A DNA stretch of 32,000 bases from Halomicronema hongdechloris C2206 (GTDB taxonomy: Bacteria; Cyanobacteriota; Cyanobacteriia; Phormidesmidales; Phormidesmidaceae), in assembly GCF_002075285.3 (NCBI RefSeq), contig NZ_CP021983.2:4050001-4082000 (forward strand). Reading direction: 5' to 3'. Made by a program: the position numbers and the translations under genes. Each line of letters opens with the position of its first letter. Positions within the stretch are counted from its first letter, which is position 1. A model generated the notes under the pieces. That model had not been told where the DNA came from and did no database searches. It was given only the letters and a program-made list of their open reading frames with translations. This document shows, piece after piece, positions 1-32,000 of this stretch.

Positions 1-128
1 TGCGTTTTGCCATCATTGCGTAGTAGAAGAATTAAAATCCTCTCGCGAATATCAGGATGCTCATGGGACTTGAGCTGCTTTTGTAACTCTTGCTTCTCTT
101 CTGGCGTTAAGTAGTTCTTGATTGGCAT
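1..128 (-). CDS. IS630-family-like transposase, N-terminal HTH part (partial; continues past the window start)
   Basis: Reverse translation from the ATG at 128-126 gives MPIKNYLTPEEKQELQKQLKSHEHPDIRERILILLLRNDGKTQ. This matches my memory of the N-terminus of cyanobacterial IS630/Tc1-type transposases. Only 42 codons are visible. Confidence 0.5.
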   Translation of the reverse strand, partial: MPIKNYLTPEEKQELQKQLKSHEHPDIRERILILLLRNDGKT

Positions 129-180
129 AGCTAACCTACTTGAATCATACCTTATGATACGTAATTTAGATGATGCCTAA

Positions 181-513
181 CAGCTTATCTACGATGCGCC
201 CACCTATAAAGAGGCCCAGCAGCGCAAAAAAGCCTTTGTTGATAAGTGGCAGGAACTGGAACCCGATGCCATCCATGCCTTCCAGTGGGGACTCCAGCGA
301 ACCTTTACTTTCTATCAACTCGACGAGTCTTGGCATCGCTGGGTTCGCACGACCAATGCCCTCGAACGATTTTTTCGAGAATTTCGAGCCAAGGCAGATG
401 AAATTGGAGCCTTCCCCAATGAGCACAGTTGTTTGACTTTGTTCTTTTTGGTGGTTCAGCTAGACCACGCTAAACATGACCGACCCGCTGTGGCGAATAA
501 ATCGAGACACTAA
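181..513 (+). pseudogene. IS256-family (mutator-type) transposase, C-terminal fragment only
   Basis: The frame ending at TAA 511-513 reads QLIYDAPTYKEAQQRKKAFVDKWQELEPDAIHAFQWGLQRTFTFYQLDESWHRWVRTTNALERFFREFRAKADEIGAFPNEHSCLTLFFLVV. The RTTNxLERFxREFR...FPNExS block is the conserved IS256 C-terminus. The frame is closed upstream by TAA at 178-180 and there is no N-terminal part. The supplied ORFs 166..426 and 170..436 are in the wrong frames. Confidence 0.65.
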
Positions 514-698
514 CGGACAAGGAGGTCAACGTATGGCAGAAAGAGAGTTGGGATTGACGTGAAAACATTCTAGATGATCTTTCTACTGTCATCAATTTCG
601 CTCAAACTATGACCTGGAGCTGGTTGACTGACAATAGTTGATGGTCGAACGCCTGAAACGCTTGTGAGACAGAGCTTTGAGGGACATGGGAAAACTGA

Positions 699-1863
699 GT
701 GGGAGTTGGCATTCTAAGATTAGATACCACTCACAATCCTGAATGCTGTGAAAAAACCTCCCGCCTCTACCATGCCTTGAAATCCTGGATGGGTCAATCC
801 AATGCATGGGCTCACCTGACCCATCTGACCACGTGTCTCTGGATGGTGGTCGCTCTGAGTCAGACCGGGGAGGTGAACTTAACCCGTTGGCTACCCTATA
901 TCCCGTGCCGAGGGTGGCAGGCGCAAAGTAAACAGCGACGGCTCAGTCGGTGGTTGCATAACTGTCGCCTCAATGTTCAGCGGTTTTACAAACCGCTGAT
1001 TCAAGCTGCCTTAGCCGACTGGCAAGAGGACGTACTCTATTTGAGCTTAGACACCTCGATGTTTTGGGACCAGTCCTGTTTGCTCCGTCTGGCGGTGGTG
1101 CATCGGGGACGGGCGTTGCCAGTGGTCTGGCGGGTCCTCGAACGGCAAAGTGCCTCCGTTTCATTCCACGAGTATCGCGAGATGCTCTACCAGGCGGTGA
1201 ACCGCTTACCCAAGGGCGTCAAGTGGTGGTGCTGGCGGATCGAGGCTGTGTGCATACTGACTGCATGCGAGCGATGAGCACCCAACTCGGCTGGCACTAC
1301 CGCATACGCCTCAAACGAGCACCTGGATTTGGCGAGTAGGCAAAGGCTGGCGGCCGTTGAAGGACTTTCGCCTGAATCGGGGCGAAGCGCTTTGCTTTCA
1401 CAACGTCAAACTCCATAAAAGTCAGTGGTTTGGCCCGGTTCATGTGGCCTTTGGTCGCAACAACGTCAACGGTGAGTTTTGGGCCATCGTCAGCGATGAA
1501 CCGACCTCTCTGAAGACCTTCGAGGAATACGGCTTGAGGTTTGATATTGAGGAGACTTTCCTGGATGAGCAGTCCAATGGCTGGAATGTACAGCAATCAG
1601 AACTTCGCTCCGTCTGTGCCCTCTCTCGCCTCTGGTTTATCCTGGCGGTCGCGACTCTCTAGGTCTCTGCTCAAGGGGTTGAGGTGGTCAAATCGGGCAA
1701 ACGAGGTTGGGTCGACCCCCACTGGTTGCGGGGCAACAGCTATTTCCGCATCGGTTGGGATTGGGTTAAAACGGCTTTGGAGACGGGTTGGCGGCTCATT
1801 CGACGGGTGCACTTTACCAGCAACCGAGATCCGCAACCGGCTATGGCCTCCCGAAAGCAATAA
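699..1863 (+). pseudogene. IS4-family DDE transposase, inactivated (two frameshifts, one in-frame stop, IS insertion near the 3' end)
   Basis: Homologous sense runs through three frames: ...LYLSLDTSMFWDQSCLLRLAVVHRGRALPVVWRVLE... (699-frame), VVVLADRGCVHTDCMRAMSTQLGWHYRIRLK (1064-frame), and FHNVKLHKSQWFGPVHVAFGRNNVNGEFWAIVSDEPTSLKTFEEYGLRFDIEETF (1357-frame). There is an in-frame TAG at 1660-1662. The frame then continues VSAQGVEVVKSGKRGWVDPHWLRGNSYFRIGW...SRKQ up to the nested IS. Its last 20 codons resume at 3052-3112 (YQKRAYQLEFTIRTYEYVPD*). Confidence 0.7.
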
Positions 1864-1906
1864 GTAGGGCAGGTATAAAAAGCCGATGTTTGTGACAATA
1901 GATTAA

Positions 1907-1940
1907 GCAGCTTTAACATCTACGCAGCTTTAACATCTAC
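1907..1940. repeat. Perfect 17-bp tandem duplication GCAGCTTTAACATCTAC x2 at the 3' end of IS630 orfB
   Basis: Read directly: 1907-1923 is identical to 1924-1940. Either copy yields the same protein end ...YVDVKAA*. Confidence 0.9.
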
Positions 1941-2573
1941 ATAGTGAGTGGAGTGGCCATTTTTCTCCCCCCTGTCTTCTAAGCCAATAACAACGTTGTA
2001 CGCCAGTTCTGCTTCACACTCAAACATCTGTCCAACCAGTTCATCGCGCTTGAGGTGCTGCCATTCCCCTTCAATGGGATTCATCTCTGAGCAATACGAG
2101 GGCAAGAAAAAGATATAGAGTCCCTGAGCTTCCCATTCAGCCCAGTGCTGTCGGGTCACCTGACTGGTGTGAATGGAGCCATTATCTTGCACAATCACGC
2201 GAATACGCCCGGTCTTGTCATACTCCGTCGCCGCATCTTTAGCCTGACCGGTGAGCATCGCGATATAGTCCTCACTCTTGAAGGAGCCAAACACGAGCCC
2301 ATAAATAAAGGTGATAAAGGGCTGCCATAGCCCCAAAATACTCAGCCGTCGTCCCCGCTTTTTCCTCTGTTCCTGGCGGTTTTGCTGACCGCGAAAATAG
2401 TAGCTGTAGCTGACGGGGCTCCACTGGCAGCAGCCTGACTCATCCAGATAGAACAAGTCAATGTCACCTGCTGCGGCAGCCAACTCCAGCATATCCAAGT
2501 CGGCTTGCTTGAGCGCTCGTTGGAGCGGGTCCTGACGCTCACGATGACTGTGGCGAGTGCGCTTCCAGATCAC
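1920..2573 (-). CDS. IS630-family transposase orfB (DDE catalytic part), probably fused to orfA by a -1 frameshift
   Basis: The ORF contains ...LFYLDESGC..., ...VIVQDNGSIHTS... and ...FFLPSYCSEMNPIEGEWQHLK.... This is the DD(34/35)E-type layout typical of IS630/Tc1. It has no plausible start of its own. Confidence 0.7.
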   Translation of the reverse strand: MIWKRTRHSHRERQDPLQRALKQADLDMLELAAAAGDIDLFYLDESGCCQWSPVSYSYYFRGQQNRQEQRKKRGRRLSILGLWQPFITFIYGLVFGSFKSEDYIAMLTGQAKDAATEYDKTGRIRVIVQDNGSIHTSQVTRQHWAEWEAQGLYIFFLPSYCSEMNPIEGEWQHLKRDELVGQMFECEAELAYNVVIGLEDRGEKNGHSTHYVDVKAA

Positions 2574-2980
2574 CCCCTTTTTTTGAGCACCTGCCGTAGA
2601 TAGTCAGGACTCAGATGAATGCGGCGCTCTTGTTCTAATTTTTCGGCCAATTGTGGACTCGTATACGTGCGTTCGTCCACTTGCAAGACTTGCTCGATGT
2701 ACACCATGTCTGCCTCTTGCCATCGGCGACGTTTTCCCCGACCGGGGGCTTCCCATAACCCACCTAATCCACCTGCCTGCCAGCGGTGTAGCGTTTTGCG
2801 AACCATCTCCACGTGCCAATTGAAAAAGGCTGCAATCATCTCAACATAGTCTCCCCGAGCATTCATGCGCATCACTTGGGCTCGGTCTTTGACCCGTTGA
2901 GGGACAGTCGTCGCTCGTTGCAGTTCTCGCAAGGTGCGATCTTCCTCGGGTGTCAGAAAGACCCGTAGTTGCATTCCCAT
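2570..2980 (-). CDS. IS630-family transposase orfA (helix-turn-helix part)
   Basis: ORF MGMQLRVFLTPEEDRTLRELQRATTVPQRVKDRAQVMRMNARGDY...LRQVLKKRG. It ends inside an A7G run that overlaps orfB. The start could be 2980 or 2974. Confidence 0.7.
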   Translation of the reverse strand: MGMQLRVFLTPEEDRTLRELQRATTVPQRVKDRAQVMRMNARGDYVEMIAAFFNWHVEMVRKTLHRWQAGGLGGLWEAPGRGKRRRWQEADMVYIEQVLQVDERTYTSPQLAEKLEQERRIHLSPDYLRQVLKKRG

Positions 2981-3440
2981 GACGCCCCCACCTGTCAAGC
3001 TACAAGTTGCAAACCTAAGCATACCTCGATGTTTTTAGCACGGGCTACTTATCAGAAACGCGCCTATCAATTGGAGTTCACAATACGGACGTATGAGTAT
3101 GTGCCGGACTAGTTTTGTCAGTCAACCAGGACCTGGAGTCATATTAGATTGATTCAATCTATCTATTGTACACTTTTGGGTACTATACAAGATTTGTACA
3201 TGGTTATTAGTATAAGAAGGTAATTAATTGTTCTTCTACTTTGCAGCAAAAAGCTCTTTTAGCTTTTTAAACCGATTGACTACTTACGTTCACTGCTGTT
3301 TGCATTTACATAAGAGGCAAGCTGTATTTATCTGTTTTTTGAAATTTTGTTACTTGAGTAGAATTGAGAATTATCGTAATAGTATTTTGAGCTAAACAAT
3401 TTTTAGTGTCGTTTTTTGTAATATGTGATTGGAAAAGAAT

Positions 3441-4280
3441 ATGAGCCAAATAAAAAAACTAAATCGATATAAGCAGAAGGTAGCATTGGGATTTGATCTA
3501 GCAGCTGCTGACTATGAGTCTCATTCCTTACGATATCTGCCAGACTGTGCAAACCATTTAGTTAAATTGGCAAAAATGCAAAGCGGGCAAAAGATTTTGG
3601 ATGTTGCAACTGGTACAGGCTTTGCGGCCCTTGCTGCGGCAAAATCTGTTGGGTCTACAGGTAATGTAATAGGGATTGACATTGCTAAAAATATGCTGGA
3701 AAAGTCGCAAGAAAATATAGAAGCTATGGGCTTTAAAAATGTAGAAATGCATGTGGGAGATGCTGAATCCCTAAATTTTAAAAATAATGAATTTGACGGG
3801 GTAATCTGCGCTTCTGGTATTTTTTTTCTTTCTGATGTAGTTGCTGCACTCCAAGAATGGAGACGGGTCACTAAAGAAGGAGGGTTTGTATCTTTTTCGA
3901 GTTTCGATCAAATAGCCTTTAAGCCCATGTTAGAACTGTTATTAACACGCCTTCAAAAACACTGTGTTTCAATGACAATGCCAGTTCCTGCCAAACAGAT
4001 TGATTCAACTGAGAAGTGTTATGACTCACTAAACAGTGCAGGGTTTGAAAAGATTGAAATACAAACTCAACAGCTTGGCTATTATCTCAATAACGTATAT
4101 GAGTGGTGGAACATAGTGTGGAACAGCGGTTTTAGATTCTATGTTTCACAACTGCCACCTGAAAATCTAGAGTTATTTAAAAAAGAACACCTTGCAGAAA
4201 TAGAAACTTATACCACAAAGCAAGGGATTTGGTTTGATGTTGAGACCATATTTGCTAAGGGTTTTAAAGAGACAGTATAG
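3441..4280 (+). CDS. Class I SAM-dependent methyltransferase (Methyltransf_11/UbiE-like)
   Basis: Motif I is ILDVATGTGFAALAAA, with an acidic post-I GIDIA and motif II/III FDGVICASGIFFL. The ATG at 3441 is preferred over the TTG at 3429. The gene is AT-rich. Confidence 0.8.
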   Translation: MSQIKKLNRYKQKVALGFDLAAADYESHSLRYLPDCANHLVKLAKMQSGQKILDVATGTGFAALAAAKSVGSTGNVIGIDIAKNMLEKSQENIEAMGFKNVEMHVGDAESLNFKNNEFDGVICASGIFFLSDVVAALQEWRRVTKEGGFVSFSSFDQIAFKPMLELLLTRLQKHCVSMTMPVPAKQIDSTEKCYDSLNSAGFEKIEIQTQQLGYYLNNVYEWWNIVWNSGFRFYVSQLPPENLELFKKEHLAEIETYTTKQGIWFDVETIFAKGFKETV

Positions 4281-4460
4281 CAATCATACAGAAAACCGTT
4301 CTCTAATTTTGTTTTGTTGTTTATTATCGATGTAAAAATTTAATACTGAAAATTAGGATCAATTAACTGATTTAGCTTATTCTGAAGCTTTTAAATTTTG
4401 GACATACAACATACGAAGAACCGACGAAGTTCTGACTTTTAAAAACTTTCAACGAAACAG

Positions 4461-5780
4461 ATGTATAATAGTTTGCACCAGCTTCGCGAAAAAATTTTGC
4501 ACTCTACTTGCAAAATAGGAGTTGTTGGTCTGGGATATGTTGGATTACCATTTGCTGTTGAAAAAGCAAAAGTAGGGTTTTCGGTGATTGGGGTGGACCG
4601 AAATTCAAAACGGGTAGCATGGGTCAACCAAGCCCATAACTACATTAAAGATGTCAAAGACTATGAATTAAAGCGCGTTGTAGAAAGTGGCTATTTTAAA
4701 GCAGAGGAAAGCTTTGGGCGTTTGTCTGAAATGGATGTCATCGTTATTTGTGTGCCGACCCCTCTTACTGAAGATTTAACCCCAGATATCAGCTATATCG
4801 AGGAAGTTACTCAAGAAATTGCCAAGCGATTGCGTCCTGGACAACTTATTTCCTTAGAATCAACTACTTATCCTGGCACAACAGATGAAGTAATATGCCC
4901 TATTCTTGAGCGCTGTAGTGGGCTTAAGCGAGGGAAAGATTTCTTCTTAGCCTATTCTCCCGAAAGAATCGATCCAGGTAATCAGCGCTACACAACAAAA
5001 AACATCAATAAAGTGGTAAGTGCTTCTGATGTTCACTCTCTAGAAGTTGCAACATTGTTCTACCAACAAACTATCGAAACTATTACCACCATCAGCAGTT
5101 CCAAAGTAGCAGAACTTTCGAAAATTTTCGAAAACACCTTTCGAGCAGTAAATATTGCTCTGGTGAATGAACTTGCTATGCTATGTGATCGTTTAGATAT
5201 TAATGTCTGGGAAGTGATAGATACCGCCAACACAAAACCATTTGGAATTATGCCTTTCTATCCGGGTCCTGGGGTAGGTGGTCACTGCATTCCAATTGAT
5301 CCCCATTATTTAAAATGGAAAGCTAAAGATGTCAACTTCAATGCCCGCTTCATTAACTTCGCCAGCGAAATTAATCGTCAGATGCCTTCTTTTGTCAAAA
5401 ATAAGGCATTTTCAATCCTTGATCGATTAGGAATAGCACCTTCCGTGTCCCGCTGTTTTATTTTGGGGGTGACCTACAAAAAAGACCTGCCTGACTTGAG
5501 GGAATCTCCCGCGATTTCAATCATCAAATTACTTCTAGAAGAGAAGGTTGTGGTGTCTTACTATGACCCATATATTCCTAAATTAGAAGTTGGAGAACAT
5601 TCCTTCAAAAGCACTTCTTTGACGGCAGAAAACCTCTCCTTTATGAATCTGGTCATCATCACCACTGACCATAGCCAGGTGGACTATGAAGCAGTGGTAA
5701 CCCATGCCCCTTATGTACTAGACACACGAGGGATAACTCGTCATCTAAATTGCGCTGGCGAGAAGGTAACAATGTTATGA
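4461..5780 (+). CDS. Nucleotide-sugar 6-dehydrogenase (UDP-glucose/GDP-mannose dehydrogenase family, UDP-HexNAc dehydrogenase-like)
   Basis: N-terminal Rossmann motif IGVVGLGYVGLP; ICVPTP; catalytic-Cys motif GPGVGGHCIPIDP; C-terminal UDP-binding-type domain (GVTYKKDLPDLRESPA). Confidence 0.85.
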   Translation: MYNSLHQLREKILHSTCKIGVVGLGYVGLPFAVEKAKVGFSVIGVDRNSKRVAWVNQAHNYIKDVKDYELKRVVESGYFKAEESFGRLSEMDVIVICVPTPLTEDLTPDISYIEEVTQEIAKRLRPGQLISLESTTYPGTTDEVICPILERCSGLKRGKDFFLAYSPERIDPGNQRYTTKNINKVVSASDVHSLEVATLFYQQTIETITTISSSKVAELSKIFENTFRAVNIALVNELAMLCDRLDINVWEVIDTANTKPFGIMPFYPGPGVGGHCIPIDPHYLKWKAKDVNFNARFINFASEINRQMPSFVKNKAFSILDRLGIAPSVSRCFILGVTYKKDLPDLRESPAISIIKLLLEEKVVVSYYDPYIPKLEVGEHSFKSTSLTAENLSFMNLVIITTDHSQVDYEAVVTHAPYVLDTRGITRHLNCAGEKVTML

Positions 5781-6883
5781 AACCAATCGTTTCTACTATG
5801 AATAGAGCTGTTAACCTCATGGATTTTGAGTCCATTGCACGAGAATGTTTATCGCAGCCTATCTGGAATTACTTCGCCAGCGGCGCTAACGACGAAATCA
5901 CACTGCGTAACAACCGTGAGGCATTTTCTCGTATTAATTTATACTACAAAGTTCTAGTGGATGTAAACGAGTGTTCCTTACAGACGCAGATTCTGGGTCA
6001 AAAAAATTCTATACCGATACTTATAGCACCTTTGGCGTTTCATAAACTAGCTCATCCCGATGGCGAGATGGCTACTGCTCGTGCTGCTGGCGCACAGGGT
6101 ACAATCATGATTCTAAGTACCATGAGCACGACACCAGTTGAAGAAGTAGTTGCTAATGCATCAGGCCCTATCTGGTTTCAGCTTTACATTTACAGAGACC
6201 GTGCGGTTACTAAAGCACTCGTCAAACGAGTAGAAGCAGCTGGTTGCTCAGCATTGGTATTGACTGTCGATGCTCCAGTAATGGGGCATCGCGAACGTGA
6301 TATTCGCAGCGGAGTAGATTTATTTGCTGAACTTCAACTAGAAAATGTGTTCGCCATGGACGTGTACAAAACTTCCGAAAATACGCGCAACAAAAACATG
6401 GCAGAACATTTTGCGTCACTTTTCGACCCTTCAATTACTTGGAAGGATATCGAGTGGTTGCGTTCGCTCACCAAGCTACCAGTTATCGTTAAGGGTATCA
6501 TTCGCGCCGATGATGCACAACACGCTGTGTGTAGTGGCGCCAGCGGTATTATTGTTTCCAACCACGGAGGGCGTCAACTCGATACAGCACCAGCTACTAT
6601 TGACGCACTGTCGCCTATCGTCGAATCAGTAGGCAAAAGTGCAGACATCTTCCTCGATGGTGGTATCTTACGAGGTACCGATGTTATCAAAGCATTAGCA
6701 CTTGGTGCTAATGCTGTCCTTATTGGTAGACCTGTACTCTGGGGATTAGCAGTAGGTGGCACTGAGGGGGTAGAGCACATATTCAAAATCCTACGCAATG
6801 AAGTCAATTTGGCTATGGCTTTGTGTGGTTGCCCGACAATAGCCGACATCAAATATGACCTGTTACGACCAAAAAATCGCTAG
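5777..6883 (+). CDS. FMN-dependent alpha-hydroxy-acid oxidase/dehydrogenase (glycolate / lactate / hydroxymandelate oxidase family)
   Basis: The family signature SNHGGRQLD is present. Also seen: AFSRI...LGQKNSIPILIAPLAFHKLAHPDGEMATARAA, LTVDAPVMGHRERD and DGGILRGTDVIKALALGA. The ATG at 5777 overlaps the upstream TGA (ATGA), which suggests translational coupling. Confidence 0.85.
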   Translation: MKPIVSTMNRAVNLMDFESIARECLSQPIWNYFASGANDEITLRNNREAFSRINLYYKVLVDVNECSLQTQILGQKNSIPILIAPLAFHKLAHPDGEMATARAAGAQGTIMILSTMSTTPVEEVVANASGPIWFQLYIYRDRAVTKALVKRVEAAGCSALVLTVDAPVMGHRERDIRSGVDLFAELQLENVFAMDVYKTSENTRNKNMAEHFASLFDPSITWKDIEWLRSLTKLPVIVKGIIRADDAQHAVCSGASGIIVSNHGGRQLDTAPATIDALSPIVESVGKSADIFLDGGILRGTDVIKALALGANAVLIGRPVLWGLAVGGTEGVEHIFKILRNEVNLAMALCGCPTIADIKYDLLRPKNR

Positions 6884-7016
6884 TAGCTACTAGTTAAGTA
6901 ATAGCTTTCATCAGAAAGAGGTTTTGAGCTGAATAGACAGCGTCTTCAGTATAAATTATTATTGTAACCTTCTTTGGTAATCCGAAAAATTCATTACGTA
7001 ATAGAATATTGTTCAT

Positions 7017-7178
7017 ATGATAGAACATACTCAACGACGAGACGGTGAGCTAATAGATCTTGGAATAGGACGACCTGATTTTGCGCTTCTTCCTCTTGCA
7101 GAACTCCGAAAGGCTTCTGCACACCGATTTTCTCTAATAGATACAAGCTGTCTTCAGTACTCGCCAGAAGCGGGTCGT
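7017..7178 (+). pseudogene. Class I/II PLP aminotransferase, N-terminal 54 codons (gene split by an IS)
   Basis: MIEHTQRRDGELIDLGIGRPDFALLPLAELRKA...LQYSPEAGR. The reading frame then runs into the IS inverted repeat. Confidence 0.7.
7170..7178. repeat. Target-site duplication GCGGGTCGT (left copy)
   Basis: An identical 9-mer sits at 8344-8352, immediately outside the IS inverted repeats. Confidence 0.85.
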
Positions 7179-8343
7179 GGGAGCATCTCATTTTTGCGAG
7201 AACCCAGCATCTGTGCTGAGATGAAAGGGTAGTCTCTACCCCAAAAGCTCTTGTCCCCCGAAGACCAAGCCGCCTTAGCCCAGCATAGCCGCGAGATTGC
7301 CAAGATTCTGCATCGCAATAGCCCTCCTGAAGCCGTTGACACACTTGAAGGCATTGAAACGACGGTGCGGCAGCAGATGCTGGAGCACGTCAGTCCCGAA
7401 GTGGGAATTTTTTTGTCGAAGCGTGCACCCAAACCCAACGGGGACGCCCCCGGCAGCTAAAAAGTGTTCTGGGGACCCTCCCGATTCGGGAACAGCAAGC
7501 CCAGCGGTTGGGCCTCGAACCCCACGGTCGTCTCAGCCCGCTCTTTGAGAAATGTGCGTTGCGGGTTGCGGCCTGCCAAAGCTATGGGAAAGGCGAAACC
7601 GACGTGTCCGTTTTAACGGGGATGTCGTTGAGTCATTCAACGCTGCAACGCCTCGTGCAACGCCAACGTGAGACCCCACCGGAGGCGAAGCAGACGGTCA
7701 CCGAGATCAGTGTCGATGGCGGTAAAGTGCGCCTGCGGCATCCGGAAAAAGGCGAACCCAGTTACTGGAAAGAATACAAGAGTGCTCGGGTCGAGAATCT
7801 GTACTATGGGGCGGCGTTTCAGGCAAATGACTGGCTGCAAGACTGGCTAAATAGCCAACCGTTAGCGAACCCCATCATCTGCCTTGGCGATGGGCATCGG
7901 GGCGTCTGGGCGGTGTTTCGTCCCATCGCCACCGTGGAAACCCGTTTAGAAATTCTCGATTGGTACCACTTGGTCGAAAACCTCTATGGAGTTGGGGGCT
8001 CATTAAAACGGCTGAAACAAGCCAAAGCTCTGTTATGGGAAGGGCGGGTTGATGAAACCCAGGCGTTATTTACCGACTGCGCTCTGGAGCAAGCCCGGCG
8101 ATTCTGTGATTACTTGGAGCGACATCGTCACCGAATTGTGAATTACGGCTATTTTCAAGCTGAACAAATCTGTTCGATTGGCTCAGGTGCAGTTGAGTCA
8201 GCCATCAAGCAGATTGACCATCGCATGAAACTCCCAGGCGCTCAATGGGTGCCCGACAATGTTCAGCAAGCCTTGCAGGTGCGATGTGCCTATCTGAATA
8301 GAGCCTACGATTGTTGATGTTTTTGCAACTTTGAGATGCTCCC
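7179..8343 (+). mobile_element. 1165-bp GC-rich insertion sequence (ISKra4-family-like) interrupting the aminotransferase gene
   Basis: Inverted repeats: left GGGAGCATCTCATTTTTGCGAGAAC; reverse complement of the right end GGGAGCATCTCAAAGTTGCAAAAAC (12 perfect terminal bp). There is a 9-bp direct repeat, an internal transposase, and GC-rich composition unlike the flanking island. The family call is from memory (GGG ends, 9-bp duplication, C-terminal SGAVESAIKQI...PGAQW motif). Confidence 0.7.
7251..8317 (+). pseudogene. IS transposase, read in two frames (frameshift near 7436-7450)
   Basis: Frame A is 7251-7460 (SPEDQAALAQHSREIAKILH...GIFLSKRAPKPNG). Frame B, from about 7442, runs GRPRQLKSVLGTL...LGDGHRGVWAVF...DWYHLVENLY...IGSGAVESAIKQIDHRMKLPGAQW...*. 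Whether the shift is a mutation or programmed cannot be decided from the sequence. Confidence 0.6.
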
Positions 8344-8352
8344 GCGGGTCGT
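8344..8352. repeat. Target-site duplication GCGGGTCGT (right copy)
   Basis: Identical to 7170-7178. Confidence 0.85.
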
Positions 8353-9324
8353 CCTTCACTACGCGGGCATCTCGCAGACTTTCTCACCCGCCATTACGGT
8401 TCTGTGGTACGTCCTGAGAGACTTTTTTTGACTGCTGGTGCATCACATGGACTTGACCTCATTTCAGGATGCTTTGCGCAACCTGGAGATACGGTATTTG
8501 TTGAGGCTCCAACATACTTCTTAGCACTCAAAATACTCCAAGGGAGGAACTTACGCATTGTATCGGTTCCAACTGATTCTGATGGACTCGATGTAGTTGC
8601 TTTAGAACATTTGCTGGAGATGGAGAAACCAGCATTTCTCTACACAATTCCTGTACATCACAATCCAACAAGTGTCACGCTATCAGTGGTAAGGCGAAGG
8701 AAGTTAATAGAGTTGGCTGAAAAACACAAATTTTTCATCATAGCCGACGAAGTTTATCAACTTCTTAACTATAATGGATATACTCCGAGCCGATTGGCTG
8801 CTTTCGATGATAGCAGAGTCATATCTTTAGGGTCATTCTCAAAGATACTTGCTCCTGGGTTACGGCTTGCTTGGATTGAGACAGAACCGAAGCATTTTTC
8901 TGTACTTGGCCGATGCGGCGTTATCAAAAGTGGTGGTGGCGTCAATCCATTTACTTCAGCGATTGTCGAAAGCGCGATTACACTTGGGCTACAAGATTCT
9001 TATCTAGAGCGCGTACGTAAGGTTTATAGCCAACGGTGTGCTCATATGATCCAAGTCCTTGATCATGTACTTCCTAAAGTAGTAGGTTTTACAAAACCGA
9101 AAGGAGGGTTCTTCGTGTGGCTAAAACTTCCGCAATATATTGATAGTAAGGAGTTACTCGCAGAGGCTCAGATACTCAAAATTGGGTTTCGTCCTGGTTC
9201 CCTCTTCTCGCAAGAAGAAGGTTTCACAAATTTCTTGCGGATTTGTTTCGCTTATTACAATGAAGCTGAAAGCGAGTGGGCCTGCAAGCAACTCGGACGT
9301 TTATTTTCTAGTCATTTACAATAA
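8353..9324 (+). pseudogene. Class I/II PLP aminotransferase, C-terminal 323 codons
   Basis: In frame from the duplication: (AGR)PSLRGHLADFLTRHYGSVVRPERLFLTAGASHGLDL..., HHNPTS, IADEVYQ, and the PLP-lysine motif SFSKILAPGLRLAW. The family looks like aromatic / 2-aminoadipate / kynurenine aminotransferases. Confidence 0.8.
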
Positions 9325-9358
9325 TTCCCACCTTTACTATCGACTTAGTTAATATCAA

Positions 9359-11578
9359 ATGAAAAATTTATTGCCCGTTGAAACATTACTTGCTGAACTT
9401 GGCGCTTTTGGCAAACTGCCCAAAAATAATGTTTTTCATAGAGAATGGACTCAAGAAAACCAGGAGCAAGACTTCAAGACTGCATTGAACAGTCCACTTT
9501 TCGCTCTTCACAAAACTTCTGATGTTAACGACATCGAATCTATCCAAATTGACGACGCACGGCGAGTTTTACGTTTGAAACGGCAGATAGCGTCTTGGAT
9601 CGTAGAGTACGCTGAACTAATCGGTGGAGTCGAGTGGGCTCGCTTATCGCATCAGAGCGAAATCCAAGAAAAGGCTGAACTAATCGCGACCCAATCGCTC
9701 GAAACGAAAGCTGAGATTCTGAGACTGCAAAGAAGAATTGTCAAACGATTTATTGATGGTAGAAGAAACTACTTTGAGCGAGAACAGTCAGCATCCTTCG
9801 ATGAAATCGAAGCAATGGCTAAGGAAAAACGCGAAATTTTCATTATCATAAAATTTATGGACGAAGCACCTCATATAAGGGCTACTTTGAAATCCTTAGT
9901 GAATCAAAAGTCCATAGACATGGAACGTGTCGTAATCGTCGCTGTCGATAATAATTCGACAGATGGCTCAGATAAAATTGTCAAGCTTGTTATTGCCGAA
10001 AACACAAGCAGAGCACGCATAATATATACGAATCAACCGATATCTGGAGGTGGGAGTGCTGCTCGATTTGGTGTAGATCGCATCATTTCAACTATCTATG
10101 AAATGTGCCTCCACGATAATGATTGGGAACGGTTGGAGCGAGCTATAATCGCTGTGTCTGACGGTGATACGGTGTATCATCCTCAGCTACTGGCAGATAA
10201 CGTTGCTATCTTAAATACAGATTCGACTGTGGATGGCGTTATGCCGTTCTTGACCTACAAGTATACGGCTGCTTTACGACTCTTTGCTAAATACACATCC
10301 AGGTTTTCTGAAGACTTGCGACCTCACGCCAATTGCGCCAAAGCTGTGGCTGTCCCTGTTGATCTTTCTACAATAGAAGCTTACATCCAGATACCGCGAC
10401 ACCAGAGGAGAGTGATAGATGATGAAACAATAGAATTGATAATTATTGACCGAGAAGGAGTTGAAACAATTCGAATCGTTAAACTGAATAATCGCGACGC
10501 TCTGGGACGCAAATTTGCCGCTCTCATAGACAATGAAGGACACCTCGCTTACGTCTTGTCGAACCGCACAATCGTTCTTGACGAAGCTCCAGTATCAGGG
10601 ACAGATGCCGCACTTGTTTATTTGGAAAACGATAGCGTGAAGGAAGATGAAAAGTGGCGCTGGCACGCGGTAATCGGTCACGATTTATTTCTAAGTTGGG
10701 CATTTGAAGAAATGGGGCTACCAGAAGAGAGCATTTTCCCAGATACTAGCGATGCATTAAAGATGTTTCGCGTTTGGAGTTTTGCAGTCGGCGGTCAACA
10801 CCAACTAAAGAAACCTGATTTGAATATCGTTACTGGTACGGACTATCAATCGGGTCGAGTCTTGCAGGCAGTTGGTAATGTAATTCGCCTTGGACCAGCT
10901 CATGCATACTCCGAGACCGAGATTGATCGATTGATTAAGATGATCCGTAATTTTGCAAAGGGGCAAAGTGTTTTCTACGGCGAAACCAGAAGCTCGAATG
11001 TTGAAAGAGCAAGTGGGCTCTATTTGCACATGACCCGCATTCAAAATGCGGTCGAAAATGAAGTACGCAACTTCTCTGAAGACTTCTTCAGAGAGGTTGT
11101 TTTCCCAGAAAGGATTATTTTTCCCCTGCGATGGATACTACAGAATGCTGTACGTTTCTATGCACACAAGGAACCATGCGCAAGAGATATTGTAGAACAA
11201 CGAGTGCTAAATACTATATTTTCTCCAGAAACCGTTGTACAAATTAAACAGAAATGGATTACAGAGACAACCATTGCAACGATTAGAAGTGTGGAGTACA
11301 TAAACAAACAGAAGCAAGCTGAGAAAACTGCAGAGGGTATTATAAAAGAGCATTATCGAGAAATAATGTCCTTTTATAAAAAGACGCTACAATCTTTTTT
11401 CGATGCCTATCAGATAGAGCCTCAGCATTATTCTTGGTTGCTCGAAGGCGTAGAGCAGTCGAGAAATGCCCTAGTTGAAGATCTCCCCCGTGTCCATCCT
11501 TCGGCAGTCTGGCAAGGCAAGGAATTTGTTATCGATAACGCTAGAGGGCAGGTCTTAAAATTTTATTCTTCTAGTTAG
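9359..11578 (+). CDS. Large (739 aa) uncharacterised protein with an embedded GT-A (family-2-like) glycosyltransferase core
   Basis: An uninterrupted AT-rich ORF. Residues about 170-290 read IFIIIKFMDEAPHIRATLKSLVNQ...VAVDNNSTDGSDKIV...AVSDGDTVYHP, which fits the GT2 layout (NxxxxL..SL.NQ, DxxSxDGS, DxD). The roughly 170-aa charged/coiled N-terminus and roughly 440-aa C-terminus match nothing I recognise. Confidence 0.7.
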   Translation: MKNLLPVETLLAELGAFGKLPKNNVFHREWTQENQEQDFKTALNSPLFALHKTSDVNDIESIQIDDARRVLRLKRQIASWIVEYAELIGGVEWARLSHQSEIQEKAELIATQSLETKAEILRLQRRIVKRFIDGRRNYFEREQSASFDEIEAMAKEKREIFIIIKFMDEAPHIRATLKSLVNQKSIDMERVVIVAVDNNSTDGSDKIVKLVIAENTSRARIIYTNQPISGGGSAARFGVDRIISTIYEMCLHDNDWERLERAIIAVSDGDTVYHPQLLADNVAILNTDSTVDGVMPFLTYKYTAALRLFAKYTSRFSEDLRPHANCAKAVAVPVDLSTIEAYIQIPRHQRRVIDDETIELIIIDREGVETIRIVKLNNRDALGRKFAALIDNEGHLAYVLSNRTIVLDEAPVSGTDAALVYLENDSVKEDEKWRWHAVIGHDLFLSWAFEEMGLPEESIFPDTSDALKMFRVWSFAVGGQHQLKKPDLNIVTGTDYQSGRVLQAVGNVIRLGPAHAYSETEIDRLIKMIRNFAKGQSVFYGETRSSNVERASGLYLHMTRIQNAVENEVRNFSEDFFREVVFPERIIFPLRWILQNAVRFYAHKEPCARDIVEQRVLNTIFSPETVVQIKQKWITETTIATIRSVEYINKQKQAEKTAEGIIKEHYREIMSFYKKTLQSFFDAYQIEPQHYSWLLEGVEQSRNALVEDLPRVHPSAVWQGKEFVIDNARGQVLKFYSSS

Positions 11579-11674
11579 AGGTCGAGCCAGAGGTCGCCTT
11601 CTGATAGGAGAGCGTCGCTAAATAAGGTAGTGAAACAAAAATCTGCGGTAGATCTAGCGAAGCTGTCATGAAAG

Positions 11675-11713
11675 GCAATCTAACTCGAAATCATTGTTCT
11701 GCAAGGGTTTCAA
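11675..11713 (+). repeat. Copy A of a ~40-bp dispersed repeat (GCAATCTAACTCGAAATCATT...AGGGTTTCAA)
   Basis: It aligns by eye with 14254-14293 (GCAATCTGAACTTGAAATCATT...TAGGTTTTAG) in the same orientation. The two copies bracket the amidinotransferase relic and trpBA. Confidence 0.6.
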
Positions 11714-11876
11714 AATTGGTTTTAAGCGATCGCCAGAGAAGTTTATTTTTGCAATTTTTGGATAGTTTATGAAAAATTGTGATATTTTTTCGAGAACTAA
11801 AATCAATAAAAAATATATACTGCAATAGTCTTAGAGATTATAGATCGAAAGCTATTTTCATCATCTTAAACACTAA

Positions 11877-12065
11877 AAGCTGCAATATTTTCTACAATTG
11901 CCCCTCATGATAACACTGGCTAGTTTTATCCCAATTAAAGAACTGGAACGATATAAAATTGATGTTATTCCCTTGAGTTTACGCCACGCTAGGACTCTCG
12001 GCGGAAGATTTTACTGCGTCACATTAGATGTGAGAAGAAAAGGCTCACTCGAATCCTATGTCTGA
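11877..12065 (+). pseudogene. Amidinotransferase (AGAT / CyrA / SxtG-type), C-terminal relic only
   Basis: The open frame after TAA 11874-11876 reads [62 protein letters not shown]. The end resembles the conserved amidinotransferase C-terminus, which I recall as ...[22 protein letters not shown]. The upstream ~300 codons are absent. Confidence 0.6.
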
Positions 12066-12193
12066 TTATCTCTTTTTTGTCATAGTAGAATCAAATTTTC
12101 TCTGAGTGACAAAAGCGTCTCACTCTTGAGAAAAACAGTCTATATTTATGCAAAGTTTAGCATCCATAACATAAATAGAAATTTCAAATAATC

Positions 12194-13396
12194 ATGACAG
12201 AACAACAATTCAACAAATTACCCGACCAAAATGGCTATTTTGGTAAATATGGAGGGCGTTTTGTACCAGATACCTTGATGGAACCACTGATACAACTTGA
12301 AAAAAACTATTATTCTTTAAAGGGTGATGAGAATTTTCAAAGAGATCTATTACATTTTCAAAAAACCTTTATAGGGAGACCAACTCCTCTATATTTCGCA
12401 GAAAATCTTTCACGGAAAGTAGGTGGCGCGAAAATATATTTCAAGAGAGAAGACTTAGCACATACAGGTGCACACAAAATTAATAATGCCATTGGTCAGA
12501 TTCTTCTTGCCAAATATATGGGCAAAAAGCGAATTGTTGCTGAAACGGGCGCAGGGCAACATGGCGTAGCAACAGCGGCAGCTTCTTCAGTACTCGTTTT
12601 AGACTGCTTAGTCTACATGGGTGAAAAAGATATGGAAAGACAACAGCCCAATGTTGAACGTATGCGATTGATGGGAGCAGAGGTTCAGGCTGTTGAATCA
12701 GGCTCGCGGACTTTAAAGGATGCAGTGAGTGAAGCAATGCGCGATTGGGTAACTAACATTGATGATACTTATTATTTATTAGGATCGTCATTAGGACCAC
12801 ACCCCTATCCCTTAATTGTCCGAGATTTCCAAAAAGTTATAGGTATAGAGGCTAGGAAACAAATTATGGAGGTGGAGACGCAAATGCCAGCCGAAGTTAT
12901 CGCCTGTTTGGGCGGAGGAAGTAATGCTATTGGTATTTTTTATGGATTTATGGAAGACGATGTAAAGCTGATTGGGATTGAGGCAGGAGGGTCTGATATA
13001 TCTCCTGGTCAGCATGCTGCTAGATTTTCTGGTGGACGTATTGGTATTTTTCAAGGAATGAAGACATTCGTCTTGCAGGATCAAGAAGGACAAATTGAAT
13101 TAACGTCAAGTATTTCGGCAGGTTTAGATTATGCAGGAGTTGGTCCTGAGCATGCTAACCTCTTGGATAAAGGACGTGCAAATTATCTCTATGTAAATAA
13201 TGTAGATGCTATGGAAGCATTAAAAATACTTTGTAAAGAAGAGGGCATTATTCCTGCTCTCGAATCAGCGCACGCAATAGCTTATGTACTTAAAAAAGCT
13301 AAAGAATATGATAGGTCGCAAAGTCTTATTGTAAATCTTTCAGGTAGAGGCGATAAAGATGTGAGTATAATCCAAGACTGGAAATTTAAAAAATGA
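12194..13396 (+). CDS. trpB: Tryptophan synthase beta subunit
   Basis: [12 protein letters not shown], the PLP-lysine motif [27 protein letters not shown] and [11 protein letters not shown]. It is full length at 400 aa. Confidence 0.95.
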
Positions 13397-14190
13397 GAAC
13401 TATTCGTGATTCTATTAAAGAAAAAAATAGAGATGGCTATACTGCTTTAGTACCGTATATTCTGCTTGCAGATCCTGATTTTGAAACGACAAAGCAAGTA
13501 ATTTTCGCTTTGTCTCGTACAGGCTGTACAGCAATTGAACTTGGACTTCCCTTCACCGATCCAATAGCTGATGGGCCAGTAATTCAGAAAGCCACAGAGC
13601 GAGCTCTTAACAAAGATATTTCGCTGAAATTAATTTTTCAATTTATTTCAGATTTGAGGAAGGAAGGGTTAAAAATCCCTATTGCAATATATACATACAG
13701 TAACTTGGTTTATAATATTGGGTACGATAGTTTTTGTAAGGAAGCAATAAAAGCGGGGATACAAGGAGTCCTAATTGTTGATCTTCCTCCAGAAGAGGCT
13801 CATGAGTTTATGAATGTAAATTCTCAAGATTCTTTGGAAACTATATTTCTTTGTTCTGCCACTACAAGCGAAGAACGTCTCCCTAAAATCAATAGTGCAT
13901 CAACAGGATTTACCTATTATGTTGCTCAAAAGGGAGTTACTGGAATGCGGGAGTCTTTACCAGACGGATTAACTGAAAAACTTACTAAATTACGTGAATA
14001 TATTACTACTCCGCTTGCCGTTGGTTTTGGTATATCAAAACCTAAACACGCAAAGGCTCTTGCCCCTTATGCAGATGCTATCGTTATAGGAAGTGCGTAT
14101 GTTAATATGTTTGAATCATATCAAGGACGTGAACTTGTTGAAAAGATAGAGTCCTTTACAACTTCTATTGTATCTGAACTTAAAAAATAA
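13393..14190 (+). CDS. trpA: Tryptophan synthase alpha subunit
   Basis: [17 protein letters not shown] (catalytic Glu/Asp region), YYV...GVTG and GFGIS. The ATG overlaps the trpB stop (ATGA). Confidence 0.9.
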
Positions 14191-14253
14191 ACGTTGTTAA
14201 TAGTGGATTTACAGCTGCGACATGGTGAAAAACTAGGGTTGGTGTCACCAGAC

Positions 14254-14293
14254 GCAATCTGAACTTGAAATCATTACAGGCTATAGGTTTTAG
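14254..14293 (+). repeat. Copy B of the ~40-bp dispersed repeat
   Basis: See 11675-11713. It lies at the AT-rich to GC-rich transition. Confidence 0.6.
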
Positions 14294-14430
14294 TCTCTAA
14301 CTCATGGGAACTGGGCAGTGGGAAGTTCTCTGTCCGGTAGCGAGACGGTAAGGAAAACGGACATGGGCTGAGTCAACTGACCCATCATGTCCGAAACTGG
14401 CTGATATAAAGCGTTTCAGCCAGTACTATT

Positions 14431-14801
14431 ATGAAACTTTTCCAGCGTCTTGAGCAAATCTTAGGCGACTTCCGTCCCGTCTTTAGCCGGGAAGCCCCGT
14501 TTCGATGGTTCGTCCTGCTGGTATGGGGCATCCTGCTCAATAGCCAACCGGCAGCGGTTACCAGTTAGGTGAACGCCCTGGGTTTGAGCGAACATGTCTA
14601 TCCGCAGGCGCTGCATTGGTTTGAGTCCAGTGCCTTTAGCGTGCAAACGCTCTGCGAACACTGGGGACAGTGGCTGAGCCAGCATGCTAACGGGTATCGC
14701 ATCAAGGGAGAACGTGTCTATGTGGCAGACGGTATTAAGGTAGCCAAAGAGGGACGAAAGATGCCCGCAGTGAAGCGTCTGCATCAAGAATCTGAGGATG
14801 T
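14431..14801 (+). pseudogene. Transposase N-terminal fragment (IS4/IS701-like), with an in-frame stop and truncated by another IS
   Basis: MKLFQRLEQILGDFRPVFSREAPFRWFVLLVWGILLNSQPAAVTS*VNALGLSE...ADGIKVAKEGRKMPAVKRLHQESEDV. The TAG is at 14566-14568. The frame ends at the inverted repeat of the next element. Confidence 0.55.
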
Positions 14802-16556
14802 GAGCCGACATTCCGCAGGTTGACAGGGAATAAAAGATGTGGAGTGGTCTAGGCTAGAAACCGTTGCTTCTGGCGGTGTCATCCTCCCTTGCAGATTGAA
14901 AATTTAGACCATCTGGGTTTAGTGGCCGGTCTTATCGATGAACTTGGCCTGGTTGAACTGAGCGATGACCTGATTGAGCCCCATTGCTTAGAGCACGTCA
15001 GTGCTGGCCAAGTGGTGAAAGCGATGATTTTGAACGCCCTGGGGTTTCTCAGTGCCCCGTTGTACCTGTTCAGCGAGTTCTTCGAAAGTAAAGCCGTGTC
15101 TCATTTACTGGGAGAGGGGGTTGAGGCCCATCACTTGAATGATGACCGCTTGGGGCGTGTCTTGGATGACCTCTAGGAGGCGGGCACCACCTCATTTTTT
15201 ATGACCGTGGCGCTACAGGCGGTCAACCGATTTGAGATTGACATTCAGCAGCGCCATCTCGATGCCACCTCTATCGCGGTGGAGGGTGAGTATCAGATCG
15301 CCTCCGAGGTCGAAGCGGAAGCCACGCCTGAGTCAGAGCCCCTAAGTGAGCCCTCAGCAGAACCGACCCCGATTCGACTCTGCCGAGGGTACTCCCGAGA
15401 TCACCGCCCGGATTTGAAACAGTTTTTGATGACCCTGGTGTGTGCCGCTGACGGCGGCGTGCCCTTGTGGTTGAAGGTGGCCAGTGGCAATGAGCACGAC
15501 AGTCAGCAGTTCGCGAGTGTAGTGACGGAATTTAGCCAACAGTGGACCAGCGACGGCATCGTTGTCATGGATGCGGCCTTCTATAATGAAGCGAATCTGC
15601 AGCAGCTGGGCTCTATGGGGTGGCTGTCGCGGGTCCCCCTAACGCTGAAAGCCGCTCAAGACCTGGTACATCGCGACGTCACCACACTGAGTGAAGTCCC
15701 CTGCAGCCTGAAGGATTACCGACTGTGGGAGGTGGAGTCGACCTATGGTGGGGTGCCTCAGCGCTGGATTCTGGTCGAAAGCCAGACCCGCAAAGCCGAT
15801 GCCGCCCTCTGGCAACCGGAACTGGAGAAGCTAGAACGCAGGCTCAATCACCAATTGAAATCGCTCAGCCAGCAGACCTTTGCCTGTAAACCCGATGCCT
15901 TAGAGGCCTTGATGCAGTTTCAAGACCGTCTGGAGGTGCATCAGCTCACTCAGGTTTCGGTTCAGACCGTGCGGGCGAAACGCGCCCCCGGTCGTCCGGC
16001 CAAATCCGCCGAGGCCACCCCCGTTCAGGGGTATCGTCTCCAGGCCACCTTGGAGCGCACCACCACCGCCGAAGAGACCTTTAGCCGACAGCGCAGCCGC
16101 TTCATTCTCGCCACGAATCAGCTGGATAATACCCTCTGGCCCGCCGAGAAACTCCTGAGCGAATACAAAGGGCAACAGACCGTGGAGCGAGGCTTTCGCT
16201 TCCTCAAAGACCCCCTCTTCTTTGCCAGTAGCGTCTTTGTCAAAAAGTCCCAGCGAGTTGAAGCCTTGGCCCTGATCATGGCCCTCACCTTGATGGTCTA
16301 TACGCTCGCCGAACGGAAGACTGGACGCCCAGCACCAAACGGTGCGGAACCAACGCAAACAGCCCACCGCTAAGCCCACCTTTCGCTGGATTATGCAGAA
16401 GTTTCAAGGCATTCACTGGGTCAAGCTGGAGGGGCAACGGCAGATTAGCAATCTCAATGATGAGCGGCGACTGATTATTCACCTCTTGGGTCCACCCGTT
16501 GAGCGCTATTACTATGCCCCTGGTTAATTATTTGTCAACCTGCGGAATGTAGGCTC
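14802..16556 (+). mobile_element. IS1634-family (IS4 superfamily) insertion sequence, 24-bp terminal inverted repeats
   Basis: Left end GAGCCGACATTCCGCAGGTTGACA; reverse complement of the right end GAGCCTACATTCCGCAGGTTGACA (23/24). No flanking direct repeat was recognised. Confidence 0.7.
14889..16527 (+). pseudogene. IS1634-family transposase, inactivated (in-frame TAG 15174-15176, frameshift near 16320-16345)
   Basis: IENLDHLGLVAGLIDELGL..., CRGYSRDHRPDLKQFLMTLV (a hallmark of the family), and VVMDAAFYNE. The C-terminus continues in another frame (RNQRKQPTAKPTFRWIMQKFQGIHWV...). Confidence 0.7.
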
Positions 16557-16771
16557 TTAGCCTTGTGTCCGAAAATTGGGGGTCATTTCAAGCTATCGCT
16601 TACTCAGGCGGCCAAATTCGTAGCGTGCTGAGTTACACTCTGTTTGAGTCGGGGTCATGCTGATAAACCGCTGAATGTTTTGTGGTGATTACATTCTCGC
16701 CGGTTTTTGACCCCGATTCATCTTCTCTTGTGAGATATCCGGGCTGAGATATCCCTGATTTGATTGGGCTC

Positions 16772-17071
16772 TTACTTAAACTGACTAGTGGCTCGCTGGA
16801 AGGCTTGATCGAGATCATTCCAGGCACTTTCAAAGCCTTTTTTCACTTCTTCCCAAGCCGATTCACCTGCAGTCTGTAACTCCTGGAGCTTAGCCTGGGC
16901 GGCATCTCGTTTGGTCAGAAGTTCTTCCATTTGGTCGTGGTAGTTGATCTCGGTATCGGCCTTGAGTTGCTCAGCCTTGGCCTTATATTCGTCGATCTGA
17001 GCATTGAGCTTATCGAGTTCGGCGTTTACTTTCTCCTGATAAGCTTGCCGAGTATCTGCTGGTGAATTCAT
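16772..17071 (-). CDS. Small coiled-coil protein, function unknown
   Basis: A 99-aa ORF with heptad-like charged repeats (KVNAELDKLNAQIDEYKAKAEQLKAD...). GGAGG lies upstream of the ATG (GGAGGTATCCCCATG on the - strand). Confidence 0.55.
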   Translation of the reverse strand: MNSPADTRQAYQEKVNAELDKLNAQIDEYKAKAEQLKADTEINYHDQMEELLTKRDAAQAKLQELQTAGESAWEEVKKGFESAWNDLDQAFQRATSQFK

Positions 17072-17413
17072 GGGGATACCTCCAAATTGGGTATAGTGCT
17101 ATCGGCGGTTAACCGACTCAACAATTGCTAAGAGTTAGCCAGTCCAGCTCAGAATCTGGAGCTTTTTTCTGGTAATGCTCCAAATCTGCGTATGGACAAT
17201 AATTATAGTTACAGTCTAGAAGTCTTGAGCCTGGAGATCCCCTATCTAGGGATATAGCTTTGGGTAAGGGGCATGACTCGACAGGCAGACTTTTGAGCTA
17301 TTGATGGCAAGCGGTTATCAACTGGGGCTGGTTGCAGCGCGACATCAAAAGGTTTACAAACATGAAGGTTTTAGGCAGACCCTGGCATCTGTGAGCAGAC
17401 TGTAAAGAGAGCG

Positions 17414-17446
17414 GGGCTGACAGCATTGATGACATTCTGTCAGCCC
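17414..17446 (+). promoter_or_regulatory. Perfect 10-bp stem hairpin in the leader of the GGDEF gene
   Basis: GGGCTGACAG (17414-17423) pairs with CTGTCAGCCC (17437-17446) around a 13-nt loop. It ends 28 nt before the ATG at 17475. Confidence 0.4.
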
Positions 17447-17474
17447 ATCGCCCGGTGACATCAACCAACGACTC

Positions 17475-18395
17475 ATGATGCTAGCAGGGGTCAGCTTACC
17501 ATTAGCCCTCATGCCCCACGGGTCCTGTTTTTTCTGGGATCCTTGGCTTACGGCCTTGCATGTCGTGGCAGATGCTGGAGTGGCCTTAGCCTATTTCTCG
17601 ATTCCGCTGCTGTTATTTCTCTATAGAGACCGGGCAGCAGCAACGACACAGCCCTTGTTGCTCTTGTTTGCGGCCTTCATTTTGAGTTGTGGCCTAGGCC
17701 ATGGCTTTAGAATCTGGAATATCTGGCATGCCCACTATTGGCTAGAAGGGAGCTGGATGATGGTCACGGCTATGATCAGCCTCTATACGGCCTGGGAGTT
17801 GAAGCAGGTGATGCCGCTGTTGTTGTCGACCCAGAAAGATTTGCTCGATACTCAACAGTTGTTAGAAAAAGATGACCTGACGGGAGTAGCCAATCGTCGT
17901 GGCTTGGAGACGGCGTTTCAACGGTTAGTATTGCAATCGGTTGAGCCAGAGTTAGATCATGCACTACTACTCTTGGATTTGGATGATTTCAAACAGGTGA
18001 ATGATACCTATGGCCATGGGGTTGGAGATCTCTTGCTGCGGTTGGTGGCGGAAAAATTATGCGATCGCACCCGTTCCCTCGACACAGTGGTGCGCCTAGG
18101 AGGGGATGAATTTGCCATTCTGCTGGCGGGCTGTTCCCTAGCTGGGGCAAATTTAATTGCCCAGGATATTCGACGGGCCATGACCAGCATTCGATTGCCG
18201 ATGCAGGAGCAAGAGCCGTCTCAGCGATTCCAGGTAACAGCCAGTATTGGCATTGCTCCCATCCAGCCAGTTATGCCCCTGGGGCAATGCTATGACCAAG
18301 CAGACCAAGCGCTCTACCAGGCAAAACGCAGGGGCAAAAACCAGATCGCAATAGTCTCTTGCCAGACCCAGGCACCCCAGGTACAGGGTCTATGA
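17475..18395 (+). CDS. Membrane-bound diguanylate cyclase: ethylene-binding-domain-like 3-TM N-terminus fused to a GGDEF domain
   Basis: The N-terminus has ADAGVALAYFSIPLLLFLY and FAAFILSCGLGHGFRIWNIWHAHYW. I recall the plant ETR1 / Synechocystis SynEtr1 equivalents as AYFSIP and CGxxH. The C-terminus has LTGVANRRG, DLDDFKQVNDTYGH and RLGGDEFAILL, with an RSLD I-site five residues upstream. Confidence 0.75.
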   Translation: MMLAGVSLPLALMPHGSCFFWDPWLTALHVVADAGVALAYFSIPLLLFLYRDRAAATTQPLLLLFAAFILSCGLGHGFRIWNIWHAHYWLEGSWMMVTAMISLYTAWELKQVMPLLLSTQKDLLDTQQLLEKDDLTGVANRRGLETAFQRLVLQSVEPELDHALLLLDLDDFKQVNDTYGHGVGDLLLRLVAEKLCDRTRSLDTVVRLGGDEFAILLAGCSLAGANLIAQDIRRAMTSIRLPMQEQEPSQRFQVTASIGIAPIQPVMPLGQCYDQADQALYQAKRRGKNQIAIVSCQTQAPQVQGL

Positions 18396-18405
18396 ATAAT
18401 CGTCC

Positions 18406-20499
18406 CTAAGAATGGGGCTCACCGAAGAGGACAACGGAGCATGTTATCCCTGCCAGTACCTCATGGGTGACATCGCTAACGGCTAATCCGCCGGCAGTGC
18501 GGCGACGGGTAGACCGTAGAATCACCAAATCACTCTGCCGTGCCGCCGCCAGAATCACCTTGGCCGCAGACTCATGGCGCACAATTTTAACCCTACGGGG
18601 CACCTCAGGGCCATCCTGGATAGCGCCATAGAGCTGAATCTCAAACTTCTCGATTTGCGGCTTAGGGAGTCTGCGATCGCACACATGCAGCAGAGTAATC
18701 GAGGCGTCGTGGGTGTCGGCAAAAATCTGGGCGAAGCGCAACGTTTGCATAGCCTCCGGGGTCACCGTCTTGATCGGTACCAAAATATGGTGAATATCCA
18801 ACGGATCTGCCAACAACTGAGTCACCGCCACCGGACAGTGGGCTGCCCAGAATACACTATCGATCAGGGTGCCAAACAACCGAGCCCGCAACCCCTGCAC
18901 CGGACTCCAGCCCATGACGATTAAACTGGCATTATGCTCCCGAGCCGTGCGACTAATGCCCTCGGCCACATCATCATCCACCCGAATCATAGGATCGGCC
19001 CGGCTGCCAAACTCCTGGCTAATGACCTCGGCTTTACGTAACAACCCTCGGCCCCGCTCTAACGCCGTAATTAACTGGGGCTCATCCATGTGAACATGAG
19101 CCTGGGCAATGGTCAAAGGAATAATCCGTCCGGCCTCATGGCGAGCCAACAAGGCTGCCATCTCAATCAGATAGCGTTCTGTCAGGGGATTCGCCACTGG
19201 CACCACCACCGTGAATCCCTGAGTTTCAGAGGTCGGTCGAAACGGATCCCCCTGCTCTGAAGTAGGCACAGGAGTCAATGGCTGCCGCGGGCGCGGCAGC
19301 TGGCTGGCGACAAATCGTGTCAACGATGGCCCCACTAAGGCCGTCACCAGCATCAAGACAATCACGGCATTAAACACCTGAGAGCTAATTAGACCTGTCT
19401 GCAGGCCCACCAAAGCCGCCGCCAATGTGGCTGCCACCTGAGGCAACGAGAGAGACCACATCGTCACAGCCTGCACCCAGCTGTAGCCATAGACTCCCTT
19501 AATCAAAACACTGGCCAGCAACTTACTCAGCAACAATGCCGTCACAATAGCCGCAGTGAAGCCCAAATTAGACGTGACCGAATCAATAAACGCCGGCACA
19601 TCTAGCAACAGCCCCATACAGACAAAGAAAAACGGAATAAACAGCACACTGCCGACAAATTCCACCTTTTCCTTAACAGGACCGTCACCCACCACATCAT
19701 TGACGGCCAAGCCGGCCAAAAAGGCCCCGACGATTTTATCGACATTGATCAACTGAGAGCCCACTGCCGATAGAAATACGGCTAGCAGCACAAACAGGAA
19801 CTGATTGCCTTGCTCATCACCTGAGCGCCGAAAATAATGCCTCCCGGCCCAGTCCAGCCCAAACAATACCAAGGCCGCAAAGCCGGCTAACATCAGCAAT
19901 TGTGCGATCAGTGTGGTGACAGAAAATTCCCCTGCTTGGGCCGCCACACACATGGCCAGCACAATCAGAGCCGCAATATCGGTGAAGATAGTGGCTCCCA
20001 CCGTAATCGTCACCGACTCTTCCTTGGCTACGCCTAACCGCATCACAATGGGATAACCCAATAGAGTATGGGAAGAGAGCAACGATCCGATCAAAATAGA
20101 GCCATTCCAGTCATAGCCAAAGAAACGCCCTACCATGGTGCCAGCTGCCAAGGGAAGGAGAAAGGTAATGGCACCGAATCCCAGGGAGCGATTGCGGTTT
20201 TTGCTAAACTCCTGCAAATCGATTTCCAACCCGGCGACGAACATGAGATAAATTTTGCCGATATCGGAGAGCAGCTTTTCTACCTCGCCATCCGGATTTA
20301 ATAGGTGTAAGCCGCTAGGCCCCAGCAAGACGCCGGCCAATAATAGACCTACTAATCCTGGCAGTTTCAGCCGCTCAAAGATGGGGGGAATTGTCAGAGT
20401 CACTAACAGCAGAGCAGTGAACCCAATAATCGGGCTCTCAGGAAGCATGCGAATCAAGGATTCCATAGAGAGGTCAGCCAAGCTAAAGGGGTAGAGCAA
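18406..20499 (-). CDS. CPA2-family monovalent cation:proton antiporter with a C-terminal tandem universal-stress-protein (Usp)-like region
   Basis: About 400 aa with 12-13 hydrophobic segments (LGPSGLHLL, MFVAGLEIDL) followed by about 280 soluble aa with Usp-like blocks (LIVMGW, LVILRS). The start could be 20499 or the internal ATG (MESLIR..., near 20466). Confidence 0.75.
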   Translation of the reverse strand: MLYPFSLADLSMESLIRMLPESPIIGFTALLLVTLTIPPIFERLKLPGLVGLLLAGVLLGPSGLHLLNPDGEVEKLLSDIGKIYLMFVAGLEIDLQEFSKNRNRSLGFGAITFLLPLAAGTMVGRFFGYDWNGSILIGSLLSSHTLLGYPIVMRLGVAKEESVTITVGATIFTDIAALIVLAMCVAAQAGEFSVTTLIAQLLMLAGFAALVLFGLDWAGRHYFRRSGDEQGNQFLFVLLAVFLSAVGSQLINVDKIVGAFLAGLAVNDVVGDGPVKEKVEFVGSVLFIPFFFVCMGLLLDVPAFIDSVTSNLGFTAAIVTALLLSKLLASVLIKGVYGYSWVQAVTMWSLSLPQVAATLAAALVGLQTGLISSQVFNAVIVLMLVTALVGPSLTRFVASQLPRPRQPLTPVPTSEQGDPFRPTSETQGFTVVVPVANPLTERYLIEMAALLARHEAGRIIPLTIAQAHVHMDEPQLITALERGRGLLRKAEVISQEFGSRADPMIRVDDDVAEGISRTAREHNASLIVMGWSPVQGLRARLFGTLIDSVFWAAHCPVAVTQLLADPLDIHHILVPIKTVTPEAMQTLRFAQIFADTHDASITLLHVCDRRLPKPQIEKFEIQLYGAIQDGPEVPRRVKIVRHESAAKVILAAARQSDLVILRSTRRRTAGGLAVSDVTHEVLAGITCSVVLFGEPHS

Positions 20500-20727
20500 G
20501 AAGTTCTCCAGGATTACCCTAACCAGTGGCTCTTAGAGTTGCCATGAACTGTGCAGAGCATCTTCCCGCCATGATGAAGGGAAAGCGGTTGAGGAGCCAC
20601 ATCCACTCCCTGAGGGGGGTACCGCAGTGGTCAGATAGCCTGAGACAGTGTAGATTGACCCAATGCTTAGCCACCTCCAGCTTAATGCAGGCGCTATCTC
20701 AGCCTGGATAGCTCAGCCTGGTCAAGA

Positions 20728-21279
20728 TCAGCGACTCTCGATAATCCGAACTAACCAGATTAAGAGCGCCATCAGCACCAGATAGGACACCATGGCAACC
20801 AAGAGATTGATATCGAAGATGTTCTGATTGCCGTTGAAGGTGGGGCTGACGAACAGAGTCGAAAAGGGATTGACGAAGCTATTCGAGAGGCCGTAAATCA
20901 CCTGAGCAAAGGTATTCTCAGGGTTGGCCCCGGTGAGCCGTAGCAGGAAACGCAGGGCCAGCAGCAGCTCGAGGGCTCCCACCAGATAATAAACAGCCTG
21001 CTCGAATTTTCGTGCCACCGCGCTCCGTTGGGCCCTGGCGACTCGATGTTCTTCCCGTTCCAGTCGCATCCGTTCTGACTCGCGACTGGGCTGGGGCTGG
21101 TGGTCGCCGTTATCGTTTGGGGGAGGTCCTTGGGGAGGACGGGGATAATTATTGGCCATGGGTCTGGCTATGGTATCTAACAGTAGTGTTTCAGCGTAGC
21201 CCCAGATATGGGTCCATCTGTAGAGACGATACCAAAGAATATCGGCTTCCTCAGGAACCCCAGAGAAATCCTGAGTCAC
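20728..21279 (-). CDS. YggT/Ycf19-like membrane protein with a Pro-rich N-terminal extension
   Basis: The C-terminal ~95 aa has two TM segments and a YggT-like pattern (LRFLLRLTGANPENTFAQVIYGLSNSFVNPF). The extent of the N-terminus is uncertain. Confidence 0.5.
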   Translation of the reverse strand: MTQDFSGVPEEADILWYRLYRWTHIWGYAETLLLDTIARPMANNYPRPPQGPPPNDNGDHQPQPSRESERMRLEREEHRVARAQRSAVARKFEQAVYYLVGALELLLALRFLLRLTGANPENTFAQVIYGLSNSFVNPFSTLFVSPTFNGNQNIFDINLLVAMVSYLVLMALLIWLVRIIESR

Positions 21280-21394
21280 GTCTAGATAGCCTTAAATTGG
21301 TCGATGGTGCTGGTGGCGGCTACGCCTTGGCCACCAAAGCCCTCAAGTCTCGCTGGCCCAGCATAGGAAATCCTGTTGAGTAACTCGCAACCCA

Positions 21395-21763
21395 CTAGGA
21401 CTTAATCATGGTATCGAGCAACTCCCGGGCTGGTTGGGCCTTGACTAAAGCCTCTCGATAGTCACCATAGAGTTTGACCAGCTTGCCCAGGCTACCGATA
21501 CCCGCTTTCACCTGCTCCAGTTCTTCCCCCGATAGCATGTCGCCATCTAAGAGCCGATTGATCAGGGGCTTGATGTCACCAACGCCCTGCCGTGCCTTTT
21601 GTAATTTCTCGACGGTGCTTAGTAGCGTCTTCAGGGCAGCGAAGGTTTCGGTGACGGTTTGGTCATCCATGGCGGCAGCAGGCGCTGCTCCATTGCTGAC
21701 AGAGGCAGCAGCCATGGCTGGAGTGGGGGCAACCGCTGGTGTACTACTAGAAGTGGGGGCCAT
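21395..21763 (-). CDS. Hypothetical protein (Ala/Pro-rich N-terminus, helical C-terminus)
   Basis: A 122-aa ORF with host-like codon usage. No recognised motif. Confidence 0.4.
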   Translation of the reverse strand: MAPTSSSTPAVAPTPAMAAASVSNGAAPAAAMDDQTVTETFAALKTLLSTVEKLQKARQGVGDIKPLINRLLDGDMLSGEELEQVKAGIGSLGKLVKLYGDYREALVKAQPARELLDTMIKS

Positions 21764-21883
21764 AGTCTCTCCTACGGAAAAGCACTAACAAGTTAATGCA
21801 ATTGTACTACTTTGAGAATCAGCTTCGTTTGAGGTTAGATGTGGAGATGGGCTCAGGTCAATAATAGAAGGGGGATACCAACG

Positions 21884-22432
21884 ATGGGGAAGGTTTATTC
21901 CGAGTTATCTCAAGGGTTAATCCGCTGGATTGACCGGCAGCAGATGTTTTTCGTTGCCACGGCTCCCTTGGCCGCCGAGGGACATATTAACTGCTCTCCC
22001 AAGGGCATGGATTCCTTTCGAGTCCTGGGGCCTCAGGAGGTGGCTTACCTGGATCTCACCGGTAGTGGCAGTGAAACCATTGCCCATTTGCAGGAAAATG
22101 GCCGCATTGTGGTGATGTTCTGTGCCTTCCAAGGGGCACCCCAAATCCTACGGTTGTATGGCACTGGTCATGTCTATGAGTTAGGCACCACTGAGTTCCA
22201 GCAGTATACTCAGCATTTTAAGCGACTACCAGGGGCTCGGGCTGTAATTCGGGTTCGCCTCAGTCGCATCAGCGATTCCTGTGGCTATGGGGTGCCTTTG
22301 TATGATTTCCAGGGCCAACGGGAGACGTTGTCTAAGTGGGCTCAGAAAAAGGGGGAGACTAGGTTAGCCACCTATCGTCAACAGAAGAATCGCACCAGCC
22401 TGGATGGACTGCCTGGGTTTGGGGCTTCCTGA
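21884..22432 (+). CDS. Pyridoxamine 5'-phosphate oxidase-like FMN-binding family protein
   Basis: MGKVYSELSQGLIRWIDRQQMFFVATAPLAAEGHINCSPKG...RIVVMFCAF. This is the split-barrel PNPOx-like pattern. The ATG at 21884 is preferred over the upstream GTG. Confidence 0.55.
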   Translation: MGKVYSELSQGLIRWIDRQQMFFVATAPLAAEGHINCSPKGMDSFRVLGPQEVAYLDLTGSGSETIAHLQENGRIVVMFCAFQGAPQILRLYGTGHVYELGTTEFQQYTQHFKRLPGARAVIRVRLSRISDSCGYGVPLYDFQGQRETLSKWAQKKGETRLATYRQQKNRTSLDGLPGFGAS

Positions 22433-22557
22433 TCTCCCTCAGGGGATTCGCGTAACGATAAAGTCCCCCTCAAGGGAATAGCAAGTGGATGGGTGGATGG
22501 GATGTTTTTTAGGCGCAACTCCCTAACGTGATCGGGTGATGGCAAGGGCTATGGGAT

Positions 22558-22959
22558 TCAGCGCACGGCTCGCATGCCGGCGGTAGCAGGGTCAAATCCT
22601 GCTGGAAGTTGAGTCTCATCAGGGTCATAGTCGGCAGCTTCCACATTGGCTCCCGTCAAGTTAGCATCCCGGAGGTCGGTGCCAATTAACATGGCTCCCC
22701 GCAGGTCGGCATGGCTAAAGTTAGCCTGGCGCAGTATGGCGTAGCTGAGGTCAACTCCGCGCAGATTGGCCTGGCTGAAGTTGGCCTGGCTGAGGTCGCT
22801 ATAGCTGAGATCACTCCCTTTGAGAATGACATGACTGAGATCAGCGCCGGTGAGGGTGATACCGCTCAAGTATCGCTGCCCGGCGGCATAGGCTTGGCGC
22901 AGGGCAGCTGCAGTGTTAATGGCAGCAGGATGAGAGGCAGACATACTAGCGTCCTGCAA
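22558..22959 (-). CDS. Pentapeptide-repeat protein
   Basis: Consecutive A(D/N)LXX quintets: GADLSHVILKGSDLSYSDLSQANFSQANLRGVDLSYAILRQANFSHADLRGAMLIGTDLRDANLTGANV. Confidence 0.85.
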   Translation of the reverse strand: MQDASMSASHPAAINTAAALRQAYAAGQRYLSGITLTGADLSHVILKGSDLSYSDLSQANFSQANLRGVDLSYAILRQANFSHADLRGAMLIGTDLRDANLTGANVEAADYDPDETQLPAGFDPATAGMRAVR

Positions 22960-23121
22960 ATCGTCGAGGTCATTCTCAGCATACCGCTGCCCTCGCCCTT
23001 GGGGTATCCATGGCCCAGTAGTGGCCTGGCTTCGGTCTGGATGTCGAGGCCATGGGGGTGTCGTTTATGCTGGGATAGATGGTTGCTGCCGTGTTGTATT
23101 CCGAGGTCTGAGGTTTCGTTA

Positions 23122-24003
23122 ATGGCTGCTGCAATGAAGACCCTTCCTACCTGGACCATTCGCGATCGCATCTTCCGCTGGGGCTCGCGCACCTATCTGA
23201 TGGGCATTCTCAATGTCACCCCCGACAGCTTCAGTGACGGTGGCCAGTTCGACACCGTAGAGGCTGCCCTAGCCCAGGCCCAGCGGTTGGTGCATGCTGA
23301 CCTCGACATCCTCGATATTGGCGGCCAATCGACCCGACCTGGGGCGGCAGAGGTCTCGGTCGGTGAGGAGATAGAGCGGGTGATTCCAGTGATTGCAGCC
23401 CTACGAGCCCATAGCGATCCGGCCCTGCAGACCATTCCCATTTCCGTAGATACGACTCGGGCTCAGGTGGCCCGGGCGGCGATTCGAGCCGGGGCCGATC
23501 TGGTCAATGACATCTCGGGCGGGACCTTCGATAGTGCCATGCTGTCGACGGTCGCCGATCTGGGGGTGCCCATCGTCTTGATGCACATTCGCGGCACCCC
23601 AGCCACCATGCAGCAATACACCGATTATGAGGATGTGGTCGGCGACATTGCTCGATTTTTGCGGCGTCAAATCGACGATGCGATCGCAGTGGGCATCGAT
23701 CCCAGTCACATTGCCATTGACCCTGGCATCGGCTTTGCCAAGAGTTATCCCCAAAATATAGATGTTTTGCAGCGTCTACGGGACTTACAAGCCCTGGGCT
23801 ACCCCCTATTGGTGGGGCCGTCTCGCAAGAGCTTTATTGGCTGGATTCTCGATCAGCCCGATCCACAGCAGCGGCTGTGGGGAACGGCGGCAGCCTGTTG
23901 CGCGGCCATTGCCCATGGAGCCGATATGCTACGAGTGCACGATGGCCCCGAGATGCGGGATGTCTGCCGTGTCGCTGATGCCATTTGGCGCCGCAGGTTT
24001 TAG
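23122..24003 (+). CDS. folP: Dihydropteroate synthase
   Basis: GILNVTPDSFSDGG, DIGGQSTRPG, SVDT, NDISGG and GIGFAK motifs. The start is 23122 or 23134. The supplied ORF start at 22711 is an artefactual upstream extension that overlaps the pentapeptide gene. Confidence 0.9.
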   Translation: MAAAMKTLPTWTIRDRIFRWGSRTYLMGILNVTPDSFSDGGQFDTVEAALAQAQRLVHADLDILDIGGQSTRPGAAEVSVGEEIERVIPVIAALRAHSDPALQTIPISVDTTRAQVARAAIRAGADLVNDISGGTFDSAMLSTVADLGVPIVLMHIRGTPATMQQYTDYEDVVGDIARFLRRQIDDAIAVGIDPSHIAIDPGIGFAKSYPQNIDVLQRLRDLQALGYPLLVGPSRKSFIGWILDQPDPQQRLWGTAAACCAAIAHGADMLRVHDGPEMRDVCRVADAIWRRRF

Positions 24004-24157
24004 CTCTGGGGTTGGCCACGGGGACGCGGTTACCAAGCTCACAGCCACTACTCCGAGCAAGGACGGCTTTTTCAGGGATGGCCATCAAGCGTAGAATATT
24101 GACATATTCGAGTAATTGTCGGTGCGCCATTGCAAGAATAGGAGATGACTGGCAGCT

Positions 24158-24607
24158 ATGGCACGATATCGTTCAGTTCTAAGCCTGGTATTGGCTGCGA
24201 TCGCAACCTTTGTAGTGGGCTGCGGTTCGGCTAATCAGGCCCAGCCTCCCAGTTATACCCCAGAGCGCCTAGAGCAAATCGAGACCTACACGCCTAGGGT
24301 AATATCCTTGCGGGAGCGATTCCCAGAACTCGGAGACTATATCCAACAGAAAGATTGGATCAATCTACAGAGCTTTATCCATGGTCCCCTGGGAGAATTA
24401 CGGACTCGCCTAAACTGGTTGGCTAGTCAACTCATCCCACCGGAGCGCGAACGGGCCCAGGAATTAGCTCAAGAAGTCTTTCGGCATCTAGAGCGAGTTG
24501 ATTTAGCCGCCGATGAGCGTAACCAGGTGCAGGCTAATCAGGAATATCGCCATGCCCTAGATGACTTTGACGCGTTCATAGAGCTACTCCCTAACCAGGC
24601 TGGATAG
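24158..24607 (+). CDS. psbQ: PsbQ-like (CyanoQ) lipoprotein of photosystem II
   Basis: A lipoprotein signal peptide with lipobox VVGC|GS, followed by a ~120-aa helical domain whose pattern (YTPERLEQIE..., DWINLQSFIHGPLGELR) resembles CyanoQ as I remember it. Confidence 0.55.
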   Translation: MARYRSVLSLVLAAIATFVVGCGSANQAQPPSYTPERLEQIETYTPRVISLRERFPELGDYIQQKDWINLQSFIHGPLGELRTRLNWLASQLIPPERERAQELAQEVFRHLERVDLAADERNQVQANQEYRHALDDFDAFIELLPNQAG

Positions 24608-24708
24608 TGTTAACCTCAGTGGACACTGCTCTTGCCCTAGACTCGGCAGTTGAGTGATTCAGCTGCCTGCCCCGAGGGGACTGGCGAGTGCTAGTATCCG
24701 TTATTGCC

Positions 24709-25824
24709 ATGACCTTCCCTAGTGTCTTGCATCGACCGCCACTGCTTCGGATCGTCATCATTGGCTGTGGCATCATCGGAGCCACTGTAGCCTACGAACT
24801 CAGCCGAGAGCCTGGGATAACCGTTCAGGTGCTAGATCATCAAACCCCGGCCCAGGCCTCCACTGGAGCCGCCCTAGGCGTCTTGATGGGGGCCATCAGC
24901 CACAAGACCAAGGGACGGGCTTGGCGTCTCCGGGAAGCCAGTCTGCAGCGGTACGACGCGTTGATTGCAGAAGTCGAGGCGATCACTGGCCAGACGATTC
25001 CCTACAACCGCCAGGGCATCTTAAGTCTCTGCTTTGACGCCACCGAGCTTCCCCGTTGGCAGAGCCTTCAGCGTCTGCGGCAGCAACAGGGATGGCCCTT
25101 AGAAATCTGGTCACCGGACCACCTAGGACAGGCGTGTCCCCACATCGATCCCCAGCAAGTGGTGGCAGCCATCTATTCCCCTCGAGATCGCCAGGTCAAT
25201 CCGACGGTGTTGACCCAGGCGTTAGTAGACGCCGCTCAGCATCAGGGCGCCCATTGTGATTTCACAGCATCGGTACAAGCGCTGCACCGCCATGGCGATG
25301 GGGTCACCGTAGAGACCTCCGAGGGCAGCCATGATGCCGACCGAGTGATCATCTCCGCTGGTTTGGGATCTTCTGCCCTCACGGCTGCCTGGCCGCAGCC
25401 TGTGGCCATGGTACCGGTACTGGGGCAAGCGGTGCGGCTACGGCTGCTCCAGCCCTTAGGGAAGTCCGACTTTCAGCCGGTAATCAATGGTCATGATATC
25501 CATCTAGTGCCCCTGGGGCACCAGGAATATTGGCTGGGGGCCACAGTGGAGTTTCCCCCAGCAGAACACTCCCCCACTGCCGATCCCGCTCGGCTGGAGG
25601 CGGTGGTGCAGGGGGGGGTCGCCTATTGCCCGGCCCTGGCGACTGCCGAGGTGGTGGAGCAATGGCAGGGGCTAAGACCTCGACCCCAGGGGCAACCGGC
25701 CCCAGTGATTCAGCCCCTGGCTGAGGATGAGCGGATCTGGCTGGCCACGGGGCACTATCGCAATGGCGTGTTACTGGCTCCAGGGACTGCCTTGACCCTT
25801 AAGCAGAGGCTGATGGCGGAGTGA
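24709..25824 (+). CDS. FAD-dependent oxidoreductase (glycine oxidase ThiO / D-amino-acid oxidase family)
   Basis: N-terminal dinucleotide fold IVIIGCGIIGATVAYEL. Length and the C-terminal GHYRNGVLLAP are typical of the DAO family. Confidence 0.65.
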   Translation: MTFPSVLHRPPLLRIVIIGCGIIGATVAYELSREPGITVQVLDHQTPAQASTGAALGVLMGAISHKTKGRAWRLREASLQRYDALIAEVEAITGQTIPYNRQGILSLCFDATELPRWQSLQRLRQQQGWPLEIWSPDHLGQACPHIDPQQVVAAIYSPRDRQVNPTVLTQALVDAAQHQGAHCDFTASVQALHRHGDGVTVETSEGSHDADRVIISAGLGSSALTAAWPQPVAMVPVLGQAVRLRLLQPLGKSDFQPVINGHDIHLVPLGHQEYWLGATVEFPPAEHSPTADPARLEAVVQGGVAYCPALATAEVVEQWQGLRPRPQGQPAPVIQPLAEDERIWLATGHYRNGVLLAPGTALTLKQRLMAE

Positions 25825-26692
25825 CTAGGTAAGAGCACCAGTCGCTCCAGCCCCCTAGGTAGAGCTTGTGCATGGGTTCACCGGCAATAGCTTGGGACAG
25901 CAAGTTGACGCAGGCGGTGACCCCGGAGCCGCAGTAGACAATTACCTCGTCAGCATCTCTCAAGGAGGCCCAGTGAGCTTGGAGGTGACGCTGCGATCGC
26001 ATCTGGCCCTGGCCATCACTCACCGCTTGCCAGAAATAATTCACAGAGCCCGGAATACTGCCGGCAACCGGATCGATGGGCTCCTGCTCCCCCCGATAGC
26101 GCGCTGGTGAGCGGGAATCAATTAGCAGGGTCTCCCTCTGTCCCTGGCGTTGACGCACATAATCGATATCCACCAGCCAATCCGCTTGGAGCCGGGGACT
26201 AAACCGACCCGAGGCGGGTTGGGGCACCTCAGTACTGAGGCCATAGCCCCGAGCTTGCCATCCCTGTAGACCACCATCTAGCACCGCCACGGCATCGTGG
26301 CCGAGATAGCGCAACAGCCACCACAACCGTGAGGCAAAGGCAAAGCGACTATCATCATAGGCCACCACATAGGTGGGCGGATCAGAGGTAATGCCCAGGC
26401 TTTCGAACCGCTTGCTCACGGCCTCTAAATCGGGCAGGGGATGGCGCCCCCCATGGATCGCCACCGGACCAGATAGGTCCTGGTTCAGAGCCAGATAATG
26501 GGCGCCCGGAATATGCCCCGCTTCATAGTTCTGGCGCCCTTGCTCAGGGGCTTGTAGCGAAAATCGACAGTCTACCACTACGACCGTGTCATCCTGCAGA
26601 TGGTCATGCAGCCAGTCGGGATGAACGAGATGTTGGGGATAGCTCACCAGTGCCATGGCAGGGCAGTGACTTTTTTGACCGACAATGTCCAA
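25799..26692 (-). CDS. Tandem-rhodanese sulfurtransferase (3-mercaptopyruvate sulfurtransferase type)
   Basis: There are two rhodanese modules. The active-site loop is YCGSGVTAC (CGSGVT is the MST-type loop; TST-type is CRKGVT). The start could be 26692 or the internal MALVSY.... Confidence 0.75.
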   Translation of the reverse strand: MDIVGQKSHCPAMALVSYPQHLVHPDWLHDHLQDDTVVVVDCRFSLQAPEQGRQNYEAGHIPGAHYLALNQDLSGPVAIHGGRHPLPDLEAVSKRFESLGITSDPPTYVVAYDDSRFAFASRLWWLLRYLGHDAVAVLDGGLQGWQARGYGLSTEVPQPASGRFSPRLQADWLVDIDYVRQRQGQRETLLIDSRSPARYRGEQEPIDPVAGSIPGSVNYFWQAVSDGQGQMRSQRHLQAHWASLRDADEVIVYCGSGVTACVNLLSQAIAGEPMHKLYLGGWSDWCSYLVTPPSASA

Positions 26693-26766
26693 TGACTCTA
26701 GGAATGTTTCCGGACGAAGCCAGTTCCCATTGTAGAGGGAGATGGTAGATGCACCCTGATTCCTGA

Positions 26767-26794
26767 CCTCTGGCCTGCGGGCCAGGGGTTTTTT
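26767..26794 (+). terminator. Intrinsic-terminator-like hairpin plus T6, oriented for the + strand
   Basis: CCTCTGGCC-TGCG-GGCCAGGGG forms a 9-bp stem including one G-U pair, followed by TTTTTT (26789-26794). Both neighbouring genes are on the - strand. Confidence 0.5.
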
Positions 26795-26820
26795 GTAGCC
26801 ATCTGCCGCCCCGAAGCAGA

Positions 26821-28014
26821 TTACTGGTCGGGTGCCGCCGGTGTAGAGGCGGTAGCAGGGGTTGAAGAGCCCGTCGCAGTGGGGGTTGATGGTCTCGGAG
26901 CTGAGGTGGCTGAACTGTCAGGGCCAGTCTCTGGTGGCATCGCAGGAGTGGTCACAGGCTGCCTCGGCTCAGGCGGCTGCAAAGCTGGGGAATTATCTTG
27001 CCAGTCTTGGGGCAAGGCTTGAGAGTCACGGGTAATGGCTTCCACTTGGCTGACTTCAAAGATGAGCCGAAACGGTTGTCGCATGCGCTGGGTCAGATAG
27101 GCTTCGACCAACTGCACTTGTTTCGGGGTAACAGGATCTCGGGCATAGACCACCAGCGTCACTTCAGGCGGCTCCACCAGCCAATCGGTATCCATACGAA
27201 TCAACTGCAACCGTTGAAAGGTCAATGTCCCCCCCAACAGAATGTCTTTCACATGGGCTTCCAGACGGTTCTGGCGCAGCAACTCCACCGAGCTATACCC
27301 CAAGGGCAACACCAACAGACTGGTGATGGCCATGGTCCACCCCAGAGGTCGACTGGCCCGCTGAAAAGGGGAATACCCCGCCAGCCAGAAGGCCAGCATA
27401 CAGGCCAGGGTAATTCCCAACAAATTAGTGAGATAGAGTAACAACGACCCCGTCGTTAGCCCCATTTCCCATTGCGCCAGGCCCAAGCCCACCACACAAA
27501 TGGGTGGCATTAAGGCAACGGCGATGGCTGTACCCGCCAAGGTATTGGAGATTTTCGGCTCCACCTTGGCAAAGCCACTAATGCCCCCAGCCGTGACGGC
27601 AATGCCTAGATCCAGCAAATTGGGTTGGGATCGGGATAAGACCTCGCTGCCATAGCCGGGTAGATCAATTGAGAGGCCAATCAAGGTCGATAGCCCCACG
27701 GCTAGCAGACTGCCCCAGCTCAGGGCCCTCAACCCGGTTTGGATCAGCTCCGCATCGCCCTCTAGAATGCCAAAGGCAATGCCCCGAATGGGTTGCATCA
27801 GGGGCGCCACCAGCATGGCCCCGATAATCACGGCGGCGCTGTTGGCGAGCAGCCCCAGGGTGGCGATAATGCAGGAGCCGATGATGAGCACAATGTAGTT
27901 ACGCTCGGTCAGTGACTCATCTAGCAAGCTATCCCGCATGTGTTTAAGGGCCCGGGGAGATACCCGTCGTCCAGAAAAGTAACGATTGACCAGTTTCTGG
28001 AGTGTGCCCTTCAA
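26821..28014 (-). CDS. DUF389-family integral membrane protein with a Pro/Thr/Ser-rich C-terminal tail
   Basis: The pattern ...YIVLIIGSCIIATLGLLANSAAVIIGAMLVAPLMQPI... is typical of DUF389/TIGR00341-type proteins. It has 6-7 TM segments and a low-complexity tail. Confidence 0.6.
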   Translation of the reverse strand: MKGTLQKLVNRYFSGRRVSPRALKHMRDSLLDESLTERNYIVLIIGSCIIATLGLLANSAAVIIGAMLVAPLMQPIRGIAFGILEGDAELIQTGLRALSWGSLLAVGLSTLIGLSIDLPGYGSEVLSRSQPNLLDLGIAVTAGGISGFAKVEPKISNTLAGTAIAVALMPPICVVGLGLAQWEMGLTTGSLLLYLTNLLGITLACMLAFWLAGYSPFQRASRPLGWTMAITSLLVLPLGYSSVELLRQNRLEAHVKDILLGGTLTFQRLQLIRMDTDWLVEPPEVTLVVYARDPVTPKQVQLVEAYLTQRMRQPFRLIFEVSQVEAITRDSQALPQDWQDNSPALQPPEPRQPVTTPAMPPETGPDSSATSAPRPSTPTATGSSTPATASTPAAPDQ

Positions 28015-28150
28015 GGTGTGGTGTGTCCTGCGAGAGTGAACAATCGCTCCTGCGATACTAGGCTTCTACAGCGTGTCTCAAGGCAGTGAGGACTGATTCT
28101 TAAATAGTAGATCCCCCAGCTGCTTGGGCGTCAGGTTTCATCCTCAGCGC

Positions 28151-29473
28151 TCATTGACGACGGTCCTGCTTCTGGTTGATCTCTGCTGACTTCTCAGAGG
28201 CCTCGGGTTTGGCGCTAATGACTTGAGGAGGGGCTGTCTGATTAGGGGACTGCCCCCAGCGATGGGCCATCTCAGCCAGATCAATCCCGGTGCTTTGACG
28301 CAATTGCTCCAGGAAAGCCGCCAATTTCGTGGCTCCGTTGCCTTGGCCCGGATCGATCACGGTAATTTTTTCCACGTCTAGATCCGGCACCGTTGCCACC
28401 AGGTGTTTGAGTAGAGGCTCGAGCTTTTGAAATAGAAAGATCTCGCGGGCATGATCTCCGGCAAAGGCCCAGACTTCGGCGAGTTCTCGGATGCCTTCGG
28501 CCAGTGCCTTACCATCTTCTACAATATGGGCTGCCTGGCCCTTGGCATCGGCTTGGGCCTGCTGGCAGGCGGCCTCGGCCGGTGCGACGACATCGGCCTG
28601 CAGCTGTTGTTCTACCTGGTTACGACGTTCGCGCTGCACCGCTAGTTCGGCTTGGGTGCGAGCAACGCTGGCGGCAATTTCTGATTCCGCTTCCGAAATG
28701 GCTGCCTGTCGCTGAGTCAGCGCATCTTGCCGGCGACGATGGGCTTCGGCTCGGGTGGTTTCGATGGTGGCGGCAATTTCTCCCAGGGCTGTCTTGCGCT
28801 GATCTTCGGCCGCCTGTAAGGCCGATGCAGTTTTGGCCTCGGCTTCGGCAATGCGAGCATCTCGCAGTAGTTCAGCCCGTTGCTTGCGGCCAATCGAATT
28901 TAAATAATCGACATCGTCGGAGATATTCTGGATCTGCAGATTGTCTAGAATCAACCCCAGGTGTTCCAGATCGTCTTCGGCTTCATCCAAGAGATTCCTG
29001 ACGAAGGCCATCTTATCCTCGTTCACTTGCTCTGGCGTGAGACTGGCTAATACCCCGCGTAGATTACCTTCCAGGGTTTCTCGGGCGATGGTTTCAATCG
29101 CTTGCCGACTCTTGCCCAGCAAGCGTTCGATGGCATTGTGGATGGTGGGTTCTTCGCCGGCGATTTTGATGTTGGCTACGCCGTCTACCTTGAGGGGAAT
29201 GCCGCCCTTGGAGTAGGCATTGGTCACCTTCAGCTCGATGATCATGTTGGTCAACTCCATGCGGAAGGCTTTTTCCAACAAGGGCTTACGGATACTGCTG
29301 CCCCCTTTGACCAGGCGATAGCCGACCGCCCCTCGATCGGGAACGGAGCGGCGATCTCCGGCAAAGATCAGCACCTCACTGGGTTGGCAGATGTAGTACA
29401 GATTTTTGACCACCAACAGAATGCCGCCGGAGGCCCCTAAGAGAACGGCGAGTAAGGCAATGATGATGCTCAT
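28151..29473 (-). CDS. Flotillin-like SPFH (band 7) domain protein
   Basis: An N-terminal TM segment, an SPFH core (VTNAYSKGGIPLKVDGVANIKI; LEGNLRGVLASLTPEQVNEDK) and a long Ala/Glu/Gln-rich coiled coil. The start overlaps the upstream stop (ATGA). Confidence 0.85.
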   Translation of the reverse strand: MSIIIALLAVLLGASGGILLVVKNLYYICQPSEVLIFAGDRRSVPDRGAVGYRLVKGGSSIRKPLLEKAFRMELTNMIIELKVTNAYSKGGIPLKVDGVANIKIAGEEPTIHNAIERLLGKSRQAIETIARETLEGNLRGVLASLTPEQVNEDKMAFVRNLLDEAEDDLEHLGLILDNLQIQNISDDVDYLNSIGRKQRAELLRDARIAEAEAKTASALQAAEDQRKTALGEIAATIETTRAEAHRRRQDALTQRQAAISEAESEIAASVARTQAELAVQRERRNQVEQQLQADVVAPAEAACQQAQADAKGQAAHIVEDGKALAEGIRELAEVWAFAGDHAREIFLFQKLEPLLKHLVATVPDLDVEKITVIDPGQGNGATKLAAFLEQLRQSTGIDLAEMAHRWGQSPNQTAPPQVISAKPEASEKSAEINQKQDRRQ

Positions 29474-30921
29474 GGTTCCTCCCTAGTGGCTGGGGTTGAA
29501 GTCGAGGGGGGTGGGGTTGTCATGGCGGCCGGTAGCCCCGCCAGGGGGATGCCTAAGGTCTGTTCGGATTGCTGGAGAAACTGCCGCAGCATCTCGGGGT
29601 AGGCATTGAGCAAGGATGCGATCGCATGGCCGTCGCCATTATCAATGACAGTGACCTCACCCAGATGGAGACGCCCCGGGATTTGCCCCGCTTCCTGCAG
29701 AATCACTTCTAATTGCTGCACCAAAAATAGTTGAGAGGCATCAGCCCCAGTGCTCTGCCAGACGTCTGCCAAGAGGCGGCTGGCCGCCGCCGAGGCCCGG
29801 GCATTTTCTTCGAGTTTGGCCGCCTCCCCCCTGGCTTGCAGTTCCTGGGCCCGTTGTTGGGCTTGGGCTGGGAGCACCTGCTCGACTTCCAGACGAGCTT
29901 TTTCCAGCTGGGCTCGCACCGCCTGCAGTTCTCGCTGAGCCCGGGCCCGGGCTTCGTCAGCGGCGGCTTTTGTCCGTTCTTCTTCGATGCGAGCCTCCTT
30001 GTCCACATCGGCGGTAATGCGCCGCAGTTCATTTTCTCGCTCTTGAATGGCGGTGCGGGCTCGGGTCAGGGCCACATCACTCTGGCGTTTACAGTCTGCC
30101 TCCACTTGGGCCGCTTCTGCCACGGCATTGGATTCGGAAATTTCCGCATCTCTGACAATGTTGGCAATCTGGCGACGGCCGATGGAGTTGAGATAGTCAA
30201 CCCGGTCGGAGACACTTTGAATCTTTAAGGTGTCGAGATGTAAGCCCAATTTAGCCAGATCGTCGCGCACGTCACTGGCGATGCGCTCGGCGAATTGCAA
30301 CCGGTCTTCGTTGAGTTGTTCTGGGGTCAAGGTAGCGACGACCCCCCGCAGGTTGCCTTCTAGGGTTTCTCGAGCCACCCGAGCAATCTCTTTGGGATGG
30401 CGGCCAAGGAATCGTTCGATGGCATTACCCACTAAGGATTCATTGCGGGCAATTTTGACATTGGCGATGGCCTGAATATCGAGGGGGGTGCCGCCTTTGG
30501 CGTAGGCGTTGGTGACTTCAATGGGGACGGGCATGGTGGTCAGGTCCATGGTCTTGACCGTTTCCAGGACCGGTATGTGCAGGGTGCGGCCACCGTAGAT
30601 CACCCGATACCCCAAGACCTGCCCGTCTTTCCGCTTGTAGCGACGCCCGGAGATGATCAAAATCTTATTGGGATCGCAGATCTGAATGAAGGCATTGACG
30701 CCCCAAATGATAATGATGATGGCGACGACGAGGGTGGCAATCAAAGGCATAATAACGCCATCGGCGGTTGGCCCACTGGTCTGCCCCATCACCGGCAAGG
30801 GAGGCGATAGGCCTTCGACGCTATCACCGGCGTGAGAATTCGGGTCAAGCTTAGTGTGTGTCATTGATTTCCCGTCGTTAGGGTGAGACTGGTTTGGTTG
30901 AGGAACTGTCGGAGGCCTCAC
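29470..30921 (-). CDS. Flotillin-like SPFH (band 7) domain protein, paralogue of the downstream gene
   Basis: Same architecture (VTNAYAKGGTPLDIQAIANVKI; LEGNLRGVVATLTPEQLNEDR). The GTG at 30921 overlaps the NfeD-like stop (GTGA). An alternative ATG start (MTHTK...) is at 30864. Confidence 0.8.
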   Translation of the reverse strand: MRPPTVPQPNQSHPNDGKSMTHTKLDPNSHAGDSVEGLSPPLPVMGQTSGPTADGVIMPLIATLVVAIIIIIWGVNAFIQICDPNKILIISGRRYKRKDGQVLGYRVIYGGRTLHIPVLETVKTMDLTTMPVPIEVTNAYAKGGTPLDIQAIANVKIARNESLVGNAIERFLGRHPKEIARVARETLEGNLRGVVATLTPEQLNEDRLQFAERIASDVRDDLAKLGLHLDTLKIQSVSDRVDYLNSIGRRQIANIVRDAEISESNAVAEAAQVEADCKRQSDVALTRARTAIQERENELRRITADVDKEARIEEERTKAAADEARARAQRELQAVRAQLEKARLEVEQVLPAQAQQRAQELQARGEAAKLEENARASAAASRLLADVWQSTGADASQLFLVQQLEVILQEAGQIPGRLHLGEVTVIDNGDGHAIASLLNAYPEMLRQFLQQSEQTLGIPLAGLPAAMTTPPPSTSTPATREEP

Positions 30922-31598
30922 TCGGGGACACCTAGCCAGGGAGATTTGAGCTCTTCGCAGGAGACAACCCAGAGCTTATTGTTTTCGAGCCCAACTACGA
31001 GAACCGTCTCTCCCGGTTGAAAGGCTCTGTCTTCTTGAGTGAAGGCAAAGAAGCCGATGGTAGATCCCTTGAGACTGAGTCTGACTTTTCCCCGGCTGTG
31101 GGCATCAAAGGGAATTTCGACGGTGCCGATTAAGCCGACTAGACTGTCAGAGGTCGTCATGCTGTTGGCTTGGTGTGTGCCCAGTAGGCGCAGGATCCAG
31201 GCGGCGAGGGAGCCGCACAGAATGCCCATTAAAGTTGCGATCGCACCAATCACTGCCACCGGTAGATCGGGCTGTAGCCAGGTTAACAGCAGACCGGTCA
31301 AGCCAAAGAAACAGAGCCCAAAGGTCCAGAACCTGAAGCTCAACACCGGCAACCATAGCCGTTTAGGTGGTCTCGCGAATCGGCGCGTCTGATCAGCCGT
31401 CAAGGCATGGGTACCGGCGTCGATATCGTCGACCTCCGCCTCAATAGCAGCAGTGTCTAGATCGGCAGTATCTAGCTCGGCAGCGTCTAAATCGGCGGTG
31501 TCCAAGTCGCCAAAATCGACTCCATCTAAGCCACCTAAGGCAGACAGCAGCACAAACACGCCACCAATGGCAAAACAGATAATGTAGGGGAGCATCAT
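30918..31598 (-). CDS. NfeD/YqiJ-like membrane protein (flotillin-associated)
   Basis: An N-terminal TM segment, an acidic repeat tract (DLDTADLDAAELDTADLDTAAIEAEVDDID), two or three TM segments, and a C-terminal beta-rich OB-like region (GLIGTVEIPFDAHSRGKVRLSLKGSTIGFFAF). It sits directly upstream of the flotillins, the known NfeD-SPFH arrangement. Confidence 0.7.
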   Translation of the reverse strand: MMLPYIICFAIGGVFVLLSALGGLDGVDFGDLDTADLDAAELDTADLDTAAIEAEVDDIDAGTHALTADQTRRFARPPKRLWLPVLSFRFWTFGLCFFGLTGLLLTWLQPDLPVAVIGAIATLMGILCGSLAAWILRLLGTHQANSMTTSDSLVGLIGTVEIPFDAHSRGKVRLSLKGSTIGFFAFTQEDRAFQPGETVLVVGLENNKLWVVSCEELKSPWLGVPE

Positions 31599-31700
31599 AT
31601 CAACTTAGCTGCCTGGCCTTGAGACCTTCTGCGGGCGGGCGTGAAGAGCCCGCCTATTAGCTTATGGGCTTTATCCAGATGGCAGGGCCACCCCTTCACG

Positions 31701-31775
31701 CTATGTAATCTTTTGACTAGTAATCTTTTGACTACTGCCGCCAGTGGTGAAGCCACAGCCGCCGCCACAACTCAT
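31701..31775 (-). CDS. Candidate 24-aa Cys/Gly-rich small ORF (MSCGGGCGFTTGGSSQKITSQKIT)
   Basis: ATG at 31775-31773, preceded by AGGAG with a 7-nt spacer (GTCAGGAGAACGATTATG on the - strand); stop at 31703-31701. It contains a 15-nt tandem repeat encoding SQKIT twice. It is too short for the supplied ORF track and is not validated. Confidence 0.35.
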   Translation of the reverse strand: MSCGGGCGFTTGGSSQKITSQKIT

Positions 31776-32000
31776 AATCGTTCTCCTGACGTTGCTGGAC
31801 TGATTCGATTCAACAATATCGAGAGGCCTTAGCTAGGGGAGCATAGTCGTAGTCATGAGGCAGGTTATGGTCATACTCGTCCCCATCAAAAAAGCACCCC
31901 TTACGGCGGATGCTTCCCATTAATCACGGCCTAGATGAACTAACCCACGATGTCAGGAGCCTTGCTGGAGGCCAAATCGAGGGGGAAAATATCTACCCGG

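Follow-up and report, generated by a model that had tools for sequence, protein, structure and literature searches.

A low-GC gene island of very probably foreign origin, with an apparently broken small-molecule cassette, in Halomicronema hongdechloris C2206

In the chromosome of the chlorophyll-f cyanobacterium Halomicronema hongdechloris C2206 (genome GC 54.6%), the DNA at 3144-14306 of the window (the whole 32,000-nucleotide stretch analysed here, positions 4,050,001 to 4,082,000 of contig NZ_CP021983.2) is very probably foreign. It was probably acquired horizontally and recently from a low-GC donor and has since been trimmed by insertion sequences (IS), its cassette apparently now broken. 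The island spans 11.16 kb: about 10.0 kb would be foreign DNA, and the remainder is one later IS. All island genes lie on the + strand, as the initial annotation had it. The features, in coordinates of the window, are:

613..3143, + strand: IS4-family element at the left border (inverted-repeat pair 613-634 / 3115-3136, 86% complementary)
699-1277 and 1357-1662: IS4 transposase fragments in the left-border element
1920-2573 and 2570-3022, - strand: transposase ORFs of an IS630 element nested in the left IS4 (matches of 100.8 and 52.6 bits)
3144..14306, + strand: AT-rich island, very probably foreign (GC change points; GC3, codon and tetranucleotide contrasts)
3441..4280, + strand: predicted class I SAM-dependent methyltransferase, 279 aa, ASC72883 (Pfam Methyltransf_31/25/11, E 1e-21 to 1e-25)
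4461..5780, + strand: predicted NDP-sugar 6-dehydrogenase of the UDP-ManNAc / UDP-GlcNAc dehydrogenase-like branch (TIGR03026, 409.6 bits vs cut-off 189.8)
5777..6883, + strand: predicted FMN-dependent alpha-hydroxy-acid oxidase, 368 aa (PF01070, 464.9 bits)
7017..9324, + strand: predicted class I/II aminotransferase split by an IS (PF00155; N-terminal part 7017-7178, C-terminal part 8353-9324)
7179..8343, + strand: ISKra4-like IS, 1165 bp, 53% GC (NF033572, 243.3 bits vs cut-off 205)
9359..11578, + strand: predicted GT-A (GT2-like) protein, 739 aa, XM38_038500, signature gene of the cassette (PF00535, 35.9 bits vs 23.3)
11726..11733, no strand: the only HIP1 octamer of the island, in the spacer 3' of the GT-A gene
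11898..12065, + strand: amidinotransferase remnant, the last ~55 codons, region of the catalytic-Cys motif (phmmer, tblastn)
12194..13396, + strand: predicted tryptophan synthase beta chain, TrpB (TIGR00263, 593.7 bits vs cut-off 392.45)
13393..14190, + strand: predicted tryptophan synthase alpha chain, TrpA (TIGR00262, 245.8 bits vs cut-off 102.35)
14307..14794, + strand: 5' fragment of an IS701-family element at the right border (NF049999, E 3.4e-9, conceptual translation)
14795..16563, + strand: IS1634-family element within the IS701 fragment (inverted repeats 14795-14834 / 16524-16563)
14889-15176 and 15201-16373: IS1634 transposase ORFs (NF033559, 70.8 and 250.6 bits)

Maximum-likelihood change points in GC fall at 3141 (0.52 to 0.34) and 14306 (0.37 to 0.53), in agreement with the breaks that the initial annotation had placed by eye at 3143/3144 and near 14200-14300. 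Windows of 500 bp have 33-46% GC over 3001-7000 and 8501-14500 and 50-64% elsewhere; the GC-rich block inside the island (53% GC) is bounded by change points at 7162 and 8423. Leaving out this block, the island has 40.2% GC and the host genes (16400-32000) have 55.6%; GC3 is 0.22-0.40 in seven island genes and 0.50-0.69 in 12 host genes. The contrast reported between A/T-ending codons inside and GCC, CTG and CGC outside was borne out by counting: the shares inside the island and in the host are 70-71% and 46% for AAA/GAA among Lys/Glu codons, 14% and 54% for GCC among Ala codons, and 9% and 29% for CTG among Leu codons. The tetranucleotide signature, which had been proposed as a check together with sliding-window GC, likewise gives a clear contrast, with an island-host correlation of 0.41-0.43 against 0.85 between the two halves of the host DNA. 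The correlation of the island with its closest foreign relative, a metagenomic contig (L001), is 0.77.

All nine HIP1 octamers listed earlier lie exactly where they were placed, including the single island site at 11726. The density per kb, another check proposed, comes to one in ~10 kb of island and eight in 15.4 kb of host DNA. The latter rate would predict 5.2 sites in the island (Poisson P(X<=1) = 0.035). The count is consistent with HIP1 depletion, and is weak on its own. At the same position a sister copy of the island (L033) reads GCGATCAC, one base different.

Horizontal acquisition, which the initial annotation had derived largely from composition, is also supported by the affinities of the GT-A protein and TrpB and by synteny with L001. 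The named relatives found for both proteins, whose taxonomy was to be recorded by BLASTP, are non-cyanobacterial. Those of the GT-A protein belong to Actinomycetota, Pseudomonadota and Acidobacteriota, and no homologue from another cyanobacterium is among 89 database matches and 21 species-level genome loci, the latter from a collection that itself lacks C2206 and is thus incomplete. The nearest named relatives of TrpB are alphaproteobacterial metagenome-assembled genomes (65-69% identity), and no cyanobacterial name occurs among the top 120 matches.

The sister copy, found in one metagenome, is 96-97.6% identical to the island of C2206 (dS 0.03-0.11). It has the same gene order from methyltransferase to trpA, an intact aminotransferase gene, and IS insertions that differ from those of C2206: between the methyltransferase and dehydrogenase genes, where an 84% identical copy of the end of the right-border IS701 element is inserted, and at the trpB/trpA junction. 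Its left end carries another IS4-type element, at most 20 bp from the corresponding point in C2206, and the copy is embedded in IS DNA of 50-60% GC. Between the two copies dN/dS is 0.17-0.31, which indicates that they were under purifying selection for most of the time since they diverged, so that 'decaying' fits individual genes and not yet the whole island. The only backbone relative found, a Halomicronema-like genome in the same sample (L114-L117), is 77-79% identical to C2206 with dS 0.76-1.5, and its retrieved loci end at the CPA2 gene, some 4 kb before the island junction would be reached. Island proteins are present in sample 3300022719 and absent from 3300022725, which holds the 93-kb contig of this relative. 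The sister copy could come from a closely related, unseen H. hongdechloris strain, rather than from the 79%-identical relative.

The IS inside the island has what defines the ISKra4 family: a transposase of that family, terminal inverted repeats (28 nt, 7176-7203 / 8319-8346) and a target-site duplication, here the 9-bp GCGGGTCGT at 7170-7178 and 8344-8352. The sister copy has the empty site, with a single copy of the target sequence, and in-silico excision of the IS with one duplication copy yields a 377-aa aminotransferase ORF that is 97.6% identical to the intact sister gene. That this GC-rich IS inserted after the island arrived, as had been suggested, is shown directly by the duplication, by the unoccupied target in the 97%-identical sister and by the frame restored on removal. 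The transposase is truncated or frameshifted, covering only profile positions 107-420 of NF033572 with its N-terminal part in another frame, and the element is for this reason probably non-autonomous.

At least five IS families had been described on the two flanks; five are indeed present if the internal ISKra4 is counted, but the flanks hold only four, and host genes start past the IS1634 element (after 16563). The host flank on the left is beyond the window. We found no tRNA genes in the window, no integrase or recombinase among its ORFs, and neither flanking direct repeats of at least 16 nt nor att repeats around the island. Viral relatives and close plasmid relatives of the cassette were not found either. 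The island resembles compositionally atypical genomic islands in its abrupt GC and codon borders, its association with IS and its accessory metabolic cargo with foreign best matches, deviating in composition, codon usage and oligonucleotides and carrying genes of patchy, foreign distribution. Unlike typical islands, it lacks an integration or mobility apparatus of its own, a tRNA target, direct repeats at its ends, conjugation genes and phage genes, and it sits in nested IS remnants and is partly pseudogenised.

If the DNA were native and vertically inherited, its low GC would reflect a local mutational or selective bias, and both the one HIP1 site and the purifying selection on its genes could be accommodated. 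We consider this highly improbable, and the idea is already largely refuted, given a GC3 gap of 20-40 points, sharp borders that fall exactly on IS ends, a tetranucleotide fit to the foreign contig well above that to the host (0.77 vs 0.42), cargo for which GT-A and TrpB searches gave no cyanobacterial homologues, and a HIP1 site that is one base off in the sister copy. An assembly artefact, in which a contaminant contig was stitched into the chromosome, is extremely improbable. The composition does resemble that of another organism, and the C2206 genome paper mentions contigs of low coverage in a previous draft; however, that paper also describes closure of the chromosome with three sequencing technologies. 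The island further holds an IS of host-like composition with a clean 9-bp duplication, and the independent sister copy, too, is embedded in GC-rich IS DNA and carries an IS701-type end related to that at the right border of C2206. Movement between genomes by means of the flanking IS, past or present, would fit the IS that abut both ends in C2206 and the different IS4-type element at nearly the same left position in the sister. It is nevertheless quite unlikely: no duplication brackets the island, and the IS of the two copies are different elements. A composite transposon was rejected as a class, the left IS being of the IS4 and the right of the IS701 family, with no similarity between them by blastn or tblastx. 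Horizontal acquisition from a low-GC donor, recent enough that composition and codon usage are still unlike those of the host, is thus the reading that we prefer. The DNA may have come in on a larger element or as naked DNA, and would later have been trimmed and bombarded by host IS (IS4/IS630 on the left, IS701/IS1634 on the right, ISKra4 inside).

The cargo consists of three unrelated parts: a four-gene core (dehydrogenase, oxidase, aminotransferase and GT-A protein), the methyltransferase, and trpB-trpA. The methyltransferase, whose annotated start was confirmed by exact look-up, matches no NCBIfam equivalog at or above the cut-off. The dehydrogenase has all three UDPG_MGDP_dh domains and best PDB matches to 4r16 and Cap5O; it passes the subfamily model TIGR03026 only, and assignment as a UDP-N-acetyl-D-mannosamine dehydrogenase was rejected (NF040825, 275 vs 750 bits; NF008286, 243 vs 459). 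Its gene overlaps that of the oxidase, the best PDB matches of which are L-lactate oxidase, glycolate oxidase and hydroxymandelate oxidase. The names L-lactate oxidase, LldD and MftD were rejected for this protein (TIGR02708, 285 vs 645.5; NF033901, 282 vs 550; TIGR03966, 261 vs 471), and the C2206 annotation calls it '4-hydroxymandelate oxidase'. In the hydroxyphenylglycine (Hpg) biosynthesis of glycopeptide pathways, Hmo and HpgT are an FMN hydroxymandelate oxidase and an aminotransferase. The island likewise has an FMN alpha-hydroxy-acid oxidase together with a class-I aminotransferase, a combination that may lead from hydroxy acid through keto acid to amino acid. It differs in having no hydroxymandelate synthase, in an aminotransferase of the KAT / LysN / MppQ branch, and in coupling the pair to two partners without counterpart in the Hpg pathway, an NDP-sugar dehydrogenase and a GT-A protein.

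The nearest solved structures to the aminotransferase are archaeal kynurenine and multi-substrate aminotransferases, LysN and MppQ. Its best NCBIfam matches (194-225 bits) are the PLP enzymes MppQ (enduracididine) and GntC (guanitoxin), which act on guanidino amino/keto acids, and the cassette likewise often has an amidinotransferase; however, the scores are far under the equivalog cut-offs of 540 and 415, and the Gnt partners are absent. Assignment as MppQ was rejected (TIGR04461, cut-off 540 bits; the window fragment scores 194, the intact L001 gene 225), and homologues of MppP and MppR were not found in the window.

In the GT-A protein, D268-G269-D270 and about 110 more columns are invariant among 29 homologues. 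PF00535, the DxD motif and the structural core place it in GT2 (GT-A fold), and sugar transfer is predicted. The AF2 model has a pLDDT of 90.4. Foldseek aligned SpsA, TarP and K4CP on about 150 residues (probability 1.0); PDB matches are limited to this ~150-residue GT-A core, TM-scores to solved structures are 0.25 or lower, and a PDB profile search gave E 0.065 or worse. The protein shares a Rossmann-like nucleotide-binding core with SpsA, TarS/TarP, K4CP chondroitin polymerase and hyaluronan synthase, and the N-terminal 'DNNSTDGS'-type and DxD (DGD) motifs with solved GT2/GT-A enzymes, but unlike these it is 739 aa long, with a long-helix region at the N-terminus and ~450 residues at the C-terminus. 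For these two regions no non-family homologue was found in the PDB or among 1.84 billion representative proteins, the latter matching only a ~80-residue nucleotide-binding segment. Our searches found no characterised homologue.

The amidinotransferase remnant lies just 3' of the GT-A gene, the place of the amidinotransferase in Angelobacter, Dactylosporangium and Micromonospora NPDC050980. Against the PDB (phmmer) it aligns to the C-termini, including the catalytic Cys region, of StrB1 (1bwd, E 3.6e-11) and human AGAT (E 1e-7), and so resembles the Arg:Gly amidinotransferases (AGAT, StrB1, SxtG, CyrA-type), of which the island retains only ~55 codons. It matches the cassette amidinotransferases by tblastn (E 7e-8), with 27-33% identity over 42-52 aligned residues; given this identity and the better match to StrB1, orthology with the cassette enzyme is not established. 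The trpB and trpA genes are adjacent and coupled, overlapping by 4 bp, and both pass their equivalog models, by which they are predicted to be a bona fide pair. Supernumerary trp genes are known in cyanobacterial accessory clusters, such as the scytonemin cluster of Nostoc punctiforme. The island is alike in holding an extra tryptophan-pathway copy in an accessory locus, and unlike in having trpB-trpA only, with non-cyanobacterial affinities and linked to the cassette in no other genome.

Elsewhere the cassette occurs in Actinomycetota, Pseudomonadota and Acidobacteriota, and no other cyanobacterium was found to have the core block; counting all 26 loci, the four-gene core is conserved over at least four phyla. 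Its companions are an amidinotransferase (full-length beside the cassette in 8 of the 26 loci), an esterase, and LysE, EamA or BenE transporters. Among syntenic relatives of the core, L001 (41.7% GC, about 75% DNA identity) is the closest; its block closes with LysE and has no trp genes. In Vreelandella neptunia the cassette lies in a stretch of 30-34% GC beside DNA of 59-66% GC, with luxI/luxR adjoining, the one such case. Full-text searches of the literature found nothing on this cassette.

All eight genes could instead form one functional pathway to a glycosylated, methylated indole-derived metabolite, with TrpA/TrpB supplying indole or tryptophan for conversion by the aminotransferase, FMN oxidase, methyltransferase and GT-A/dehydrogenase. 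Their single strand, short gaps and overlaps (trpB/trpA and dehydrogenase/oxidase), the kynurenine and aromatic multi-substrate relatives of the aminotransferase, the low dN/dS and the order retained in the sister copy all agree with this. We nonetheless regard it as unlikely, given the IS in the aminotransferase gene, the sister insertions at the methyltransferase/dehydrogenase gap and the trpB/trpA junction, and the L001 block that ends without trp genes. In none of the 25 other loci does any of the three, methyltransferase, TrpB or TrpA, adjoin the GT-A gene.

Returning to a recently acquired island of three parts, the term 'accessory module' used in the initial annotation is right as to horizontal acquisition, but overstates present function, since one gene is IS-split and another is a ~55-codon stub. 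Judging from the genes, the cassette pathway of C2206 appears to be broken, with the aminotransferase split, the amidinotransferase reduced to ~55 codons and no esterase or exporter left; trpBA and the remaining island ORFs are intact. The island is non-autonomous and eroding, and as a class ordinary. Tentatively, the cassette may direct synthesis of a small exported metabolite of glyco-amino-acid type. In this scheme a UDP-hexuronic (HexNAcA-type) donor, or else an acid made from a primary alcohol, would come from the dehydrogenase. The oxidase would turn an alpha-hydroxy acid into an alpha-keto acid, the aminotransferase would turn this into an alpha-amino acid, and the GT-A enzyme would couple the sugar to an acceptor, with a guanidino group added in the amidinotransferase-bearing variants. 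The cassette itself is widespread, uncharacterised, prone to horizontal transfer and of a small-molecule type.

The AT-rich block at 3144-14306 is a non-autonomous genomic island that this IS-rich cyanobacterium acquired recently; as a phenomenon it is ordinary and well behaved. In 500-bp windows, GC content is 33-46% at 3001-7000 and 8501-14500 and 50-64% in the rest of the window. The initial annotation had placed abrupt compositional breaks near 3143/3144 and 14200-14300, and likelihood change points fall at 3141 and 14306, with an inner GC-rich block limited at ~7162 and 8423. GC content is 40.2% in the island minus this block, 53% in the block and 55.6% in host genes, and GC3 is 0.22-0.40 in the seven island genes versus 0.50-0.69 in twelve host genes. 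The A/T-ending codons read by eye inside the island, and the GCC, CTG and CGC codons outside it, are real on codon count. Tetranucleotide profiles correlate at 0.85 between the two host halves, at 0.41-0.43 between island and host, and at 0.77 between the island and L001, a foreign contig with the closest syntenic core. The island therefore deviates from its host by both measures that had been suggested, sliding-window GC and tetranucleotide usage.

The window is strongly enriched in the cyanobacterial octamer HIP1 (9 sites versus 0.45 expected), and all nine coordinates listed by the initial annotation are exact. HIP1 density is lower in the island, as anticipated there (1 in 10 kb versus 8 in 15.4 kb of host), although with a Poisson P = 0.035 this depletion is suggestive only. 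The sole island site (GCGATCGC, 11726-11733) reads GCGATCAC in a 97%-identical sister copy of the island (metagenomic contig L033, ~6320), so that it was gained or lost via one transition after the copies diverged; the direction of the change could be set only with an outgroup.

All island genes lie on the + strand, as had been claimed, and the left border is indeed the outer end of an IS4-family inverted repeat. The GT-A ORF, identified by homology search, is 100% identical to XM38_038500 of C2206, and further ORFs of the window match C2206 proteins exactly.

Features of the island and its borders (window coordinates)
613-634 and 3115-3136: inverted repeats of the IS4-family element at the left border, with an IS630 nested inside
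3441-4280, +: SAM methyltransferase
4461-5780, +: NDP-sugar dehydrogenase (TIGR03026 passed; no substrate-specific equivalog passed)
5777-6883, +: FMN alpha-hydroxy-acid oxidase
7017-7178 plus 8353-9324, +: class-I aminotransferase, split
9359-11578, +: GT-A protein (739 aa), followed by a 615-bp spacer
12194-13396, +: trpB (equivalog cut-off passed)
13393-14190, +: trpA (equivalog cut-off passed)
from ~14307: 5' end of the IS701-family element at the right border, interrupted by an IS1634 element at 14795-16563
right of the IS1634 element: host genes, including an sll1863-family gene, GGDEF, CPA2, folP and psbQ

Within the island, Rfam gave zero matches to riboswitches or leader RNAs, and promoter and terminator scans returned counts at or below shuffled expectation. 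Near 3164, different IS elements adjoin the island in C2206 and in the sister copy, no more than 20 bp apart. Among the first bases common to both copies are TGTACA-type palindromic half-sites, TATTGTACACTTTTGGGTACTATACAAGATTTGTACATGG (3164-3200; 2240-2276 in the sister contig L118), which may either mark where the island originally ended or belong to a regulatory site in front of the methyltransferase gene.

The inner GC-rich block is a 1165-bp ISKra4-like element (7179-8343) with 28-nt terminal inverted repeats, bracketed by a 9-bp target duplication, GCGGGTCGT, at 7170-7178 and 8344-8352. L033, which is collinear with the island here, has a single GCGGGTCGT and so provides the empty site. 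With the element and one duplication copy excised in silico, the aminotransferase gene is again a single ORF of 377 aa, which shares 97.6% identity with its L033 counterpart. The element thus arrived later than the island, as the initial annotation had supposed from its host-like composition, and inactivated an otherwise intact aminotransferase gene.

The sister copy consists of three contigs that tile the island, all from JGI metagenome 3300022719.

Contigs of the sister island copy
L118: window 3164-4331, 95.9% identity
L033: window 4324-7178 at 96.5% and 8344-11748 at 97.5% identity
L009: window 11733-13530, 92-97.6% identity

This copy has no ISKra4 insertion but carries lesions of its own. 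An IS701-type element, with duplication TTATGGAT, lies between the methyltransferase and dehydrogenase genes, and its end is 84% identical to the IS701 end at the C2206 right border. The assembly is broken at ~11733-11748, an IS1 sits at the trpB/trpA junction, and another break falls within trpA; the left end lies 20 bp inside the C2206 border, against a different IS4-type element. The two copies are separated by a dS of 0.03-0.11, with a dN/dS of 0.17-0.31, which indicates that the island genes were under purifying selection for most of their divergence time.

Backbone syntenic with window positions 19.6-31.9 kb was found in 3300022719, in a second sample and in two sequencing-run assemblies, with 77-79% DNA identity to C2206 and a dS of 0.76-1.5. 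Should the sister island reside in this relative, its age would be less than a tenth of that of the species split, and it must have moved horizontally. Island proteins were recorded from 3300022719 only, and not from sample 3300022725, the source of the relative's 93-kb contig Ga0254891_1000268, a pattern that fits either a strain-variable island or a different, unseen host. A metagenome scan with the host CPA2 protein returned zero contigs above 70% identity, and a homology search for the relative's ortholog did not recover it.

Two further observations concern the host backbone. A full-length match to Rfam NsiR1 (RF02399) lies at 26743-26796 on the + strand (55.5 bits versus a gathering score of 39, E 1.6e-8), and occurs once, in the intergenic stretch that separates the rhodanese gene from the DUF389/TIGR00341 gene; the 79%-identical relative has a syntenic counterpart that scores the same (contig L114, 5538-5591, - strand). 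NsiR1 is described from heterocyst-forming cyanobacteria, as tandem copies, and H. hongdechloris is not known to form heterocysts. The longest folP (Pterin_bind) ORF, at 22711-24003, has 430 aa with the domain at residues 164-410, and the relative's called gene (L114, 8396-9289) has 297 aa. The ~130 extra N-terminal codons in the window probably reflect an ORF that was called too long rather than a real extension.

The GT-A protein has 89 relatives in the database and 21 species-level genome loci, and none of either set is cyanobacterial. They occur in Actinomycetota (Micromonospora, Streptomyces, Nonomuraea, Dactylosporangium and others), in Alpha-, Beta- and Gammaproteobacteria (Azospirillum, Burkholderia gladioli/oklahomensis, Azohydromonas, Chitiniphilus, Vreelandella and Marinobacter) and, at 60% identity, in the acidobacteriote Ca. 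Angelobacter. The family is tightly conserved across phyla, with a mean column identity of 55% and ~110 invariant residues, of which many fall in the C-terminal half. Its AlphaFold model is confident (pLDDT 90.4, pTM 0.91). In Foldseek, the part that aligns to known glycosyltransferases is limited to a GT-A core of ~150 residues, and TM-scores reach at most 0.25. Sequence and profile searches of the PDB gave a best E of 0.065, and a closer structural identity was sought by sequence, profile and fold without going beyond a generic GT2 core. Among 1.84 billion representative proteins, a profile search found 22 matches at E <= 1e-30, all family members or fragments, and the weaker matches were confined to an ~80-residue nucleotide-binding segment. 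Beyond its GT-A core, this signature enzyme is thus without structural or sequence relatives.

Among 26 distinct loci, genes on the same strand and within 6 kb of the GT-A gene encode an FMN oxidase (17), an esterase (15), an NDP-sugar dehydrogenase (14), a 160-aa protein (10), a class-I (9) or IlvE-like class-IV (7) aminotransferase, an AGAT-like (Arg:Gly) amidinotransferase (8), BenE (7) and LysE (3). The methyltransferase, TrpB and TrpA adjoin it in this window only, so that the island comprises one conserved cassette and two unrelated passengers. The core has its closest relative in L001, a sequencing-run contig of 9.7 kb with 41.7% GC, no HIP1 and ~75% DNA identity, in which a LuxR-type regulator is followed by dehydrogenase, oxidase, aminotransferase, GT-A and LysE genes. 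We found no publication describing this gene combination.

A second AT-rich island with the same cargo, this one intact, is present in Vreelandella neptunia HM116 (L028, NZ_JAKVTW010000017.1), in the order amidinotransferase, 160-aa protein, oxidase, LysE, aminotransferase, GT-A, esterase and dehydrogenase. GC stays at 30-34% over at least 10.5 kb (L028 1-10900), and the DNA directly adjoining has 59-66% GC and starts with a recD-like gene. The cassette is followed by genes for an autoinducer synthase (LuxI, 8854-9504) and a receptor (LuxR, 9513-10247, - strand), a pair that may regulate it. Marinobacter F3R11 has a similar, milder GC contrast, and in most other hosts cassette GC equals host GC. 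These cases indicate that the cassette has repeatedly been caught as freshly transferred DNA. In Micromonospora gifhornensis (L007, 1-22103), an oxidase-GT-A-dehydrogenase trio is part of a larger cluster that also contains a type I PKS, an EryCIII-like glycosyltransferase, CalS8/CalS9-like UDP-sugar enzymes, an adenylation enzyme and a carrier protein. Larger natural-product pathways of actinomycetes may thus use the trio for tailoring.

The spacer that follows GT-A carries the final ~55 codons of an amidinotransferase (11898-12065). At the same place several genomes have a full-length AGAT-like gene (E 3e-76 to human AGAT), or one fused to the GT-A C-terminus. We at first took the remnant for the cassette's own amidinotransferase and now regard it only as a possible orthologue: it matches the accompanying amidinotransferases at E 7e-8 with only 27-33% identity, and it matches StrB1 better, whose C-terminus is the top PDB match (E 3.6e-11) ahead of human AGAT (E 1e-7). 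The fusion is seen in three metagenomic proteins of ~1070 aa (P0034, P0042 and P0044), and it argues that both enzymes act on one molecule. A 150-bp segment covering most of the remnant (11933-12082) is kept in C2206 and deleted in L009, so the gene is being eroded by independent deletions in the two copies.

The island DNA is foreign, host IS inserted into it after arrival, and the pathway is incomplete in C2206. The proposal of horizontal acquisition stands on the compositional contrast, on the GT-A protein without cyanobacterial relatives, and on TrpB, whose closest named relatives are alphaproteobacterial MAGs (65-69%). As to the vehicle, a prophage is ruled out by a GT-A protein without viral relatives. 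A plasmid would find its best support in GT-A proteins on Azospirillum megaplasmids, but these are the only plasmid-borne ones and are ~50% identical, and plasmid DNA matches to the island are none beyond generic trpB or dehydrogenase similarity; this origin is also ruled out. The flanking IS would suit a composite transposon, which is rejected since the IS4-family and IS701-family elements are unrelated to each other. There is no tRNA in the window, which eliminates a tRNA-targeted island, nor is there an integrase or any direct repeat flanking the island. We suspect that the DNA entered by transformation or on a larger element since stripped of its mobility genes, and that the present borders would then have been set by IS insertions and IS-mediated deletions.

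For the cargo, an NDP-sugar 6-dehydrogenase could supply a uronic-acid donor or carboxylate, the FMN oxidase and aminotransferase could convert an alpha-hydroxy acid via a keto acid to an amino acid, and the GT-A enzyme could couple the sugar with an acceptor before export through LysE, EamA or BenE, with an amidinotransferase (adding a guanidino group) and an esterase as optional steps. Such a short route to a small exported molecule is suggested, at low confidence, by the recurring set of enzymes. An alternative sub-route from glycolate through glyoxylate and glycine to guanidinoacetate is suggested by the characterised enzymes that best match the oxidase, the aminotransferase (whose matches include alanine:glyoxylate aminotransferase) and the amidinotransferase, but it leaves the GT-A protein and the dehydrogenase unexplained. 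A more novel reading, which we hold to be less likely than not, is that the cassette makes a small glyco- or guanidino-amino-acid metabolite for export by an undescribed pathway, and that its GT-A enzyme carries a catalytic or recognition domain with no relatives elsewhere. Such a cassette would travel between phyla as compact islands, with an amidinotransferase, esterase, 160-aa protein, LysE or BenE exporter and LuxI/R as optional parts, and would appear as AT-rich islands in the GC-rich marine hosts Halomicronema, Vreelandella and probably Marinobacter.

The C2206 genome is a single 5,577,845-bp circle of 54.6% GC with 123 IS-related ORFs in 22 families (PMC6416890). The H. hongdechloris literature that we found on this point is that genome paper only, which does not mention the region; its proteome supplements lack tags XM38_038430-038520, but this carries no information, since we had extrapolated these tags and the supplements may use another format. 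The C2206 copy itself is degraded and unlikely to have a physiological role, with the exception of a spare tryptophan synthase that is possibly functional.

For H. hongdechloris, the island offers a clean and datable case of foreign DNA that arrived recently and is being dismantled by the large IS load of the genome, in which the empty-site control fixes the order of events. The cargo adds modest interest, as a decaying copy of an apparently undescribed cassette around an orphan GT-A enzyme that spans Actinomycetota, Alpha-, Beta- and Gammaproteobacteria, Acidobacteriota and this cyanobacterium. Given that intact cassettes are present in culturable Burkholderia gladioli, Vreelandella neptunia and Azospirillum, one of them beside a quorum-sensing pair, the product is experimentally accessible.

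Follow-up and report, generated by a model that had tools for sequence, protein, structure and literature searches.

An IS-bracketed foreign island in Halomicronema hongdechloris C2206, probably assembled from fragments of two small-molecule cassettes and a methyltransferase

Genes and composition of the locus

The stretch of DNA analysed here (the window, 32,000 nucleotides) carries seven genes whose coordinates and shared plus strand, first put forward in a sequence-only reading, were confirmed by ORF and domain search, as were the Pfam families of the dehydrogenase, the FMN oxidase, the aminotransferase and, weakly, the glycosyltransferase (Table 1). They lie in a horizontally acquired, IS-bracketed and compositionally foreign island of the Halomicronema hongdechloris C2206 genome, with a GC content of 36–46% against ~55% in the flanks, GC3 values of 0.22–0.40 against 0.58–0.67 in host genes, and 1 HIP1 site in its whole length against 8 in the 17.5 kb of host DNA. 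GC3 is lower in TrpBA than in the block ending with the glycosyltransferase, and the junction between the two, in which no coding similarity was detected, has its lone HIP1 site at 11726. The description of the gene junctions as short or overlapping holds for three of the six (ATGA overlaps at 5777–5780 and 13393–13396, and a 34-nt gap at 9325–9358); the methyltransferase and dehydrogenase are 180 nt apart, the FMN oxidase and aminotransferase 133 nt, and the glycosyltransferase and TrpB 615 nt. An ORF and domain search of the island found no exporter, whether LysE, BenE, EamA or MFS.

Table 1. Coordinates and assignments of features in and around the island
Feature	Position	Strand	Remarks
IS630-family transposase	1920-3022	-	Left of island; two overlapping ORFs; PF13358, HTH domains, NF033545
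Island	3050-14300		Low GC, foreign composition
Class I SAM methyltransferase, UbiE/ArsM/PEAMT-like	3441-4280	+	Pfam, NCBIfam
NDP-N-acetylhexosamine 6-dehydrogenase-like enzyme	4461-5780	+	PF03721/PF00984/PF03720; TIGR03026, 1.3e-122
FMN-dependent 2-hydroxy-acid oxidase, lactate/glycolate oxidase-like	5777-6883	+	PF01070, 2e-139
Aminotransferase, 5' part	7017-7178	+	Upstream of IS
ISKra4-family insertion sequence	7179-8343	+	Splits aminotransferase; NF033572, 5e-72
Aminotransferase, 3' part, class I/II, KAT-II/LysN/MppQ-like	8353-9324	+	PF00155
Soluble GT-A-fold protein	9359-11578	+	739 aa; PF00535, weak
Junction between cassette A and B remnants	11579-11906		Non-coding; 35% GC
StrB1-like amidinotransferase, C-terminal relic	11907-12065	+	~52 of ~348 aa
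TrpB, tryptophan synthase beta chain	12194-13396	+	Intact; TIGR00263, 1.5e-178
TrpA, tryptophan synthase alpha chain	13393-14190	+	Intact; TIGR00262, 3e-73
IS1634-family transposase	14889-16373	+	Right of island; split, two ORFs; NF033559, 1e-19 and 3e-74

The solved structures nearest to the dehydrogenase are the UDP-ManNAc dehydrogenases 4r16 and Cap5O, and the FMN oxidase lies closest to L-lactate oxidase (7f22, 9e-126) and glycolate oxidases (~1e-105), ahead of 4-hydroxymandelate oxidase (3.5e-82), which speaks against the Hmo-like role first proposed for it. The aminotransferase is interrupted by an insertion sequence with perfect 12-bp terminal inverted repeats, flanked by a 9-bp target duplication (GCGGGTCGT, at 7170–7178 and 8344–8352), with a GC content of 54.5% and a transposase spread over two frames. 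Cutting out positions 7179–8352 restores, as had been supposed, an open reading frame of 377 residues. The 3' part has PDB matches 1x0m, 3aov, 2egy, 8tn2 and 2zc0, and MppQ is its top NCBIfam model, at a score under the cut-off. The methyltransferase (GC3 0.31) has only generic PDB and family matches.

The GT-A protein belongs to a small and sharply delimited family, with 89 homologues at 40–76% identity and, at E ≤ 1e-30, only 17 representatives in 1.84 billion. It is one of a group of soluble 670–740-residue proteins that share the invariant motifs KFMDE.PH, DNNS.D.S and SDGDT, and many residues are invariant across the family, among them a DGD motif at 268–270. No transmembrane segment is predicted, and Foldseek matches of its AF2 model (pLDDT 87) are confined to the GT-A core, known glycosyltransferases aligning over ~150 residues only. 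Fusions to an AGAT-type amidinotransferase occur among the homologues, whose hosts are mostly soil actinomycetes but include several halophilic or marine bacteria (Halomicronema, Vreelandella, Marinobacter, Granulosicoccaceae).

Two amidinotransferase-associated cassettes

Comparison of ~20 loci carrying a GT-A family gene, from Actinobacteria, Proteobacteria and Acidobacteria, defines what is here called cassette A, and the region 4461–11578 is the four-gene core of this rare but phylogenetically widespread cassette. No other neighbour of the glycosyltransferase is as constant as the FMN oxidase. Further partners elsewhere include an AGAT-type amidinotransferase, an Abhydrolase_3 esterase, a small DAC-like protein (p161), and amino-acid-type exporters (LysE, BenE or EamA), as in the loci of Dactylosporangium (TauD, FMN oxidase, aminotransferase, glycosyltransferase, AGAT, esterase, dehydrogenase, LysE) and B. 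gladioli (AGAT, p161, FMN oxidase, aminotransferase, glycosyltransferase, esterase, dehydrogenase, LysE). The cassette A AGAT is 71% identical between an actinomycete and a Burkholderia, and resembles human AGAT (1jdw, 3e-76) and SxtG (2e-66). Since proteobacterial variants have a BenE transporter and use a class IV aminotransferase where the others have one of class I/II, the functions of transamination and export themselves seem to be conserved. Adenylating enzymes are also seen at related loci, one of which adjoins an NRPS.

The window retains all four core genes, the aminotransferase in its IS-split form, and none encoding the AGAT-type amidinotransferase, the esterase or p161. Its closest relative, a metagenomic locus (L001) reading GerE, dehydrogenase, FMN oxidase, aminotransferase, glycosyltransferase and LysE at 70–76% identity (71% for the dehydrogenase, 70% for the rejoined aminotransferase), shares its gene order, spacing and the ATGA overlap between dehydrogenase and oxidase, with LysE immediately 3' of the glycosyltransferase. 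This relative has no p161 either, and because it also lacks AGAT and esterase, four genes plus an exporter may form a complete cassette, in which case the window would lack nothing but an exporter and an uninterrupted aminotransferase.

The 3' part of the island has a different affiliation. The amidinotransferase relic is real and keeps the catalytic Cys motif, and it is 74% identical over 43 residues (E 1.5e-20) to the C-terminus of a StrB1-like enzyme (L032_X348) but just 31–37% identical to the cassette A AGAT, by which a relic of that AGAT was ruled out. The suggestion that amidino transfer belonged to the pathway was right in so far as the glycosyltransferase family does have an amidinotransferase among its genuine partners, but this relic is of the other type. 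At the locus encoding the matching enzyme (L032), TrpB and TrpA follow directly 3' of the amidinotransferase, in the order of the window and with 69% and 62% identity to its TrpB and TrpA, the amidinotransferase-to-TrpB spacing being 102 nt against 128 nt here. As the relic matches an amidinotransferase directly upstream of TrpB-TrpA, it and TrpBA are together the 3' remnant of a second cassette, cassette B, seen in only three instances and ordered aminotransferase, PRMT-like methyltransferase, StrB1-like amidinotransferase, sometimes an APH-type kinase, TrpB and TrpA; an instance with the kinase lies on a 24-kb contig. The intact upstream genes of cassette B (amidinotransferase, PRMT-like methyltransferase, PF00155 aminotransferase) are missing from the window, whose own methyltransferase and aminotransferase have no similarity to their L032 counterparts at E 1e-3. 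In a 97%-identical relative (L033), homology to the window begins only at 11741, 150 bp of the relic are lost, an IS1 lies between trpB and trpA, and trpA is truncated. The TrpB pN/pS of 0.22 in this comparison shows continuing purifying selection, so that the TrpB part is not dead.

No homologue of the window methyltransferase was found in any related locus, and it is solitary, belonging to neither cassette. The island thus probably combines pieces of two small-molecule cassettes, each uncharacterised and independent of the other, with one unrelated methyltransferase. Joint transfer of the two cassettes, both amidinotransferase-associated, could mean that they were functionally linked in the donor.

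Proposed chemistry and state in strain C2206

In keeping with the earlier reading, no characterised cluster was found to match the biosynthetic block, and no published function was found for cassette A or cassette B. Because neither has a known product, their chemical steps are drawn from family-level enzymology. In cassette A, the dehydrogenase would make an NDP-N-acetylhexosaminuronic acid, while the oxidase and aminotransferase would turn a small 2-hydroxy acid, by way of its 2-oxo acid, into an amino acid. Where the cassette is complete, the arginine-dependent AGAT-type enzyme would form a guanidine from an amine; the GT-A enzyme would then couple the sugar acid to the amino-acid or guanidine aglycone, and the product would be exported. 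In strain C2206 an IS splits the aminotransferase, the amidinotransferase is ~85% deleted (its last ~50 codons are left) and no exporter follows the glycosyltransferase; because of these lesions the locus is probably inactive, with neither pathway functional, and at most TrpBA would persist as an accessory tryptophan synthase.

Alternative explanations

GT-A enzymes with 2-hydroxy-acid acceptors exist, and the constancy of the FMN oxidase beside the glycosyltransferase, together with the several halophilic or marine hosts, would suit a compatible solute, the GT-A enzyme glycosylating a small 2-hydroxy acid in the manner of glucosyl- or mannosyl-glycerate or -lactate synthases and the oxidase and aminotransferase handling the same acid. 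This reading is nonetheless rather unlikely, as a specialised metabolite that is secreted would better explain the dedicated exporters, the fusions with AGAT, the adenylating enzymes and the adjoining NRPS, the hosts are mostly actinomycetes from soil, and no sequence similarity to the GpgS/MGS families was detected.

Modification of a cell-surface polysaccharide or LPS, with a UDP-ManNAc/GlcNAc dehydrogenase and a GT2 enzyme placing a hexosaminuronic acid on a glycan, is very unlikely. Although WecC/Cap5O-type enzymes are nearest to the dehydrogenase and the GT-A core resembles that of hyaluronan, chondroitin and teichoic-acid glycosyltransferases, the protein has no predicted membrane segment and its resemblance to known glycosyltransferases is limited to that core. 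Neither the window nor the related loci that were read showed a flippase, a polymerase, an ABC exporter, an initiating transferase or another glycosyltransferase. The partners that stay constant are enzymes of amino-acid type and exporters of the LysE/BenE/EamA kind, with an NRPS beside one locus.

The sequence-only reading had raised the possibility of a single seven-gene pathway to a tailored tryptophan-derived metabolite of the indolmycin or beta-methyl-tryptophan type, in which the substrate comes from TrpBA, indolepyruvate or indolelactate is processed by methyltransferase, aminotransferase and oxidase, and the glycosyltransferase adds a uronic acid. Co-directional genes in a common low-GC island and the chemical fit of aminotransferase and FMN oxidase to amino/keto/hydroxy-acid interconversion speak for it, but synteny largely refutes it, since none of the ~20 related glycosyltransferase loci carries TrpBA or a window-type methyltransferase, while the relic and TrpBA belong to another, recurrent cassette. 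The logic of tryptophan, amidino, methyl and 2-hydroxy-acid chemistry fails because TrpBA and the relic belong to a different cassette from the glycosyltransferase block, and it joins parts of two unrelated cassettes to a solitary methyltransferase. The differing GC3 of the two blocks, the long interval between glycosyltransferase and TrpB with its stretch devoid of coding similarity, the lactate/glycolate-oxidase character of the FMN enzyme and the merely generic methyltransferase matches all stand against it as well, making it highly improbable. The indolmycin cassette itself comprises an indolepyruvate C-methyltransferase and aminotransferase, an arginine-oxidising PLP enzyme and a ligase. 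In the island no ORF encodes a further PLP oxidase or a ligase, and its methyltransferase never accompanies the other genes, a distinction drawn from the known features of that cassette rather than from the Ind proteins.

That IS activity alone brought unrelated genes together, with no pathway behind them, is barely credible, and conserved synteny refutes it for the two sub-blocks: despite the IS-rich surroundings and the IS within a gene, dehydrogenase, FMN oxidase, aminotransferase and glycosyltransferase co-occur across phyla, with order, spacing and ATGA overlap kept in L001, and the relic-TrpB-TrpA order and spacing match L032, so that juxtaposition accounts for only the mosaic of the two cassettes and the methyltransferase.

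Comparison with known systems

The two-cassette reading makes the locus a lead to two orphan pathways, both damaged here, rather than to one tryptophan-based pathway, and each cassette shares some elements with known systems. Extra trpBA copies sit in tryptophan-derived clusters, such as those of scytonemin or hapalindole type, and cassette B likewise links a second tryptophan synthase to tailoring genes, yet its PRMT-like methyltransferase, StrB1-like amidinotransferase and kinase match none of these clusters. With the streptidine branch of streptomycin biosynthesis it shares an aminotransferase, a StrB1-like amidinotransferase and, in one instance, an APH-type kinase, but it adds the PRMT-like methyltransferase and TrpBA, and neither an inositol dehydrogenase nor sugar genes were seen in it; moreover, its aminotransferase is of the PF00155 family, while StsC of the streptidine branch is a DegT-type aminotransferase.

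For cassette A, the mycofactocin cluster offers a parallel in pairing an FMN_dh-family enzyme (MftD) with a GT2/GT-A glycosyltransferase (MftF) acting on a small molecule. However, the island has no MftA, MftB, MftC or radical-SAM gene, its glycosyltransferase is unrelated past the GT-A core, and its FMN enzyme, tried as a candidate MftD, reaches 261 bits where the cut-off is 470.85. An AGAT-family enzyme connects the full cassette A to the AGAT, CyrA and SxtG pathways to guanidinoacetate and related guanidines; the cassette A enzyme, however, is fused or adjacent to the GT-A protein with no fixed PKS or NRPS core, and the window has no AGAT gene, its relic being of the StrB1-like branch. The hydroxyphenylglycine sub-pathway (Hmo, HpgT) likewise leads from a 2-hydroxy acid through the 2-oxo acid to an amino acid by means of an FMN 2-hydroxy-acid oxidase and an aminotransferase of class I/II. 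The window has no ORF for an HmaS-type dioxygenase, and its oxidase resembles lactate and glycolate oxidases more closely than Hmo. In the relatives of cassette A, unlike that pathway, the pair is linked with an amidinotransferase, an NDP-sugar dehydrogenase and a GT-A enzyme.

Two cassettes and a stray methyltransferase

The region that a sequence-only reading had taken for one orphan biosynthetic operon is pieced together from two decayed orphan cassettes, A and B, and a stray methyltransferase. The observations behind that reading were largely correct: the seven genes lie where it had placed them, all on the plus strand and with the families it had assigned, and the catalytic Cys motif is retained in the amidinotransferase relic, which is real. 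Of the short or overlapping junctions it described, two ATGA overlaps (5777–5780 and 13393–13396) and the 34-nt spacer between the aminotransferase and the GT-A protein are confirmed, but the others measure 180, 133 and 615 nt. Its unifying interpretation, a single pathway of seven genes, does not hold, since the relic and TrpBA belong to cassette B; nor do TrpBA and the methyltransferase behave as partners of the GT-A protein, for tblastn with the window TrpB, TrpA and methyltransferase across related GT loci gave no match.

Features of the window and gene content of related loci (window coordinates unless another locus is named; DH, NDP-sugar dehydrogenase; FMN_dh, 2-hydroxy-acid oxidase; AT, class I/II aminotransferase; GT, GT-A protein; AGAT, arginine:glycine-type amidinotransferase; MT, methyltransferase)
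Locus or feature	Coordinates	Content
Methyltransferase	3441–4280	In neither cassette
Cassette A	4461–11578	DH, FMN_dh, AT, GT
IS interrupting AT	7179–8343	ISKra4 family, 1165 bp
Cassette B remnant	11907–14190	Amidinotransferase relic (11907–12065), TrpB, TrpA
GGDEF protein	17475–18395	
Dihydropteroate-synthase-type protein	22711–24003	
L001, metagenomic (closest relative, 76% identity)		GerE, DH, FMN_dh, AT, GT, LysE; DH/FMN_dh overlap as in the window
L026, Dactylosporangium vinaceum		VioC/GntD-like hydroxylase (6720–7721), FMN_dh, AT, GT, AGAT, esterase, DH, LysE
L027, B. gladioli		AGAT, small DAC-like protein p161, FMN_dh, AT, GT, esterase, DH, LysE
One Streptomyces locus		4497-aa NRPS, directly followed by GT, esterase, FMN_dh
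L032, contig with TrpBA relatives	594–5790	PF00155 aminotransferase, PRMT-like MT, 348-aa StrB1-like amidinotransferase, TrpB, TrpA
24-kb JGI/NCBI contig (sample 3300059473)		Aminotransferase, PRMT-like MT, amidinotransferase, APH-type kinase, TrpB, TrpA

Setting and decay of the island

The stretch at about 3050–14300, here called the island, is compositionally foreign, with a GC content of 36–46%, a GC3 per gene of 0.22–0.40 (host genes, 0.58–0.67) and one HIP1 octamer, compared with eight in the adjoining 17.5 kb. PsbQ and FolP are found among ordinary cyanobacterial genes in the right part of the window, where GC is about 55–60%. Within the 11 kb of the island the one HIP1 octamer (GCGATCGC), at 11726, falls in the non-coding junction between the cassette remnants, and HIP1 sites are absent from L001, L032 and L033, the last being a further contig with TrpBA relatives. 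The island is flanked on the left by an IS4-like fragment and an IS630 element and on the right by a split IS1634 element, and the ISKra4-family element inside it has a host-like GC content. No tRNA gene was found in a scan of the whole window, and no Rfam element, riboswitch or leader included, in the island; promoter and terminator signals were at or below chance level and uninformative on operon structure. Beyond the island, the GGDEF protein joins an ethylene-receptor-like N-terminal domain (PF25487) to the diguanylate cyclase domain and may be an ethylene-responsive c-di-GMP synthase, and the dihydropteroate-synthase-type protein carries Pterin_bind at residues 164–410 behind an N-terminal extension of ~160 aa without assignment.

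Both cassettes are damaged. The cassette A aminotransferase of C2206 is disrupted by the ISKra4-family element, which has perfect terminal inverted repeats of 12 bp (GGGAGCATCTCA) and a target duplication of 9 bp (GCGGGTCGT); removal of the element and one duplicate restores an open reading frame of 377 aa. The transposase is spread over two reading frames, ~75 aa and then 269 aa, against a family profile of 422 positions; this short element may be defective or rely on frameshifting, and the window holds no second copy of it. No exporter follows the GT gene, about 85% of the cassette B amidinotransferase is gone together with everything upstream of it, and the two remnants are separated by a junction of 328 nt. 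Contig L033 (JGI 3300022719, 2.6 kb), 97% identical to window 11741–13530, belongs to a sister lineage with a more heavily eroded island: the relic is short of 150 bp, an IS1 sits exactly at the trpB/trpA junction, and trpA is truncated. Since homology ends at 11741, the GT gene is not directly upstream in L033. The trpB gene is still under moderate purifying selection (pN/pS 0.22, from 27 substitutions between the window and L033).

Cassette B and its relatives

The nearest relatives of the window TrpB are not cyanobacterial housekeeping genes; they are encoded on unnamed contigs and in alphaproteobacterial MAGs (65–73% identity), and the TrpB of L032 is 69% identical. The relic matches the last 43 residues of the L032 StrB1-like amidinotransferase at 74% identity (E 1.5e-20), as opposed to only 31–37% for the AGATs of cassette A. 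Window and L032 are alike in order and spacing, with an amidinotransferase, some 100–130 nt, TrpB, an overlap and TrpA, and the amidinotransferase of the 24-kb contig is the closest homologue of the L032 enzyme (60%). Thus, gene order on these two contigs and the identity of the relic show that the relic and TrpBA are what closes, on the 3' side, another recurrent cassette. GC3 is 0.28 in TrpB and 0.22 in TrpA, as against 0.35–0.40 in cassette A genes. In cassette B, tryptophan synthase would be accompanied by enzymes that form an amine, amidinate it and carry out guanidine-type N-methylation, and in one case by a phosphorylating enzyme.

Cassette A in other genomes

XM38_038500 of Halomicronema hongdechloris C2206 is 100% identical to the 739-aa GT-A protein of the window, for which 89 homologues were collected (40–76% identity), mainly from Actinobacteria and also from Burkholderia, Halomonas/Vreelandella, Marinobacter, Azospirillum, Zoogloeaceae and Acidobacteria. 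This is a very small family with sharp limits: a search of 1.84 billion representatives, clustered at 50% identity, gave 17 at E ≤ 1e-30, and the next matches are generic GT2 domains at ~1e-7. A metagenome scan with the GT returned only an Angelobacter-type locus that was already in the set, a plasmid search one unannotated Azospirillum replicon only, and an exact-sequence look-up no match. The AlphaFold model is confident (pLDDT 87, pTM 0.90), its match to solved structures is limited to the ~150-residue nucleotide-binding GT-A core, and PDB sequence and fold searches found nothing beyond that generic core. The protein has no transmembrane segment, and three GT-A signature positions are invariant, namely the acidic residue that follows beta-1 (within KFMDE), DNNS.D.S and SDGDT as the DxD motif.

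All-against-all ORF clustering of the high-GC loci was confounded by long spurious stop-free frames and was used only after Pfam checks of representatives. Proteobacterial variants carry a BenE transporter and have a class IV aminotransferase in place of the class I/II enzyme, and several actinobacterial ones have an extra adenylating enzyme and an LCM-type O-methyltransferase. A partner of 377–392 aa that Pfam leaves unassigned belongs to the AGAT-family amidinotransferases (human AGAT matched at 3e-76) and is 71% identical between an actinomycete and a Burkholderia. Three metagenomic proteins of ~1070 aa (P0034, P0042, P0044) are natural fusions of an N-terminal GT-A to a C-terminal AGAT-type amidinotransferase, an arrangement that speaks for a single metabolite on which both enzymes work. 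The D. vinaceum cassette is headed by a GntD/VioC-like Fe(II)/2-oxoglutarate arginine or enduracididine beta-hydroxylase (NF041363, 385 bits, above cut-off), which hints at arginine-derived chemistry in some variants.

A conserved protein of ~160 aa (L027 7139–7624; also in loci L014, L017, L018, L020, L021, L023, L025 and L028) has no Pfam or NCBIfam match and resembles the solved structure of PanS (37jy, E 3.5e-10), a minimal diadenylate-cyclase-domain synthase of the Panoptoo anti-phage system; a DAC-like nucleotidyltransferase within a biosynthetic-looking cassette is unexpected. In a Paraburkholderia leaf symbiont (L028/L022, CALNWN010000017) the cassette is pseudogenised, with aminotransferase, esterase and dehydrogenase each split and the FMN oxidase present only as a fragment, a second case of cassette A decay, here in a reduced symbiont genome.

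Proposed chemistry

For the dehydrogenase the closest enzymes are UDP-ManNAc and NDP-HexNAc 6-dehydrogenases, for the FMN enzyme lactate and glycolate oxidases, and for the aminotransferase the KAT-II/LysN/MppQ and alanine:glyoxylate group; partners elsewhere include an arginine-dependent amidinotransferase, an acetylesterase-like hydrolase and amino-acid-type exporters. From these assignments and partners we infer that a 2-hydroxy acid would be converted into a small amino or guanidino acid, to which the GT-A enzyme would couple a hexosaminuronic acid. Export of this conjugate would be the most economical reading of cassette A, and a concrete candidate chain would run from glycolate via glyoxylate and glycine to guanidinoacetate.

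A joint reading of both cassettes is more tentative, and on balance we consider it doubtful. Cassette A would make a new class of exported natural product, in which N-acetylhexosaminuronic acid is attached to a small acid (amino, hydroxy or guanidino). The coupling enzyme would be the rare, soluble GT-A protein of 700 aa, which some genomes encode as a fusion with an arginine-dependent amidinotransferase. Cassette B would be a second new pathway, in which tryptophan synthase is tied to a guanidine that is N-methylated and possibly phosphorylated. The chemistry of both cassettes would be orphan and horizontally spread over at least four phyla, the Halomicronema island being a fossil of their co-transfer.

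Significance and relation to known systems

For the C2206 genome the outcome is deflationary, the seven-gene 'pathway' being a mosaic of damaged fragments, and treating it as a single unit for expression or assay is not advisable. Two recurrent cassettes were nonetheless uncovered, for neither of which was a description or published function found in the open-access library searched (full-text terms included). Cassette A joins a very small, sharply limited GT-A family repeatedly, and sometimes by fusion, to an AGAT-type amidinotransferase, and cassette B brings a StrB1-like amidinotransferase and a PRMT-like methyltransferase together with tryptophan synthase. The former can be tested directly, since it is intact in Burkholderia gladioli, Dactylosporangium vinaceum and Vreelandella neptunia, all of which can be cultured. 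Taken alone the window is only modestly interesting, and both cassettes, especially the GT-A/AGAT pairing, are reasonable natural-product leads where intact.

Pseudouridimycin, congocidine/pyrrolamide, enduracididine (MppPQR), guanitoxin, bulgecin and mycofactocin were rejected on gene content. The block lacks the defining features of the indolmycin/beta-methyl-tryptophan systems to which it had been loosely likened, and equally those of the hydroxyphenylglycine, polysaccharide/LPS and mycofactocin systems. The amidination, N-methylation and phosphorylation of cassette B recall creatine/phosphagen-type and streptidine-type logic.

Follow-up and report, generated by a model that had tools for sequence, protein, structure and literature searches.

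Gene content of the Halomicronema island

Within the window, by which we mean the whole stretch of 32,000 nucleotides analyzed here, the longest open reading frame is a complete gene at 9359..11578 on the forward strand, which starts with ATG and encodes 739 amino acids followed by a stop codon. A preliminary description of this DNA had likewise singled it out as the longest reading frame of the island. Database protein comparison shows that the product is 100% identical to Halomicronema hongdechloris XM38_038500 / WP_080805844.1. When the gene is compared with that of its closest homologue (76% identical, at a locus referred to here as L026) dN/dS is 0.106, a value that points to purifying selection. 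Collectively the deposited identical protein, the full-length homologues and this dN/dS argue that 9359..11578 is a genuine and intact gene. No transmembrane segment was found in the protein (the highest 19-residue Kyte-Doolittle mean is 0.96) and it is predicted to be soluble, as the preliminary description had supposed.

Several metabolic genes precede this gene on the same strand. The first, at 4461..5780, encodes a nucleotide-sugar 6-dehydrogenase of the UDP-HexNAc type (TIGR03026, E 1e-122) whose best specific models are UDP-ManNAc dehydrogenase and the TviB UDP-GlcNAc 6-dehydrogenase, all matched below their equivalog cut-offs; it is collinear with its counterpart in L026 at 75% nucleotide identity. 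It is followed at 5750..6883 by an FMN-dependent alpha-hydroxy-acid oxidase/dehydrogenase (PF01070, E 2e-139). The nearest solved structures to this protein are L-lactate oxidase, glycolate oxidase and HAO1, and it is classed as a bona fide alpha-hydroxy-acid oxidase.

The third gene encodes a class-I aminotransferase that is split by a 1,165-bp insertion sequence. The 5' fragment (7017..7178, forward strand, codons ~1-54, within an open reading frame at 7017-7232) is recognizable from a tblastn match of residues 16-67 of the intact L026 aminotransferase to 7032-7187. The 3' part lies at 8344..9324 on the forward strand, matches PF00155 from profile position 65 onward, and aligns at 8344-9312 with residues 62-384 of the L026 enzyme at 71% identity (tblastn). 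Between them, at 7179..8343 (forward strand), is the inserted element, which carries an ISKra4-family transposase remnant (NF033572, E 5e-72, open reading frame 7508-8317). Direct reading of the sequence shows that the element ends in 12-bp inverted repeats (GGGAGCATCTCA / TGAGATGCTCCC) and that 9 bp of target site, GCGGGTCGT, are duplicated around it, at 7170-7178 and 8344-8352. The aminotransferase is assigned by sequence to the KAT-II/LysN/MppQ group, which acts on alpha-keto acids, and not to the sugar DegT type.

What is left in Halomicronema is thus a dehydrogenase, an oxidase, a disrupted aminotransferase and the 739-residue protein, located on a low-GC, IS-flanked island. No exporter or esterase gene was detected in the window, though related loci have both. 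Because the aminotransferase is split and the exporter and esterase were not detected, the Halomicronema cluster is probably non-functional and its pathway dead.

A GT-A core inside a family-specific enzyme

The nucleotide-binding half of a GT-A fold occupies residues 156-310 (9824..10288, forward strand), where the motifs KFMDE, VDNNSTDGS and DGD are found and conservation is 0.70. Pfam places Glycos_transf_2 (PF00535) at residues 162-288 with an E-value of 8.9e-9 and 35.9 bits against a gathering cut-off of 23.3, the alignment spanning profile positions 2-106 of 168. A second match, to PF13641, is sub-threshold for this protein; homologues carry PF00535 and/or PF13641. Foldseek comparison of the AlphaFold (AF2) model with crystal and cryo-EM structures of GT2 enzymes gave a probability of 1.0 and E-values from 2e-5 to 7e-4. 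The top matches were hyaluronan synthase, TarS/TarP, the chondroitin polymerase K4CP and chitin synthase, and ~150 columns of the core superposed at 3-5 Å on SpsA, TarP, K4CP, heparosan synthase and AvpGT. On sequence and modeled structure the core is assigned to GT2/GT-A with significance, in line with the preliminary description, which had recognized ~120 GT2-like residues. The motifs that it quoted are all present in the translation, FIIIKFMDEAPHIRATLKSLVNQ at residues 161-183, VDNNSTDGSD at 196-205 and SDGDTVYHP at 267-275.

Conservation was assessed in alignment A1, which holds the 739-residue protein and 37 homologues from four phyla. The DxD motif, D268-G269-D270 (10160..10168, forward strand), is the predicted metal/diphosphate ligand and is invariant in all 38 sequences, as is T271. 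K165, D168, E169, H172, D197, N198, S200 and D202 are invariant or nearly so, with D197 and D202 of VDNNSTDGS, like the DxD, being invariant or at least 90% conserved. DGD is also retained in P0097, a distant sister protein described below. The preliminary description had suggested that the protein could be the scaffold or assembly enzyme of the pathway; that its nucleotide- and metal-binding residues do not vary speaks for a catalytic role. Pfam and PDB alignments end past the DxD region. If the insert is left out of the count, with the insert-free P0097 as a guide, the aspartates D462 and D465 of PDTSD follow the DxD at a distance of ~90 residues, the customary separation for a catalytic base. 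Picked by this spacing, they are only candidates for that role.

More than 70% of the chain falls outside the recognizable core, including the best-conserved block of the protein. The helical N-terminus (residues 1-155; 9359..9823, forward strand) has no Pfam match and, with a conservation of 0.36, is the least conserved part, although it contains a conserved SPLxxLxxxSDVN motif. The preliminary description had called the first ~170 residues coiled-coil-like, and AF2 predicts a long helical hairpin there (H61-89, H99-138). At its tip is an insert defined by alignment gaps (residues 84-109; 9608..9685, forward strand), which is gapped in >70% of the aligned homologues and confined to the 739-residue protein and a few close relatives; pLDDT falls to 65 at residues 91-100.

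After the core comes a beta-rich subdomain of six strands (residues 311-410; 10289..10588, forward strand; AF2 strands E350-407), which is variable in sequence (conservation 0.47) and is missing as a whole from P0097. The best-conserved block follows at residues 411-560 (10589..11038, forward strand; conservation 0.78). Many of its polar positions never vary, and its motifs are EKWRWHxxIGHD, PDTSDALK, GGQHQL, TGTDYQSGR, ETEIDRLIKM, FYGETR and GLYLHMTRIQ. The invariant residues across 411-600 include W433, W435, H436, H441, D442, D462, D465, K468, R471, Q480-Q482, D495, Y496, R500, E521, D523, R524, R544, R550, H557 and R591. Since the model confidence of residues 466-520 drops once the N-terminal half is removed, this block probably completes the catalytic domain as the acceptor/catalytic half of the active site. 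The chain ends in a helical bundle with a short terminal beta-hairpin (residues 561-739; 11039..11575, forward strand; helices H559-695, strands E723-735; pLDDT mostly >90) that carries the motifs FPERxxFPLRWxxQN ... EFVIDxxRGQV and has no neighbor outside the family that we could find by structure or sequence.

We searched for these outer regions in several ways. Fragments 1-155, 300-739 and 559-739, scanned singly, gave no Pfam match, and a model of residues 300-739 had no Foldseek match in the PDB or BFVD, consistent with the earlier statement that the last ~440 residues hold no placeable motif. Over the whole length, searches of Pfam and NCBIfam, phmmer and profile comparison with PDB sequences, and Foldseek against the PDB recognized the GT-A core and found no characterized full-length family. 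An exhaustive phmmer search of 1.84 billion representatives and a C-terminal profile search did not find the C-terminal region in other architectures; they returned only the long GT-A family, its fragments and P0097. In the AF2 model (pLDDT 91.4, pTM 0.92) the helical N-terminus, the beta-rich insert and the ~330-residue C-terminal elaboration surround the core to form a predicted single globular enzyme. The earlier picture of a multi-domain protein with its glycosyltransferase core sandwiched between other regions is therefore replaced by one compact body.

The family, as defined here, consists of proteins of ~670-740 residues in alignment A1, with 37 end-to-end homologues at 42-76% identity to the 739-residue protein. 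It has 23 representatives among the 1.84 billion proteins, spread over four phyla, and ~90 members in all. The Halomicronema protein has all 100-plus invariant positions of the alignment and the collinear family blocks EKWRWHxxIGHD, PDTSDALK, GGQHQL, TGTDYQSGR, ETExDRLxKM and FPERxxFPLRW. In the literature we found no biochemical or genetic report on any member, and the family is both small and uncharacterized. P0097, a 537-residue protein representing a metagenomic sister family, aligns with query residues 63-689 (hhalign probability 100, E 8.5e-47, 29% identity) and shares the N-terminal helices, DGD, (D/E)E(K/Q)W, PDT, TE(I/V)DR and FPER. However, it lacks the beta-rich insert (query residues ~311-415) and the last ~50 residues, and it replaces long-family invariants, with WKYL for WRWH, GYD for GHD and GGIIQP for GGQHQL. 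Its neighborhood is also unlike that of the long family, containing an HTH regulator, unknown proteins and a phosphohexomutase.

Comparison with solved GT2 enzymes shows how far the likeness extends. SpsA, TarP/TarS, K4CP, PmHS2 heparosan synthase and the Chlorella-virus hyaluronan synthase share with the 739-residue protein the Rossmann-like nucleotide-sugar half, an acidic residue after beta2 (DDGS-type, here VDNNSTDGS) and a DxD ending beta4. Only ~150 of the 739 residues superpose, however (TM ~0.2; the whole-chain TM of the model to hyaluronan synthase is 0.23), and the acceptor half, the 100-residue beta insert, the 155-residue N-terminus and the ~180-residue C-terminus have no GT2 counterpart. 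Processive synthases of hyaluronan, cellulose and chitin combine a transmembrane channel with the motif order D, DxD, (T/G)ED, QxxRW, whereas the 739-residue protein has neither the channel nor this order. EKWRW at residues 431-435 has a superficial likeness to QxxRW, yet it stands ahead of the sole ED/SD-type motif and P0097 does not conserve it.

Partner genes across 26 loci

We counted partner genes by seed-based tblastn over 26 loci. An FMN-dependent alpha-hydroxy-acid oxidase (FMN_dh) lies beside the glycosyltransferase gene in 21 of them, and an Abhydrolase_3 esterase is present in 19, usually 12-95 nt after the glycosyltransferase gene, to which it is often translationally coupled. An aminotransferase of class I or class IV occurs in 16 of the 26, so that two unrelated aminotransferase classes have been recruited beside the same oxidase. 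A UDP-HexNAc-type 6-dehydrogenase was found within 8 kb of the glycosyltransferase gene in 13 loci only. Nine loci have an AGAT-type amidinotransferase, which matches human AGAT with an E-value of 3e-76 and in which the catalytic HC motif is intact; in P0034, P0042 and P0044 it is fused to the C-terminus of the glycosyltransferase. The transporters are LysE (4/26) and BenE (6/26). The trio of glycosyltransferase, esterase and oxidase persists in cassettes without aminotransferase or amidinotransferase, and the smallest intact cassette, L026, spans 2085-8730 of its locus and holds genes for a dehydrogenase, FMN_dh, an aminotransferase, the glycosyltransferase and LysE. Wzx/Wzy, ABC polysaccharide-export and lipid-carrier genes were found in none of the 26 loci.

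The hosts include Burkholderia gladioli, B. oklahomensis, Micromonospora, Nonomuraea, Dactylosporangium, and plant- and marine-associated proteobacteria. In B. gladioli the cassette is an intact block of eight genes at L001 5958-14878. Judged by these gene neighborhoods and the spread over phyla, the long GT-A gene anchors a small-molecule cassette that moves horizontally. The preliminary description had placed the protein in a small-molecule-like operon; the 26 loci uphold this as a cassette type, whereas what the window holds is a decayed remnant. This small-molecule context also sets the family apart from the solved GT2 enzymes, whose contexts are polysaccharide and teichoic acid synthesis.

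Proposed chemistry and alternative functions

The fold, motifs, conservation, family size, neighborhoods, fusions and IS disruption come from computed results, and from them we infer a donor, a series of steps and a product. We tentatively favor a scheme in which the GT-A enzyme processes a UDP-HexNAc-uronic acid that is then oxidized, transaminated and sometimes amidinated to an exported sugar amino acid. The adjacent 6-dehydrogenase would produce the UDP-HexNAc-uronic acid, and the GT-A enzyme would bind it via DxD/Mn2+ and strip off UDP, with water or a transient or intramolecular group as acceptor. The esterase could then open a lactone or take off an acetyl group. The freed uronic acid would present its C5-OH and C6-COOH as an alpha-hydroxy acid, which the FMN oxidase would convert to an alpha-keto acid and a class I or IV aminotransferase to an alpha-amino acid. 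In some cassettes the AGAT-type amidinotransferase would turn the amine into a guanidine, and LysE or BenE transporters would export the product.

A scheme built on one scaffold is the most economical because the minimal cassette L026 holds no separate aglycone gene, and the sequence from hydroxy to keto to amino acid is supported by the joining of two unrelated aminotransferase classes to the same oxidase. Since the dehydrogenase is present in half of the loci only, the donor may vary among cassettes or stem from housekeeping enzymes. The scheme also requires release together with ring-opening, or a furanose or lactone form, because the C5-OH of a uronic acid is not free in the pyranosyl form.

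There is a precedent for such an enzyme in Man18/Cgc10 of pyrrolamide biosynthesis (congocidine, manlipyrrolamide), a GT-like NDP-sugar hydrolase that feeds sugar into non-sugar chemistry by releasing a modified NDP-sugar toward a non-sugar carboxylate building block (PMC12983305). The resemblance is one of function only, a GT-like protein accompanied by a nucleotide-sugar dehydrogenase and an aminotransferase. Man18, which we compare here by its published assignment, was placed in GT1/GT4 (GT-B fold) by its authors (PMC12983305), and its pathway uses a DegT aminotransferase, a GH-like dehydratase and NAD or xanthine dehydrogenases. The long-family cassette is non-homologous, with a GT-A enzyme, an FMN oxidase, class I/IV aminotransferases and no GH-like gene. 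This precedent is therefore a weakness of the release reading as well. In addition, a highly conserved enzyme of ~690 residues seems excessive for simple hydrolysis, and the fusion of glycosyltransferase and amidinotransferase would be explained no less well if the glycosyltransferase used the amidinotransferase product as its acceptor.

Almost as probable as the release scheme is plain glycosylation, with an amino or guanidino acid as the acceptor. Here a conventional Leloir enzyme would transfer the HexNAc-uronic acid supplied by the dehydrogenase to O or N (possibly the guanidine) of an aglycone built by the oxidase, the aminotransferase and, where present, the amidinotransferase. The esterase would trim an acetyl group, LysE/BenE would export the glycoconjugate and the C-terminal elaboration would form the acceptor site. 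Every motif by which a working GT-A enzyme binds its nucleotide sugar is intact, a small charged acceptor would suit the many Arg, His, Asp and Trp residues that never vary at positions 411-600, and an amidinotransferase that is fused C-terminally or encoded adjacently could provide it. There are also parallels among known enzymes. Mannosylglycerate synthase (GT78) and glucosyl-3-phosphoglycerate synthase (GT81) are GT-A enzymes whose acceptors are small hydroxy acids, and a guanidino-N-glycosyltransferase, StnG, has reportedly been described for streptothricin. All three are soluble, act on small charged acceptors in cytoplasmic small-molecule pathways, and at ~300-450 residues lack N- and C-terminal elaborations; our searches detected no sequence or structural relation of the 739-residue protein to them. 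Against conventional transfer, a pathway-specific source of hydroxy acid is absent from the minimal cassettes (L026 and the window), and the closest relatives of the oxidase use glycolate or lactate, whose amino products, glycine and alanine, need no dedicated supply. Moreover, the partnership of glycosyltransferase, esterase and oxidase continues where aminotransferase and amidinotransferase are missing.

We regard it as improbable that the enzyme is bifunctional, with residues 411-739 forming a second, non-glycosyltransferase site for the sugar acid (such as that of a metal-dependent hydrolase, a lyase or an isomerase) and the GT-A core serving only to bind or deliver the nucleotide sugar. 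Conservation does peak outside the recognizable core, in a region without structural or sequence neighbor that is dense in invariant His, Asp, Glu and Arg (including H436, H441, D442, H481, H557, E521 and D523). Yet AF2 predicts a single body instead of two lobes (pTM 0.92), the dependence of residues 466-520 on the N-terminal half is what a single GT-A site would show in its acceptor half, and no search recognized a metal-hydrolase motif or fold. An ordinary cell-envelope or exopolysaccharide GT2 enzyme (kin to hyaluronan, chitin or teichoic-acid enzymes) lying by chance beside unrelated metabolic genes is scarcely credible, for although the top Foldseek matches and the nearby uronic-acid-forming dehydrogenase would suit it, the structural match is limited to the core, transmembrane helices and the canonical TED...QxxRW arrangement are absent, and the partners are amino-acid-type enzymes with LysE/BenE in 26 loci where no polysaccharide-export gene was found.

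Four further candidates were considered and set aside. A mycofactocin MftD/MftF assignment is contradicted by an oxidase score of 261 bits against the MftD cut-off of 471 and by the absence of MftA, MftB and MftC genes. Supply of guanidinoacetate from glycolate through glyoxylate and glycine fits the kinship of the oxidase, aminotransferase and AGAT-type enzyme but is unlikely, as glycine needs no dedicated supply. For a kynurenine pathway, suggested by the KAT-II-like aminotransferase, an Abhydrolase_3 protein read as a formamidase and nearby trpBA, there is no dioxygenase, and trpBA occurs in no related locus. Homology to the pyrrolamide (congocidine) pathway is dismissed on the GT-B fold of its GT-like enzyme, its DegT-type aminotransferase and its different oxidases. 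A literature search gave no usable link to streptothricin StnG, kifunensine, saskemycin or Burkholderia amidinotransferase clusters.

The cassette matters little for Halomicronema itself, where it is a passenger on an island bounded by IS elements and was probably inactivated recently. If the favored release scheme is true, the family would mark an orphan biosynthetic cassette with an unreported product in well-studied producers, and the enzyme set (6-dehydrogenase, GT-A, oxidase, aminotransferase, amidinotransferase and LysE exporter) points to polar, amino-acid-like sugar derivatives. Iminosugar and guanidino-sugar compounds are often inhibitors of glycosidases or transporters and are easily missed by standard extraction. 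A bolder form of the scheme, which we hold to be doubtful, is that a novel GT-A-derived enzyme hands a de-nucleotided HexNAc-uronic acid to the FMN oxidase, aminotransferase and amidinotransferase, with the ~330-residue C-terminus being a new fold that creates the chemistry. The products might then be unrecognized exported sugar alpha-amino, iminosugar or guanidino sugar acids in B. gladioli, B. oklahomensis, many Micromonosporaceae, halophilic gammaproteobacteria and some cyanobacteria. The 739-residue protein shows the reach of elaboration on the GT-A scaffold, and it would repay both structure determination and an extension of CAZy and Pfam annotation.

Identity and fold of the 739-residue protein

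The longest ORF of the 32-kb window (9359-11578, forward strand, ATG start) encodes a 739-residue protein that is 100% identical to Halomicronema hongdechloris C2206 XM38_038500 (ASC72890.1 / WP_080805844.1), for which databases give only the names 'glycosyltransferase family A protein' or 'hypothetical protein'. The preliminary description had singled it out as the longest ORF, with a family-2-like glycosyltransferase core marked by three quoted motifs and no obvious transmembrane segments. This stands as written, since all three motifs are present in the ORF, the sole Pfam segment is PF00535 (GT2) at residues 162-288 (E = 8.9e-9, above the gathering score), neither the protein nor a 38-sequence profile matches any solved structure among PDB sequences, and the maximum 19-residue hydrophobicity mean of 0.96 is too low for a transmembrane helix. 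PF13641 matched below the Pfam threshold, and NCBIfam returned GT2 equivalogs only, far below theirs. No published work on the protein or its gene cassette was found in the full-text literature.

In an alignment of 38 family members, the window protein included, homology runs from end to end, at 42-76% identity to the window protein, and more than 100 positions are invariant. Conservation varies along the chain, being weak in residues 1-155 (0.36), strong in the GT-A nucleotide-binding half (156-310, 0.70), moderate in 311-410 (0.47), highest in 411-560 (0.78) and intermediate in 561-739 (0.55). AlphaFold2 run on this alignment gave a very confident model (pLDDT 91.4, pTM 0.92) of one body that comprises an N-terminal helical hairpin (61-89, 99-138) and the GT-A sheet (strands 160-166, 191-197, 220-225 and 263-268), followed by an insert of six strands (350-407), a mixed segment (416-560) and a bundle of helices (559-695). 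Foldseek comparison of the model with the PDB returned only GT2 enzymes (hyaluronan synthase, TarS/TarP, K4CP, heparosan synthase, SpsA and AvpGT), with good superposition confined to ∼150 columns (3-5 Å) and a whole-chain TM of ∼0.2. The protein has the GT2/GT-A hallmarks tested (profile match, fold, DxD and nucleotide-binding acidic residue) but lacks the defining features of the processive membrane synthases that head the Foldseek list.

Residues 300-739, which had been called unrecognizable, indeed have no significant structural neighbor when modelled alone (best E of 0.18 in the PDB and 0.24 in BFVD). This partial model is mostly confident, but residues 466-520 drop to pLDDT 35-55, and the collapse suggests that this segment packs on the N-terminal half of the protein. 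The earlier picture of a core sandwiched between large regions therefore holds in that relatives are confined to the core, but not in its implied architecture, as the model shows a single compact enzyme. More than 70% of the chain, the best-conserved block included, resembles nothing outside the family in sequence or structure.

Family distribution and the probable catalytic half

An exhaustive phmmer search of 1.84 billion cluster representatives yielded 36 matches at E ≤ 1e-3, 23 of them at E ≤ 1e-10, the strong ones all being members of this family or fragments of them, and a profile of the C-terminal region alone recovered no other proteins. The family spans four phyla: Cyanobacteria (Halomicronema); Acidobacteriota (Ca. 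Angelobacter); Actinomycetota (Micromonospora, Dactylosporangium, Plantactinospora, Nonomuraea, Streptomyces, Actinoallomurus, Myceligenerans, Acidimicrobiales); and Pseudomonadota, with alpha- (Azospirillum), beta- (Burkholderia gladioli, B. oklahomensis, Paraburkholderia, Azohydromonas, Chitiniphilus, Zoogloeaceae) and gammaproteobacterial (Halomonas/Vreelandella, Marinobacter, Endozoicomonas, Cellvibrio, Granulosicoccaceae) representatives. This patchy distribution suggests horizontal spread. Comparison of the window gene with its closest relative, in locus L026 (76% amino acid identity), gave a dN/dS of 0.106, which indicates strong purifying selection.

The 537-residue protein P0097, a distant relative from a shorter sister family without the beta-rich insert, aligns with the long protein from the N-terminal helices to residue ∼689 (hhalign probability 100, E = 8.5e-47) and is entirely without a counterpart of residues ∼311-415. 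Because it aligns without them, we infer that the beta-rich segment was inserted into the GT-A domain and that residues 411-560 form the acceptor/catalytic half of one active site and not a domain of their own. Discounting the insert places the invariant PDTSD (D462/D465) ∼90 residues past the DxD, the usual place of the GT-A catalytic base, a spacing that makes these aspartates candidates for that role. The P0097 gene (L030, 311-1924) is flanked by an HTH regulator, unknown proteins and a phosphohexomutase, unlike the surroundings of the long family.

Conserved neighbors and proposed function

Gene context was surveyed in 26 non-redundant loci by seed-based tblastn within 8 kb of the glycosyltransferase gene, with Pfam-annotated gene calls as support. 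An FMN-dependent alpha-hydroxy-acid oxidase (PF01070) was present in 21 loci, to which L022 adds a pseudogenized copy, an Abhydrolase_3/BD-FAE esterase in 19 (typically starting 12-95 nt past the glycosyltransferase stop), a nucleotide-sugar 6-dehydrogenase in 13, a class I aminotransferase in 10, an amidinotransferase in nine, a class IV aminotransferase in six, and BenE and LysE transporters in six and four, respectively; an actinobacterial trio of AMP-binding, carrier and LCM-methyltransferase proteins occurred in 6-7 of the 26. Three architectures recur: type A with a class I aminotransferase with or without amidinotransferase (the window, L026, Burkholderia, Dactylosporangium, Nonomuraea, Vreelandella, Angelobacter); type B with BenE, glycosyltransferase, esterase, class IV aminotransferase, DAC-like protein and oxidase; and type C with AMP-binding enzyme, PCP, LCM, oxidase, glycosyltransferase and dehydrogenase.

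In L022 (8020-14218), from an uncultured Paraburkholderia ('Vsou symbiont' MAG), tblastn matches the oxidase, the esterase and the dehydrogenase each only in several disjoint pieces, suggesting pseudogenization; its glycosyltransferase, aminotransferase and amidinotransferase look intact. A small protein of 130-160 residues without Pfam assignment accompanies the cassette in eight loci (L001 of B. gladioli, 7139-7624; L021, 1329-1745; L018, 8271-8666; and five more). The motifs HDGFH and GSRxxTAxF, invariant in this protein, resemble HDGA and GTRHRAA of diadenylate-cyclase (DAC) domains, and its PF02457 match is weak (E = 0.003).

The nearest solved relatives of the oxidase are L-lactate oxidase, glycolate oxidase and HAO1. 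Those of the class I aminotransferase (KAT-II-like enzymes, LysN, MppQ, alanine:glyoxylate aminotransferase) belong to the alpha-keto-acid enzymes and not to the DegT sugar aminotransferases. The amidinotransferase is clearly homologous to L-arginine:glycine amidinotransferase (1JDX, E = 3e-76), has further matches to SxtG, HsvA and StrB1, and retains the catalytic His-Cys motif. In three homologues, P0034, P0042 (L004, 10001-13219) and P0044, natural fusions of ∼1,070 residues, it is joined to the C-terminus of the glycosyltransferase; in other loci it is a separate neighbor, with 66-77% identity across phyla.

All nucleotide- and metal-binding hallmarks of the GT-A core are conserved, and its consistent companions are the alpha-hydroxy-acid oxidase and the esterase, aminotransferases of one class or the other, a dehydrogenase of UDP-HexNAc type, the amidinotransferase, and transporters of the amino-acid/aromatic-acid kind; the enzyme probably uses a nucleotide sugar acid. 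We tentatively favor a scheme in which it would release a uronic acid from UDP or hand it over, because the minimal intact cassette of L026 lacks any gene that would provide a separate aglycone, the oxidase requires an alpha-hydroxy acid specific to the pathway, and the uronic C5-OH/C6-COOH is its only evident source. Once freed and ring-opened or lactonized, the uronic acid would present these groups as an alpha-hydroxy acid, the esterase would act on a lactone or acetyl group, oxidase, aminotransferase and optional amidinotransferase would convert OH to keto, NH2 and guanidino in turn, and LysE or BenE would export the product. The glycosyltransferase-like hydrolase Man18/Cgc10 of pyrrolamide biosynthesis is a functional precedent for the release step but is not homologous (PMC12983305).

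The main alternative, that the enzyme simply glycosylates an amino or guanidino acid with a HexNAc-uronic acid, is one that we rank only slightly lower; the amidinotransferase fusions fit it well, and the missing aglycone gene in L026 speaks for the release scheme. Less likely than glycosylation are a further active site within the C-terminal part of the protein, an improbable reading beside the assignment of residues 411-560 to one active site, and a role in envelope polysaccharide, which we consider very improbable; polysaccharide-export or lipid-carrier genes were found in none of the 26 loci.

The Halomicronema copy and its significance

The genes for dehydrogenase, oxidase, aminotransferase and glycosyltransferase follow one another in this order both in the window (4513-11571) and in L026 (2137-8021), the two stretches being collinear at ∼75% nucleotide identity. 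The LysE gene that follows in L026 is absent from the window, and neither an esterase nor an amidinotransferase was found there. The aminotransferase gene is in two parts (5' end 7017-7178, remainder 8344-9324), split by a 1,165-bp element with an ISKra4-family transposase remnant (7179-8343). Its 12-bp terminal inverted repeats (GGGAGCATCTCA / TGAGATGCTCCC) and 9-bp target-site duplication (GCGGGTCGT, at 7170-7178 and 8344-8352) are both perfect, so the insertion is recent. The glycosyltransferase ORF is intact, and the pathway is very probably inactive in H. hongdechloris C2206.

The block lies in an island of 37-45% GC (about 3000-14200) in a genome of ∼55% GC. Transposase genes on both sides, an IS630-type pair of ORFs (HTH + DDE_3; 1920-3022, reverse strand) and an N-terminally truncated IS1634-family remnant (15201-16373, forward strand), fit an acquisition of the island in the form of a mobile, composite-like segment. 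Directly past the glycosyltransferase lie trpB and trpA (12194-14190), both equivalog-level matches, whose GC of 0.37-0.39 resembles the island rather than the host (∼0.55) and which are absent from all 25 related loci. A UbiE/ArsM-like SAM methyltransferase at the left edge (3429-4280) has no counterpart in L026 or other cassettes, which makes its membership of the pathway doubtful. To the right, at host GC, genes at 17475-18395 and 18406-20499 (reverse strand) include one for a GGDEF diguanylate cyclase whose N-terminal domain is ethylene-receptor-like (PF25487) and one for a 697-residue Na+/H+ exchanger fused to two universal-stress-protein domains.

The protein is a heavily elaborated GT-A that defines an orphan biosynthetic cassette, and its overall importance is moderate. 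It matters little for Halomicronema biology, since the copy in the window is a passenger in decay, and much for the discovery of enzymes and natural products in organisms with intact cassettes.
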